From: Marsupella aquatica
Lineage: Eukaryota; Plantae; Marchantiophyta
Reading direction: 5' to 3'
Assembly: GCA_973895155.1 (NCBI GenBank)
Contig: OZ316892.1
Coordinates: 124,001 to 188,000 of the forward strand
Length of the DNA stretch: 64,000 nucleotides
Shown: one piece after another, positions 1 to 64,000 of the stretch
Numbering within the stretch: position 1 is the first letter of the stretch
Layout of the letters: each line of letters begins with the position of its first letter
The notes under the pieces: generated by a model
What the model was told of the DNA's origin: nothing
Databases searched by the model: none
Seen by the model: only the letters and a program-made list of their open reading frames with translations
Program-made: the position numbers and the translations under genes

Positions 1-974
1 TTGACATCTTAGTTGAGTATTGTCTCTAAGTCATAAGAAGAGTTTGCATACAGTAGCTGCCTTGCTGTGAACATGGTACTGGAAGGGAACTCACATTGGT
101 GACAGGAGACGAAAATCAAGGGCATAAAGATCAAATGCGCGGATGGCGACCTCCACCAGCAGAAAACTTCGAGCAATGAGTCGTCGAGTTCATCGACTTG
201 CAGGAAGCCTTTGGCCGAGACTGATGGATGTATTCAGATCTTCGAATACATCCATGTCGAAGATTAGATAATTCAATTCTAGTAAAGTGGCCATGTTCTT
301 CTGCTTCAAAGGGAGTTGACAGTCTGGATTCGACCAAAACGATATGAACTGTCTGAGCTTCTCAGATTCGCAAGATACGGTCGTGAAACGTGCTCGAAAG
401 CTTGTTAGCTACTCTGGGGTTAGGGAAGGCGTAAGGGAATAATTCTCAAATGACGCGAGAATGGAAAGATGCACTGTACAGTACTATCGTGGATTATCGG
501 ACAAGGCAGGAAAGTGGACTGTATTTGCAGTAGAAACTTTGCTACGTTGACCGCATGATTGAATCCGAAAGCTCATAGACCGTGCGCGTGAACGTAGAAG
601 GGAGCATAGTTCTGCAAGGAATAGTGGAGTAGCATGCTTCTGGAGGTATTCTATGTTGCGAGCAAACAGGAGTTTTGCTAGCGAGGCACACATGCTAGCG
701 AGGCAACTTTCTGGGTACCATCAGGGTAACTGAGGGGGATTCCGAAGTAAGATTGTGGATTGTTTTATTCTAAAACAGCTATGAAAAAGGGAAAACCAGA
801 TACTTGAACATCCACAACCCAGAAACTTGAGATCTTTACAACCTTAAATTGAATGACGAGGCATCATCAATCTCAACAGAACTAGTTTAGAAACCTTTCA
901 CAATCCACCTTTAATAAAACTATGTATTGATATACATGTTCTGGAATGAGATTCCATCCAAAATTGATCATTAG

Positions 975-1550
975 TCATTGAGAATCCTCTGATTCCAAAT
1001 CATCTGAAGAATTACTAGGATTGCTACTCAACTCCCTATCAATCTTCTCAGCTGATTCGTCAAAATACTATGCGACAATACCAGTCTCATCATCTATGAA
1101 CTGAGGGCAGTAAAGGGCATTTTTAGCACCCCTCACTAACCGCAGACCTTTCCCCTCCCAAGTCAAAATGACTGGCGCTTCATCAACCTCCTTTGCAGAC
1201 TTTTCAGCATAGCAAGGAAGCGTGAATCCCTTCTCAGGGGTCACAAGAAAATTATCCTCGATTTATTTTTGAAGACGGAATCTCTCCTCCAAAAACCAAT
1301 GCGAATGCCTATCACTGAAGAAATCACCAACATAGGATCAATACTACGCATCCGAAAATTCTAGAAATAATAGAAACACACCAAATAGGGAGTTCTACAT
1401 CAAAGGCCAAGTACTTTACTCCACGTCGAATTCATCCTTCTCGTCTGAAGGTCCGCCCTGATCATCTCCTGGGATGGTGAACTCATCGTCCGATCCTTCA
1501 TCATTGGGGTCCTCTTTCTTCTGATCTGCGGCCCCTTTCAACTTCTAGGC
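975..1550 (-). pseudogene. 3' end of a third, diverged copy of the ParB-MTase accessory gene (acidic exon, intron 1309-1419, last exon)
   Basis: Minus-strand translation HWFLEERFRLQK*IEDNFLVTPEKGFTLPCYAEK...LTWEGKGLRLVRG...PQFIDDE aligns with the last exons at 35324-35633 and 58838-59132 (EWNLHERFDLQRK...TPEKPFVLPSYAE...LTWENKGLRLRRG...HPFVDD). Same GA|GTAA...AG|G intron. Cut off at about 1551 by an LTR. Confidence 0.75.
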
Positions 1551-1551
1551 A

Positions 1552-3243
1552 TGTTGAAATGCCAAAATTTTAGCAAATTAGATTAGTGGAATTTAAGTTA
1601 ATTATCGAGTTACAGTTAAGTAGAGGTCGGATCACTAGGGCAATCACTATTTAAACCCTAAAAACCTGACCAGAACTTCATTTTATCCAATCGAGGTTCA
1701 ATTTTTGGTCTAGCGGCAACTTTACAGAGATGGAACAATCTGGAGTCATATGCGTAGTTGTAGTAACCATTGAAGCAATTTGGGGCATGCATGGTAGTGA
1801 GATAGTTTATGAGGATGCGATATTCTATTGGAAGATGGAAAAATGTGTGCCTTAGGGCCAAGTGCTCGCAGAGTTAGACTGAGCAGAGAAAATCAGAATG
1901 CAGGGTTGTCAATGCACAATCGAGTCAATCACTTTTGTTGAACAGTAGGTTTAGGGCAATACATGTATACACAGTTTCTTTGTGCAAATCAATATCGTTG
2001 TCTATCAAGTGTGGGAAGAAGCTGGATGCCAACTGTTTGGAGTCACTCGGCAGGAATTTCTCATGAAAATTGGTACACAAGCGAGAGATTATTTTTGTGT
2101 CATGAATGAGTGTTGGGCAGTGAGAATCGCGGAGAATAGGACCTCGGAGGAAAACTAAATAGATATTAGGGTTCCAGAAGATGAGAACCAACCCAACATA
2201 CCGACGATCAGGGGCAGGAGCCAGCGAAACAAGAGTGGAACAAGTGGAGGTCACGTACCATTCAAGCGCTTAACCTTGGAGCAACAGAAACAGAGGACGA
2301 AACCAAGACTGATCATTCATGAGAACGATTAACTGAAGAGCAACCAGGTAAGAGGTGTACTATCCAGTAGCAAGTAACAATTGAGAGTTACTAGGACAAG
2401 TAACGATTAACAAGTGACTTGAGTGGAATAAAACGTTTACAAAAACCGAATAAGCAGTTTGACAGTTACAACTGCTAATCGTTAGGAGAAGTTAGAAAAA
2501 CCTGTTTGTATGAGAGATATAGGGTAGCAGAGTAGGAGTGAGAGGGGTCTTTTGTTGTGGAAACTTTGAGGATCAGGAAGCTAGAGAGGCAGTCCAGGAG
2601 GAGGTAGTGCCAGATTGCTAGACCTGGAGGTAGATGGAAGCTCATGGAAGAAAAACCATCTAAAGAAATTGATGTGTTGACTTCATGGAATGAAAGATGC
2701 AATCAAGGCCTATTGGCAGAACTTCAGGAAGAATTTGATTACATAGCTTGTATTTGTTGTATGTCAATAGACTTAAAACTAAGAAGTTGATAGTGAAAAA
2801 GAGATGGCTGGAAATAGTAACATTTGACGATGGGAAATTCCTTTGGATTTGGTTGGAACCTATAAAAAGGAGAATCAGAATACTATGGCATGTGGTAATC
2901 GAGATTGCAAACTGTTAAGGAAATCCATGCAAGAGTAGAATACAGAGTAAGTAATAAGAGATGATGTATAAGAGAAACCCAAAGTAGTGTAATATGGAAT
3001 TAGCACCTTTGATTGGTCGTTTGAACTTGAAGGAGAGTCAGGCCAATGTCTCGAGTAATCGCACAAGTTACCTCTATCTAATTGTCTGGAAGACTAGATA
3101 GCAGGTGGAAAGTGTATAAGAAATCTAGTAAATTGGGACTGTATGATGTTTAATTGACATAGGGAAGGACATTAATGGTGTTGGGAGTCATGGTGGAGGA
3201 TTAATTCAGGGATCTAGCAATTAGTCAATTACAACGGTTAACA
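1552..3243 (+). mobile_element. 5' LTR of an old non-chromovirus Ty3/gypsy-like element (internal region interrupted at 3923 and resuming at 60449)
   Basis: TGTTGA...TTAACA termini followed after 4 nt by a PBS-like sequence; no long ORFs. The partner LTR is not in the window, so the left boundary is unverified. Confidence 0.5.
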
Positions 3244-3247
3244 TTTT

Positions 3248-3265
3248 TGGCGACCATATTGGGGA
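3248..3265 (+). promoter_or_regulatory. Degenerate primer-binding site (tRNA-Arg-like)
   Basis: TGGCGACCATATTGGGGA resembles the TGGCGACTCCRCTGGGGA tRNA-Arg PBS of Tat/Ogre elements and lies directly after ...AACA. Confidence 0.55.
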
Positions 3266-4345
3266 TCTGCCGATTAAGGATCCTCGGATTGAGGAAGCCG
3301 CTAACACTTGTGGCCCAGACCAGAGTCAAGAAATGGGAGTAAGGGAAAGAAAGTACAATCGACACTCGTAATGGGATCAAGAAATGAATTCTGGACTTTG
3401 TTTGTATTTAGTGAGGATAGTGAACTACCAATGATAAGTACTTTGAGCGAAGTAGAATACAGAGCGTTGAGCAAAGGAGAAGTTCAGATAGAAGGAGGAG
3501 GGGTGATCCTGTTGATTCATAACTCCCCCACTTATACGAAATTAACTATGCAAGAATTGCAGAAGAGAATTTGGGGACCAGTGAGACCGGCCAGATACAA
3601 GAAGAAGGCGGAAGGAAATCAATTTGTTATGAGCCAGCAAGATAAGGAACAATTCAAGAAAGGGGCCGTGTGTACCCGTGAGGCCACCCAACAAGAGTAA
3701 GGATTTGGAAAAGATTCTAGTTGTATGTTTATGGCAAAGGTCGGAATATCCAACATCGATGGCATTACAGATTGGACGGGTGCTGAGGAGATTGCAGAGG
3801 AAACTGAGGGAGAACACAACAAATGAGGACGGGAGTCTGTTCTAGAGCAAAGAAGAGGTGTTTGATTATAACATGTTAAAGGAGTTGTTGTAGCTATGTG
3901 AGACACAACTGATGTTACCAGAGGGCCCAACCTCCGTGACAGGAAACAGGAAACAGTAATGCTCATAATAGGAAAAAGAGTGTGTGACGGGTACCCCGTC
4001 ACGGGAAGTCACACATAACTGGTTGCAAAGGCCGATACCTTGTTAATAGTCAATGTAAATAAGCCATTTTTTAATTTTTAGTTAATTCCGTCATTATAGG
4101 TTGATGATGCCCCAGGTGACTTTATATTCTTTCTCTCATAATAGTTCTAAGATTTGCGGCGACCTAAGTGGGCAAATATTTTGGGACCTTGAAACTAGCC
4201 AGGACCAGCCCCATAGGACTTACCGTTTTGCTTCAAGAGCTATTGTTGAGACCCCCATTGCAAAGTCAGGAGAGGGGGGGGTTTTTTTTTAAATAAATCC
4301 CTCCTCAGGAGGGCGAGTCCCATTAGTGGCCGTCCGAGAGAAAGA

Positions 4346-4670
4346 GGGGCTGCCTCGCGAGCCCATAGGGCTGCGTGCCCGGGCAATTAATGGGGCTCCG
4401 CGAGCTGAAGGGGCTGCCTCGCGAGCCCATAGGGCTGCGTGCCCGGGCAATTAATGAGGCTCCGCGAGCTGAAGGAGCGCAAGCGAGCGGGGGGGGGGGA
4501 GTTAAAGGGCCTCCCGCGAGCTGGGAGGATCACGCGAGCGGGGGGGAGTTAAAGGGCCTCCCGCGAGCTGGGAGGATCACGCGAGCGGGGGGGAGTTAAA
4601 GGGCCTCCCGCGAGCTGGGAGGATCACGCGAGCGGGGGGGAGTTGAAGGGCCTCCCGCGAGCCGGGAGGA
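4346..4670 (+). repeat. GC-rich tandem arrays in the LTR (64-bp unit x2, then 47-bp unit x about 3.5); repeated at 15043-15367
   Basis: GTT(A/G)AAGGGCCTCCCGCGAG units start at 4501, 4548, 4595 and 4642; GGGGCTGCCTCGCGAGCCCATAGGG units start at 4346 and 4410. Confidence 0.9.
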
Positions 4671-5093
4671 ATGGCCGCGCACCCTGCATAGGGCCGCGCG
4701 CAGGAGGACGCAAGGGTAAGGCCCGAGAAATGGGCCGGGGCGCATGGCGAAGGCGCCAGGAGTTTTTTCGGTTCTATTTTTTTTTCCTTCCTTTTTCTTT
4801 CCCTCTTCCTTTTGCACGACCCTCTCATTGCCGAAAGCAAAAACGGGGTTCTTCTCTCTCTTGCCGGAAGCTCTCTCCAGATTCTAATTATTTTTGAAGC
4901 TCTCTCTTTCATGGTGGATTAGTGGGGCTTGCTGGCGTCATTCTTCCAGGCATTAGTGGCGGCCGCACGGAGTAGTGACGGGAAATTGAGAGAATTTAAG
5001 TGATCGGGCTACGGGGGCTGTTTCGGGCCAGGGAATTGACATTGCCACGGGTGACGGGATTGGTGATTGAGAAATTGATTTCGGGATGCATGG

Positions 5094-6950
5094 ATGCTAG
5101 ATCAACCAGAGTTTAGTGCGTCACGCATTCGGAGATACAAGGCTGCTTACCGTGACTACGTGGAGACTCGGATTACACGGGAAAGGGAAGAGAGAGAAGT
5201 TATGATGAGCACGGGATTGGCAGCGGGTTCCTCACCGGTGGGTAGGAAGATTTTTCGTCGAATTTATCCCAAGACCTCCACCAAGGTGATGGAGGATTGT
5301 CGGAACATTTTCCAAGCCACCGGGCTTACAGAATTCATGAAGGTGGAGATTACCATCCCTTCAGGGAAGAGCTGGGACATTGAGGCCGGGATGGAGTTCC
5401 GAACGGAGGGAATCTACTTTGAATGTCTCAAACGTGTAGTGCCCCATGTGGAGTTGGCTAAGCTATTGTTTCTTGAGAATCAGAAATTCTCATTCACACC
5501 TCGGAATATCAGGGGAGAACTCACGTTGAAAATGGTGGCCACTTGGGTGACCAATCCTACCTCCACCACCGCCATCCCTCTTTCTGCTGTCAAGGATGTT
5601 GAGTATAAGGGCTTCCTGGCCAAGGTGCATCAACGGGTTCTTGGCAACGTGCAATCCGGAGTGCTGAATGAGGAGCATTTCGTGGTAGCTATGGACATCA
5701 AGAACTACCCAGCCCATGTGTACGGATGGTGGTGCTACGGATTGAAGAAGCTATTGGCCGCTGAGCCCGGGAGTGTGAAACCAGGTGGGGCTGTACATTT
5801 GATGGGGTCATTTGTATTGGCCAGGGCAGAAGGGTTGATTGGTTCTCCGGGGCATGAAGACACGGGATCATCTCTCACCACGGAGATCCGGAGTATTGCC
5901 ACTACCGTTTTAGGGAAGCTCACGGAGGAATCATTGTCTGCTGGTGGGGAGGATAATAGAGAAGAAGAGAACCAGGAGGATGATTGCACATTGGAGTGGC
6001 TTGAATCACTCGTGGGAGATCCGAAACAGCCTCTGGAATACAACATTCCGGATGTTTACTTGGCAGAGCTACGGGATTTCAGAGAGGGAGTCCACGAGGG
6101 ACTCAAGCTAGTCCACGCATTGAGGGAGTCTCTCAAGCACGCCACAGTCAAAGTAGAGACGTTAGAGCAGAGCATCCTGTCACTGAAGGAGGTGATCAAG
6201 ACCAAGGAGCAGACCATTCATGAGAAGGTCAGGCACATCAATGCAGCTCACGTAGAGATCACCAACTTGAAGGGAGCTTTGTCCACCAAGGCCAAGGAAG
6301 CAGAAGAAGTAGGAGCGTTGAGGCAAGCATTGGCCAAAGAGAAGCAAAATTCTGGAGAAGTGATGGAGTGGAGGAACCAGGTGGGAGCACTACGGAGTCA
6401 GGTGGCAGCCTTTGAGACACGAGCGAAGAGAAGTGAGGCCCTGAGTCTAGGGAAACGGAAGAGTCCCGGCACACCTGGCTCCACACTTTCCCCGGATGTG
6501 ATCTCCCAAGCTATCGAGATGGTGGTGAAGGAGGTTAGTGGGAAGTATGGACCCTTGTTGGATGGAGCCAAGAAGAGTCAGGAGAAGAGTAAGAGCTTGG
6601 AGAAGAAGCTCCGGGAGGTACGGAAATCGTTACGGGAGGCTCAGGTCAGTACGGGGATGCCACCCAGGTCTGTCACCCCCGGGACTCCCATGGCCACGGG
6701 GCAAGTTCTACCGTTGGAGTTGCGGTCCGGAGAAGAGGCTACCCTCTGGAAGGACACAATTGGTGAGGGGTACATCAAGGCGTGGCAGGCCTTGGCTGCT
6801 TTGAGGAAGCGCGGGAGCAGCAGCACTAAGAGTACTCCGTCGAAGAAGAAGAAAAGTACGGTGGCACTCACTCCCGTGAGTGATGAGGAGGAGGACCACT
6901 CACGGGGCACAAGTCCGGGCACCGAGAGCGAAGAAGAAGAGGAGGATTAG
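5094..6950 (+). CDS. LTR-encoded 618-aa protein of unknown function (globular N-terminus, coiled coil, basic NLS-like and acidic tail)
   Basis: Open 618-codon ATG ORF wholly within the 5' LTR; heptad-like segment (VETLEQSILSLKEVIKTKEQ...), PSKKKK motif, EEEEED end. Confidence 0.85.
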   Translation: MLDQPEFSASRIRRYKAAYRDYVETRITREREEREVMMSTGLAAGSSPVGRKIFRRIYPKTSTKVMEDCRNIFQATGLTEFMKVEITIPSGKSWDIEAGMEFRTEGIYFECLKRVVPHVELAKLLFLENQKFSFTPRNIRGELTLKMVATWVTNPTSTTAIPLSAVKDVEYKGFLAKVHQRVLGNVQSGVLNEEHFVVAMDIKNYPAHVYGWWCYGLKKLLAAEPGSVKPGGAVHLMGSFVLARAEGLIGSPGHEDTGSSLTTEIRSIATTVLGKLTEESLSAGGEDNREEENQEDDCTLEWLESLVGDPKQPLEYNIPDVYLAELRDFREGVHEGLKLVHALRESLKHATVKVETLEQSILSLKEVIKTKEQTIHEKVRHINAAHVEITNLKGALSTKAKEAEEVGALRQALAKEKQNSGEVMEWRNQVGALRSQVAAFETRAKRSEALSLGKRKSPGTPGSTLSPDVISQAIEMVVKEVSGKYGPLLDGAKKSQEKSKSLEKKLREVRKSLREAQVSTGMPPRSVTPGTPMATGQVLPLELRSGEEATLWKDTIGEGYIKAWQALAALRKRGSSSTKSTPSKKKKSTVALTPVSDEEEDHSRGTSPGTESEEEEED

Positions 6951-8081
6951 ATAGGCGTACGGACGTGGGTGTACGGCCTCCAGATTTCCAACATTTTAGT
7001 GGGGGGTCACTCATGGGCTTGTTGGGATGAGCTCGCGGAGCTGATTCCAACAAGAGGCGGCGCTCCTCAAACGGAGCCAGGATGAGCAAGTTATGGCCTG
7101 GAGAACTTATGTTTTTGCGGTACGGAAACGGCCATAACTCAGGCGTCTGAAGTCCGTTGAGGGAGCGACTTAGTGATTCGGAAGCAGGAAAAGAAGAGCT
7201 ATCCAGGGGTGAGCTCAGGTGTGCACTTGGAAGGGCACCTAGTTTCGGCCATTTTGGGGTGCCTCTCACTTTCAGGGTTCACGTGTACTGTTGGGGCGCC
7301 GTCGAAGGCACCGTCGGCCCCCTTGTTTTGGGTTTAGGGTTTTAGCAGCATGTGTGTGCCGCATGCTCCTCTTCAGTTTAAGGATTTCTCTTAGTGCAAG
7401 GTTTTAGCGGCGCCGCTAGGGTAGCCGCCACCGTTGTGACCCTGTGAGGGGTGCTTTGGTGTGATTTTTCAGTATTTAGGGGGATAGCCCCGAAGTAGTT
7501 AGGGGGACTCAGTGTGAAGTTAGCAAGGAGGGATAGAGTGGAGCCTGAGGAGTTTGAAAGCGTGTTCAGAGTAGTGAGGGGGAGCCATACTCATTGTCCG
7601 GAGAGGCAGGAGTTGAGTAGACGGCAGGAGGCCGGGTTACTCATGCAATGTGTATCGTTTTTCCCAAGAGATATGGATCTGTACATTTGACTTGATGGGC
7701 TTTTGTTGTGTGTTCCTTCTCCCTTTTTCGCTTTCCGAATTGTGTTCTCCCGTTCTATGATTTGAAGAAACTTGCTTGGTTTGAGTCGGCCTTGTGAGTA
7801 GGGGTGGTGACAGCACTCTTTGGGTGACTCCGAGTGAAGGTGTAGTGGGGTAGTCGGCAGGACTTGATCAAAAGCTGTGGGGTGAGGGTAGTCGGTAGAC
7901 TTGATCAAAACCTACATTTCCGGGAGCGGAAACCAAAATACTCATCCTGGTGTGAAAAGAATCCAAATAGCGTCCCTCCACGACCCCGTAATACGATACC
8001 AACGGTTTAAGCGAAGAAAAGTGCGGTTTGCACGTATTAACCGTTGGAGAGGCAAGTGACATAAGTGTGGTCTTTTGTTTT

Positions 8082-8099
8082 TGGCGCCGCTGCCGGGGA
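8082..8099 (+). promoter_or_regulatory. Primer-binding site, tRNA-Asp
   Basis: TGGCGCCGCTGCCGGGGA, a near-match to the Athila-type TGGCGCCGTTGCCGGGGA; 20 nt downstream of the LTR end. Confidence 0.85.
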
Positions 8100-8316
8100 A
8101 TCCTTCTTCTTGTTTGACGACACGAAGGAGGGGAGCTACGTCTATTGGGAGTTCAAACCTATCAACCACAACGCAACTTGCGACGGTTGATACGTGAGAA
8201 GTTTGTTGGTTACTTTGTTATTGTACGTCAACCACAACGCATCGTGCGACGGTTGATGTTTACAAATATTGCTTTCTGAGACATTGGTGTAAGTTTGGAA
8301 TGCAGGTCTCAATGGG

Positions 8317-11300
8317 ATGCCGAGAGGGAGAAGGGGAGGTAGAGGAAGTCCCCAACACACACGTACCCCAAGATCAGAGCTAGAAGGGGGGCCCTCTTGG
8401 ATTGGGACCAGACGACGAGTTGCTGCCGAAGAACGCTTACGGCTTGCAGAAGAGAGGAGGTTGCCACTGGTGCTGGAAGAACAAGTTGGTGTGCAACAGG
8501 AAGAGGCTCAACGTAATGAGGCCATATGCCCAGACGAAGAGCCAGACATAGATCACGAGCGAGAAGAAGGAGAGCCCTTTGTGTTGGTGCAGTCTGAGTT
8601 ACAAAATCTGATCCCAGAGCTCACTGCATTGCCACAAATCATCTCACACCTATCATCGGTGCTGTTACCGGTGGCCCAACAAGCGCCATTACCACCTGTG
8701 TTGATACAGGCACCGGCTGCACCGATGGCAGCTGCACAACGTACCCGTGTTCAGTACGTACCCTTCAAGGGGAGACCAAAGGATGATCCAGACGAATGGA
8801 TTGAGGAGTTTGAAGGGATTGCCGAAGCTAATGGGGAGTCTGCACATAAGCTCACTATCATTCCTGGAATGATGAGAGGGGAGGCAGGTCCATGGTTCAT
8901 TTCGTTGTTGGCCAACGTGAAAGCTGATTGGGCTCTGTTCAAGCAAGCCTTCTTGAAGGAGTTCAGATCCATAGGAGTGGAGGCCACCTCACTATTAAAG
9001 GTGGGCCAACTCAGGATGAAGAAGAAGGAGTCATTACGGAGGTTTTTGCAAAGGTTCCAAAAGCTGGTACGTCGGATCCAAGCCCGTACCGATGATGCTA
9101 TGCGTCAAGCCTGGTTTGTGGCTGCCCTACCAAGCAAGATGGGGTTCTTTGTACGTCAAGCCAAGCCAACCACATTGGCTGAAGCTATTGCAGCAGCGGA
9201 GTCATACACCGCAGCTGATGCCACAAGCAAGCGTTGCCGAAGAAAGAAGCTGAAGCCGGTTGACAGTTCCTCCAGTGAGGAGTCGAGTGGATCTGATTCA
9301 GATAGTAGTGATGAATCTGAGGATTCTGAGAGTACTACAGAGTCAGACACTACGGAGTCAGAAGCTGAAAGACGAAGGAGGAAGAAGAAGAAGTTGTCAA
9401 AGAAAGTCAAGAAGTCCTCTCACCGTGAAGTGATACTACCCACGGTGGCCGTTACACCATTGTCTACGGCAAGACGCCTGAAGGAGCAAGAGGCCAGATA
9501 TGATGAGCTGACGGAGCAAATGAAAGCGTTGAAAGTACATTTTGCCGGACTCAAACCTGAGAGGAGAAAAGTTCCGGTGGAGAGAGCCAATGTGTGGTGC
9601 ACCAAGTGCATGAAGTTTGGTCATGCCCCGAAGGAGTGCCCAGCGGGAGAACCAGCCAAGGTTTTCCAAGTACGGGAGGAGGATGTTGAGGGGGCAAGCT
9701 ACTCAAATCCTTCATATGCAGCGGAAGGGCCAATAGAGTACTTCATGGAGGAGCCACCAGAGGCCAACGTGTATAGTGTACAACCTCTCAACCCGGGACC
9801 ACGGAGCATTCATGGAGTTTCAACAAACGCCGGAGCACCCGCATACTCCAACTATCCCAACGCTAACCCAGGGAATCGACCACCGTACCCTGGAGTGAGG
9901 AAGATCCCTATTTGTTACAATTGTAGAGTGGCGGGCCACTACGCTAATGTGTGCCCAGAGCCCACCCGTCAAGGCAATGGAGATTTTGCCCGGCTGTGTC
10001 AACTATGCAAGGGGGAGGGTCATCTTGCACCACACTGCCCAACCTTGGAGGCGTTCAAGGCTCAACCGATTGGGGCACAAGAGAAGAAGGGGCCGCCACC
10101 TCCTCTGAAAGAAGCTAGCGTCAACTTTCTCACCACGGAAGCAGTCGACACCCCTCTAATCACTAGAAGAGAAGAAACCGTAGTGAACATTCCCAAGCAA
10201 AGGATGACCACCATAACGGAGGAGGTGGTACCGCTAGTCGTTGTAGTATCTCCAGTTGTTGAGATACCGGTGGTTGTTGTTGCAACATCTACGGAAGTTG
10301 AAGTTGCTAACCCCTCACCCCCAAGTCATGAGTGGACTCATGCTGAGAATCTACCGGAGGAAGACAGCGACGAGGAGAGAAGGCATTACTCTTGTTACCG
10401 AGTCTCCACTCGATCCGGCAAAAAGAAGGGCAAGTCCGAGCTCAAGCAGAAGTACAAGGAGGTGCATCAAGCTTCCACATCGGGTACCTCACACGAACCG
10501 GAGGTGCCACCCATGGAGGATAGTGACTTTGATCGGGACAACCCCAAGTTGTTCTATCCGAAGGTGGGAGAAGAGGTACGTAAGCAGTTGGAGGAGCTAG
10601 AAGCACAAGCCATGCAAGCGGCCATTGACAAAGACATGGAGGAGGCAAAGGCCAGAAAGAAAGCGGAGGAGAGGGTTGTTCGTTGGAAACCGGGAGAAGA
10701 GGTCATCCCACCCATACCTCCTGCAACCGCGTACAACATTGCTCAAGACATTCTGGATTGCCCAGTCAGTGCCACAATTGGTCAACTATTACGGGATAGC
10801 TCCCTATACCGTCGCCAAGTCAAGGAGATTCTCATGAGGAGGAGACGTAGAAGAAGGTTACCCAAAGTTGGGGCTGACCCCATACAAGTCAACTGGGTCA
10901 CGGAGGATTTGGGTGCCCCAGAACTCACGGTGGACATCAATGGATGTGCAATACGGTTTGTACCGGTGGACGGGGGCTCGGGAGTCAACATCATGACTGA
11001 GGAGACGGCAAACCGGTTGGGGTATACAGAGTTAGAACCACCGGCACGTGCCATGAGGTTGGCTGATGGTGCACGGGTGGTGCCGTTGGGGTGTCTCACC
11101 AAGATTCCAACAATGATTGGGGGAAAATCTTTCCCCCTCAACTATTTGGTGATGCGACCCGTTCGGCCGTACGGTTTTCCCATTTTAATTGGCAGGCCAT
11201 GGTTGTATGTGGCCAAGGTCACAAGTGATTGGGGCAAACGGCAGTTTCGGTTTGGTATCCCCACTATCACTATTCCATGGTCAGCGGAGTCACCTCACGG

Positions 11301-14300
11301 GGAGACTACGACTATGGAGGAGGAATATGATTCAGAGGTCACCTCAGATGAAGACGAGGATGAAGTATACATGGTGAAACTGATTTCTCACCTCACGGAG
11401 GAAGATGTTTTTGGCCCCGGAGTTGCTACTCAAGAGCATGCAGTAGAGGAATCAGTTAGCCAAGTGCACGCTGTTCTAGAAGAGATGGAAGACGAGCGAA
11501 GCAAAATTGTGGAGGCTGAACCTCTAGAGATTCATGATAGGGAGGCAGAGGATCACCCCGAGGAGGTGGAAATGCAAGCCCACACGATCATGTTTGATGA
11601 TGAGCAAAGAGAGCAGTTTTTGAATGACATCCTGGATGATGACTTTAGAGAGGAGCTATTGTCACATTACAAAGAATCTGACGTTGAAGAAATAATGGCC
11701 CATGTGACAAAGGATCCACCTCCATCCCGACCAGACCAGGAGGAGAGTGATGCACCGGTGTATGGAGGGATGAGGCTCGCACGGTTGGAAGAAACCTTTG
11801 ATGAGGAGACACGCAACAAGTTGGACGTGATCAGGCCGGAGCAGTACACAAAGGTGGAAGTGGGTGAGGGCAAGACACTCAACATTGGTAGTAAGTTGGA
11901 TGCTACGGAGCAACGCACGATTCAGGAATTGTTGAAAGAGTACCAAGACGTATTTGCGTGGAGCCACCAAGATTTGAAAGGAGTGCCACCTGAGTTTGGT
12001 GAGCACAGCATTGACCTGATGTCAGGAGCACGACCTGTGAGGCAACGCCAATACCGCCTCAACCCCAAATACTCACTCATGGTGAAGGAGGAGATTGACC
12101 GTTTGTTGGATGCAGGATTCATTTATCCGGTCATGCATAGTGAGTGGGTGTCACCCATCGTAATCGTGCCCAAGAAAAAGGGGCCAGACGGGAAGGTGAA
12201 AATACGGGTGTGCCAAGATTTTCGAAAGTTGAATGATGCGACCAAGAAGGATCACTACCCGCTACCGTTCACGGATATCGTGTTGGACATGGTAGCAGGT
12301 TGGGAGATATACAGCTTCTTGGATGGCTACTCTGGGTACAACCAAATCTGGATACGGGAGGAGGACCAACTCAAGACGGCTTTCACAACAGAGTGGGGGA
12401 TTTTTGCATTCCGGAGAATGCCTTTTGGGTTGTGCAATGCCCCTGGCATGTTCCAACGGCTCATGATGAATATATTTCATGACTTTTTACGCAGGTTCTT
12501 GGAGATCTTTATTGATGACTTTGCTGTCTACGGCAAACGAGTCAAGCATCCGGAACACTTACGGTTGACTTTTCAGCGGTGCCGGGAGACTTGCCTGAAG
12601 CTGCATCCGGAGAAATGTTTCTTTGGAATTGAGGAGGGAATCCTATTGGGCCACAAAGTGTCTGCACGAGGGATTGAAGTTGATCGTGAGAAGGTCGCCG
12701 TGTGGGTAGCAGTCTCATTTCCCAAGAATGTGAAGGAAGTGAGAGGGTTCTTGGGGTGTGTTGGCTACTACCGACGCTTCATCAAAGACTTTGCCAAGGT
12801 AGCCATGCCACTCACTTCCATGTTGAAAAAAGGAAGTGAGTTTGAACCTACTCCTTCCCGTCAGGCTGCTTTTGATGAATTGAAGAAACGATTGCTAGAG
12901 GCCCCCGTGCTCATTACGCCCAATTGGAATAAGGAATTCCATGTTTACGTAGACGTATCAGGATTTTGCATCGGTGCCGTTTTGAGTCAGTTAGATGATG
13001 ATGGAAGAGACCATCCCATCTACTTTGCCAGTAGGCAGTTGGCCCCGGCAGAGAAAAACTACTCACCCACCGATAGGGAGGCACTTGGTATCATCTACGC
13101 TTGTAAGAAGTATCGTCATTATTTGTTGGGGTACAAGGTTGTGTTCCACACGGATCACAACAGCTTGAAATACATGGTCAACAAGCCAGATCTGTCCGGG
13201 AGAATTGCACGTTGGGTTTTGTTGCTACAAGAGTTCAACTATGAGGTGAGAGTAAGATCGGGGAAGAGTCATAGCAATGCAGACTTCTTCTCCCGTATTG
13301 AGGGAGCATCTGACTCCCAGGAGATTGATGATCGGTTCCCGGATGAGGAAGTGTTCAGCGTGAATACAGAGGCCACTACTTGGTATGGAGAAATTTTGGA
13401 ATTTCTCCGCACGGCTAGAGTTCCCTCACGTTTGGGCCCGGAGAGAGCAGCAGTGTTTTTGCGTAAGACAGGTCCCTACTTGCTTGTGAAGGGAGTACTT
13501 CACAAGTACGGCATGGATGGCCGACTTCGTCGTTGTTTGGAGGAAGCGGAGATACGTACAGTCATGGCAGCATTACATGAGGAGGAAGCTGGTGGCCACT
13601 TTGCACGGGAGACCACCGCAAGGAAAATACTAGATGCTGGATATTGGTGGCCAACTCTCTTTCGGGATGTACACCGGTACATCCAGCGATGTGATCCGTG
13701 CCAGCGTCAAGGCAAACCAGGGCCCTCCTCACGACACCCATTGGTGCCCATACTTCCTCTTGCACCCTTTGAGAAGTGGGGGGTGGACTTCATTGGCCCT
13801 TTCACTCCCATCACACGAAGAGGGAGGAAGCGCTACATCATTCTTGCAACGGACTATGCCACCAAGTGGGTGGAGGCCCGAGCTACTGCCAAGGATGATG
13901 CCAACACCACGGCACGTTTTTTGTATGAGCAGATTTTTACACGATTTGGTCCACCATTGGAGTTGGTAAGTGACAGGGGTACTCACTTCCTCAATCATAC
14001 GATTGAACGTTTGACGGAGAACTACTTGATCTCACATAGGAAGACCACTCCGTACCACCCTCGAGCCAACGGGCTCACTGAGAGAGCCAACGGGATCATG
14101 GGCAAGATCCTCAACAAAACGGTATCCGCTCACAAGACCGATTGGGATTTGAAGTTGTTGGCTGCCACTTACGCTTACAACCTGGCTCACAAGACTACCA
14201 CGGGCCACAGCCCCTATTTCCTTGTGTTTGGACAACACTCTCTTGTGCCGGTGGAATTTGAGGTTCCAACCATTCGAATCCTAACACGGGAAAGGGAAGG

Positions 14301-14715
14301 GGCAGAAGAAAGTGTCGCTTCACGGATCCAACAGTTGGAGCAACTCACGGAGACACGAGAAGAGGCTTTGACACATACGGAGCAGGAGCAAGGCAAACGC
14401 AAGTCACATTACGATTCCCGTCTCCGTCGTGTGTCCATTGAGGAGGGAGATTTGGTGCTCCTCTACGATAGCCGCTTCATGCATTTCCCCGGGAAGTTGC
14501 ATACACGGTGGATGGGACCCTACGTAGTGGATGCCGTCTACTCCAACGGCTCGGTTCAACTCAAGACATTGGAGGGGCAACTACTCAACACACGGATCAA
14601 TCAAGAGCGCCTAAAGAAGTACTACACGGAGGAAGAGTATGGTGCTCGCGGGGGCGCTTCGCAATTAAGAGAGGAGCTATGTGACGGGTACCCCGTCACG
14701 GGAAGTCACACATAA
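8317..14715 (+). CDS. gag-pol: Gag-Pol polyprotein (2132 aa)
   Basis: Retrotransposon Gag; three CCHC knuckles (CTKCMKFGHAPKEC, CYNCRVAGHYANVC, CQLCKGEGHLAPHC); protease VDGGSGVN; RT (LDGYSGYNQI, MPFGLCNAP, FIDD); RNase H (YVDVSG, DREALG, TDH); integrase (GGHF..CDPC, WGVDF, SDRG, NGLTER); GPY motif; no chromodomain. Confidence 0.97.
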   Translation: MPRGRRGGRGSPQHTRTPRSELEGGPSWIGTRRRVAAEERLRLAEERRLPLVLEEQVGVQQEEAQRNEAICPDEEPDIDHEREEGEPFVLVQSELQNLIPELTALPQIISHLSSVLLPVAQQAPLPPVLIQAPAAPMAAAQRTRVQYVPFKGRPKDDPDEWIEEFEGIAEANGESAHKLTIIPGMMRGEAGPWFISLLANVKADWALFKQAFLKEFRSIGVEATSLLKVGQLRMKKKESLRRFLQRFQKLVRRIQARTDDAMRQAWFVAALPSKMGFFVRQAKPTTLAEAIAAAESYTAADATSKRCRRKKLKPVDSSSSEESSGSDSDSSDESEDSESTTESDTTESEAERRRRKKKKLSKKVKKSSHREVILPTVAVTPLSTARRLKEQEARYDELTEQMKALKVHFAGLKPERRKVPVERANVWCTKCMKFGHAPKECPAGEPAKVFQVREEDVEGASYSNPSYAAEGPIEYFMEEPPEANVYSVQPLNPGPRSIHGVSTNAGAPAYSNYPNANPGNRPPYPGVRKIPICYNCRVAGHYANVCPEPTRQGNGDFARLCQLCKGEGHLAPHCPTLEAFKAQPIGAQEKKGPPPPLKEASVNFLTTEAVDTPLITRREETVVNIPKQRMTTITEEVVPLVVVVSPVVEIPVVVVATSTEVEVANPSPPSHEWTHAENLPEEDSDEERRHYSCYRVSTRSGKKKGKSELKQKYKEVHQASTSGTSHEPEVPPMEDSDFDRDNPKLFYPKVGEEVRKQLEELEAQAMQAAIDKDMEEAKARKKAEERVVRWKPGEEVIPPIPPATAYNIAQDILDCPVSATIGQLLRDSSLYRRQVKEILMRRRRRRRLPKVGADPIQVNWVTEDLGAPELTVDINGCAIRFVPVDGGSGVNIMTEETANRLGYTELEPPARAMRLADGARVVPLGCLTKIPTMIGGKSFPLNYLVMRPVRPYGFPILIGRPWLYVAKVTSDWGKRQFRFGIPTITIPWSAESPHGETTTMEEEYDSEVTSDEDEDEVYMVKLISHLTEEDVFGPGVATQEHAVEESVSQVHAVLEEMEDERSKIVEAEPLEIHDREAEDHPEEVEMQAHTIMFDDEQREQFLNDILDDDFREELLSHYKESDVEEIMAHVTKDPPPSRPDQEESDAPVYGGMRLARLEETFDEETRNKLDVIRPEQYTKVEVGEGKTLNIGSKLDATEQRTIQELLKEYQDVFAWSHQDLKGVPPEFGEHSIDLMSGARPVRQRQYRLNPKYSLMVKEEIDRLLDAGFIYPVMHSEWVSPIVIVPKKKGPDGKVKIRVCQDFRKLNDATKKDHYPLPFTDIVLDMVAGWEIYSFLDGYSGYNQIWIREEDQLKTAFTTEWGIFAFRRMPFGLCNAPGMFQRLMMNIFHDFLRRFLEIFIDDFAVYGKRVKHPEHLRLTFQRCRETCLKLHPEKCFFGIEEGILLGHKVSARGIEVDREKVAVWVAVSFPKNVKEVRGFLGCVGYYRRFIKDFAKVAMPLTSMLKKGSEFEPTPSRQAAFDELKKRLLEAPVLITPNWNKEFHVYVDVSGFCIGAVLSQLDDDGRDHPIYFASRQLAPAEKNYSPTDREALGIIYACKKYRHYLLGYKVVFHTDHNSLKYMVNKPDLSGRIARWVLLLQEFNYEVRVRSGKSHSNADFFSRIEGASDSQEIDDRFPDEEVFSVNTEATTWYGEILEFLRTARVPSRLGPERAAVFLRKTGPYLLVKGVLHKYGMDGRLRRCLEEAEIRTVMAALHEEEAGGHFARETTARKILDAGYWWPTLFRDVHRYIQRCDPCQRQGKPGPSSRHPLVPILPLAPFEKWGVDFIGPFTPITRRGRKRYIILATDYATKWVEARATAKDDANTTARFLYEQIFTRFGPPLELVSDRGTHFLNHTIERLTENYLISHRKTTPYHPRANGLTERANGIMGKILNKTVSAHKTDWDLKLLAATYAYNLAHKTTTGHSPYFLVFGQHSLVPVEFEVPTIRILTREREGAEESVASRIQQLEQLTETREEALTHTEQEQGKRKSHYDSRLRRVSIEEGDLVLLYDSRFMHFPGKLHTRWMGPYVVDAVYSNGSVQLKTLEGQLLNTRINQERLKKYYTEEEYGARGGASQLREELCDGYPVTGSHT
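14667..14679 (+). promoter_or_regulatory. Polypurine tract
   Basis: AAGAGAGGAGCTA immediately before the 3' LTR TG. Confidence 0.8.
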
Positions 14716-17700
14716 CTGGTTGCAAAGGCCGATACCTTGTTAATAGTCAATGTAAATAAGCCATTTTTTAATTTTTAGTTAATTCCGTCATTATAGGTTG
14801 ATGATGCCCCAGGTGACTTTATATTCTTTCTCTCATAATAGTTCTAAGATTTGCGGCGACCTAAGTGGGCAAATATTTTGGGACCTTGAAACTAGCCAGG
14901 ACCAGCCCCATAGGACTTACCGTTTTGCTTCAAGAGCTATTGTTGAGACCCCCATTGCAAAGTCAGGAGAGGGGGGGGTTTTTTTTTAAATAAATCCCTC
15001 CTCAGGAGGGCGAGTCCCATTAGTGGCCGTCCGAGAGAAAGAGGGGCTGCCTCGCGAGCCCATAGGGCTGCGTGCCCGGGCGATTAATGGGGCTCCGCGA
15101 GCTGAAGGGGCTGCCTCGCGAGCCCATAGGGCTGCGTGCCCGGGCAATTAATGAGGCTCCGCGAGCTGAAGGAGCGCAAGCGAGCGGGGGGGGGGGAGTT
15201 AAAGGGCCTCCCGCGAGCTGGGAGGATCACGCGAGCGGGGGGGAGTTAAAGGGCCTCCCGCGAGCTGGGAGGATCACGCGAGCGGGGGGGAGTTAAAGGG
15301 CCTCCCGCGAGCTGGGAGGATCACGCGAGCGGGGGGGAGTTGAAGGGCCTCCCGCGAGCCGGGAGGAATGGCCGCGCGCCCTGCATAGGGCCGCGCGCAG
15401 GAGGACGCAAGGGTAAGGCCCGAGAAATGGGCCGGGGCGCATGGCGAAGGCGCCAGGAGTTTTTTCGGTTCTATTTTTTTTTCCTTCCTTTTTCTTTCCC
15501 TCTTCCTTTTGCACGACCCTCTCATTGCCGAAAGCAAAAACGGGGTTCTTCTCTCTCTTGCCGGAAGCTCTCTCCAGATTCTAATTATTTTTGAAGCTCT
15601 CTCTTTCATGGTGGATTAGTGGGGCTTGCTGGCGTCATTCTTCCAGGCATTAGTGGCGGCCGCACGGAGTAGTGACGGGAAATTGAGAGAATTTAAGTGA
15701 TCGGGCTACGGGGGCTGTTTCGGGCCAGGGAATTGACATTGCCACGGGTGACGGGATTGGTGATTGAGAAATTGATTTCGGGATGCATGGATGCTAGATC
15801 AACCAGAGTTTAGTGCGTCACGCATTCGGAGATACAAGGCTGCTTACCGTGACTACGTGGAGACTCGGATTACACGGGAAAGGGAAGAGAGAGAAGTTAT
15901 GATGAGCACGGGATTGGCAGCGGGTTCCTCACCGGTGGGTAGGAAGATTTTTCGTCGAATTTATCCCAAGACCTCCACCAAGGTGATGGAGGATTGTCGG
16001 AACATTTTCCAAGCCACCGGGCTTACAGAATTCATGAAGGTGGAGATTACCATCCCTTCAGGGAAGAGCTGGGACATTGAGGCCGGGATGGAGTTCCGAA
16101 CGGAGGGAATCTACTTTGAATGTCTCAAACGTGTAGTGCCCCATGTGGAGTTGGCTAAGCTATTGTTTCTTGAGAATCAGAAATTCTCATTCACACCTCC
16201 GAATATCAGGGGAGAACTCACGTTGAAAATGGTGGCCACTTGGGTGACCAATCCTACCTCCACCACCGCCATCCCTCTTTCTGCTGTCAAGGATGTTGAG
16301 TATAAGGGCTTCCTGGCCAAGGTGCATCAACGGGTTCTTGGCAACGTGCAATCCGGAGTGCTGAATGAGGAGCATTTCGTGGTAGCTATGGACATCAAGA
16401 ACTACCCAGCCCATGTGTACGGATGGTGGTGCTATGGATTGAAGAAGCTATTGGCCGCTGAGCCCGGGAGTGTGAAACCAGGTGGGGCTGTACATTTGAT
16501 GGGGTCATTTGTATTGGCCAGGGCAGAAGGGTTGATTGGTTCTCCGGGGCATGAAGACACGGGATCATCTCTCACCACGGAGATCCGGAGTATTGCCACT
16601 ACCGTTTTAGGGAAGCTCACGGAGGAATCATTGTCTGCTGGTGGGGAGGATAATAGAGAAGAAGAGAACCAGGAGGATGATTGCACATTGGAGTGGCTTG
16701 AATCACTCGTGGGAGATCCGAAACAGCCTCTGGAATACAACATTCCGGATGTTTACTTGGCAGAGCTACGGGATTTCAGAGAGGGAGTCCACGAGGGACT
16801 CAAGCTAGTCCACGCATTGAGGGAGTCTCTCAAGCACGCCACAGTCAAAGTAGAGACGTTAGAGCAGAGCATCCTGTCACTGAAGGAGGTGATCAAGACC
16901 AAGGAGCAGACCATTCATGAGAAGGTCAGGCACATCAATGCAGCTCACGTAGAGATCACCAACTTGAAGGGAGCTTTGTCCACCAAGGCCAAGGAAGCAG
17001 AAGAAGTAGGAGCGTTGAGGCAAGCATTGGCCAAAGAGAAGCAAAATTCTGGAGAAGTGATGGAGTGGAGGAACCAGGTGGGAGCACTACGGAGTCAGGT
17101 GGCAGCCTTTGAGACACGAGCGAAGAGAAGTGAGGCCCTGAGTCTAGGGAAACGGAAGAGTCCCGGCACACCTGGCTCCACACTTTCCCCGGATGTGATC
17201 TCCCAAGCTATCGAGATGGTGGTGAAGGAGGTTAGTGGGAAGTATGGACCCTTGTTGGATGGAGCCAAGAAGAGTCAGGAGAAGAGTAAGAGCTTGGAGA
17301 AGAAGCTCCGGGAGGTACGGAAATCGTTACGGGAGGCTCAGGTCAGTACGGGGATGCCACCCAGGTCTGTCACCCCCGGGACTCCCATGGCCACGGGGCA
17401 AGTTCTACCGTTGGAGTTGCGGTCCGGAGAAGAGGCTACCCTCTGGAAGGACACAATTGGTGAGGGGTACATCAAGGCGTGGCAGGCCTTGGCTGCTTTG
17501 AGGAAGCGCGGGAGCAGCAGCACTAAGAGTACTCCGTCGAAGAAGAAGAAAAGTACGGTGGCACTCACTCCCGTGAGTGATGAGGAGGAGGACCACTCAC
17601 GGGGCACAAGTCCGGGCACCGAGAGCGAAGAAGAAGAGGAGGATTAGATAGGCGTACGGACGTGGGTGTACGGCCTCCAGATTTCCAACATTTTAGTGGG

Positions 17701-18758
17701 GGGTCACTCATGGGCTTGTTGGGATGAGCTCGCGGAGCTGATTCCAACAAGAGGCGGCGCTCCTCAAACGGAGCCAGGATGAGCAAGTTATGGCCTGGAG
17801 AACTTATGTTTTTGCGGTACGGAAACGGCCATAACTCAGGCGTCTGAAGTCCGTTGAGGGAGCGACTTAGTGATTCGGAAGCAGGAAAAGAAGAGCTATC
17901 CAGGGGTGAGCTCAGGTGTGCACTTGGAAGGGCACCTAGTTTCGGCCATTTTGGGGTGCCTCTCACTTTCAGGGTTCACGTGTACTGTTGGGGCGCCGTC
18001 GAAGGCACCGTCGGCCCCCTTGTTTTGGGTTTAGGGTTTTAGCAGCATGTGTGTGCCGCATGCTCCTCTTCAGTTTAAGGATTTCTCTTAGTGCAAGGTT
18101 TTAGCGGCGCCGCTAGGGTAGCCGCCACCGTTGTGACCCTGTGAGGGGTGCTTTGGTGTGATTTTTCAGTATTTAGGGGGATAGCCCCGAAGTAGTTAGG
18201 GGGACTCAGTGTGAAGTTAGCAAGGAGGGATAGAGTGGAGCCTGAGGAGTTTGAAAGCGTGTTCAGAGTAGTGAGGGGGAGCCATACTCATTGTCCGGAG
18301 AGGCAGGAGTTGAGTAGACGGCAGGAGGCCGGGTTACTCATGCAATGTGTATCGTTTTTCCCAAGAGATATGGATCTGTACATTTGACTTGATGGGCTTT
18401 TGTTGTGTGTTCCTTCTCCCTTTTTCGCTTTCCGAATTGTGTTCTCCCGTTCTATGATTTGAAGAAACTTGCTTGGTTTGAGTCGGCCTTGTGAGTAGGG
18501 GTGGTGACAGCACTCTTTGGGTGACTCCGAGTGAAGGTGTAGTGGGGTAGTCGGCAGGACTTGATCAAAAGCTGTGGGGTGAGGGTAGTCGGTAGACTTG
18601 ATCAAAACCTACATTTCCGGGAGCGGAAACCAAAATACTCATCCTGGTGTGAAAAGAATCCAAATAGCGTCCCTCCACGACCCCGTAATACGATACCAAC
18701 GGTTTAAGCGAAGAAAAGTGCGGTTTGCACGTATTAACCGTTGGAGAGGCAAGTGACA
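14680..18758 (+). repeat. 3' LTR (4079 bp)
   Basis: Near-identical to the 5' LTR (4 substitutions spotted by eye); followed by TSD GAGTG. Confidence 0.97.
15791..17647 (+). CDS. Second copy of the LTR-encoded 618-aa protein
   Basis: Identical to 5094-6950 except one R>P change (TPRN vs TPPN) and a synonymous TAC/TAT. Confidence 0.85.
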   Translation: MLDQPEFSASRIRRYKAAYRDYVETRITREREEREVMMSTGLAAGSSPVGRKIFRRIYPKTSTKVMEDCRNIFQATGLTEFMKVEITIPSGKSWDIEAGMEFRTEGIYFECLKRVVPHVELAKLLFLENQKFSFTPPNIRGELTLKMVATWVTNPTSTTAIPLSAVKDVEYKGFLAKVHQRVLGNVQSGVLNEEHFVVAMDIKNYPAHVYGWWCYGLKKLLAAEPGSVKPGGAVHLMGSFVLARAEGLIGSPGHEDTGSSLTTEIRSIATTVLGKLTEESLSAGGEDNREEENQEDDCTLEWLESLVGDPKQPLEYNIPDVYLAELRDFREGVHEGLKLVHALRESLKHATVKVETLEQSILSLKEVIKTKEQTIHEKVRHINAAHVEITNLKGALSTKAKEAEEVGALRQALAKEKQNSGEVMEWRNQVGALRSQVAAFETRAKRSEALSLGKRKSPGTPGSTLSPDVISQAIEMVVKEVSGKYGPLLDGAKKSQEKSKSLEKKLREVRKSLREAQVSTGMPPRSVTPGTPMATGQVLPLELRSGEEATLWKDTIGEGYIKAWQALAALRKRGSSSTKSTPSKKKKSTVALTPVSDEEEDHSRGTSPGTESEEEEED

Positions 18759-19046
18759 GAGTGCAACAAAACAGGAGATTACCTACTATCATCGACAAAA
18801 CATGACATAATTCTGGACAAAAAGGAGACCAAGTTCAATCGGAACTCCAATATTTTTAGGGCTGAATAGAACAATATCGGAAGCCCCTTTTACTAGCGCC
18901 GAGCGCTACCCAAATACTTGTTGCCAGATAAAACAACATTCCAAAATGCCCGCCTTTTACTAGCGCCGAGCGCTAACAAAATGTTTGTTACCGTTAAAAA
19001 TGGCAACCCAACAATGCCCGTTCAACCTCTAGTAGACTGCTAAGAA

Positions 19047-19219
19047 TTACTCTAAACCATGCAAATTCCTCCTTCCTATGATGTAATGGAGTTCTCCAAC
19101 AGTCAAAATTGGCTGGCTTGGTAAGACCAAATCCAACGGATCAAGCTTGAAGATTGTTTTGTAAACCCAGTACAAATGTTTACAAGGCATGAAAGGTCTT
19201 CCTCAAGAATGCCGGCGAA
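19047..19219 (-). pseudogene. C-terminal end (second half of SWIM finger) of element B transposase
   Basis: Minus strand reads HS*GRPFMPCKHLYWVY...QPILTVGELHYIIGRRNLHGLE*, continuing CSCEDFFRQH at 39781 and matching element A (HSRGKSYMPCKHLYWVY). Confidence 0.85.
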
Positions 19220-19536
19220 GGACATTGTGTTTGGGAGCTGAAGGAGCGGAGAAGAGCGATGAGAGCGGTGAGAGCTTGAGCATCTCACATTTGCATTCCG
19301 GGTTTACACAAGTTTAAGATTTTTGGTAAATACGTCGTCGGTCTCATTGGATCCAGGAGCGTCAGAGCTTTTTCTCGACACCTTTTGCGCTGTGATAGAT
19401 TGCATTCAGACTAACTTATGAGCATTTGAGGTAGGACGATGTTGTAGCGGAGTCTCTGGTCTTGGTAGTCTCAACACAGACATTCATTACGGTCCTTGGA
19501 TCCTTTGCGCTCCCTATTCTGAAGCAACATTGAACT

Positions 19537-21833
19537 ATGGATTACAATTGGCGCACTGGAATGGATACTCGTGCATATGCCGGTCGAGGGCCTGGTAGAC
19601 TCGGTGCTGCTTCATCTGGAAGAGGATTTGGCAGGAATCGGTATGGCACTTCTTGGAGGAATGATGGCTCACCCTTGTCTGAGGGGGGTAATACATGTGA
19701 TGGAGATGAAATCAGGAGGGGTATAGGAGGAAATGTGCCCAGCAGATTCTCTAGGCAGGATGCGCGCGGAGGACCGAAGAATGCACCCTACGACCTTTTT
19801 GACAACTTGGCAAAGCATGACCGAAGACCACCAACTGAACAGCCTCCAAGGATTTCTCGATTCATTCCTAGAAATGGTCCTTCGTGGGCTGATCAAATGG
19901 ATGCAGATTTTCAAGAAGCTATTGTCGTTGAGGAGAGACCTCTTGCTTCCCCGCCGGGTGCGGATGCTGCTCCTCACTTGGGACCTCACCCTGTCTCTGG
20001 AGATCGCCGGAACGACCCTGTGCAGCCTGAATCTTCACATGAGCGCTGGGGTGAACGTAGAGATCCTGATCTTGGAATATCGAGGAATTACAGGGGATTG
20101 GAAAACAATGTTGAACCTACTTCCAGCCGTCAACAGGCTCACTGGAACACGTTTGCTCCCATCCATGAACACGACAACTTTTCTGGGGAAAATTCAGAAG
20201 CATGTTGGATATTCTGAAGACAATCTCGAACAATTCCAGGGAAGATTGGCCAAATAAGCTCCACACTACTTTCAAGTGGTCATTCAATGAGGCGGCCCTT
20301 TCAGTTTTGGAGCTCTACAATTGCACCATGATGTGCTACTTCACTAACCGCACTCCTCTGCTTCCAGTCTTTCGTGATTGGGTTGAAGGCATCTTCATCA
20401 GCGACATGGGTTGGCCGGTTTCGCAAATTAAATTTGTGGGCAAGAATTTTTACATGATTTTGTTTGTTCACCCAGAACACAGAGATGCAGCTTTAGAGCT
20501 GGCCCCATTTTTCATGGATCGGAAATTTGTCCACACTTTCCCGTGGGAGCCTTCTTTTGATGTGCGAAGTGAAACTTACACCAAATTACCTGTCTGGATT
20601 GAGATCCCTTTTCGTGCTCTAGTTCTTGAAGGTTGTCGGAAAAGAATCATGGAATCCCTTGGGAAACTCCTTTATTATATCCAGGGAGACGTTCGAAGCT
20701 CTTTTCCTCATGATCGTGCATGTATACTTTGGGATACGTGTCGCGAGATCCCTCAAAGTGTTGGAATCGAGATCACCGATGATATCACTATCTGGCAGCC
20801 AGTCACGTTCAAGAACATTCCCTACCACTGTTTTAGATGTAATGAACGGGGCCATTTAGCCAGACAGTGCAAAGCCTTTGAAACAGAGGAGATTAAAAAT
20901 GACAAACCTGAACCAGATAGGACACACAATGAGGCGGACGAGACGTATGCTTCTGACAGGGTGGTTCCTCGGTCCTCTGACTCTATTCACGTTGAGTCTG
21001 GGGGGTCCCTTTGGGTCCCTCTCCTCGGGCACCGGAAGAGGTCCTTGCGACAGCTGGTGCTGGCGTGGCTAGGGGATCTTTGGCTGCTAGCCCTCCAGGG
21101 GTCGATCCTCTTGATCCTACGGTTGAGAGAAATACCCTTAACATTGGTAATATCATTGCCCTTTCTAGAGGGGGTAGTGTTATTAGCCCCAGGTCACCTT
21201 TGAATCAAAATCAGACTTCGTCCCCGGCTACTATTTTGATTGATAAAGTGCGTTCTCCCAGTATTGGCACCCCGGTGGGGATTGAAGAATCTTCTCCTTC
21301 TACCACCATCCTTCCCGACTCCCCTGGCTGATCGTTCCACTGAAAATCGTCCTTCGCTTCTCAGAGACAATGCTCTCTTTGAAGATCATAGTTCACAGGA
21401 TGTTATCCCTGGCACAGTGGATTGGCCTGCTATAGAGAGAATATCTGATTCGCAGGCTTTGAGGAAGCATGGAACAGCAGAAATCGACAAGCAGGACTCC
21501 CTAGTTGCTGTACCGAGCCCTTCCTCTCTTGCAGTGGAGCCAACTTCAAACACAGATTACATGGATATTCAACCTGCCACTGATGTCGAGGAGGCTTCTC
21601 TGCGGGGTGGATCTGATACAGAGATGTCAGAATATGAGGAATATATTTCTAAGAGCCAGTTAAAGAAGGAGCGAGCAAGAAAACTAGAACTTCAAACTCC
21701 ACCTACCGACCAGAAGAAGAAGGACAAAAAGGGTGACAACAAGAAGGGACGCTCTCTCCATTACCCTGCTCGGGAACCTCCTGCTAACTCCAATTCGGTC
21801 GTCCCGACTTCCCCGGGGCGCCGTGCCAAATAA
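19537..21833 (+). pseudogene. LINE ORF1 (DUF4283-like region plus CCHC knuckle), frameshifted
   Basis: Overlapping ORFs 19537-20217, 20202-21203, 21011-21331, 21240-21833; KFVGKNFYMILF, PVWIEIP, CFRCNERGHLARQC. Confidence 0.8.
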
Positions 21834-21960
21834 GTGCTTCGAGAATCTGTTTTGGGCTTTCCTCAGGATCTGCTTATCTGCTGATCTGTATTTTCTGTTG
21901 GGATGGCCTCTCTCGTTTCCTGATTCTTACGAGAGTTGGAAGAACATTTTGAAAACTAAA

Positions 21961-24900
21961 ATGGATAATGAAATGTATATAGCTTCATGGAATGTCTGTG
22001 GTCTGTGCGAATCGAACAGGAAACATGTGGTGAAAAATTGGATTATTTCGCTCAAGACCACATTGACTGCTTTAGCTTTACAAGAGGTTAAAGCTAATAG
22101 TTTTAGACTAGGTCTAGTGCTTTGGTTGATTCTACCTTCCTATCAATATTTATCTGCTGAGCCAGATGACGGACGCGGGGGTACTTCGTTACTTATTCAC
22201 CCCTCTCTTTCTATCACTCAATCTGGAGTAGTAGACAAAGGCCGCGCTGTGTGGGTGCGTGTTTCTCACCCTTTGGGAAACTTTGGTCTAGTAAGTGTGT
22301 ATGCACCTAATCTCCCTCGAGACCGTGCTCTACTGTGGCATGAACTCAAAATATCCCTTCCTCACGACAATTGGATTATCTGTGGGGATTTCAATATGAC
22401 TGAAAGCAGAAATGATTCGTCTGGTTCATCGCCACTGATCAGAGGAAGGGAGGCAGAATTTTGGAGGTTTTTTAAAATGAGACTTGATTTGGAGGATGCT
22501 ATTGGTGTTACTCGGAGCTTTCGTGGCGCAAACTTCACTTGGCGACGGAAAATTAATGGGTCTGTGGTGCAGTCTAGACTTGACCGATTTTACCTTAGTG
22601 GAAAAAGCTGGTGGACAGATTCGGTTGTAGAACTTTGTCACGAAGGAGGATCTGCACTTTCGGATCACGATCCTATTGTTCGTCACTTCCGTCTTTCTAA
22701 TGTGGAGTCGAGAACGACCTCACACAAATCCTCCTACTTCAAGGCCAATGTGGGGCTGCTCAGAGTTGAAGGCTGTTTGGAAAAACTTTGCGGTGCATGG
22801 GAGGTGCTAGAAGATCGGGTGGTGGATCCTCACCTTCATTTTTATCTGGCTAGTTTAAGGCTGCGGGAAAAATACAAGGAATTACAATCTGCACCACTTG
22901 CCCGAGAGGTGGAAATCTCTCTCTTGAGGAATCGTCTGCGAACACTTAAGGTAGCCCTTATTAGTTCACTATCTGAATCAGACATCGCTGATTTTGCTAC
23001 TGTGGACGATCAGGTAAGAATAGCTGAATATGAAGAGGCACAAATGGGCAGGAGACTCTCACGGATCAAATGGCTGGGGCAGGGAGATGAACCATCTAAG
23101 TTCTACTTTTCTACAGTCAAGGCTAAAAGACTCAGAGAAAACATGTCTGTGCTACTTCTTGATAATGGCGACATACTAACTCAAGAGGATAGTATTATGA
23201 AAGAAGTAGAAAAACAATACTATGCTCTTTACGAGGCGCCGGAGGATTTGGCTTTTAGTACTTCGTTTGAAGTCAGAGAAGCTAGACGCAAACTCTTTGC
23301 TAACACTGGTAAGTCGCTTGCGGCAGCTGAAATTAGGCAACTGGAATCCCCCCCATCGATGGAGGAGATTCGTTCTACTCTTTGGTTACTTCCGGCTGAC
23401 AAAGCACCGGGACCATTGCCGAAGTGTACAGATCCTGTTGGCACTTTATGAAAGAAGACATTTATGAGATGATTCTGGATTTCTAGAGAACAGGAAAATT
23501 TTTGGCTAACATGAAGGAAGGTGTGATCAAATTGATCCCGAAGAAACTCGATAAAAGATGTTTGAAGGACTGGCGCCCTCTTACTATGCTCAATACCATC
23601 TACAAGGTTGTGGCTAAGATCTTGGCTTTACGCCTTAAACCACTTCTACACAAGCTTATTAGTCCTCAGCAAACCGGATTCATTCCGGGCAGGCACATTT
23701 TAGAAAACATCTCGGTTGCCTGGCTGACTGTCGACTGGATACGAGCTAACAAGAAAAGCTCTCTTTTTCTTATTTTGGACTTTGAGAAGGCCTTCGACAG
23801 AGTCTGCCACTCCTACATCTGGGAAGCTATGCATTTGCTTGGACTCGGTAGTCACTACATTAGTTTAGTGAGATCCTTACTCACTGGCGCGGGCTCCAGG
23901 GTTCATTTGAATGGCATGTTCTCGAAGGAAATCCAGTTGCTCCGTGGTGGTCAAGTGCAAGCTAGAGGGGTACTGAAAGAATCTCCATTTTCTCCACCAA
24001 AAGGACATAGGTCCTTGGTAAAAGCAATCACTAGAGGACAAAAAGACCAAAATGTTACATGGAATGGCAGGGATTGTTTTGGTGAGATTGAAAGGTTAGA
24101 TCATGCATGCCAAATGTTTGGAAGTGTGTCCAAATGTTTGGGAATTCTAGAAGTGTGCCCAATCTTTTTGGAAGTGTGCACAACATTGTTGGCAGTGCCC
24201 CCAATCGTTTGGAAGTGTGCCCAACCTTTTTGGGAGTGTGCTCAACTAAATCTTAATGACATTTCTAGTCCTTCCCCTCTCCTTTTTGAGCTAGTCCTTG
24301 GGGACTCCTTTGGTACCCCTCTAGCTTGCACTTGACCTGGTGTCCGTCAAGGTTGCCCGTTATCTCCTCTTTTATTTGCGATTGCTACTCAACCTCTCAT
24401 GGACTATCTGGATCAGGAGATTCTGCATGGACGACTGAGAGGTATTCAAATCTCTGAGGCCCTCATGATCTGTTACAGATTATTTGCAGATGATCTTGGA
24501 TTGTTCATTCCTGCATCTGAAGAAGATTTCAATAAGTTCACGGAAGCAATTGCTTGTTACAAACTTGCATCTGGTGCTCGGCTCAACTTACGTAAGTAAA
24601 CTGTCATTTCACTTGCGTTGGAGGAGATTCCGGAATGGTTGGTTAACACTGGTTGCAAGATCAGCGGGAAAGGGGAAATTCAGAGATACCTTGGTGCGCC
24701 TATGGGATGGGACCTTTCTTCCTCGCAACTCCACACCTTCTGTCTTGACAAGATTAGTTCTCGACTTTCTGCTTGGGCCACCCGTTTTCTTTCTTTCACA
24801 GGACGCACTATTCTTGTTAAGCATATATTGCAAGCTATTCCTATCTATCATATGATGTTCCTCAGAAGCTCCAACTCTTTGGCTAAGACTTTGGTGGCTC

Positions 24901-26123
24901 TCTGCCGTGACTTCCTTTGGGGATATAATGAGAATGGTGGACAGAAAATTCCCCTGGTAGCGTGGAAGACGATGGCACGGCCTAAGGTGGACGGTGGCCT
25001 TGGGTTTAAGGACTTTCGCAGTCACTCTGACGCTTTACTCTGTCAATGGTTCACCCGTGCTCTGGATTCGCAAGTCTCTGAATGGGCTAGGCTTTTTGGG
25101 GAAAATTTGAGATTGGCAAAATGGAGGAATGCTAAGCGCATAAGGAGAAATAGATACTCTCTCTTTGATCGACTATTGCTCTGTTACCCTGGTTCTTTTG
25201 GTTGTCTCTTTTACACGGGTAGTTTGTGGAAGGCTTGGGAGTCTCTTCGGCTGCACCTTATACTCTCACCGGGCGTTTTTGGCGTGGCATGCTGGTGGAG
25301 CGTGGAGGATGTTGTGAGATGCCTGGAAGGTTTTCAGCACCTACAGGATGACATGATTTGCTCCATTATCAAGATGTGCGGGAGGATTGGAGAAGGACGA
25401 TGTCGGATTTAAATGGTTCTCATGACTCAGTTGTTCGAACCTTTTCTACTAAAATTGCAAGAATACGTGGTGCTGACGTTGCAACGAGAGAGCTTTGTTT
25501 AGCATTCGTGGACAAAATCAAAGGTATTGTGGATTGCTTTGGAGATCTCCAAGTTCGTGCCACCCAATGGTGTTGGTCTAACAAATGTGAACGGTTGAAG
25601 AGCTTCACCCTGTCCAATGCACGTATGTATCAGCTGATTCGACCCAAAGGCTCTGATTCTCTCAAGCTCAACGGGATTTGGAGCATTTCTTTTTTTGACC
25701 TCGAATGGAAAAATTTCTGGAATGCTCTATGGTCATCTGATTTACCGTTAAAAGGCCGCTTATTCCTTTGGAGATTAGCTGCTCAAGGGTTATTCACTGG
25801 AACACGAGCTAGAAAGATTGGTAAAGGAGATGGAAGTTGCCTACTGTGCACCAATGTTCTTGAAACAATTCCTCATCTTTTCTTCACATGTCCCTTCGCT
25901 AAGAGGTGCTGGCAGCTAGCTGGGTGGATTTTTCCGGGAGCCACTTCTTGGAGACATTTGAATTTATTCTCTGTCTTGGAAGTCACTGGATGCACCAAAA
26001 TTGAGAGAACCATTCGGGTTTTGTGGTTTACCACGTGCTATGGACTCTCTGGTTGGCACGGAATGAGCAGCTTTTTAATCGTGTCAACAGTAGAAGATTT
26101 AATTTGAATCTACTCCTTTCAGA
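21961..26123 (+). pseudogene. LINE ORF2 (APE endonuclease, RT, zf-RVT), disrupted; tail at 39449-39618
   Basis: SWNVCG, LQE, GDFN, SRLDR, SDHDP; KAPGP, WRPL, LDFEKAFD, RG/VRQGCPLSP, LFADD; CLLC..ETIPHLFFTC. Several stops and frameshifts. Confidence 0.92.
23949..24337. mobile_element. 389-bp MITE with 25-bp perfect TIRs and 4-bp TSD
   Basis: GGTCAAGTGCAAGCTAGAGGGGTAC at 23949 and its reverse complement ending at 24337; TSD TGGT (23945-23948, 24338-24341); splits the RT motif RG|VRQGCP; internal GGAAGTGTGCCCAA-like repeats. Confidence 0.9.
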
Positions 26124-26828
26124 GGGTATGATAGCCATGACAGAAAACAGAAAACCTGTTACCAGGGGTTTATTTTCTGTTAACAGGGAAATTGTACCTG
26201 TTCCCAGTAAGCTTGTCCCTGTTACCAGTTTTGCCTGAACCATAACGTGCATATCCACCTCTCTAAGGTGCATATCCACCACTCTAATGGCATAATTTTT
26301 TGGGGGGCAATAAAGTTTAAAACAAACAATTATTTTGTGCCATCCGATGGATGAAGTGTACTATCAATCCTCCATTGACACAACCATTTATTGTAGAAGA
26401 TAAAAAACATGGTATTAGGAGTGTGCCTAAAGAAACATTCATGCAAATCAATCTATTTTCATCGCCAAATAGTGACCCTTAGAGTGGGACCCACCATAGC
26501 ACATGTCAATCGTGGAGTCCAAATCAACCCAATCTAAAGGAGTTGATTAAATGGACCTTGTAACGTCACAAACAAATGACAAATCACATCCTCGAGGCTT
26601 TGAAGACAGTAGACAATTTAATCAACTTACACATTTTAAATAAAACAAGAGGTCATTCTTCCACAATGCACGTACATAATGAAGCAATGAATATCCGGTT
26701 TCCTAGAACCAGCGCCCGACGCTAACCAACAAAGTCTCAATAAACAACTAAAATATCCGTTGGAAAAAGACAAAATAGGGAATAACCGTTATATTGAACG
26801 ACGACCTATTGGGCAGTTTCGATCTCTC

Positions 26829-29800
26829 TCATAAGCCATTCAAGTTCTGCCTCTCCAGCACAAGCCTGACTTTGCCTAAAGTCAAAATAGGTTGGCTACA
26901 AAGAGTCGACTCCTCAATCTCAAGTTTGAAAACATTTATGTACACCCAGTATAGATGTTTGCAAGGCATGTACGACTTGCCACGCGAATGTCGGAGGAAG
27001 AAGTCTTCACAAGAGCAAGCGGGGAAGATACAGATTTGGACGAAGTATGTGCTTGGTGATCGATGGTTCTCATGGGTTCGAATTCAAAATTGCTTTCCAA
27101 AAGCATTTCCAGTCTGAACATTCCATTCCCCATCCAAACTCATCACTTCTTGTCGTGCAGACTCCATTTGCTTCGTGTGACCCACAGTGAGATTAGACCG
27201 AGGCCTTGAGTTCCTCCCATTCCGACTACCAAGTTGGAGATTCGGCTCCAAAAACCTTATTGTTTCTGGTAACATGTTAACATTTATCCTGAGGTCAAAA
27301 TCAGATGGCGCAGATCGACTCAATCCTGTTGTTCGCGCTAAGACAAGTCCTTGCTCTTCCAGGAATGTAATTTCAGAAGGAGACAGGCTCGTACCCTTCA
27401 AAATAGGCAAAATGTCAGGAAAAGGAGGAAGCTTCTGAACACCACGACGCGGATGACTCTTGTAACATGCTTGGTTCGGGCAAAACCAAATCATTTCGGA
27501 GATGGGTTCGCCCCTGAAGAGACAATGGCCCTTCACGACAATTCCGACAACACCTTCAGATGAATGGAAGCCAACCTTCTTGATACGATTTCGACACTCA
27601 TCGCGATCCGAACTCCCATTCAGTGTACCATTGCATTGTGGACCTGCTCCATACTTCGATGTCCGTCGCAACTGCCACTGCCCCGGAGGGACATCCTTCT
27701 CTAGCACAATCGTGCGTGGAAGTTGATTCTGAAGTGTTGTTGGGGCACTGAGTGGAGGTTTTGAGGATCTTGTTGTTCGGGTTGTTTGAGGAGTATAGTC
27801 CAGTGAATCAGTATCACTCTCTGATGTGACCATACCTGAGAGATTCACCGCCTTTGTGACAGGATGATCAGAACTTGAGGGAATAGAAGAAAAGTCAGTT
27901 CTGTTCAGGTTCTTCCTTTTCAAACCACGAGTATTTGGTGTGGTTATTAGAACGGTGTCATGCCGATGGGAATCTTGTGGAGAGACAGTCCCAGTTGCAT
28001 GTCCCTTTTTCTTCATTGACTTCGTCATTATATCTCCATTCAGGGGAGTACTTCTTTCCAAATCGAATTCTGTTGCGTTAGATAGAAGCATATTAGTCGC
28101 TTCTTCAAACAATCTTGGCGAACCTGCTTGATCGGCGGAACGGAATGCCAATTCCCATATAGTTGGCCCCTTCCCCTGGTTCAAGCCTTTACGGTATGCA
28201 CTGTATCCGGCAACTTGAGATAGAGCACGGTTTTGGTCAACTTCGCAAGCTTCATAAAGACCGACCTTTTTCTTTGTAGCCGAGGCTTTCATGGACGCAT
28301 GCCTTGATTCTGACCCTGTATAGTTGGGGATCAAGGCACCTTCCTCAGCGCTTTTGCTCTGCCATACGAAAATGTCAACCGTAAGTAGTATTCTATTACC
28401 AGCGCCCGGCGCTGGCAACATAAATATGTAGAACAGGCCTGAAATACAATTTCAATGTTTAATACTGAATTCTAACTACATATTGGCTTCAATTTCTTGT
28501 ACTACTTGTTTTGACGTGTATGGAGAAAATAACCAGCGCCTGGCGCTAATATGAAGTTGATGAACATTACAGTCTAGATAGATGGATGCCTTACCACTCG
28601 AATAAAATTGCCCCACTGGCGCCAGCGAACAACCCACCAAGATATCCAGCTTTGCAGCATCTTCAGCTTTCCGGGGACACAGTTTCCTGATTGCCACCAC
28701 ACAACAATCTCTCGGGACACCCGGTATGCTGCCACAAATGATGGAGCATTTCTCAGTTTCTCCCAAAGTCTCCGATGCTCCGATTGACATTCTTCCAGTA
28801 CTCCTTCCTTGGAATGACGATGAAAAGATTGATAAAAGTGAAATGCATCAGAGCGCTCCCTCTCCGGGTCCGGGTGTCCACCAAAAAAAACATTTCGCAC
28901 TGCATTCCATCCAGCTTGTGCATTGTCGGCCATAAATCCTTAGATGACAACCTCCTGAAGTTCATTTTCTTTGAAAACCTCAATCATCACCCTCCATGCC
29001 TTTTCGAAGGACTCAGTGTCTTCACCTTTCAACTCGCATGTGAAAATTGTACACAGTGCACGGAAATTGTGGTCGTAGACGTGTGCGCTGAAAGTAAACC
29101 AATCCGTGGTGACATGCTGCATCACATCAAAACTTACCCAGGCTCCTTCGAGTCTTCCACCTGGTTGCATCTGCCTCAAAAGATCCACACCGGAACCGTG
29201 ACCTTTCATGGTCATTTTAAAGATGTGAGGCCTATCGTTCTGACATCCCTGACCTGGAAGCAAATACCTCTGGAGAAACGACACATGAATCCTCCTCTGC
29301 ATTTGCGAGAGAAAATCTAATTCACCCCGACCTTTTTGGTCTATCCTAACGCTCCGACAAAGAGATGCAAACTTCTGCGGAGTGGAAAGGACCATCAGAG
29401 ACTTCCATATTTCAGTTTCTTCGATATCGACCATGTCGTCAACATGTTCGCAGAGAGATTTCACTAAGGATTCTCTGTAGCAGAATTCAAGATCCCTGCC
29501 GGTTTTGACAGAGGATTGGCTTCATGTTTTTTTTTAATTAGATCCTCAGCTATCTTCTCCGCACTCCTACAGAAGGTTTTTCTACCTGGATGGTTGTGCT
29601 CACCTATATGAATTGCCAGGCGGGACATATGACTACATGTTTCCGCATCAAGTAATACTTGGGGGTACATGTAAAACAAACGGGCAGGGCAGTACTTCAC
29701 ACAAAAAGGAATCTGTTCGCAGTAATGACAAACAACAGCTCCCTCTTCGATGAAAGATCCCACAGCATACTGACCACTGAGCTTTGGAGTACCCTGCCAT

Positions 29801-30582
29801 GCCTTAGCATTTGCCTTCTTCTTCCTTTGGAAATAGTCGCAGGACTTGTTCCTGCATTCAATGAATCCCGTACAGGTAACCTTCCCAAACTGCCAAAGGT
29901 TTTTAGGATGAACAGTTGCAGTTGTTGGAAATATGCGTGTCCAAATGTAACAATCTTTGGCACGATCCATGTCCATAAGCCTAGAGCCTTTAGAGAGCAT
30001 CTTATCAATGGGCGGCAACTCAAACACGACGTTACCATTGTACTTAGTTGGCAGACAGGACACTTGTTCATGCCTGAAATCACCCGCTGATATGAACCAT
30101 GACAACTCACTATGACCAGTTGATTTGAGTAATGTATCCATCGCACTGCGCCAGTACACGACCTCCAACTGCTTAGAGCTTCCCGAAGTCTCAGCTTTCA
30201 CGACAGCAGGGAGCGGGCTTTTCTTCTTCGACAGTGGACTTAGAGTACGATCTCCATCCTCACTTGAAGAAATCTCAACCACATCACATGGAACCGGCGG
30301 GAAACTGGACAGTCCTGCATGCTGTCTTAAACAAACCGAGTACGAGATCCCTGCGTAGAGATGCCAAAACCGTTCACCGTCATCGACATTGAACGTTGCA
30401 GCATCCTCGATATCATCAATGGATTCAAGCTCTCGAACAATAGCCTCAATGTCATTCATCTTCAAATCAAATCTCCCGCAGAGATACCTCTCCCGGACCT
30501 GCTTGTACGTATCTTCCATGGGGACGGGGATAGTCACAATATCTTTAGAACCGAATCGAGAAAGAACGATAGACCGAGACAT
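26829..30582 (-). pseudogene. Mutator-like transposase A: GCM/WRKY-like Zn domain, DDE core, Cys-rich linker domain, C-terminal SWIM
   Basis: CTGFIECRNKSC...CHYC...CPA...HIGEHNHP; SFDVM, MADNAQAGWNAVRNVF..DAFH (C/D-x2-H), GSESRH; CSCEDF...PCKHLYWV. Intron 28359-28594; frameshift near 29464; stops at 28940 and 27084. Confidence 0.85.
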
Positions 30583-30860
30583 GGTGAACAAAAACAAAAA
30601 CCGAGGGCTATAGCATTTGAAAGAAGAAAAGTTCATGGTATTGTTCAGCTTATATCTGTCGAACCTGGGAATTTGACGTTAACCGATCCGTTTGTATACG
30701 ACATAAAACATAGACGATGGAGGATCCGTTGGCACCATAAATGATTTTTGTCGTTTTTTCCCCGAGAAGTCCGGATGTCAGACACGAACATATTGCTAAA
30801 AAGATCATCAACCTTACTTAAACAGACCATAAGATATGACAAGGTATTGTCAAATTTTAG

Positions 30861-31283
30861 TAGCGCTTGGCGCTAACTAAAATACGCCACTAAAAATGTG
30901 TCTGAAATCTCAACATTCCAAACTAGCGCCCGACGCTAGTATAGAATAAATTCCCTGAAAATGAACATTATGACCACATACCAGGTGGTAATTGGGAATA
31001 AATGGTGCCTTCAAAGGATGGTTTTGATTGATTATGGATGATAAATGAACATTTATACTAGCACCGGGCGCTAGTATTACATTTGAGAAATATTTCTCCG
31101 TAAACGATGTACTGAAGGATACTTTAATAAAATATGGGGGTGGAAAGGCCAAAATTTATGTCATAGCTCCTTCAAAAAAGACCTCTAAATTTCTTCCAGT
31201 TTATACTAGCGTCGGGCGCTATTATAAGCATACTCTAAATTGTTCACCTTGATGGTCATCATTAATGCTAGCGCCCGGCGCTA
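30861..31283. promoter_or_regulatory. Cluster of five TAGCGCCNGGCGCTA palindromes in the divergent intergenic region of element A
   Basis: Copies at 30861, 30924, 31059, 31207 and 31269; function inferred. Confidence 0.75.
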
Positions 31284-31671
31284 GTATTGATATGATGTTA
31301 GGAAATGTCTTTAATGGTAACATTCAACGGTAACTTATGACTTCCGTGTGTGTTACGCATCTTCTACCGTTTGATTTTGGTAATTAAACCTTTCGTATAC
31401 AGACGTTGGAAACCGCCAAACATCAGAGCTAATGGCTTTCCTCTAGGTTATGTCATCCTCCCGCTAGAATATATTCCACGTTCAGAGATGATTACAGTTC
31501 CATAATTTCATTGTACGATAGTTCGTACGCTTCTAGAAGGAAGACGATGGAGGTATTCCCCTCTTTTTCCAGAGGGTATAGTGCGGTTTCTGACCAGGAG
31601 CGAGCTTATTCTGAATCTTCGCAGTCTTCATTTACTGGTTCTATACACGTCGTGTAACTCGTTCCTCAAAG

Positions 31672-34600
31672 TTGTTGCTGCTCACTTTTGTCAGCGGTGT
31701 TTTGGGTCCAAATCCTTTGCGAAGAAAGATGGACAACGTAGACACAATTGCGATCCAGGATGTTGCGGATTGCGCGCTTGCTGAGACTGATCTCATTTCG
31801 AAATATGTCATGTCTTTTGGAAAGGATTCTCGTGGATTTGACAAGGAGCCGCCTCGAATCCCTCTGTGTCGATTGGTTCACATGGAGGTGGTTCGTACTC
31901 TGCCGAAAGACAGCTCTTCCATCGAGAAGCTGAAAGACTCTTTTCGTAGTATGGGTTACAACTCTTCGATAGGGATGCATTTCTATGTGCAGCCAACGGA
32001 TGAGAACGGAATTGTTCTGACCTGTACCCAGGACATTCGTGATTCATGGGATCCAATATGGCAATTGGAGAACGAGAAGTTTGAGGCTGAATGCGAGGCT
32101 GACCCGGATTTTCTCGTCTTGAAGGATAAGATGTTCTCTGTATTCGATGGAAATCACAGGCTGTACTCCTGGACGCTTGTAACAGAGGAGAACCCGGACA
32201 ATCCAAAATATCATCCTCGTGTGCTCTGTACAATATTTAAAGGAGACAAGGGATCTCTCATTGAAATTGAGGCAGCTATGCACACCGTGAATCAGTAAGT
32301 TCTCATGATTTCCAGTTCTTTCCTTAAATCTTGCGAGTGCTGTATTTACTAGCGCTCGGCGCTGCTTATACATGAATTGTTTTTCATTGACTCTTACTCT
32401 CAACGTTTGTTCGTGTAGGCTTGGCCAAGCAGTTGTAGAGCCTTCCTGGATCCTGGATGCGGACAGAATCAAACAAATTCTGGCACATGACCTTGAGTAT
32501 TACAGTAAACTGATTGACCCGGGTAATTTCAAGAAGTTTGAAAGCATTCAGCTGAAAACTCGGAAGGGGTCATGGTATATGAAGAAGATGCCACAAGAAG
32601 CACTTGTTTACATTCTTTGTGAGAATAAGATAAAGTCGTACTCGCATCAATTCAAACTCGACATGGAGGCAGCGGAGGCTCAAGGGAGTCCATGGTCGGC
32701 GGACGAGATTTCAAAACGGCATGCGGCCATGATGAAAGACGCAACCAAAGATTGGGCAGTGAAGTCTTCAAAAATTACGCCCTTATTAAGTCCTAAATTT
32801 GAAGATTTCCTCAGTACATGTGCAGAAATGTATGCTGTCATAGAGAGAAACAAGAGAGAGAAGAAGCCTGACACCGTTGTATGTACAATGGACCGCACAC
32901 GATTGTTCACCGCTGTTTCTGCTCTAGACCCAAAGTTATGAAGCACTTTACTTGTGGCACATTGCAATCCTGAGCTGCGAAGACAGTTTTTTCACCCAGC
33001 AAGTGTTAACGATGATCCAGTCAAACAGTGGTGCCACACTTGGATCACTTGGAATAGTGTGGAGGGAATTGCTGCTGGCATGTTACATTCATGTCTACGT
33101 GAAGTTGAGCAAACCATGCCCGCGAATAGATTGGAAGAGTGGAATTGTAGTTCGTTTGATGATCTAGTTCAGTTTGTTACAAATGAATTCAAGAGATTTG
33201 GTGATTCCGTGAAGAATAAGTTCTTTCACACTATGTGGCCTTCAAAGTACCCTGACAAAGAAGATTACACCCAGAGAAACCAGAAGCGAGCGAAGAGGTT
33301 TGTGTATAGGTTCTACATGCACATGGAGGTAACCAAACCTGATTACTTCTGGGCATATCCTGCAACTTTTATGAAGTGGATTTCAATAAGTGAAGATGAT
33401 GCCTTGGCTGATTTGTACTCTATGTACCCCACGGAGGGCATATTTCCTCCGAGACCAATGACAAAATGGGAGAGAACTCACTGCCCCTGGTATCTAGATA
33501 CAGATAGATGGGATTCTCCTTTTGATCAAAGGGAAAAAGATGCCTTCCATAAGCTTTCAAAGTCTCAGATGCCAGCAAAACTTGTGTCCGACATGAAGCA
33601 GGGTCTACTTGACGATGTAGACAAGTCTGCCACAAACTTGCAAACTATCTGTGAAACAACTGTTGTGCATGTGGACCGGAGTCGCAAACCTCGCGCGAAA
33701 GCCAAAGCGGAGCTAGCAGCACCGAGCGAGTCTACTAAATCTGGAAAGAAGAGTAAGTATTGCTATCCATGATTTTGCCAGCGCCAGGCGCTGGCAAAAA
33801 ATATTCTGTTGAGGGTATTCTCTTTCTTGGTTATTAGGCTTCGGTTGCGACTTAAGTGAATTGCATTTGGTTAGCGCCAGGCGCTAGCTTCTTTCAATAC
33901 TTTAAAAGTACTTATTCTAACTACGACCTGGTTATATTTTAGGAGGGAGGAAGTCTAATACGGTGGGAACGGGAGATACAAAAAAGGATGCTACACCTGA
34001 AGTTTCCAAGGCAGACACGGGAGCTCGATCGGACCCCATTACTCTAGTCGACAAAGGGAAGGTTATAGTTCCTATCGACGCCACGAGTACCAGGAAGAAA
34101 CAAAAGAGAGCTGTCGAAGGTGGACAATCTTTAAGGGAGAGTGTTACAGCTTCTGGTTTCCAACGTGAAGTTGGAAACTTCAAAACAACTGTGTCTCGCC
34201 ATTGAATGGTTGAGACAAGCCTTTCTGAATTTTTTGACTCGATGTTCAACAAGGAGGAGAAGCCCGAGTGGGTTAGTGATGTGGAGAAATGGGGAAAAGA
34301 CCTCGTTAAGTTGGGATTTAAAGAGAAGGGAGTTGTTCGGGGGGGAAAAGTAAGATCGTTTGGAGTGGATGCCGGCTTCATTTACCTACCGACCGGGTTC
34401 AAACCATCTATCATTGATAAGAAGGTTCCTAAATGGAACATTTCAGATCACTCAATGGCTAGATCTTTTTTCAAATCCATGGATCCATTTTTATTAGATG
34501 ATGGGTTCCTTGTAATTCTACACAATGGGGAGTACGATCCCATGTTGCAAGTCATTGCTGCCTGTCAGGAGTCAAGGAAATTTCAGTGTATATGCTCACA

Positions 34601-35633
34601 TAATGTTGTGATGTCTGACCCGATGTATGCGGCAAAGACAGACCGAGAGATGTTTACCCTCAGGCTCGACATATTTGGCCGAATTAATGGAAAATGTAAA
34701 ATTCCCAAAGACCCCAAATTTCGGCCGTTGTCCATCAGTGAGGACCCTTCGGTTACCAATTTGATCGGACTCTCTTCGCTCAAATCAAATCCATTCCCGC
34801 AAATGGAGTTTGTTGGAAATGCTCATCTGTTTGTGGGTTTTATGCAATCTGTTATAGAGCTTGTCACAAGGCCTCGTGATATTTTTATGGATTGGACTGC
34901 TAGGGCTGGAGGCTCTTACATTGCTGGCAACTTCTCTGGACGATTTGTACTCGGGATAGAACACCGGAAAGAATTTATTGAAACCGCTTCAAAGGTTTTC
35001 ATGGATTTGTTGTCTCCCAAAGAGATTGCAGTGTTACCTCCACCTGTTCCTACTACCGACAAAAAAAAGAGAGATAAGCTTCGGTCGGTTTTCAATTTTG
35101 ATTCTGATGATGAATCGAGTGAAGGTGGAGAGGAACAAGGTACAAGAAACTCCGAGGAGGAAAAGGGAGAGCGTCGTGCAGCTGCAGATGAAACCGATAG
35201 TGATGACTCTTCCGAGTAATGTTCATAAACTCGTAAGCTTCTTTCTCCATTCCCGTCAATTCATAACATTTCTTTTGTTGTTTTGGGGAAAGGCGCCTTA
35301 CAAAATGGACTTTGTTATATCAGGTCAGAGTGGAATGCAAGGAGACGATTCAAACTGCGGAGGAAGATCGCGAGACACAACGTAGAAACATCGGAAAAAC
35401 CGTTTGTTCTTCAATCCTATGCAGAGAAAGCCGCAAGGAAAGCAGAAAGTGCAAGGACACTTTGCTGGGAAAACAAAGGTCTTCGGTTACGAAGGGGTGT
35501 TGACCAAAAGTTCATTAAACATCCTTATGTTGATGACTTCTCCCGCAGCCAGTACGTAGATGATGAGGCTATGTCCACGGACAGATCCCAGAGTACAGAT
35601 TCTGGTTCCGACTCAGAATCTTCGGAACCGTGA
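31672..35633 (+). pseudogene. Spliced ParB/Srx-like plus beta-class amino-methyltransferase-like accessory gene (copy A, about 1150 aa reconstructed; 5' end unresolved)
   Basis: IPLCRL...VRTL...SIEKLKDSFRSMGY...VFDGNHRLYSW (ParB/Srx); VDAGFIYLPTG (motif IV position) then VIELVTRPRDIFMDWTARAGGSYIAGNFSGRFVLGIE (motif X-I). Frame-preserving GT-AG introns 32295-32418, 33753-33942, 35216-35323. In-frame TGA at 32939 and 34203. Confidence 0.8.
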
Positions 35634-35904
35634 GAAATAGTGGGTAGTTGAGGCTAAATCTTTTAGTAGCGCCCGGCGCTTGCAACCTCTGTATTATCTC
35701 CCTCTGCTGAGGGTCCTTTTAAATTGTTGATTTCTCTCTACTTGTTGATTACTTTTGACTTCTGTTCTTTACAAGCGCCTGGCGCTCGCCAAATGGAATC
35801 TCTAAATGGCTGTTTAGTCTTTGTTGTTTCCTGTCAACGGTCATCGTCATTGGATACCAACTGCCATTTGGATTGTGTTCTTTAGTCAGTCGTCGGAAAA
35901 CTGT

Positions 35905-36275
35905 TGGGGACCATAGTTTCGGGATGATGATTCCATAGTTTAGGGACCGGGCGGAAGGGACGACTATAGTTTCAGTTTAGGTTTGTTCGGGACGACGAGA
36001 GTTGGGGACGTTGATAGTTGAGGACGACGATAGTTTTGGGAGGATGATAGAACGGGACGATAGAACGGGACGATAGAATGGGAGGGGAGACTTTGTTTCG
36101 GGATGATGATAGAACGTGATGATAGAACGGGACGATAGTTCGTTTGGGAAGACTTTGTTTCGGGAAGACGATAGAACGGGACGTTAGAGCAGGGCGATAG
36201 AACGGGACGATACCTATTACCAAGGCAAAGATAGTTTCAGGAGGCAATAGAATGGGACGATGATAGTTTGATGGT
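35905..36275. repeat. Degenerate tandem array of about 13-bp GGGACGATAGAAC units inside element A
   Basis: Repeated GATAGAACGGGAC / GGGACGATAGTT visible throughout. Confidence 0.85.
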
Positions 36276-36455
36276 CGTTTCGGAATGGTAGTGTACGCGG
36301 ACCTTTATCTGGCGTCTTAGTCTTCGCGGACCTTTCTTTGACCTTTGTCGGCTATAGCACTCGCGGACGACGTTCTTACGGGAGGAGAGTTTACATATTA
36401 GATCGGGATCTTTGAAACATGGCGAGTCAGTATGAGCCAATGGATTGGGAGGCAG

Positions 36456-38303
36456 TGTAGTTTGCCATAGAGAACCAAAAATCACATTTTAAAGTCTCTA
36501 AACTCGGTATTCGTTCCCTTTAAGAACAAGATGGGGTTGGTTTGATGTAATAAACTAAAAACAAAGCTTTAAGCTCTTGTGTCACACATAGTAATCAATC
36601 TTGACTACTTTAATCAGGTACTTTGAAGATCGCTCCACAGCGGTGAGTAGTTTTTGATGATAACTCAACATCAGATAACCTTCAATTAAGCAAAAGATTG
36701 CAATTAACAAAACACAAGGAAAAATCTCTCAGAGTATGCTTAAGGGAGTCTGGAATAGACCAAGGTTACTCCTTAGACATAAGTAATAATGGAATGACTT
36801 TAAGGGAATCCAAATCCACACGGCTTTTCAGATCTAAACTGCATACTAGAGTATCCTTTTAAAATGCCGGCAACATGTCTTGACCTTTCTTCCTAAGTGA
36901 TACTTAGTCAAGATCTAAAAGGATAAATACTTCAGCATTTAGATGGTACTAAGCAACATGAAGGTGGAAACATCATTTCCAATGCAACTTAAACTCAATG
37001 AGTTAACTCTAAGAACTTGTGAGATTACAATGTGTCACCAAAGCGGAATCTGACATTATAATTCACGAGATTCATAACTGAGGTTTTACTTCAAGTATTT
37101 GGGTTCCAAAATACAAGAAGGAGGTAAGTCTCTCCAAATGTTAAACCTGATCTCGAACTCATAGATTCATGATCAACTAGTTTAACACAAGGGAGAGGCA
37201 AAACTGCAAAACTTAACCATCTCTCTACACTAGGGGAAGAGGTATAAATAGTGATGAACTACAGAATAAGAGGTCACAGGGTCGAAGAGACATGCCTCTT
37301 CATACCCCTCAAAATTTTAAAATGGCGATTCAGTAAGTGAAAAGCCGGAAAAAATGGCTAAGTATGAACTCTTAAACTCTTAAAAACTTAAACTCTTAAA
37401 AACGTAAAAACTTAAACTCTTAAACTCTTAATTTCGGTATACTAAAAATTGAGTAGATTCAACTATTTTTAACTTTCTACTCCTGGTTCGGAAAACTCTG
37501 AAATTTTTCCAGTAGGGTTTCCTAGGTACAGACTACAGCCTAAAGAAGTATGACAGCTTCTAAAGCTCTAGAACACATTTCTAAAAATCAGATAAGATGC
37601 ACTACTCTAAAAACTAACTAAGAACACTTAGAGACTTCTTCAAGCTTGCTGTCGGATGTCCTCTGGTTCTAGTAACTCCACAAGGGTAACAATTCGGTTC
37701 TGGGTAACCTCTATCAGCTTAGCTTGGCGTGGGGATCCTCTGGAGTATGGTAGGCACCTCAGTTGTCTCTCAGGATACATCAAAGGCATTCTCTTCATCA
37801 AATAACAGGAATCTATACGAAGAGCTTCTCTGTACATCCCGATCACATCATAGTTGTTGCAGGTGGCAGCATATACTTGGGGATAGTGATGCAGAAACTC
37901 ATCACTATTCATCATCCTGGAATAGAAGGGTCGAAGTCTCCATTTGACATCTCTGAAATACCGGTTGAAGCTGGGCAGAGTTTGAGAGGTAAGGTGGAAG
38001 AGAAGTCAGTAATGAGCGCCTATGTCTTGCATTCCTTCCCTTTCAAGGTGAGCTCTTCATCCGTTGTGGAGTCCCGTTGAACTAGTTGTAAGATGTCACG
38101 ATCACAGAGTCGCCAAATCTTAAGGTGTAACTCGTAAAGCAGTGAACTAGTAAACTCGTAAACTGAGTTTACTCGTAACTTAGGAACTTAGTAACTTTGA
38201 ATGCTGTTTTAGTTACAGTTAGCAATAATTGCAGTCTAAACACCGTAAAAAAATTTAAAAATTTTCAGTTTCTTCATGCTTTTGGAATTACCCACTACTT
38301 ACA
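36456..38303. mobile_element. Solo LTR (1848 bp)
   Basis: TGTAG...TTACA termini with 5-bp TSD GGCAG (36451-36455, 38304-38308); shares blocks with 44397-55044. Confidence 0.8.
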
Positions 38304-38308
38304 GGCAG

Positions 38309-38720
38309 CTTTTCATCCTCTCTCGTGTGCGTCCGGAAGAGAGCCATTTCAGCTCTTTTGAATCGCGGATGGAGACTGAAGAAACTGAAACTTCCACTTT
38401 TCGGAACCGTCATGCTCTCCCGTATGATGAGGCTATTAGTCCTGGAGAGAAGAACATCCCTTGGATTGTCGATTCCCCTGCGCCTCCGTTCTCTAGTCGG
38501 TTTTCGTCTCACCCGGGAGTTCTTGTTGATGGTGTACTCCCAATCGATCGAAGAGTACAAGAAATGTTCGGGCGAGTTGATTTTAAGGACAGTAATATTC
38601 CTAATGAACATTTTACGAGGGTTGTTCATTGAGGACCTTCAGAGGGATACGTTCGTTTGCGTGGTCTCGGCTTCAAGAAAGATCGGCGGAGAGAAGAAGC
38701 AAGAGTAGATGATGATTGAA
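38309..38720 (+). pseudogene. Possible small third ORF of element A, interrupted by the solo LTR
   Basis: Frame of ORF 38276-38632 continues past one TGA to about 38720; no recognisable motif. Confidence 0.3.
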
Positions 38721-39780
38721 ACTCGGAAAGCTAGATGGAAATTTTGTTTTGCTGATCGCTTTAAGCTAGCGTCGGGCGCTGCTAAAGTTTTCTGGATTTT
38801 GTGGCATTGAAGTCGACCTCAGCTCTAGCGTTAGGGTTTTCCCGGTTGTCTACTATTTAGGTTTTGGCTAGCGCCGGGCGCTATTGAAACGACAACGGAT
38901 TTTGTGGGAGGGAATGGATCTTGACTATGTTGTCTGGGTTTGGACGCATCTTGTCTCCAAGAAACGACTAGTTTTCTAGTTAGTTTTTGGCTAGCGCCGA
39001 GCGTTGTTCATGTATTAGTCAAAAACCTCCGACGGTGTTGACCGTGACTTCATGGATGGGATTTTTAGGCCAGATTGTTGATGTTGATAACTGCATTTTA
39101 TCACTTAAGCTGAGCGCATTTTCTATTTTGCGATAATATATGCGAATGTTTTTTCCGGCCTTTCTTTTCTACTTGTATTTGTCTTGGTTTTTGTGTATCT
39201 CAATTGGCAGCCATCTTTTATGTTTCAAAAAATTGTTTCCGTGTTGTTCTTTTATTTATCACGAGGGTTTGGTGGTTTTGTTTTCTATTCTTGTACTTTC
39301 AACTGGAGATTTTGAGACCTTTTTTTAAGATCACTGTTCACGACCATCCAAACACTGTTCACTGGTAACAGCTCCTTTTAACTGGTACCAGAATCTGTTT
39401 CCTGTTACTGTTATCTGTTTGCTGTCGTTTGTAAATTCCCCCTTTCAGATATGTTAGACTCCTTGCATGGCCTCTGTGAAGCCTCGGGTCCCAGTAGAAA
39501 ACATACTAGATTACTGCGAGTCAAAGAATTAGTCCGTCAGGAATGTCTTAGGTGGGTTACTCGTCCAGACGCATGGCTTTTTAGTAGAAGCAATACTTGT
39601 TTATGCATTCTACTTTAGTTGGCTAGGAACACTTCTTTGTGCCTTTGCACTTAGGTGCTCATTATGGCCTCACCTGGGTCACACTATGCTGCCCACGCTT
39701 ATGTTGCCCTGTTGGGCCCCCCTTCCCGTGGGTTTTCGCGGGTTTCATTTTTATTTCAAAAAGAAAAAAGAAAGAAAAAA

Positions 39781-42700
39781 AATGCTGGCGAAAGAAGTCC
39801 TCACAAGAGCAACAAGGGAATACGCAAATCTGTACCCAATAAGTGTTTGTCGTCCTTAGATGAGCGTGTGTTTGGATGAGTGATCGTTTCCCATATGAGT
39901 TCCCCAAGGAAACGTCCAATTTTGTGATAAGAGTCATCATTTCCTTCGCAGCAGATTTGATCCTTCTATGGTATTCCTGAGTAAGATTTGATCTGGGGTT
40001 CATTGGGCGCCCATTCCTAGTTTGAACAGGGATGTTGATTTGTGCCATATTGGTCTTCTCAAGAAAAACATCAATATTGATTCTCAAGTCAAAAGGCGTA
40101 GGGTTGGCAGGCATGCTTTGGTGGTGTTGTCTGGAGATTGCAACACCCTATTCTTCCAGGAAACGTAACTCCAAGTTTGACAAATGTGTTCCTTTTAGTA
40201 TTGGCAAGGAAATTGGATAAGGAGGTAGGTTAGCGATGCCTTGACGTGGGCGGCTTTTCCAACAACTGCCATTGGGGCAAAACCACACAAACTCGGCATG
40301 AGGTTCACTCCTGAACAGGCGATGTCCCTTCGCAACAATTCCGATCACACCAGCATTAGAAGGATATCCAACCTTCTTAATCCGGTTTTGACACTCATCA
40401 CGATCGCATCTACTTGACAATGTCCCGTTACACTAAGGACCAGGCCCGAGTCTTGAAATTCGACGAAGATGCCAAGACCCAGGTTCAACGTCCAACTCCA
40501 AAAGTGACGTGTCAGGGAGGACTGGAGTTTGGTCCAAAGAGATTTCTGGTAATGTGGAAGATTCCTCACCTGGACCAGAAGCAGATGCGTCCGGCATGTC
40601 ACTCAGGCCCTCACTCCCAGTCAAATTGATCGGTGTCTCAGGAACACTTGGTGGAATATGAGAAAACTGAGTCGAGTTCAGATTTCTCCGTTTCAAACCC
40701 CGTGTATTCGGTGTTGTTATCAGAATGGTGTCATGACAATGGGAGTCTTGTGCCAAACATTCCCTATCGCTGGACCTTTTCTTTTGATAGATTTGGTTAC
40801 AAAATCACCGTTCAATGGAGTACTCCTCTCCAAATCAAATCCCGCCGCATTAGCTAGTACGTAGCAAATTAGAAGCCTCTTCGCACAATCGAGGGGATCC
40901 AGCCAGGTCTGTTGAACGGAAAGCTAGTTCAAATACCGTAGGACTTGTCCTCTATGTAACCCATCCCGATAGGCAGTATAAGTAGCAATTTGAGAGATTG
41001 CACGATTGTGGTCAATTTTACAACCCTCGAATAATCCGACAATTTTCTTCCCTTGCCAAGCTTTCATGATACCATGAACTGCCTCAGATAAAATGCAATT
41101 AGGAATCATCCCTCCTTCTTGTGCACTTTTGCTCTGCAGGACGGCCAGAGTTTGTCAAATCTCAAAATCTATATTTGGAAGATATGTTGATATTCTTCAA
41201 CAATATGTATGAATTAAAGGTAGCGCCAGGCGCTAGTATGGAAGTGTCTATTCAGTAAGTGAAAAAACAGTGATACTTACAAGTCAAATAAATTTTCCCC
41301 ACTGCCGCCATCTTACAACCCACCAAGAGATCCATCCCTACAGCATCCGAAGCTTCCCGAGAATGCAATTGCCAGATCTCCACCACAAATCAATTTCTCG
41401 GGAAATCCTGTAAGCTTCGACAAACATTGATGCATTTATGAGCTTATCCCAGAGGAGGCGATGCTCAGAACGTTTGTCTTCAAGCACTCCTTCGATAGAA
41501 TGGCGGTGCAAAGATTGGTAAAAATGAAAAGCATTCAATCTCTCTTTCTCCGGATTTGGATGGCCCCCAAAGAAAACGTCTCTGACCGCACGCCACCCCG
41601 CTGAGCATTATCAACCATGAATCCATGAATTTGAACATCATCTACCCCATTTTCTAAAGCGACCTCGATCATTAATCTCCATGCTTTCTCAAGAGATTCA
41701 ATGTCCTCCGCTTTCAGCTCCCACGTAAATATTGTACATAAAGCTCGATAGTTCTGGTCATAAACATGGGCGCTAAAAGTACTCCAATCTTTCGACATTT
41801 GTTTCATGACATCAAAACTCAACCACGCACCTTCAAGGGGTCCACCCTTTTTCATTTGTCGCAACAAATCTACTCTAGATCCATGCCCTTTGATCGTCAT
41901 TTTGAAAATATGAGCTCGGTCCTCCTTAGAGCCTTGCCCTGGAAGTAGATACCTTTGAACAAATGGGAACCTGACATTCTTTTGCATCCAAACCAGATAT
42001 TCGAGGTCTTCTTGCCCGGCCTGATCTTTCCTGACACTCTTAAACAAGGCAGAGAACTTCTACGCAGTTGAAACAAGCATAAGTGATTGCCAAATCTCAC
42101 TCTCTTCCATCTTCAAGATGTCATCGATAGATTCATCTAGTGCATCCTTAAGAGATCCAGTGATCGCATTTTTCAAAACACTAGGCAAGGAAGAAGGATT
42201 CTTCAAATGATCTTTCTGAATCTCTTCGACCGCTATCATCTCCGAACTTCTAGACCAGACCTTTTGACACAGATGGTTATGGACACCCATATGCACTGCA
42301 AGGCGTGACATAAGCTGCATTGTTGCCAAATCCAGGAGAACTTGTGGGTACATGTAAAACATTTTTGCGGAACAGGAGTCCAAACAGAACGGAAGTTGAA
42401 GACAATACCAACAAACAATCCCTCCTGAATCAATCAACTTTCCTGGACAATGTTGGCCTCCCAACTTGGGGGTCCCTTCCCACGAAATACAATTCCAACC
42501 ATTTGTTCTGGTATAAAACTCACCTGATTTGTTTTGGCATTCAAGTGATCCGCTACAGCTGACTCCCACATCTTCTTCAGCAAAACATTCACAGAAGTAG
42601 GAAGAATTCGAGTCCAGAGATAGCAATCCTTCGAACGGTCCATGTTAAGGAGACGCTTCCCCTTTGAACCCACACAATCGACAGGCGGAAGCTCAAATAT

Positions 42701-43297
42701 GACATTGTCGTTGTAAGTTTTGGGAAGAAATTCTACTTGCTTGTGCTTGAAAGTCTCTGATTGTACAAATCGAGATAGCTCACTTTGACTAGTCGATTTC
42801 AGAAGGGCGTCTAACGCGCTCCTTCTATAAACTATAGGAAGAGAAGGAGATTTAAGAAGCTTGTCACCTCCACTATCTTTCGTTGAGGTACTACATTGAT
42901 GCATTGGAAATGAATTCTTTAACAAATAACATTCTTTGCGCTTGATGTTCCTAACATCAATCGGCAATTGAGAGACAGGGAAAGAGTCATTGCCATCAGA
43001 CGTGAGGTCAATGACCTCTGTTGGTGCATCCCCCGTCTCTAGTTTCACTACTTTTCCTCAGAGGAAAAGCGTGTACTCGACACCGCAGTGCAGTTCCCAC
43101 CATTTTTTACCAAAAATATAAAAATAATTCACTACCCCCTTGGCAGCTGTCCCTAAGCTTTCAATGTCTTTTCTCCTAACATCAAACCTTCCGCAAAGAT
43201 AATCTTCACTAACACGCTGATTACCATCTTCGTTAGTCATAGGAACGCTAATCACGTCTCCCATTTCAGGACATTTTACCCTAATAACCCGTGACAT
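39781..43297 (-). pseudogene. Mutator-like transposase B (frameshifted; C-terminus at 19047-19219)
   Basis: Collinear with transposase A: YLCGRFD, FELPP, DRSKDCYLWTRI, CSGSLECQN, HMGVHNH, SFDVM, GFMVDNA, AFHFYQS, LSEAVH, VWFCPN, CSCEDF. Same intron (about 41133-41280). Confidence 0.85.
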
Positions 43298-43514
43298 TAT
43301 GACAAAATGGCAAAATGGTAAGGGTGTTTCCAGCCTGGGTTTATTATTTCCCTCAAGTAAATCATCAAGAACGAAGAAACCACACACGAACGCACAAAAT
43401 ATTTAGAACTTTACCGTTCACTTAACGGATAAGTTTGAGATAAATGGCGACGGATGACTGTTGAAAACAAAATTTTTCCGTTAATTTAATGGATATTTTC
43501 ACAACAAAGAATAA

Positions 43515-43838
43515 TAGCGCCAAGCGCTAGCAAAAACCCTACCAGATTGTCGTTCAAAAGCGTAAAGTTTTAAATCAGAATTCTGGAAAATGTGACTTTA
43601 TTTGATACTCTACATTGATGGTGCCTGGCGCTATTATTGCGGAAAAAAAAACAAGAGATTCTCATGTATATGATTGAACATTTGAAGGATTTAACCAATG
43701 TTAGACAACAATCAATAATAGCGTCGGGCGCTATTATAGAAACTCAGCGGATTACTTGTATTTTAGGGTCGACTCACCAGAAAATATGTATACTTTTTGG
43801 TCTAGAAGGAGTGATGTTTAAAATAGCGTCGGGCGCTA
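43515..43838. promoter_or_regulatory. Cluster of four palindromes in the divergent intergenic region of element B
   Basis: Copies at 43515, 43619, 43719 and 43824, spaced 100-105 bp apart. Confidence 0.75.
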
Positions 43839-45442
43839 TTAATGTTTATCCTCCGAGTTGTCTATCCAACGGATATTTGTAATGGTAACTTTATGCCTGT
43901 GTGACCATTTTTACCTCTTGAATGAATGTTAATTACAAGATTCTTCGTTAGATTTGAGTAACCACGTCAGTACTATATGCCAACTGTCCCTTTCTCTTTG
44001 GTTTGATTGCTCGATTACCTGATATTTTTCATCATGGAACATTCATATTTAAGTCAGTTGTCGGTCTTTTTTGGATCTTTTCCTGTCAAAGGTCAATTTG
44101 ACAAATCTGATCTTTTTGTGTGATTTGTTGTCGTGTCATTTTGTTGCGGGAAAATGATCTCCATACTGGTTGTTTCGGACGTGGGTCGTATCTATCCGAT
44201 TCCAGCAGAACATTGCAGACCTTCATGAGTGGTTGAGAACTCTCCAAATTTTAGGGCCAAAGACTCTTTATCTAGAGACGGACAACACTTCCCCGGGTAA
44301 TTCTCAAACATTGGAGACATCTTTTGCTGGTTCTGTTTACACACAACGCGTTACTCGCTCGACTGCATCACATTCACTTCAGAACTCTGCGTAGACTATC
44401 GTATGCTAACAAAAGCAAATATCATCGAATATATGCTAAAAACTCGGTGTTCGTTCCCGTGGAAGAACAAGAATGGGATGAAAAGATGTTTTAAAGTGTT
44501 TTGAGTGGTTTAGAGATGGTACTCAACATCTATAAGAAAAATAGAATCTTAAACAAAACACAAGGAATTAATAAAATAAGAACAAAGTGACATTTGCTGT
44601 ACAACAAAATCTTAGAGATTTTAGAGGTATAGTTTAGCAATATTTAACTCCGTCACCATGTCTTAAGAAAGAGCTATGGCATTATTTGAGACGTTGATAA
44701 GTCAAACATAACCTTGCTATAACTGCTCTCTAGGTTTCTATCATAAATCTATGTTTAAGAAGTGTATATGCTCACAAAACCCAAGATAAGTTTCGGATTG
44801 TGTGTATAGTAGTGTGTCATTAAAATGCCGGCAACATGTTTTCTTCTTCAACGATGCGCAATTCCAAAGAAAAACTAATGCACATTCAGTATACCACAAT
44901 GGTACTTCAAATCCGTGAATTAAGAATGTCGCTACTTCTTAATCATATAGATTTCTATTTCTTGATTTAATGCAATACTTATCTTCCAAAGATAAGTCCT
45001 TCATGTAAATACAGAAATGGACAACAAATGTTGTAGTTTGGATTAGGCACTGACCAACGGATCTTCTAATACATTCCACAAACTGTATTTTTATGAGTTT
45101 TACTTCTTACGGTAATTGCTACATGCATTACCATACAAAAGAGGGGTAGACTCCTAGCACAAGTAATCAAATTCCAAGGTATGTAAATCTTCCTTGCAAA
45201 ATTGCATTACATGTACAAGGGACAAAACTCCAAGATGAGGAGATGCAAATAACTATCCTCACTGTCTCAAAATGAGATTGGTATCACAATAAGTACATGA
45301 GATCGCCCACAGGCTAAGGAGAATGAAGAGACATGCCTCTTCATTTCCTAAGTCTAAACTAAGTAAAGTAAAAGTCAACTTTGACTAAGGGATAGTCAAA
45401 TGGTCAAAGCTAAGTAAAAGTCTACAAAATAAAATACTAATC

Positions 45443-45940
45443 TCATACTGTAATAGGAGGAGGGTCGACTACAAGTAGAGGGAGGCGAGCTACATAACCA
45501 AGGGCTATCTTCCCTTTGGTCCTCTGTCCCTTCAAATACTGTCGACGGAAAAGGTCCTCACGGTAACGAATCAAATGAGGCTCACTGGTCTTCCGAATGG
45601 GATGTCCATCCGGTCTGATCCAAACAAAGTAATCTGATGGCCATGGAATGTCTGGAGCTGGAAGAGGGAAAGGTGCTATGACCTTTCTACAATGATAAAC
45701 CCAACTCCAAAGGTCAGGAGTCTCAATCGTGGGTAATCTCAGCTTGTCGATAGGTAGCCATAGAATACCACGAGAAATCGGAACCATGTCGTAGGTGTGT
45801 GGAAAAGGAAAAGACTCACGACCAAACATAAGTGGAGGTAAAGGAGGTGCAAGAGGAGTGCGTGCGTCGATGAGTGACGTAATCATCCTATCAAACTGGG
45901 CGGTGTCATGAGGTTTCCATCCTAAAGGAGGAATCCTCAT
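45443..45940 (-). CDS. 165-aa Pro/Trp-rich ORF inside the solo-LTR-like element
   Basis: Clean ATG ORF in otherwise stop-rich sequence; no motif recognised. Confidence 0.4.
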   Translation of the reverse strand: MRIPPLGWKPHDTAQFDRMITSLIDARTPLAPPLPPLMFGRESFPFPHTYDMVPISRGILWLPIDKLRLPTIETPDLWSWVYHCRKVIAPFPLPAPDIPWPSDYFVWIRPDGHPIRKTSEPHLIRYREDLFRRQYLKGQRTKGKIALGYVARLPLLVVDPPPITV

Positions 45941-48192
45941 GTTTTGTGAAGGAAGTTGAAACCAATTTTTGCTTCTAACTTGGGCAAGTTGACTTGACTT
46001 GAGCTAACTTGACCAATGTGAAGGAGGAAGTAGAGTTATGAGGGTCAAGGTAGGGATGAGGTCGAGCCTACCCACCCTTGTTACTATTGTGGGGTATGTT
46101 TTTCATTTGTGACCAGCGATTAAGTTATCATTTGGCGGATTGGCGGAATGGAGGTTGCTTGCTCAACAAGCAAGGTATCTAGGGTTTTGGCGACATGGTG
46201 ACCAGGTTCATTGAATACATGGAGGAGGTGACCAGGTTCAAGGCATGTAAGAGGGTTTGGTCCAAGTGCATCAGTTTTGTGAGATATGGGCCAGATTCCT
46301 AGTTTTGTGAAATAAGGACTAGATTCATTGAACCTATATCAACGGTGGATCTTGGTTGAGTCAATGGATGAATGGATAGGATTGAGGATGAGGACGTGCC
46401 TTAGGGTTTGGAGGAGGTCGAGGTTTTTTCGAAAGTGCGAAGCCTCATTTGGTTACAAAGTTACAAAGGATGGTATTTTGGCTCATTTTTGACCCTTAGA
46501 TCTTTTTGATGGATGATCAAGGGCTGAAAATTGTCGAGGACTTAAACCATAAGTGGAGGGCTTGTGCCTTGCCCCAGGCCTTCCCACGAGAGTACTAAAG
46601 AGGAGAGTTCGAAGGGTGGGCTCTCTCTCACACCGTGATGCTGCTAAAGTGCTGCCGCTTTTGGCAGTTTTTGAGTCTTTGAGTAAGTTTTGAATAGGTA
46701 GGAGCGAACCTCTTGAGGGGAGCTCGAGCATGAGGCATGAGTGAAGGGGGAGCCCTCCTCCTTGGCCATGGCCTTAGGATTTTGAGGGTAGGAGATGTAG
46801 AGGCAATTTTGTGAAGAGATAGATGGAGTAGAAGCTTTGAATGTGAAGAGATTGAGTTTTGTGACGGTTTTTCTAAGGATTTGGAGAGAGGTTTTGAATG
46901 TAGGAGAGGCTGACTCGAAGCCTTAGGAAGGAGGTAGGATGTGAGTAGGAAGTATAAGGAGCTTGCATGAGAGATTGCCCACAAGAAGGCATACTCGAAT
47001 GTAGGTTTGTTGCTTCAAGTTTTGAGGAGAATGGACTTGTAGGAGATTTTTGAAAGCTTAGAGGAGATGTGACCTAATCTTGTTGAAGCTTGGGAGTCTT
47101 GCATTAGAGATGGCTCACTAAGAAGGCCTACTCTCTTGTAAACTCCTTGACTTGAAGCTTCGAAAGTAGATTTGGTTGAAAGAAGGAAGTATGAGAGAAG
47201 GAGACTAGGGTTTTGAAGCTTGGATAGGCTATGGAGGGATTTTGAATGCTTGGTTGATGATTAGACTTGGTGATGATTCATTTTTGCTAGGAGGGTCTTG
47301 CTTGTGACCCATGTTTTTACTTGGAGGCCATGATGCTACATGTGCCTTCTTGCTATGCATTTAGAGGAGAGGTATCCTCGTTTTTGAGATGTGTGTTGAT
47401 GCCTTGCTTTGGCTATGAGTGATGGAATGGTTAGAATGAATGTCTTCATGCCATTTTCAAATGTTGTTGTGAGCTTGAAGGTGTTTTTGAAAGTAGATGG
47501 GTTGAATGAAGGTACTTTTGAAAGTAGTTATTATGCATGAGGGAAGTTGCAAGAGTAAAGAGTGAAGGCATTTTCGATTGATGGAATGGGTTGTTTGTGG
47601 ATTATACTTGGTGGTTCTACTAGAGGAAGGGACTAAGGTCAATTCCATGTTTGTTAAGGAGTTTGTTGACCAACCCTAGGTCACTTTTCGAAAGTAGTTT
47701 CCCATGTTTTGAAAGTTGGATGTTTGAATGGTGCATAGAGATGCCTTGCATACCTTTGGATGTCCCACTTGTCTTAGCCACAACCAAGAGTGACCCTTAA
47801 CTTGACCACATTGATGTATGCTTGAACTTGTGTACCTTAGAGGGTTGCAAGGGATTGTGTCCAATCAAGTGTTGGAAAAGGAATGGTGATCAATTGAATG
47901 TTGGGCTTAGACTTGTGAGGATTACATTGGGAAGCTTGAACTAGTTATTTTGATTGTGATTGGATATGAGTATGTAAATGGCTTGAGTTTCGAAAGCATG
48001 CTTGCTTGCTTGTGATGATGTGGATGAAAGGTTAGGGTAGATACTTTGTCTTGTTTGCAACCGTTTCTTATCTCAAGCAGCCATACACCCTGCGTGTCCC
48101 TTGAGGCCCTTTCCCACCTCTTTGCTTATCCTCAAGACAGCGGGAAAGACAAAAAGAGGCTCAATGTCGGCAATAGAAGAGACAATAGGAGG

Positions 48193-49425
48193 CTAAGACA
48201 TCAAAGGAGTAGGAGCTATAAATGGTACACTGGGAGGCTCTACAGTCTCAGGCTCAGGCTCAGTCTCGGGAATAGGCTCAGGAATAGGTTCATCTCCTTC
48301 CATGGTAGGAGAGGGAAATGAATCATCAAGGGGTGATAGGGTGGTATCCTCAATAGAGGAAAATGGATCTGGAGGGGGTACTGGTGAAGGGGGTAAAGGA
48401 GATGGAGGGTGCTCAGGTGAAAATGTAGGAGGGATAGGGGAAAGAATGGGATCAGGTAGAGGGGGTGTAGGTGAGGATGGAGAAGGGAGTGAAGGGTCAA
48501 CAATAGGTAGCTCCGGCTCATCCACATCCATAGGGTGATCAGGCTGTGGTGAAGGTGCAGGGGGTGAGACATGAGGGGGTGGGACGGTACGAGACTCGGA
48601 AAGCAAAGCACGAATACAGTCAAGCAACTGTAGAGGGGTACAACTCAAGAGTCTAGTGGCCTCATCTACCAAATGCTGGTTGAAACCAGCCACACTAGCT
48701 AGTCGCTCAGCATCACCAACAAAATCAGTCCATGACGTGTAAGAAGTGGAAGCAACAAAAGAGGGAGAAGTCATCCCTGGTAGATCTGGTGCTGTCGTCT
48801 GCTCCACTGGAGGGGGTCTCGGAGATGTCGTCGGTGGTGGAGTCAACTCTCTCGCTAACTCTGGCTGAGGTAGCTCAAAGTGTCTCGCTCTCCTCCTCCA
48901 ATCGCTCAGCTCCACTGGTAATAAGCAGCCTCTCGAAAAGTAAATGTGCGCCAAGTAGGGTGTCAGATAGGTATCACCGGTAGTAGACAAGACAGCCACC
49001 TGCTTGGCGATCACCTCCAAAAGAGCTAAGGCCCAGTTGATCCTCCTCTTGCCGGTCCATGATACGATGATAGAGCTGGTCAAGTAAACCATAGCCCTGG
49101 TGGGTTTGGTTGGATGAAAGATAGGTACAAGGAATCAGAGTAGATGAGCTAACTCCCGGTTCCTGCACTGATCAATCTTCCAACCAGACCTCCGGTCCCT
49201 GGTACCTCTAAAATAGGGGACAGTAAAGTCCTCTCCAACAGAGATAAGTCTCTCTCCCTCCTGGCTCAACTGGTACACCTCAGAAACAATGGCGGTGGTA
49301 CACACATCAGCTGAACCTCTAGTAGAACTCCGAAAAGTGCCAGCTTGGGGTGGACGAAGAAAATCGGCAATGATGGACCCATGCACCATATCCCAAGGAA
49401 GAAAAAGTAAGGAACTCAAGCCCAT
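48193..49425 (-). pseudogene. Retrotransposon accessory-ORF-like protein (Athila-ORF1/plant-mobile-domain-like) with Pro-rich tail; one frameshift
   Basis: GLSSLLFLPW...IIADF...TTAIVSEVYQL...RINWALALL...YLTPYLAHIY pattern resembles extra ORFs of non-chromovirus gypsy elements; family call by resemblance only. Confidence 0.55.
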
Positions 49426-49958
49426 CTCTACCAGGTTACTAAGGAGTCTAAGTAAGCCTTAGGACCTGGAGGTAAGGTCACCCTGATGGCCTTACTAATT
49501 GGTAAGCTTCTGGTGGCCATAGCTCAGAAAATCTGAGAAGGCTCTAGAGCTCTCCTCCTCAAAATGGTTAAGCATTGAGGCTCAAGAATGAAATCTCAGG
49601 GATCTAAGGTAGTTGCGCTACTATGGGAGAAGGAATGAACTGAAAAGAGATAGAAATGAAGGAGCTCTGATCAGGCGAAGCTCTCAAAATTGCAATTTCT
49701 TCAATTCCAAGAAATCAGAGAGCATCGATGACCCAATACTCCTCAACGTCTCATCAATAGCAGTTCAAAATCGGGGTGAACATTCTCTAGGCAGCTGCGC
49801 TCCTATAGCAATTGAAATGAGCTCGAATGGTGGTCTAACGAGTGAGCACTGAGGGTCAAAGCTCGCGCCCTACTGCCGGCCGCCATGGACATCCCTCAAA
49901 GAAAACTGGAGAAAAAGGTTTGGGCTGGCGCGGACGTCACATTAGGTCGTGGCGGGGT

Positions 49959-52900
49959 TGTGATGCCTAGCCAAGAATCACTCGGCCAGTTAAGTGGGTA
50001 AAGCAGGAGTACACCCTAGAAACACCTTAGTATAGGGACAAAACAAGGAAAATATAAACAATTAGGGGTGACTATGGAACCCGGGCCGAGGCCGGAGGTA
50101 AGGACGCTGGGGGTGAAAACAAGATTAGGGTTAGGGCGCGCTAAGCGTCGGCGGCTAGGAAGGATCAACGGGAGGAAGGACCGGAAGAGGAGAGGGGTAA
50201 GGAGCGCTTGCAGGGAATAGTGGCTCATTTGCGAGCACGAACTAGGCAGACGACTACGGGAGGCCAACTACTGTCAGCTGCTTAAGCAAGCACTCGGGGA
50301 GAGAGTAGATACCGACGATTGACCTAAGGAGGGTATGAGCAACGTCAATCAAGCGACATATTTCTGGGGATGCCTGTTCGAACGGGCAACTGAGTACATC
50401 AAGACTTACGAGGACGAAGAATCAGAAAGGGCAGCTCGAGAATGGCAGGAGCTCGCTCGATTGTGGGAGCTACAGAAGACGGCTTTCTTAGGAGGCGAAC
50501 TCATCAAGGCCGAGTTCTTGTGGACTCCTACTTCCAATCAGCTCGACGATCTTTTGTTTTGCGAAGATAGAGTCGTCGGCATCCGAGAAGCCATCAAACG
50601 CTGCAATAACATACACTGGGAGTTGAAGGGTAGCACGGAGGGGTGGACAAAGGCAACCGTGCTAGGAGAAACCTCCACGGCAGCCGAAATGAAGAGGAAG
50701 GGAGCCATCAACGATGAAGCCACCCCAGCAAAAAGAACGAGGTCGGCGGCACCAAAGAAGCCAGCCGAGCAGCAGAGCAGGAGGCAGGGAGAAGCCAAAG
50801 AGGAGGACGATCCCATCAATGCCATTCCAACCAGGGATGACACCTGGAAGGGCTGGGCGGCAACCCTACCAAAGGAGGTGCAACTACATTTTGCACGAGA
50901 GGAGGATGCATGCTTTACGGCCATGCAGACCAAGAAGTACCAAGGCTTCATGGCCGGATCCGGCTTAGAGGCCTTTGTAAGATTACCATGGCTAAAGTCG
51001 GAGGTGTCGGATTCAGACCTATTAGAATTCGTGGGGTCATGGGAACCCGAGACCAATTCCACGAGGATATATGGGAAGGATTTCTATCTTACTCCCAAGG
51101 TGATTGCCGAAGTGTTTGGCTTGCCGATAGGCAATAAGACCAAAGTTGATACCAGGAAGACCTTGCCTGACAAGGAGTTCCGGTCGTTCCCCGGGCCATC
51201 AACAAAGAATGGCTTCTTCCGGAACACCTGCACCAACCCGCACATAGGAGAGATGATTGACTTCTTGCGGGTGACCATGCATTGTAACTTGCCGAGGGCA
51301 GAGATCGGCAAGGCACAAGTCTATCTGGCAGAGAGGCCAGACCCAAGCCGGGACTACAACGGGTACCTCCTCAACCAATTGAAGAAGATCTTAAAGGAGG
51401 AGCAGCAGGTAATCGGCGTGGGGAGCGTGTCGCGACTTGGCTATCACATGCCGTTGTTGTGCCGGTATGCCAGAGGTCAGACCTTTGCCCCAGTACTTCC
51501 CCTACAGGTAAGGGCACCCGAGGAAGCTCCAGCACTGAGGCCGGTAGCAAAGAAGCCTCAACCACCTGTTAGCCCTACGATTGAGCAGGTGTTTAGGCCA
51601 AGGAAGGAAGACTTGCCGATGCAGCAACCAAACATGCAGAATCTGCTGAAGATGCTGGAGAAGGAAAAGACGGCACTGGCACCAGCTTCGGCAGCGGCAC
51701 CAATACAGGACACTGCCCCAGAGGTCAACCTAAGCAGACTTAGAAGGGAAAACCCCTTTATCAGAAATAAGGAGAGAATCAGGCCAGAATCCAAGCCGGG
51801 TGTTCGAATGTACGTGGGAGTCTCAAGCTCTGAATTTGAGGCAGAATTGCCTGAAGCTCCTACCGGCGAAGAGGAGAGGGAGAAGCCGGAAGTCCAAGAG
51901 GTGGAGGAGGCAGTGGAGGACTGCAGCCATGATAACTCCGGCTATGGGTCGGACCATCACGTTCCAGGAGTAAGGACCTGTGGCCGGTTTATCCCCACAC
52001 TTCCAAGGGTAGTTTGAGGGGACCCCAACCAGCAGAGTAGCCCCGAGTCTCCCCCACCAGATGTTGCTCCCCCGAGCTTTGACGGCATAAAGCAGACGGC
52101 ACAGGAATTTCAGGAGCGACTTAGGGAAGCAGAGGAGGCAGCCCTGGCTAGGGAAAAGGATTTGCCAGGAGGAGATTGGCCGGAGGACATCAGGCGGCTA
52201 GCCGAAAAAGGAAGCAAACCTCTAGCCACGATTGAAGAGGTCCGCAAGACGGCTTGGGAGCAGAGGCCGCGTTGGGCGATGCCGATCACTTCTACTTACT
52301 CCACCTACGCTAAGAATAGAGCCATGGAGTATGGTGAGATATGTGGGGAACTTGCGCTTGGCATCTTTGGGGAGGAGTTGGAGGTAGGACCCTTTTTCCA
52401 TAGGGAGCAGTTGGAGAAGCACCAATTAGAAGAAGCGGTGGCTTTAGAGAGAAGCAAGAAGGACGAGGTCATCCGGCGGCTTAGGAGGATGGAAGTCGAG
52501 ATTGAAGATCTAAGGGCGGCCAAGAAAGCCCAGGATGAACTGCGGATTAAGCGGCATGAGCTGAACATCATGCAGGGGCAGTTGGACACCGCGCAGGCTG
52601 ATAATCAGACTATCAAGGATAAACTGACTCAGACCCAGGGAGAATTGGCCGATGCAATCAAGGACAAGGAGAAATGGAAGAAGGAGCTGAGAGACGCAGA
52701 GGAGGCCCATATAGCAGTCAACAACCGCGTCACGGCGGAGACTCAGAGAAGGGAGAGGGCGCTGAAGGAAGAGCTCGAGGTCATCCGCAGAACCCTTGAG
52801 CAAAAGGAGGCCGAGTTAGGGAAATCCTATCAAGGGATTATTGCGCTACAACAGGAGCTTGCATCCCGAACGGCCAGCTTCAAGGCCGACCTGCGGGAGA

Positions 52901-54642
52901 AGGACGCCCAGCTCGACCAGACTTATGCCAAGATGAATAACATGGAGTCTGAGGTCGTAGCGGAGCTCGACAAGGAGCTAAGAGCAACCCAGGAGGAGAG
53001 GGCTACCACCAAGAAGGAATTGGAGGAAGCCCACAGGGAATTGGAGGAAGCCAAAAACGAGCTGGAGGAGGCACGTAAGGACCTGGATGAGACCCAGGAG
53101 GAGTTGGAGGAAATCACGAGGAAGATGGAGAACCTACAGCGGCGGGCCGACAACCAAACAGAGCGGCTGAAGAAACAAGCCGCAGTATTTAAATGCTTAG
53201 CTGCATCAGGTCCATCTCCCGTTGTGGCAAACCAGTTACCCGGGGTGGTAATTGCCGAAGGACCAGCCGTGACACACGGCCCGGTGCCGGACGTTGGCGG
53301 CAAGGGGAAGGAACCGGCTATAGAGATAGTGAAGAAGAAGAAGCGGAAACCTTTGGGGTCCGGAGGTTATTCGACCCCTCAAGCCGTACTCAAACCAGTA
53401 CCAACCTCCAACATGAACACGGCAATAGATCCCGCTATCACCAAAGGTGGGGATGGCGCGGCCCAAGCCGAACTACTCAGTAATGAGGCCGGTATCCCAG
53501 ATCCACCTCTTGAGCAAGCCGGGGAGGCCGTGGCCAAAGCTGAGGCCGTAGCCGAGGCTGAGGCTGTAGCCGAGAATGATTTCCGAGCCGAGGCCAAAGC
53601 CGAGGGTGGGCCCAGTGAGGCCGATGGAGAGTTGACTCAGTCAAGGACAGGTAATCTGTCAGAGAACAAACCTACGGCAGTGGTTGCGGAGGAAGCGTTG
53701 GGGGCGTCCATTGAGGATCCACCACCGGTGTCGTGACGGTGCAAGGGCGCCGTTCCTTTTAGGAAGGGTGGACGTGGAGGGAGGAGGCGTGAGTGGGCAG
53801 GGCGGGCTCAGATCTCTAAGTTTAGGATTAGGATCAAGACCAGGAGGTGGCCGTGACACTTAGCTTAGTGGGATTGCGGTTCCACTGGTAAGAGCAACAC
53901 TTGTACTCCTGCCTCGCTGTACATAGGTAGATCCAGTTAGGTAGATTAGGCTTACGCTGCAAAGAATTAGGCAGATCCACTACCAGGATAAGTACTTGGG
54001 CAGCGGGGAGCTCAGGGCCTCTTCTTTAGCAAGTTTTTAGTTTGCACCAGCCGGGCTGGGATCAAGTAGTAAGAGAAGCTCTCGGTTAGTCATACAGTGA
54101 CCCTTGTGTATATTCATGTTTCCTCATGCCTAAGAGCTGAATAGAGTTGGCCTCACGGCTTAGTTTGCAGAGCTTGTGTATGAGATGTACTGTTTGTATG
54201 ACAAGTGCATGGTATGACTCAGTCAGAAGGAGTCATTTTGCTATTTGTGTGTCGCATTAACTTGTGTGAAGAGTGCCCACATCAACTAACAGAGGAAGGA
54301 AAGTAAGCAGGGGAGTGAGAGTTGGATGTGTCGAGCTGAGAGAGGTCTTAGCGGCTTAACCAAGCCTATTGGGGATCATTCCGGCGGCGGAATCCAAACA
54401 TACCTAACAAGACGGAGGGGAAGATAAGGAAAGGCCTAGATTAGGCCGGCTACATATCTCATGACCCGATGAAGGATCTGTCCAGTATATGTGTGTAAAA
54501 TGTTAATAGTAGTAGTAGAAGGAGGTTAGCAGCGTCCCATGCCGCTAAGCCGCGGAAACAGCCTCGCCAAGTGCAAAACCTGCGGGAATCGGCTTGCGCT
54601 GGGGGGGTTTCTTGGGTTTAGGGAGCCATGGGATGCACCACA
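49959..54642 (+). mobile_element. Solo LTR (4684 bp) carrying a large ORF
   Basis: TGTGATG...CACCACA termini with 5-bp TSD GGGGT (49954-49958, 54643-54647); no gag/pol. Confidence 0.8.
50335..53736 (+). CDS. About 1130-codon LTR-borne protein (PMD-like N-terminal domain plus long coiled coil) with a single in-frame TGA at 52015
   Basis: ORFs 50335-52017 and 52162-53736 share a frame and the 48 codons between them are open. GLEAFVRLPW...LEFV...IYGKDFYLTPKVIAEVFGLP; ELEEA heptads; KKKKRK. Confidence 0.75.
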
Positions 54643-55044
54643 GGGGTGGACGTCCCGGACGTCCCTACGTGGAGGCCGTCCAAGACGTCCTTGAGTTTTT
54701 CATGTGGGCCGGCGCGGAAGGAGTCGGCCGTCCTTGCAAAAAATGGGTGTCGTCCAGGGCCGTCCCTGCGTGGAGGCCGTCCAAGCCGGCGCCGTCTTTG
54801 CCGTCTTTCGTGAGGAGGCCGTCCAGGCCGTCACCTCATTTTTGAAGCTCCTTTCAACTTCTTGTCGTCTTGACGTCTAATATGTGAAAACCAGAGTAGC
54901 CTTGACGTCTTCCAATGGTATCCTTACCCATTTGAGCTTATACTAACTTAATTTTGCTTAAAGGGCCTTATAAAAACTTCAAAATTTTTAAAATTTATGG
55001 TTTTGATACTTTAACTCTCTTTTTGGAATAATCACCTAATTACA

Positions 55045-58000
55045 CAGACGTTCCCAACACAGAGACGAGGTGTGATGGAGAATTTGAGTGATTTCATCAT
55101 GGAGGACGGGTGTGAAGGGTCGCTAGCGATGGGAGATATGATTGCCAAACATGCAATGTCGTTCGGCACTGATTTCAGAGGAGAGCCCAAGGACCCTCCG
55201 CGTATACCGCTTTGTCGCCTGTTCAATATGGAAGTTGTTCGGACTCTCCAGAAGGAGAGCGCTTCAATCGAGAAGCTTAAAGAATCATTTTGTAGTTCCG
55301 GTTAAAACTCCTCCATTGGGATGCGATTCTGAAGGCGTCATCCAATTTTGTACCCCCGAAATCCGCGAGAGTTGGGATGCTGTCTGGACTGTCCAGAATG
55401 AGAAATTTGAAGCGGACTGTGAAGCAGATCCAGATTTCCTTGTCTTAAAAGATAAGATGTTTTGTGTGTTTGACGGGAATCATCGTCTGTATTCCTGGTC
55501 ATAGGTAACAAAAGAGAACCCCAAAAATGTCAAGTACCACCCTCGTGTGCTATGCACTATGTTCAAGGGAGATCGAGGTTCTCTTATTGAGATTGAAGCC
55601 GCCATGCACACTGTCAATCAGTAAGTTTGGTCATTTTCTTTGATTTGGACAAATTTTCAATTGTGAGATTTTGGTTAGCGTCTGGTGCTAATGAATTATG
55701 GTTGTATACAGATTGGGGCAAGCCGTTGTAGAACTGTCGTGGATCTTCGATGCTAACTGAATTAGTTGGATTCTGTCTCATGACCTTGATTATTACAAGA
55801 CAATAATTGACGCCGAAAACTTCAAACGCTTTGAGGCAATTTGCGCGAAGACAAGGAAAGGCTCTTGGTATACAAAGAAGATGCCTTTGGAGGCCCTTGT
55901 GTACATCTTGTGCGAGAACAAGATCAAGTCATACTCTGTGCAATTGCGCGAAGACAAGGAAAGGCTCTTGGTATACAAACTGGACATGGCGACTGCAAAC
56001 ACTCAAGGGAGGCCGTGGTCAAAGGAGGAGGTCACCAAGCGTCATGCGGCAATGATGGAGGCCACAAAAGAATGGAGCATGAAGACCTCAAATATCACTC
56101 CACTCCTTAGCCCCGAATTCAAAGATTTTTTGTCAACATGTGCGGAAATGTACACGCTGACAGAAAAAAACAAGCAAGAATGGAAAGTAGACGCTGTGGT
56201 TTGCACGATGGATCGTGCTTGTCTCTTTACTGTCGTCTCAGCTTTGGACCCAAAGTTGCGTTCCACTCTTCTTGTGGCGCATTGCACGCCCAAACTTTGC
56301 AAGCAATTTTTCCATCCGCCGAGTGTGAACAATGAACCTGTTAAAAAATGGTGTCACACTTGGCACATGTGGAGTTGGATCGAAGGAATTTCAATGGGGA
56401 TGTTGTAGACTGCTCTCAGACAAGTTCAATCTGTCATGCCTCCGGAACGACTTGTCACAAGAGGTGTAGAAACTTTTGATGCTTTAGTGCAGACGATTTG
56501 CAATGATTTCAAAAGTTATGGAGATACAGTCAAGGTGAAGTTTTTTAACACAATGTGGGCGTCAAAGTACGGGGAGAAAGAAGATTTTTCTTCCCAAAAC
56601 CAGAAGCGGGCAAAGAGATACCTTTATCGGTTCTTTGTGTCCATGGAGAGCAATTCTCCTGAATATTTGTGGGCTTATCCTCCTGCGCTCCAGAGGTGGT
56701 CGGTCATGGATGGGGATGATTTCAGTGAGGTTTACTAGATGTATCCTGTAGAAGGAGCCAATCCTCCACGTGACATTTCCGTTTGGGAGCGAACAAACTG
56801 TCCCTGGTACCTCGATACTGATAAGTGGGATACACCTTTTGATGAATCTGAGAAAGACGCCTTTTTGAAATTGTCCAAATCTTTAGTTCCTCGGAAATGG
56901 TTGTCTGAGATGAAGGAAGGATTGGTGGGAGACGTTGAAGCTTCTGCAATGGAGCTTCAAAAAATATGTGAGACTGAAGTCTTACATGTTGACAGGAGCC
57001 GAAAACCTCGCGCAAAAGTAAAAGTTGATACAGGATTGAATAGCCCGTCCACGAGATCCGGAAGAAAACGTAAGTTATATGACTTTTTGCAGTTCTTCTT
57101 GATCTTTTCCTCTGAAATTCACTTATTTGTTTACATTGATTTTGGTTAGCGCCAAGCGCTACTTTTAACTATTAAATGTATACTCATAAACAAGAATTTA
57201 GAAAGTAAATGTTTGGCTAGCGTCGGGCGCTGTTATAGTTTTCCCAGTGTTCTTACCTGTTCGATTCTCTGCAGGGGATAGGAAATCAGAGGGAGAAGAA
57301 ACTCAAGATGCAAAGACGACCATTACCCCTGATCAATCTGAAGCAAACACTGAGGCTCTTGATGCTACCCAAGAGCAGACTCCTCCTGCAAATACCAACG
57401 TTGATCGTCCGATTGATGCCACAAGCACCAAAAAAAACAAGAAGAAAAATCTTGATCTTGGTTCTTCTTCAAGAGATTTGCATGCATGTACAGGCGTCCA
57501 ACGAGAAGTTGGTCAATTCAAGTCTAAAGTTTGCCGTCATATATTTGTTGAGTCCAGCCTAATGGACTTTTTTGAATCTATTTTTACAAAAGAGACTAAA
57601 CCCACTCAGGTGGGTGACAAATGTCGAGAAGTGGGGAAAAGACTTAGTGACACTTGGTCTCCGGGAGAAAAGGGTAGTTAGGGGAGGCAAGTTGAGATCT
57701 TTTGTGGTGGATGCGGGTTTCGTCTACCTACCGACAGGTCTACACCTTCTTTGCTTCACCGAAAATTGCCAAAGTGGAATGTACTGGATCACTGAAGGGT
57801 TGGCTCTTTCTTTCGGGCAATGGACCCATTTCTTGCCGACGATGGGTTGTTGCACACTAGGGAGTATGACCAGATCTCCCAAGTAATTTTGGCTAGCCAA
57901 GATTCCCAGAAGTTCCAATGCCTCAAAACACTCAACGTTGTTATGGGTGCCCCAATGTACATGGCCAAAAGCGATTGTTAGGTAATTGTCCTTTTGAATC

Positions 58001-59132
58001 AAGAGAATCATTTGCTAGCACTTGGCGCTATTAATAGATCTCCTTTCATGTTTGATGTTCACATGTAAATGTCCTCGTGTACCCAGGGTCTTTTGGGTAG
58101 CGCCAAGCGCTATTAATATATGTGACCAAATCTCATATTGAATACTGTTTATTTTCCAGGTTTTCACCTTAAGACTTGATATCTTTAGTCGAGTTACATC
58201 GAAGGTTAGGGTCCCCAAAGATTCAAAGTTCAAGCCTTTGTCTTCAACCGAGGACCCTTCAATCACAAACCTCATTGGACTGTAGACTCTGAAGAAGGAT
58301 CCTATTCCAGAAGCTGCATTTGCGGGGAATGCACAACTACCAGTCGGCTTCATGCAGTCTATCCTGGAGTTAATTTCTCGTCCGGGAGATATTATTATGG
58401 ACTGGACGGTTGGGTTAGGAAGTACATTTGTGGCTGGGGATTTTTGTGGCCGTTTCATCCTTGGGATTGAGAATCGCAAGGAATTTGTTTCTATTGCTGA
58501 GAGGACATACACTGACTTGCTCCTCCCAAAAGAATCGAGTGAGGCTGGTCCGAGCAAAGACATGGAGAAAAAAGTGAAAGATAAAGTTTGATCTGTTCTG
58601 AATTTTGATTCCGAAGAAGAAGAAGATGATGTAGCTGATGAAGAGGCCGGGATTGATGTCCAGAAAGGAGAGAAAAAGGATTGGGGGAATTTAGAAGGAG
58701 AAACTGAAGATTTAGATTCTTTTGAGTAATGCCTGTAAGCTCCTTTACATTACTTAACTTTCCATTTTCTTTTTATCTTGTATACTTGAATTACTGGAAT
58801 CTCTCAAAGTGTACTTAGTGTTTCAACTGACTCACAGGTCAGAGTGGAATCTTCACGAGAGGTTCGATCTGCAAAGGAAATTTTTGAGCAAAGTCCTAAT
58901 TACCCCTGAGAAACCATTTGTATTGCCTTCATACGCAGAGTATGCCGCTCGCAAAGAAGAGAGTAGAAGAACCCTGACCTGGGAGAATAAGGGCTTACGA
59001 TTGAGACGTGGTTTGGATAGAAAGTTCATCCGTCATCCATTTGTCGATGATATGGCATGAAATGAATTTATCGATGATGAAGCAGAGAGTACGGATAGAT
59101 CAGAGAGTATTGAGTCGGAATCTAGAGATTAG
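55045..59132 (+). pseudogene. ParB/Srx plus amino-methyltransferase-like accessory gene, copy B (5' piece about 44250-44396)
   Basis: PPRIPLCRL, VFDGNHRLYSW, WERTNCPWYLDTD, VDAGFVYLPTG, ILELISRPGDIIMDWTVGLGSTFVAGDFCGRFILGIE. Introns 55621-55711, 57070-57274, 57982-58159, 58726-58837; many stops and frameshifts. Confidence 0.8.
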
Positions 59133-59183
59133 ATTAGATTAGATTAGATTAGATTGGATTAGGTTAGTTTAAATTAGATTAGT
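59121..59183. repeat. (TAGAT)n microsatellite at the gene 3' end
   Basis: GATTAGATTAGATTAGATTAGATTAGATT... Confidence 0.85.
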
Positions 59184-59314
59184 TATATATTCATGATTTT
59201 AAAACAAATTATCTCCTCCAAAATAGTAGCATTGGGTGCTACTTATTGTACGCATCAATTTTATATAAATACAAAGTGGGAAAGGTATTAGCTTCCGCAC
59301 ATCTTTTTCTGATG

Positions 59315-60003
59315 TCAAGTGTAGTGTAATGTTTTCCAAAATGCAAGTACATGTACTGATGTACGATGAAAATCCTTAATGACCTTGACTACCATACGTA
59401 CTTGTTTCCCTAGGTTGAATTCCTTTGCAATGGTAGGCATTTCGACACCCTCTTCTATTTCACACCCTCTCCGTTTGACATCGCCAATGTTGAGGATTTC
59501 CAGGAGCTCTTTCGCGTTTAGCGCCGCATAGACATTGATCCAGTGACCATGGAGAAAGGAAAGCAAGTCTTGTGTGAGAGAACTTCCAGCCTCACAAAGT
59601 TGGAAGGCAAAGCTCCAATTGATTCTCTGGCCTTAGAGGTCCCCATCGATGAGACTCCTCGCCCTGTCACCTCAACTGAGAGGAATTGACTATGGCTGGC
59701 CTTGGACGAGGGATAAGCCTTCGAGCAAAACCAGATTCATGCCCTGATTTGTCTCCTCCCCGGTCTTTCAGAGAACGGTTCTCTATTCATGATCCGGATC
59801 CTTCCGATGTCTAAAGGGTTGGACGGACGGCATTTTTCAGGGGCATTCAACAATGGACCGGGCGAGTCGGATTTTCTGACTCCAACATTCCAAATTTCAG
59901 GCTGAGGAGTCGCCTTCCAGGACCGCATTTTTTTGCTGAGCGGGAGGATGGATTTTGCCAAGACAAGGATTGCTTCAATGCGGGAGTTGATGATGAGTGT
60001 CAT
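59315..60003 (-). pseudogene. Small third gene of element B resembling the transposase Cys-rich linker domain
   Basis: PEIWNV...PGP...C...*IWFCSK...AGSSLTQDLLSFL vs transposase PGQWQL...GPQC...IWFCPN...KGTSLSPSEITFL. Confidence 0.45.
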
Positions 60004-61043
60004 TCATCGACGTCCTGAGATTGTTGGAAAGATGGAGTCTTCTTAAAGACTTTTGCGATAGTAGCGCCCGACGCTACCGCCATCAAAGATTGAAGGTGTT
60101 AGGTTGTAGTGTCGGTTCTCCATGTTTTCTTGAGAGCTTACTACATCCCAGTTCCTTAGCCTTTTTTTTAGCTTGCGGTATCTCTTAAGATTTTAGAGCT
60201 TGAAGGCAGAATAGGTATCGTCGTTGGGCTTTGTGTTTTTGCTACCATGTAACACACATTTTGTGACACACATTTAAAGTAGCGCCAGGCGCTACTAATA
60301 TACTCGGCATTTTTATACACACTTTTTATTGATGGATGTCACAAACATTGTGTAAATTTCCTCACTTATTTTACTGTTACCATTTCCTGTTTCCTATTAC
60401 TGTTTCCTGTTTCCTGTTTCCTGTCACAGCAAAAAACCTCTTACCAGAAGACTGCACCCCAATGTTGAGTGAATAAGGAAATGAGATGATTAGTCGAAAA
60501 GGATTGTTTGGCTTAGCTGTGATTTTGTGAAGTAGAACAGTAAGTCAGGATGCTGAATTTTGCGTATCTAGAAGTTTCGGAGGGGCTCTATCAAGCTAAC
60601 GATGATATTTGTTAGCTATGAATTATTATATATGATAAGTTGTAATGAGGTTTTTCACGATGGGACGGACTGAGATCATGAAAAGTTTTCAGTTGGAACT
60701 ATGGATTACTCATCGTGAACTATATATAGTTATGAAGAATTCGAGGAGTATTATTGGCCAGTTGTGGTGGGAGTATTTGATGAATGGAATAGTGTGGTTA
60801 GGTGCACAGCAGCGGAAGTGGTGGGCGCGCCCCAAAACTAGTGTAAATTAGGTATCGGATGAGAGAATTGAAATTGCTTGTTAACAAAATGAAAGGAAAT
60901 CTTGAAAAAGAATTAGTACACCTAGTGAAAATTTAAATTAACTGTGTGCAAGTTCCAAGTGGAATGGGCAATTGCACATATAAGAGGTGAGAAATGAAAA
61001 TGGACTATTGAAAGCTCAGGATTTAATCACTTAATGATACATT

Positions 61044-64000
61044 TGTTATAACTCAAAAATACTATGAAATTATGATTCTCCTTCTTTGATCAATCGAATA
61101 AGTAGAAGATGACTCAAAATGGAGGAGTCTCTTCTATACAATATGGTTAGGGTAGTTATTCCTAAGCATACCCTTTGGATTCTCTAATCATATCCTTTAA
61201 GGTCTCCTTTAAGGATTATCCATATATTACAACACTCCCCCTAGATTGCTAAAATTGATAATTGTTTGCAATCTTAATGAGTAATATTGGGGGAATCCTA
61301 TATTAACCTCTTTGTAGCATTTGATCATCAGGTGTAACCTCATTAAAAACCCGCTGCTTTCTTCTCGGGAAAAGAATGTTACCACTTACATGTATAGATC
61401 AAAAGTTATCAGGTTAATTGTAAGTGTATTTGTGACCTAATGTATGGAAATCCTAATACGATAGGATGTCTAAGTGTATGTCTCGAATGGAATACTGGTT
61501 GGTTTCTTCATGTTTAGGGCGGATCTTTGAGTGTGGAAAGTCGACGTAGACCTATTCCTTCACAATGTGCGTTATGTAAGTGTCGGGGTAGCGGCTTTGT
61601 GAATATGTCGGCATGGTTTTCGTTCGAAGGGATCCAGATGACGTTTACTTGATCGCCATGTTGCTCGGCGGTGTAAAAGAATTTTGGGGCGATGTGTTTA
61701 ATGCGGTCACCCTTGATGAATCCCATGCTGATTTGATTCACGCAGGGTCGATTGTCTTCGTAAATTGTTGTTGGTGCTGTTAGTGGGGGGGATCCGGCTG
61801 ATGTATGAATGTGGTCAAGTAATTGGCGAAGCCAGATGCATTCGCGACAAAGCTTCGTATAGGGCAATGACTTCAGCGTGATTTGAAGAAGTTGTGGTAA
61901 GTGTCTGCTTAGTGCTCTTCCAGGAGATTGCCGTCCCTCCTTGCAGAAACACGTATCCGGGTTGAGATTTGGAATCATCAGGGTCGGATAAGTAGCCTGC
62001 ATCAGTATAACCAACAAGTTCATTAGCGCTTGTATTAGAGTAGTATAGTCCCATATCGATTGTGCCTTGTAAATACCTGAAAATTTGCTTTATGCCATTC
62101 CAATGGCGAATGGTTGGCTGAGAGCTGTGTCGAGCGAGCATACTGACTGCGAAAGCTATATCTGGTCACGTCTGATTAGCAAGATACATGAGGGCCCCAA
62201 TTGCAGAGAGGTATGGTTTCTCTGGTCCGAGCGTTACTTCTGAATCCGTTTTCTTATGAAAGATGTCTTTTGTAGGATCAATAGAGCGAAGGTCCATCGG
62301 TGTGGTCACTGGGTAAGATTTATCCATGTTAAATTGTTTTAACACTTTGCGAGCGTATGTAGATTGATGAATGAAGATCCCACCAGGTAAAATTTCTATT
62401 TGTATACCCAGACAGTAAGAAGGTTCACCGATATCTTTCATCTGAAATATATTCTTGAGAGATGAGATCGTATTCGAAGTAATCTTTGGAGTTCCGAATA
62501 TACTGATGTCATCAACGTAAATCGCCAGGATGACAAATTCTTGTTCGATATGCTTAATAAATAAGCAAGGAGCTATTTCATTGTTAACAAACCCAAGTGC
62601 TAGCATTTCCGCTTTAAAGCGTTGGTACCATATCCGTCCGCTCTGTTTAAGGCCGTATATCGAGCGAAGGACTTGTACAGCAAGTTTACTTTGAGGTTTC
62701 TTTCTGCTGATCTGTCTGTGCACTGATATAGCATGTAGCTCTGTTTGTTTCATAGAAACAGCTTGGGTTGTTGTGCTTATATGGCCAGTTCGATCTGATT
62801 CAAGTTCTAATGCTTGATTCATCAATGTTAATTGCAAAGTTGTGGGCACTATCTGTGTAATGCCCGCTTTTAGATCGGGAGATAGTGGCAAAGTTCTCTC
62901 CCCCTGAATATCTGAATGAGTTCAGGTGGAGTCTGCATGTATATATCTGTGTCTAAGGTGCCATAAAGATATGCTGTCACGACATCCAAGAGATGTAAAG
63001 TTAGTCTGTGAACCAAAGAGAAAGCAATTAAGTAACGATAGGTAATGGTGTCCATGACTGGAGAATATGTTAGATCATAGTCCTGTCCCCATATCTGTGT
63101 ATATCCCTTGGCAACTAAACGTGCCTTATGTCGGATGATTTCTCCTTGAGCATTCCTTTTTGTGACCAGGATAATTCTATATCCTGTTAGATGTTGAGCA
63201 GATGTTGGGTGACTAATTTGACCAAATACTTGGCGAGAAATCAAGGAATCGAGCTCTGAATTTATTGCTTTATTCCATAAGGGCCAGTCCTCGCGTTGTT
63301 GAGCTTCACAAACTGTGCGAGGATCGGCTAACTCTGAAGAGATGGTCTGTGATATCATCAGTGCAAAACAGTCATTCATTTCTGTATCCTGTCGATTCCA
63401 TATATTTCCGGTGACTGCATAGTTGAGGGAGATTTCTTCATATTCATTCTGCTGTGGTACGTTTGATGTCATGGTAAGTAGTGTGGTAGGAGGACGTTTA
63501 TTGCTTGCTGGTTTGTTCTTAGAACCAGGAGGACGTCCTCTCTTTGTTTTGGGTGGTACATGATTAGCTAATTGTTCATCAATGGTTATACGTGCAGGGA
63601 TGTTGGCTGCTTCAATATGTGATTTCGTCATCTGTGCAGCGTCATTGAACACATCTGGCAGTTTTTCCATAATTTGGTGAAGGTGTAGTATCCTTTTGAC
63701 CTCATCGTTTGCTAATGGTGTTCTTGGATCATTCCAGAAGGGATTTTGTGTTTGCCATTGTAGTTGAGTTGGCTTAGGCGTAACTGGGAGGTTCACTGTG
63801 CTAAGGGTAGGAAATATATCTTCTCGGAATTGACAATCATTGTAGCAAGCTCTAAAGGTGTCTGCAGTTGTTGGTTCTAGATATCTAATTATAGAAGGAG
63901 AGTCAAAACCAATGTATATACCTCTGTGTCTTTGAGGTCCCATCTTGGTCCTCTTGGGTCCCAATATGGGTACCATGACTAAGCAGCCAAAGATTTTGAG
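61044..64000 (-). mobile_element. Ty1/copia retrotransposon, Bianca-like, 3' part (runs off the window)
   Basis: INT-RT-RH order on the minus strand; PPT AGGGGGAG (61235-61242) abutting an approximately 191-bp LTR TGTT...AACA (61044-61234). Confidence 0.88.
61514..63976 (-). pseudogene. pol: Copia pol (integrase C-terminus, RT, RNase H), frameshifted
   Basis: KMGPQRHRGIYIGFDSPSII, KARLVAKG, LDVVTAYLYG, RSIYGLKQSGR, YVDD, GYTDAGY, IYEDN, GFIKGDRIKHIAPKFF (Bianca-type signatures). Confidence 0.92.

Follow-up and report, generated by a model that had tools for sequence, protein, structure and literature searches.

Two Mutator-like transposons in a 64,000-nucleotide window of the liverwort Marsupella aquatica each carry, beside the transposase, a spliced gene that combines a tentatively ParB/Srx-like N-terminus with a methyltransferase-like domain, which raises the question of what such a cargo gene does for its element. 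To our knowledge, few transposon-encoded counter-silencing proteins are known. Our leading answer, held tentatively, is that the cargo is a self-binding, VANC-like anti-silencing accessory protein of the transposon.

The original prediction described two elements of one layout bounded by target site duplications, together with the end of a third copy, and both observations were borne out:

Element A, 26124..39440: Mutator-like DNA transposon in the 3' untranslated part of an L1, with target duplication and empty site.
Element B, 3923..60440: diverged, older copy interrupted by A and by nested retroelements, with target duplication and inverted arms.
Fragment C, 975..1550, minus strand: a third copy, diverged further, with exon 3 end, final intron and exon 4.

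Element A has GGG...CCC ends, is flanked by CCTTTCAGA repeats and shows a target duplication of (C)CTTTCAGA, 8 or 9 bp in length; its empty site is seen in contigs from runs X1 and X2, which join 26114 to 39441 with 9 letters common to both. At its termini A has only the GGG/CCC ends and short subterminal repeats, and short repeats of AACAG/CTGTT type give 11 matches per end. Element B is bounded by 8-bp TTACCAGA repeats and has inverted terminal arms of 24 nt (3936-3959 and 60404-60427, 96%). Target duplications of about 8-11 bp characterize the Mutator/MULE superfamily, and those of A and B fit this size. Positions 1035-1304 of fragment C (minus strand) match cargo exon 4 at 38% (E 8e-12).

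The transposase lies on the minus strand of each element:

A transposase, 26741..30584, minus strand: GCM-like Cys/His region, D..D..E core, Cys cluster and SWIM motif; 3' boundary approximate.
B transposase, main part, 39782..43299, minus strand: the SWIM exon continues at about 19053-19244.

Hallmarks of MULE transposases are a DDE core with C/DxxH and an N..ES.H-type motif, N-terminal GCM/WRKY-type and C-terminal SWIM zinc motifs. The core of A carries DAFH and N..SE.H, a SWIM-type C-x-C...C-x-H is located at 26832-27083, and one intron lies near 28373-28594; in B, the L1 separates the two halves of the SWIM exon. Read by eye without a profile, the transposase motifs are present in both copies, so that the predicted GCM-like/DDE/SWIM transposase holds at the motif level and would class as Mutator-like by motif content. 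Because Pfam returned no MULE, GCM or SWIM match, these labels are motif-level assignments. A PDB search with the transposase gave nothing relevant, and hhalign against 14 IS256 proteins gave an in-register but weak alignment (E 0.004, probability 8%; reversed control E 0.26). The A copy is broken by two stops and a frameshift near 29470.

The cargo gene is encoded on the opposite strand:

A cargo exon 1, 31729..32294, plus strand: candidate ParB/Srx-like domain with DGNHR.
A cargo exon 2, 32419..33752, plus strand: central domain of ~440 aa, no known family; stop at 32939.
A cargo exon 3, 33943..35215, plus strand: linker, then a predicted beta-class amino-methyltransferase fold whose motif IV is degenerate; stop at 34203.
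A cargo exon 4, 35324..35633, plus strand: conserved tail; in-frame splice.
B cargo gene, 55075..59130, plus strand: five exons, several stops and frameshifts.

As anticipated for a divergent multi-exon gene of about 1150 aa, the four exons of A, joined across GT-AG introns, give 1160 codons (DGNHR at codon 140, YLPTG at codon 781, MDWTA at codon 949), with stops at codons 363 and 721, and the same layout is found in B, which keeps A's three intron positions and has one extra intron at 57982-58159. The gene is head-to-head with the transposase in 2/2 full elements within this window, in agreement with the proposed linkage, and both copies are pseudogenised as described, with stops or frameshifts in the cargo and transposase of A and in the cargo of B. 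Exon 2 of A is 62% identical to B and 46% to the stop-free relative P0004, and its central domain received no assignment in Pfam, PHROGs, NCBIfam or Atlas; the exon 4 motif L[PQ]xYAE also occurs close to the C-terminal end of relatives from Riccia and Ceratodon. A dN/dS-type comparison of the A and B cargo genes gave pN 0.23 against a saturated pS of 0.85, and cargo identity by codon position was 72/82/39%, compared with 72/80/41% in the transposase, supporting strong purifying selection on the cargo, on par with that on the transposase.

The non-coding DNA of A and B contains 28 copies of a palindrome with consensus TAGCGCCNGGCGCTA, counted on the core AGCGCCNGGCGCT with at most 1 mismatch:

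16 palindromes in A, 26711..39005, no strand: introns, intergenic and subterminal DNA.
12 palindromes in B, first six at 18895, 18962, 41222, 43516, 43720 and 43825, no strand: non-coding.
The same 12 palindromes in B, other six at 57148, 57219, 58017, 58099, 60063 and 60281, no strand: non-coding.

The null mean for these 28 copies was 0.17 (maximum 2), and 17 exact matches were found versus 0.00 expected. The sites, which in B span 18895..60293, amount to 16 in 4361 bp of non-coding A and 12 in 3602 bp of non-coding B, with 0 in 14,189 bp of coding and 0 in 41,848 bp of foreign DNA, a partition drawn after the hits were seen and with approximate limits for the 44-55 kb insert. They are concentrated in introns and the promoter spacer, not at the element ends. 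The palindrome is kept between A and B despite saturated synonymous sites; beyond it, the termini and the third-ORF block, almost nothing in their non-coding parts can be aligned. Its flanks average 30% identity, which ruled out a MITE. The palindrome contains CCNGG and GCGC, and it holds CG and CHG sites, the contexts that plants methylate. The array was missed in the original prediction. The 1.9-kb relative L001, whose intron 1 is the same as that of the cargo, holds zero copies of the A/B palindrome within 1 mismatch and no transposase was seen in it; AAGCC-N4-GGCTT, a pattern chosen after viewing that locus, occurs in it 12 times (null mean 0.1, maximum 2 of 500). This repeat could be an unrelated tandem repeat, or palindrome type may differ between subfamilies, a motif turnover based on one locus.

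The C-terminal domain of the cargo is predicted to adopt a beta-class amino-methyltransferase fold. The expected PF01555 match was obtained above cut-off for B 58286-58588 (E 1.3e-8), and the predicted C-terminal model (pLDDT 92.8) gave a Foldseek E of 1.6e-12 and aligned with CcrM at Z 19.2 (rmsd 3.5, 212 aligned), while hhalign of the domain to beta-class methyltransferases reached 97.6%. The predicted fold, and the permuted order in which motif IV precedes X-I-II, are those of M1.HpyAVI, CcrM, M.PvuII, bdelloid N4CMT and Marchantia MpDN4MT1. The proposed beta-class assignment thus stands for order, position and fold and fails at the catalytic motif: these enzymes keep DPPY or SPPY, whereas the cargo family has neither, and YLPT sits on SPPY in the motif IV alignment. 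MpDN4MT1 has TSPPY and no extra domains; the cargo has both a degenerate motif IV and extra domains. Canonical [DNS]PP[YFW] was found in 0/41 family rows covering motif IV, and none of P0005-P0091 contains it; the first position shows free variation (A 11, Y 9, F 8, D 7, S 3, C 2; n=41), and position 4 is T in 28/41 rows. Mutation of SPPY to APPA abolishes activity of the bdelloid N4CMT (PMC8885841). Because motif IV is degenerate, the cargo domain is probably a pseudo-enzyme, and the suggested marking of the element by 4mC/6mA becomes a less likely branch since this holds in all 41 rows.

A methylase-like fold without its catalytic motif, together with the 28 non-coding palindromes, makes it likely that the cargo binds its own element. 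In the VANC-like reading that we prefer, the cargo protein, rather than the transposase or a host factor, would bind as a dimer to the palindromes spread over the element's own introns and spacers, its ParB-like domain would load at or spread from them, and the protein, with a methyltransferase fold that probably no longer catalyses, would prevent silencing of the element by host cytosine methylation. As the palindrome holds CG and CHG, occupancy or base flipping could block or read 5mC. The earlier idea of a protein protecting or assembling its own element therefore gains support from the array, from which we infer binding and function. A bolder and rather unlikely version is that, in liverwort and moss MULEs, a ParB-type clamp fused to a disarmed methylase loads at subfamily palindromes, spreads and excludes CG/CHG methylation, with protein and palindrome co-evolving; if true, it would be an anti-silencing device of prokaryotic components that converged on VANC, and algal transposons would share the cargo module of which it forms a land-plant branch.

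The domain could instead be a working methyltransferase of non-canonical type, placing 4mC, 6mA or another SAM-dependent self-mark at the palindromes, a reading to which we assign a low probability. Conservation of motif I (D 37, G 31, G 35; n=40 rows) and of the motif II acid (E 30, D 4; n=40 rows) is consistent with it; copy A itself reads R at the motif I glycine, and position 34902 is G in all X1-X3 depth, which gives glycine in motif I of A. The motif IV aspartate persists in members from Riccia and Ceratodon (DPPT, DLPS, DAPE), which in a quick tree branch outside the clade without it, the W-N-x-W of a conserved VPxWNxWD segment after motif IV might supply substitute residues, CCNGG and GCGC lie within the palindromes, and self-marking has been proposed for algal proteins. 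Against an active enzyme stand the missing [DNS]PP[YFW] motif and, in the quick tree, a 30-row clade containing A with neither D nor N in any row at the first catalytic position. The kept SAM-binding motifs and VPxWNxWD would fit changed chemistry as well as a dead enzyme.

The N-terminus bears on a second alternative. DGNHR is invariant in A, B and L001, so the motif behind the proposed ParB/Srx type stands. Comparison with TIGR03187 (DGQHR) gave E 0.061 and 0.13, both far under cut-off, no ParB_N match was found in Pfam, PHROGs, PDB or phages, a 4-row query matched none of 31 chromosomal ParB domains, and the canonical ParB GERR box is absent. By language-model features exon 1 scores 0.92-0.94 to ParB_N and DUF3723 clusters of the Atlas, with 0.94 to clusters in which 31-47% of members carry DUF3723, the family of the nearest clusters with an assignment. 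ParB/Srx homology is thus a tentative lead from motif and weak matches. A transposition-architecture factor, in which a ParB-type clamp coats the element from parS-like sites and bridges its ends or aids re-insertion with silencing unaffected, seems unlikely to us. The genetic role of mudrB suggests a function of this kind, and multi-copy palindromic sites beside a ParB/Srx-like motif, short imperfect terminal inverted repeats and the DUF3723 neighbours would suit such a factor; the preference of the palindromes for introns and promoter spacer over the ends and the absent GERR box argue against it, and the retained methyltransferase fold would be left unexplained. According to the accessible text of the sources, fungal Starships, which are tyrosine-recombinase elements unlike A/B, conserve DUF3723 (PF12520) as an accessory gene whose function is unknown (bioRxiv 2021.12.13.472469; 2025.02.28.640899); the likeness of exon 1 is a lead only, and Pfam gave no PF12520 match for the cargo.

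It is quite improbable that the palindrome is bound by the GCM-like domain of the transposase or by a host factor, the role of the cargo being unrelated. Transposases can act as sequence-specific activators according to the accessible part of one source (bioRxiv 10.64898/2026.08.24.746577), and sequence data assign the palindrome to neither protein; however, the element ends hold a different short repeat, a more usual transposase site, and the cargo intron of L001 holds a different palindrome. Passive capture of a useless host fragment (Pack-MULE type), with which two broken copies in this window might agree, is very improbable and largely refuted by codon-position conservation equal to that of the transposase, the layout common to both copies and the many diverged relatives.

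A functional parallel to the preferred VANC-like reading is found in Arabidopsis VANDAL elements, which are likewise MULEs with an accessory gene and a short motif accumulated in non-coding DNA. The accessible text (PMC5735166) reports that VANC21 recognises a motif found in introns and in intergenic and terminal non-coding DNA, and that VANC6 binds another motif; these motifs are 8-9 bp, in one orientation and often in tandem repeats, unlike the A/B palindromes, and they differ between families, whereas family specificity of A/B is based on one other locus. VANC function was shown by experiment, whereas that of the cargo is proposed here; no kinship with VANC was seen, as Pfam gave no family beyond PF01555. 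VANC is the only counter-silencer listed in the accessible part of bioRxiv 10.1101/2025.02.11.637652 for which binding and modification of its own element have been shown.

The design is not new: prior description of such cargo, one of the refuting conditions in the original prediction, partly applies, because the same architecture has been published for Ectocarpus and related cargo for red algae. As available, PMC12477816 describes on Sola1-1_Ec32 a 1104-aa gene that joins a ParB-like part to an N4C/N6A methylase and lies opposite to the transposase; its product is proposed to bind the element that carries it and to modify it. The likeness, by domain layout (ParB-like being tentative here), size (~1100 aa) and orientation alone, extends to a large DNA transposon with the cargo on the strand opposite the transposase; unlike A/B, that brown-algal element has a Sola1 transposase, a 4-bp target duplication and 282-bp inverted repeats. 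In the accessible part of bioRxiv 10.1101/2025.02.11.637652, PF01555 methylase and ParB-like genes are mobile cargo (PAG2, PAG3) of red-algal Plavaka, and also of Chondrus Mutator and Zisupton elements, and inverted-repeat arrays adjoin the ParB-like PAG3 genes. PAG2 and PAG3 thus resemble A/B in cargo and in nearby inverted repeats but are encoded separately and carry fused SET and 2OG-oxygenase domains, and their repeats form tandem arrays beside one gene, whereas the A/B palindromes are dispersed over all non-coding parts. Our literature searches returned no description of such cargo in land plants. In all, 82 diverged relatives of the cargo were found; of 20 looked up, 10 were named, all 10 bryophyte (liverwort, moss) proteins, with no algal names among the 20. 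The proposed prokaryotic derivation keeps its bacterial-type beta-class fold and lacks a bacterial or phage donor, none having been found.

The function of algal ParB-methylase cargo has so far been a domain-level guess, which this family makes testable in a tractable lineage, offering a candidate binding site, a natural swap where a second subfamily has its own, different palindrome, and bryophyte copies that have lost the catalytic motif to different degrees. Either outcome would be informative, a dead methylase as DNA shield or reader, or new catalytic chemistry.

Element A also contains a possible remnant of a small third gene:

Possible third gene remnant in A, 38364..38710, plus strand: one 19-codon block kept in B.

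A Pfam search of this remnant gave no match, and the 19-codon block is conserved with B at about 59840-59895 (E 2.7e-5).

We judge the feature described in the original prediction, a spliced cargo gene divergent from the transposase of a broken Mutator-like transposon, to be real and well described, and what the window adds is a family-wide loss of the catalytic motif together with a candidate binding palindrome, possibly subfamily-specific. The window is a stack of transposons nested in one another, the oldest of which is element B:

3923-60440: element B, with the cargo gene and a minus-strand transposase
3983-18758: Gypsy-type element with LTRs of 4079 bp, 99.9% identical
~19222-39780: L1, target duplication at 19208 and 39781 (12/14 letters alike), with DUF4283, endonuclease and RT in Pfam
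26124-39440: element A, with the cargo gene and a minus-strand transposase
36456-38303: solo-LTR-like insert, TG...CA, inside A, with duplication GGCAG
48193-49134, minus; 50323-52017, plus; 52018-53736, plus: ORFs of an insert at ~44400-54900
61514-62921, minus: broken Copia-like RT and RNase H region, labelled by eye, with a weak RNase H match in Pfam

The L1 interrupts the SWIM exon of B, and A lies directly after ORF2 of the L1. The Gypsy polyprotein ORF is open over 2140 codons; each LTR also holds a 623-codon ORF (5079-6950, 15776-17647) to which Pfam gave coiled-coil noise only, and a coding ORF within such a long LTR is unusual. The insert in the intergenic spacer of B, whose limits are approximate, carries long coiled-coil and proline-rich ORFs that matched no Pfam family above cut-off, and probably represents a non-autonomous LTR element, or several of them.

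Element A is flanked by CCTTTCAGA repeats and B by TTACCAGA repeats, and contigs from the sequencing runs X1 and X2 fuse 26114 to 39441 with 9 letters in common, which is the A-free site in other L1 copies; the predicted bounding of both elements by target duplications is thereby borne out. CAGA ends both duplications (26115-26123, 3915-3922; n=2), a possible target preference. The interval 25500-40000 was covered in 30/30 bins in all four runs examined of the six listed, with the summed contig depth giving no copy number and the runs possibly including the window's own sample. The 1744 X1 contigs over this interval fell into identity classes running from <90% to >99% (637, 503, 361 and 243), and the transposon family therefore has many copies of differing age. 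At the transposase stop at 28942 all X1, X2 and X3 depth carried a sense base, indicating that this stop is private to A.

The cargo gene of A comprises four exons and 1160 codons with two stops, and three intron positions are common to A and B, in agreement with the spliced gene originally proposed. An additional intron in B (57982-58159), at which many database relatives also break as judged from their ORFs, is precisely missing from A, a likely case of intron loss within a DNA-transposon gene. The suggested dN/dS comparison of A with B yielded pN 0.226 and pS 0.848 over 943 aligned cargo codons, much like the transposase (pN 0.233, pS 0.803 over 847 codons), after removal of columns from windows of <35% identity, which lowers pN somewhat; these near-equal values imply that the cargo has been under selection as strong as that on the transposase. 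Among the relatives, P0004 is an exon-2 ORF without stops at 46% identity whose exon limits match, and the 1.9-kb L001 has exon 1 and exon 2 separated by the same intron as the cargo gene. Three relatives (P0020, P0088, P0090) have a match to the central domain as well, and five bear the exon-4 motif in a short motif search, which supports reading the predicted exons as one polypeptide; a profile search with exon 4 among the relatives gave no match. Kinship of the central domain with penicillin acylase (Atlas 0.83, 79 shared features) was rejected.

The methyltransferase-domain model built from 71 aligned rows reached a pLDDT of 92.8 (39.4 for the single-sequence model), and Foldseek placed it with the beta-class enzymes M1.HpyAVI and CcrM at E 1.6e-12. 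Superposition gave Z 19.2 on CcrM (rmsd 3.5, 212 aligned) and Z 17.1 on bdelloid N4CMT (rmsd 3.6, 198 aligned), with the first unrelated structure at Z 6.9. The claimed amino-methyltransferase-like C-terminus thus stands as a predicted beta-class fold, but its catalytic motif does not: YLPT falls on SPPY in the profile alignment with bacterial enzymes, and motif IV is canonical in 0/41 of the rows that cover it, whereas the ~40 rows covering motifs I and II conserve both. A quick tree kept the motif IV aspartate in 8/9 Riccia and Ceratodon rows and lost it in a 30-row group that includes A (support 94); P0036, four long bacterial ORFs and the rows that lack motif IV or are poorly covered were left out of this tree, in which 15 rows are less than half filled and the outgroups are centred on Bacteroidota only, and which carries no information on the donor. 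According to PMC8885841, N4CMT is killed by losing the serine and tyrosine of its motif. The domain is therefore likely a pseudo-enzyme, in which binding of SAM and DNA may persist. An active methylase of a non-canonical type, one of two chief rivals to the mechanism considered below, appears improbable; the domain may alternatively have a changed chemistry.

A HMMER search that queried 1.84 billion representatives for the methyltransferase region returned 82 matches. Ten of the 20 relatives looked up were named (three Calypogeia fissa, six Riccia sorocarpa, one Ceratodon purpureus), with no bacterial names among the 20; these names make a bryophyte host probable. The ParB-like exon was shown in none of the fetched methyltransferase-region relatives, and word-index searches with that region or exon 1 found no full-length relatives, which is weak evidence. 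A metagenome scan matched 0/18 candidates with a single-protein query and 1/304 with an alignment query, and exon 1 matched 0/167 candidates among viral contigs and reached a best E of 6 by tblastn against phages. Exon 1 matched 2/192 candidates in prokaryote genomes; both were dismissed as chance, lying within uridine-kinase-like and membrane-protein-like ORFs (labels by eye).

The proposed ParB/Srx-type N-terminus is a tentative call. DGNHR is unchanged in three copies, exon 1 gave a sub-threshold DGQHR match, and its Atlas neighbours contain DUF3723 in 31-47% of members and ParB_N in 11%, but a shallow query profile of exon 1 matched none of 31 chromosomal ParB domains, nor did exon 1 find ParB/Srx in Pfam, PHROGs, PDB or phages.

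The follow-up added a palindrome missing from the original prediction. AGCGCYNRGCGCT occurs in 17 exact copies against 0.00 expected, and in 28 copies once a single mismatch is tolerated. Judged from base counts, the motif reaches approximately RSTAGCGCCNGGCGCTASY. All 28 lie in non-coding DNA, 16 in A and 12 in B; the A/B exons (14.2 kb) and the foreign DNA (41.8 kb) hold none, under a partition set after the matches were seen. Departures from the core consensus were C-to-T or G-to-A in 20/20 cases, nine at two positions where the search pattern permitted just these changes. The last cargo intron has no palindrome, B intron 1 has it merely as a two-mismatch copy, and the region of fragment C (975-1550), a third and more diverged copy, lacks the array. 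L001 intron 1 holds 12 copies of another palindrome, AAGCC-N4-GGCTT, as a degenerate tandem array of this 14-bp unit filling the intron (551-990). A MITE origin was ruled out by flank identity (mean 0.30, maximum 0.60). From this pattern the palindrome is a candidate binding site, possibly subfamily-specific. The mechanism we tentatively rank as most likely is that the cargo protein would bind its own element and counter silencing; the other chief rival, that the cargo is a scaffold for transposition, seems to us doubtful. The distribution resembles that of VANC target motifs (PMC5735166), and the arrays recall the inverted repeats adjoining red-algal PAG3.

Across A and B the transposase shares a GCM-like Cys/His region, SFDV, M(A/V)DN, (D/N)AFH, N..SE.H and a SWIM-type motif, where the names GCM-like, DDE-type and SWIM are motif-level labels. 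The proposed Mutator-like identity is our best call from these motifs, but Pfam and PDB sequence searches gave no relevant match, and a profile of 14 IS256 proteins matched only weakly (E 0.004), in register at the second aspartate. Absence of SWIM was ruled out by the motif in A and B, Sola by the 4-bp target duplication of Sola1-1_Ec32, and hAT, P and Zisupton, weighed in view of the 8-bp duplication seen here, were put aside on domain order. Four conserved cysteines are clustered in the transposase between its SWIM motif and its DDE core (27430-27640 and 40250-40420, both minus); by eye the cluster resembles a PARP-type zinc finger, and it found no match in domain libraries.

The design as a novelty did not survive: it is already published as a cargo architecture, of which A and B are a land-plant variant. 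Red-algal Plavaka, Mutator and Zisupton elements with separate methylase and ParB-like genes are described in bioRxiv 2025.02.11.637652. The passages considered of Iyer et al. 2016 (PMC4738411) deal with chlorophyte and chytrid methylases fused to ParB-HTH and with DIRS1 methylase domains that are inactive, not with the present family. Our literature searches turned up no bryophyte description. Near the 3' end of both elements lies a small conserved coding block (38364-38710 in A, ~59840-59990 in B) that suggests a small third gene, since decayed, and 3' of the cargo gene A carries short GATAGAACGGGAC-like tandem repeats at 35960-36290.
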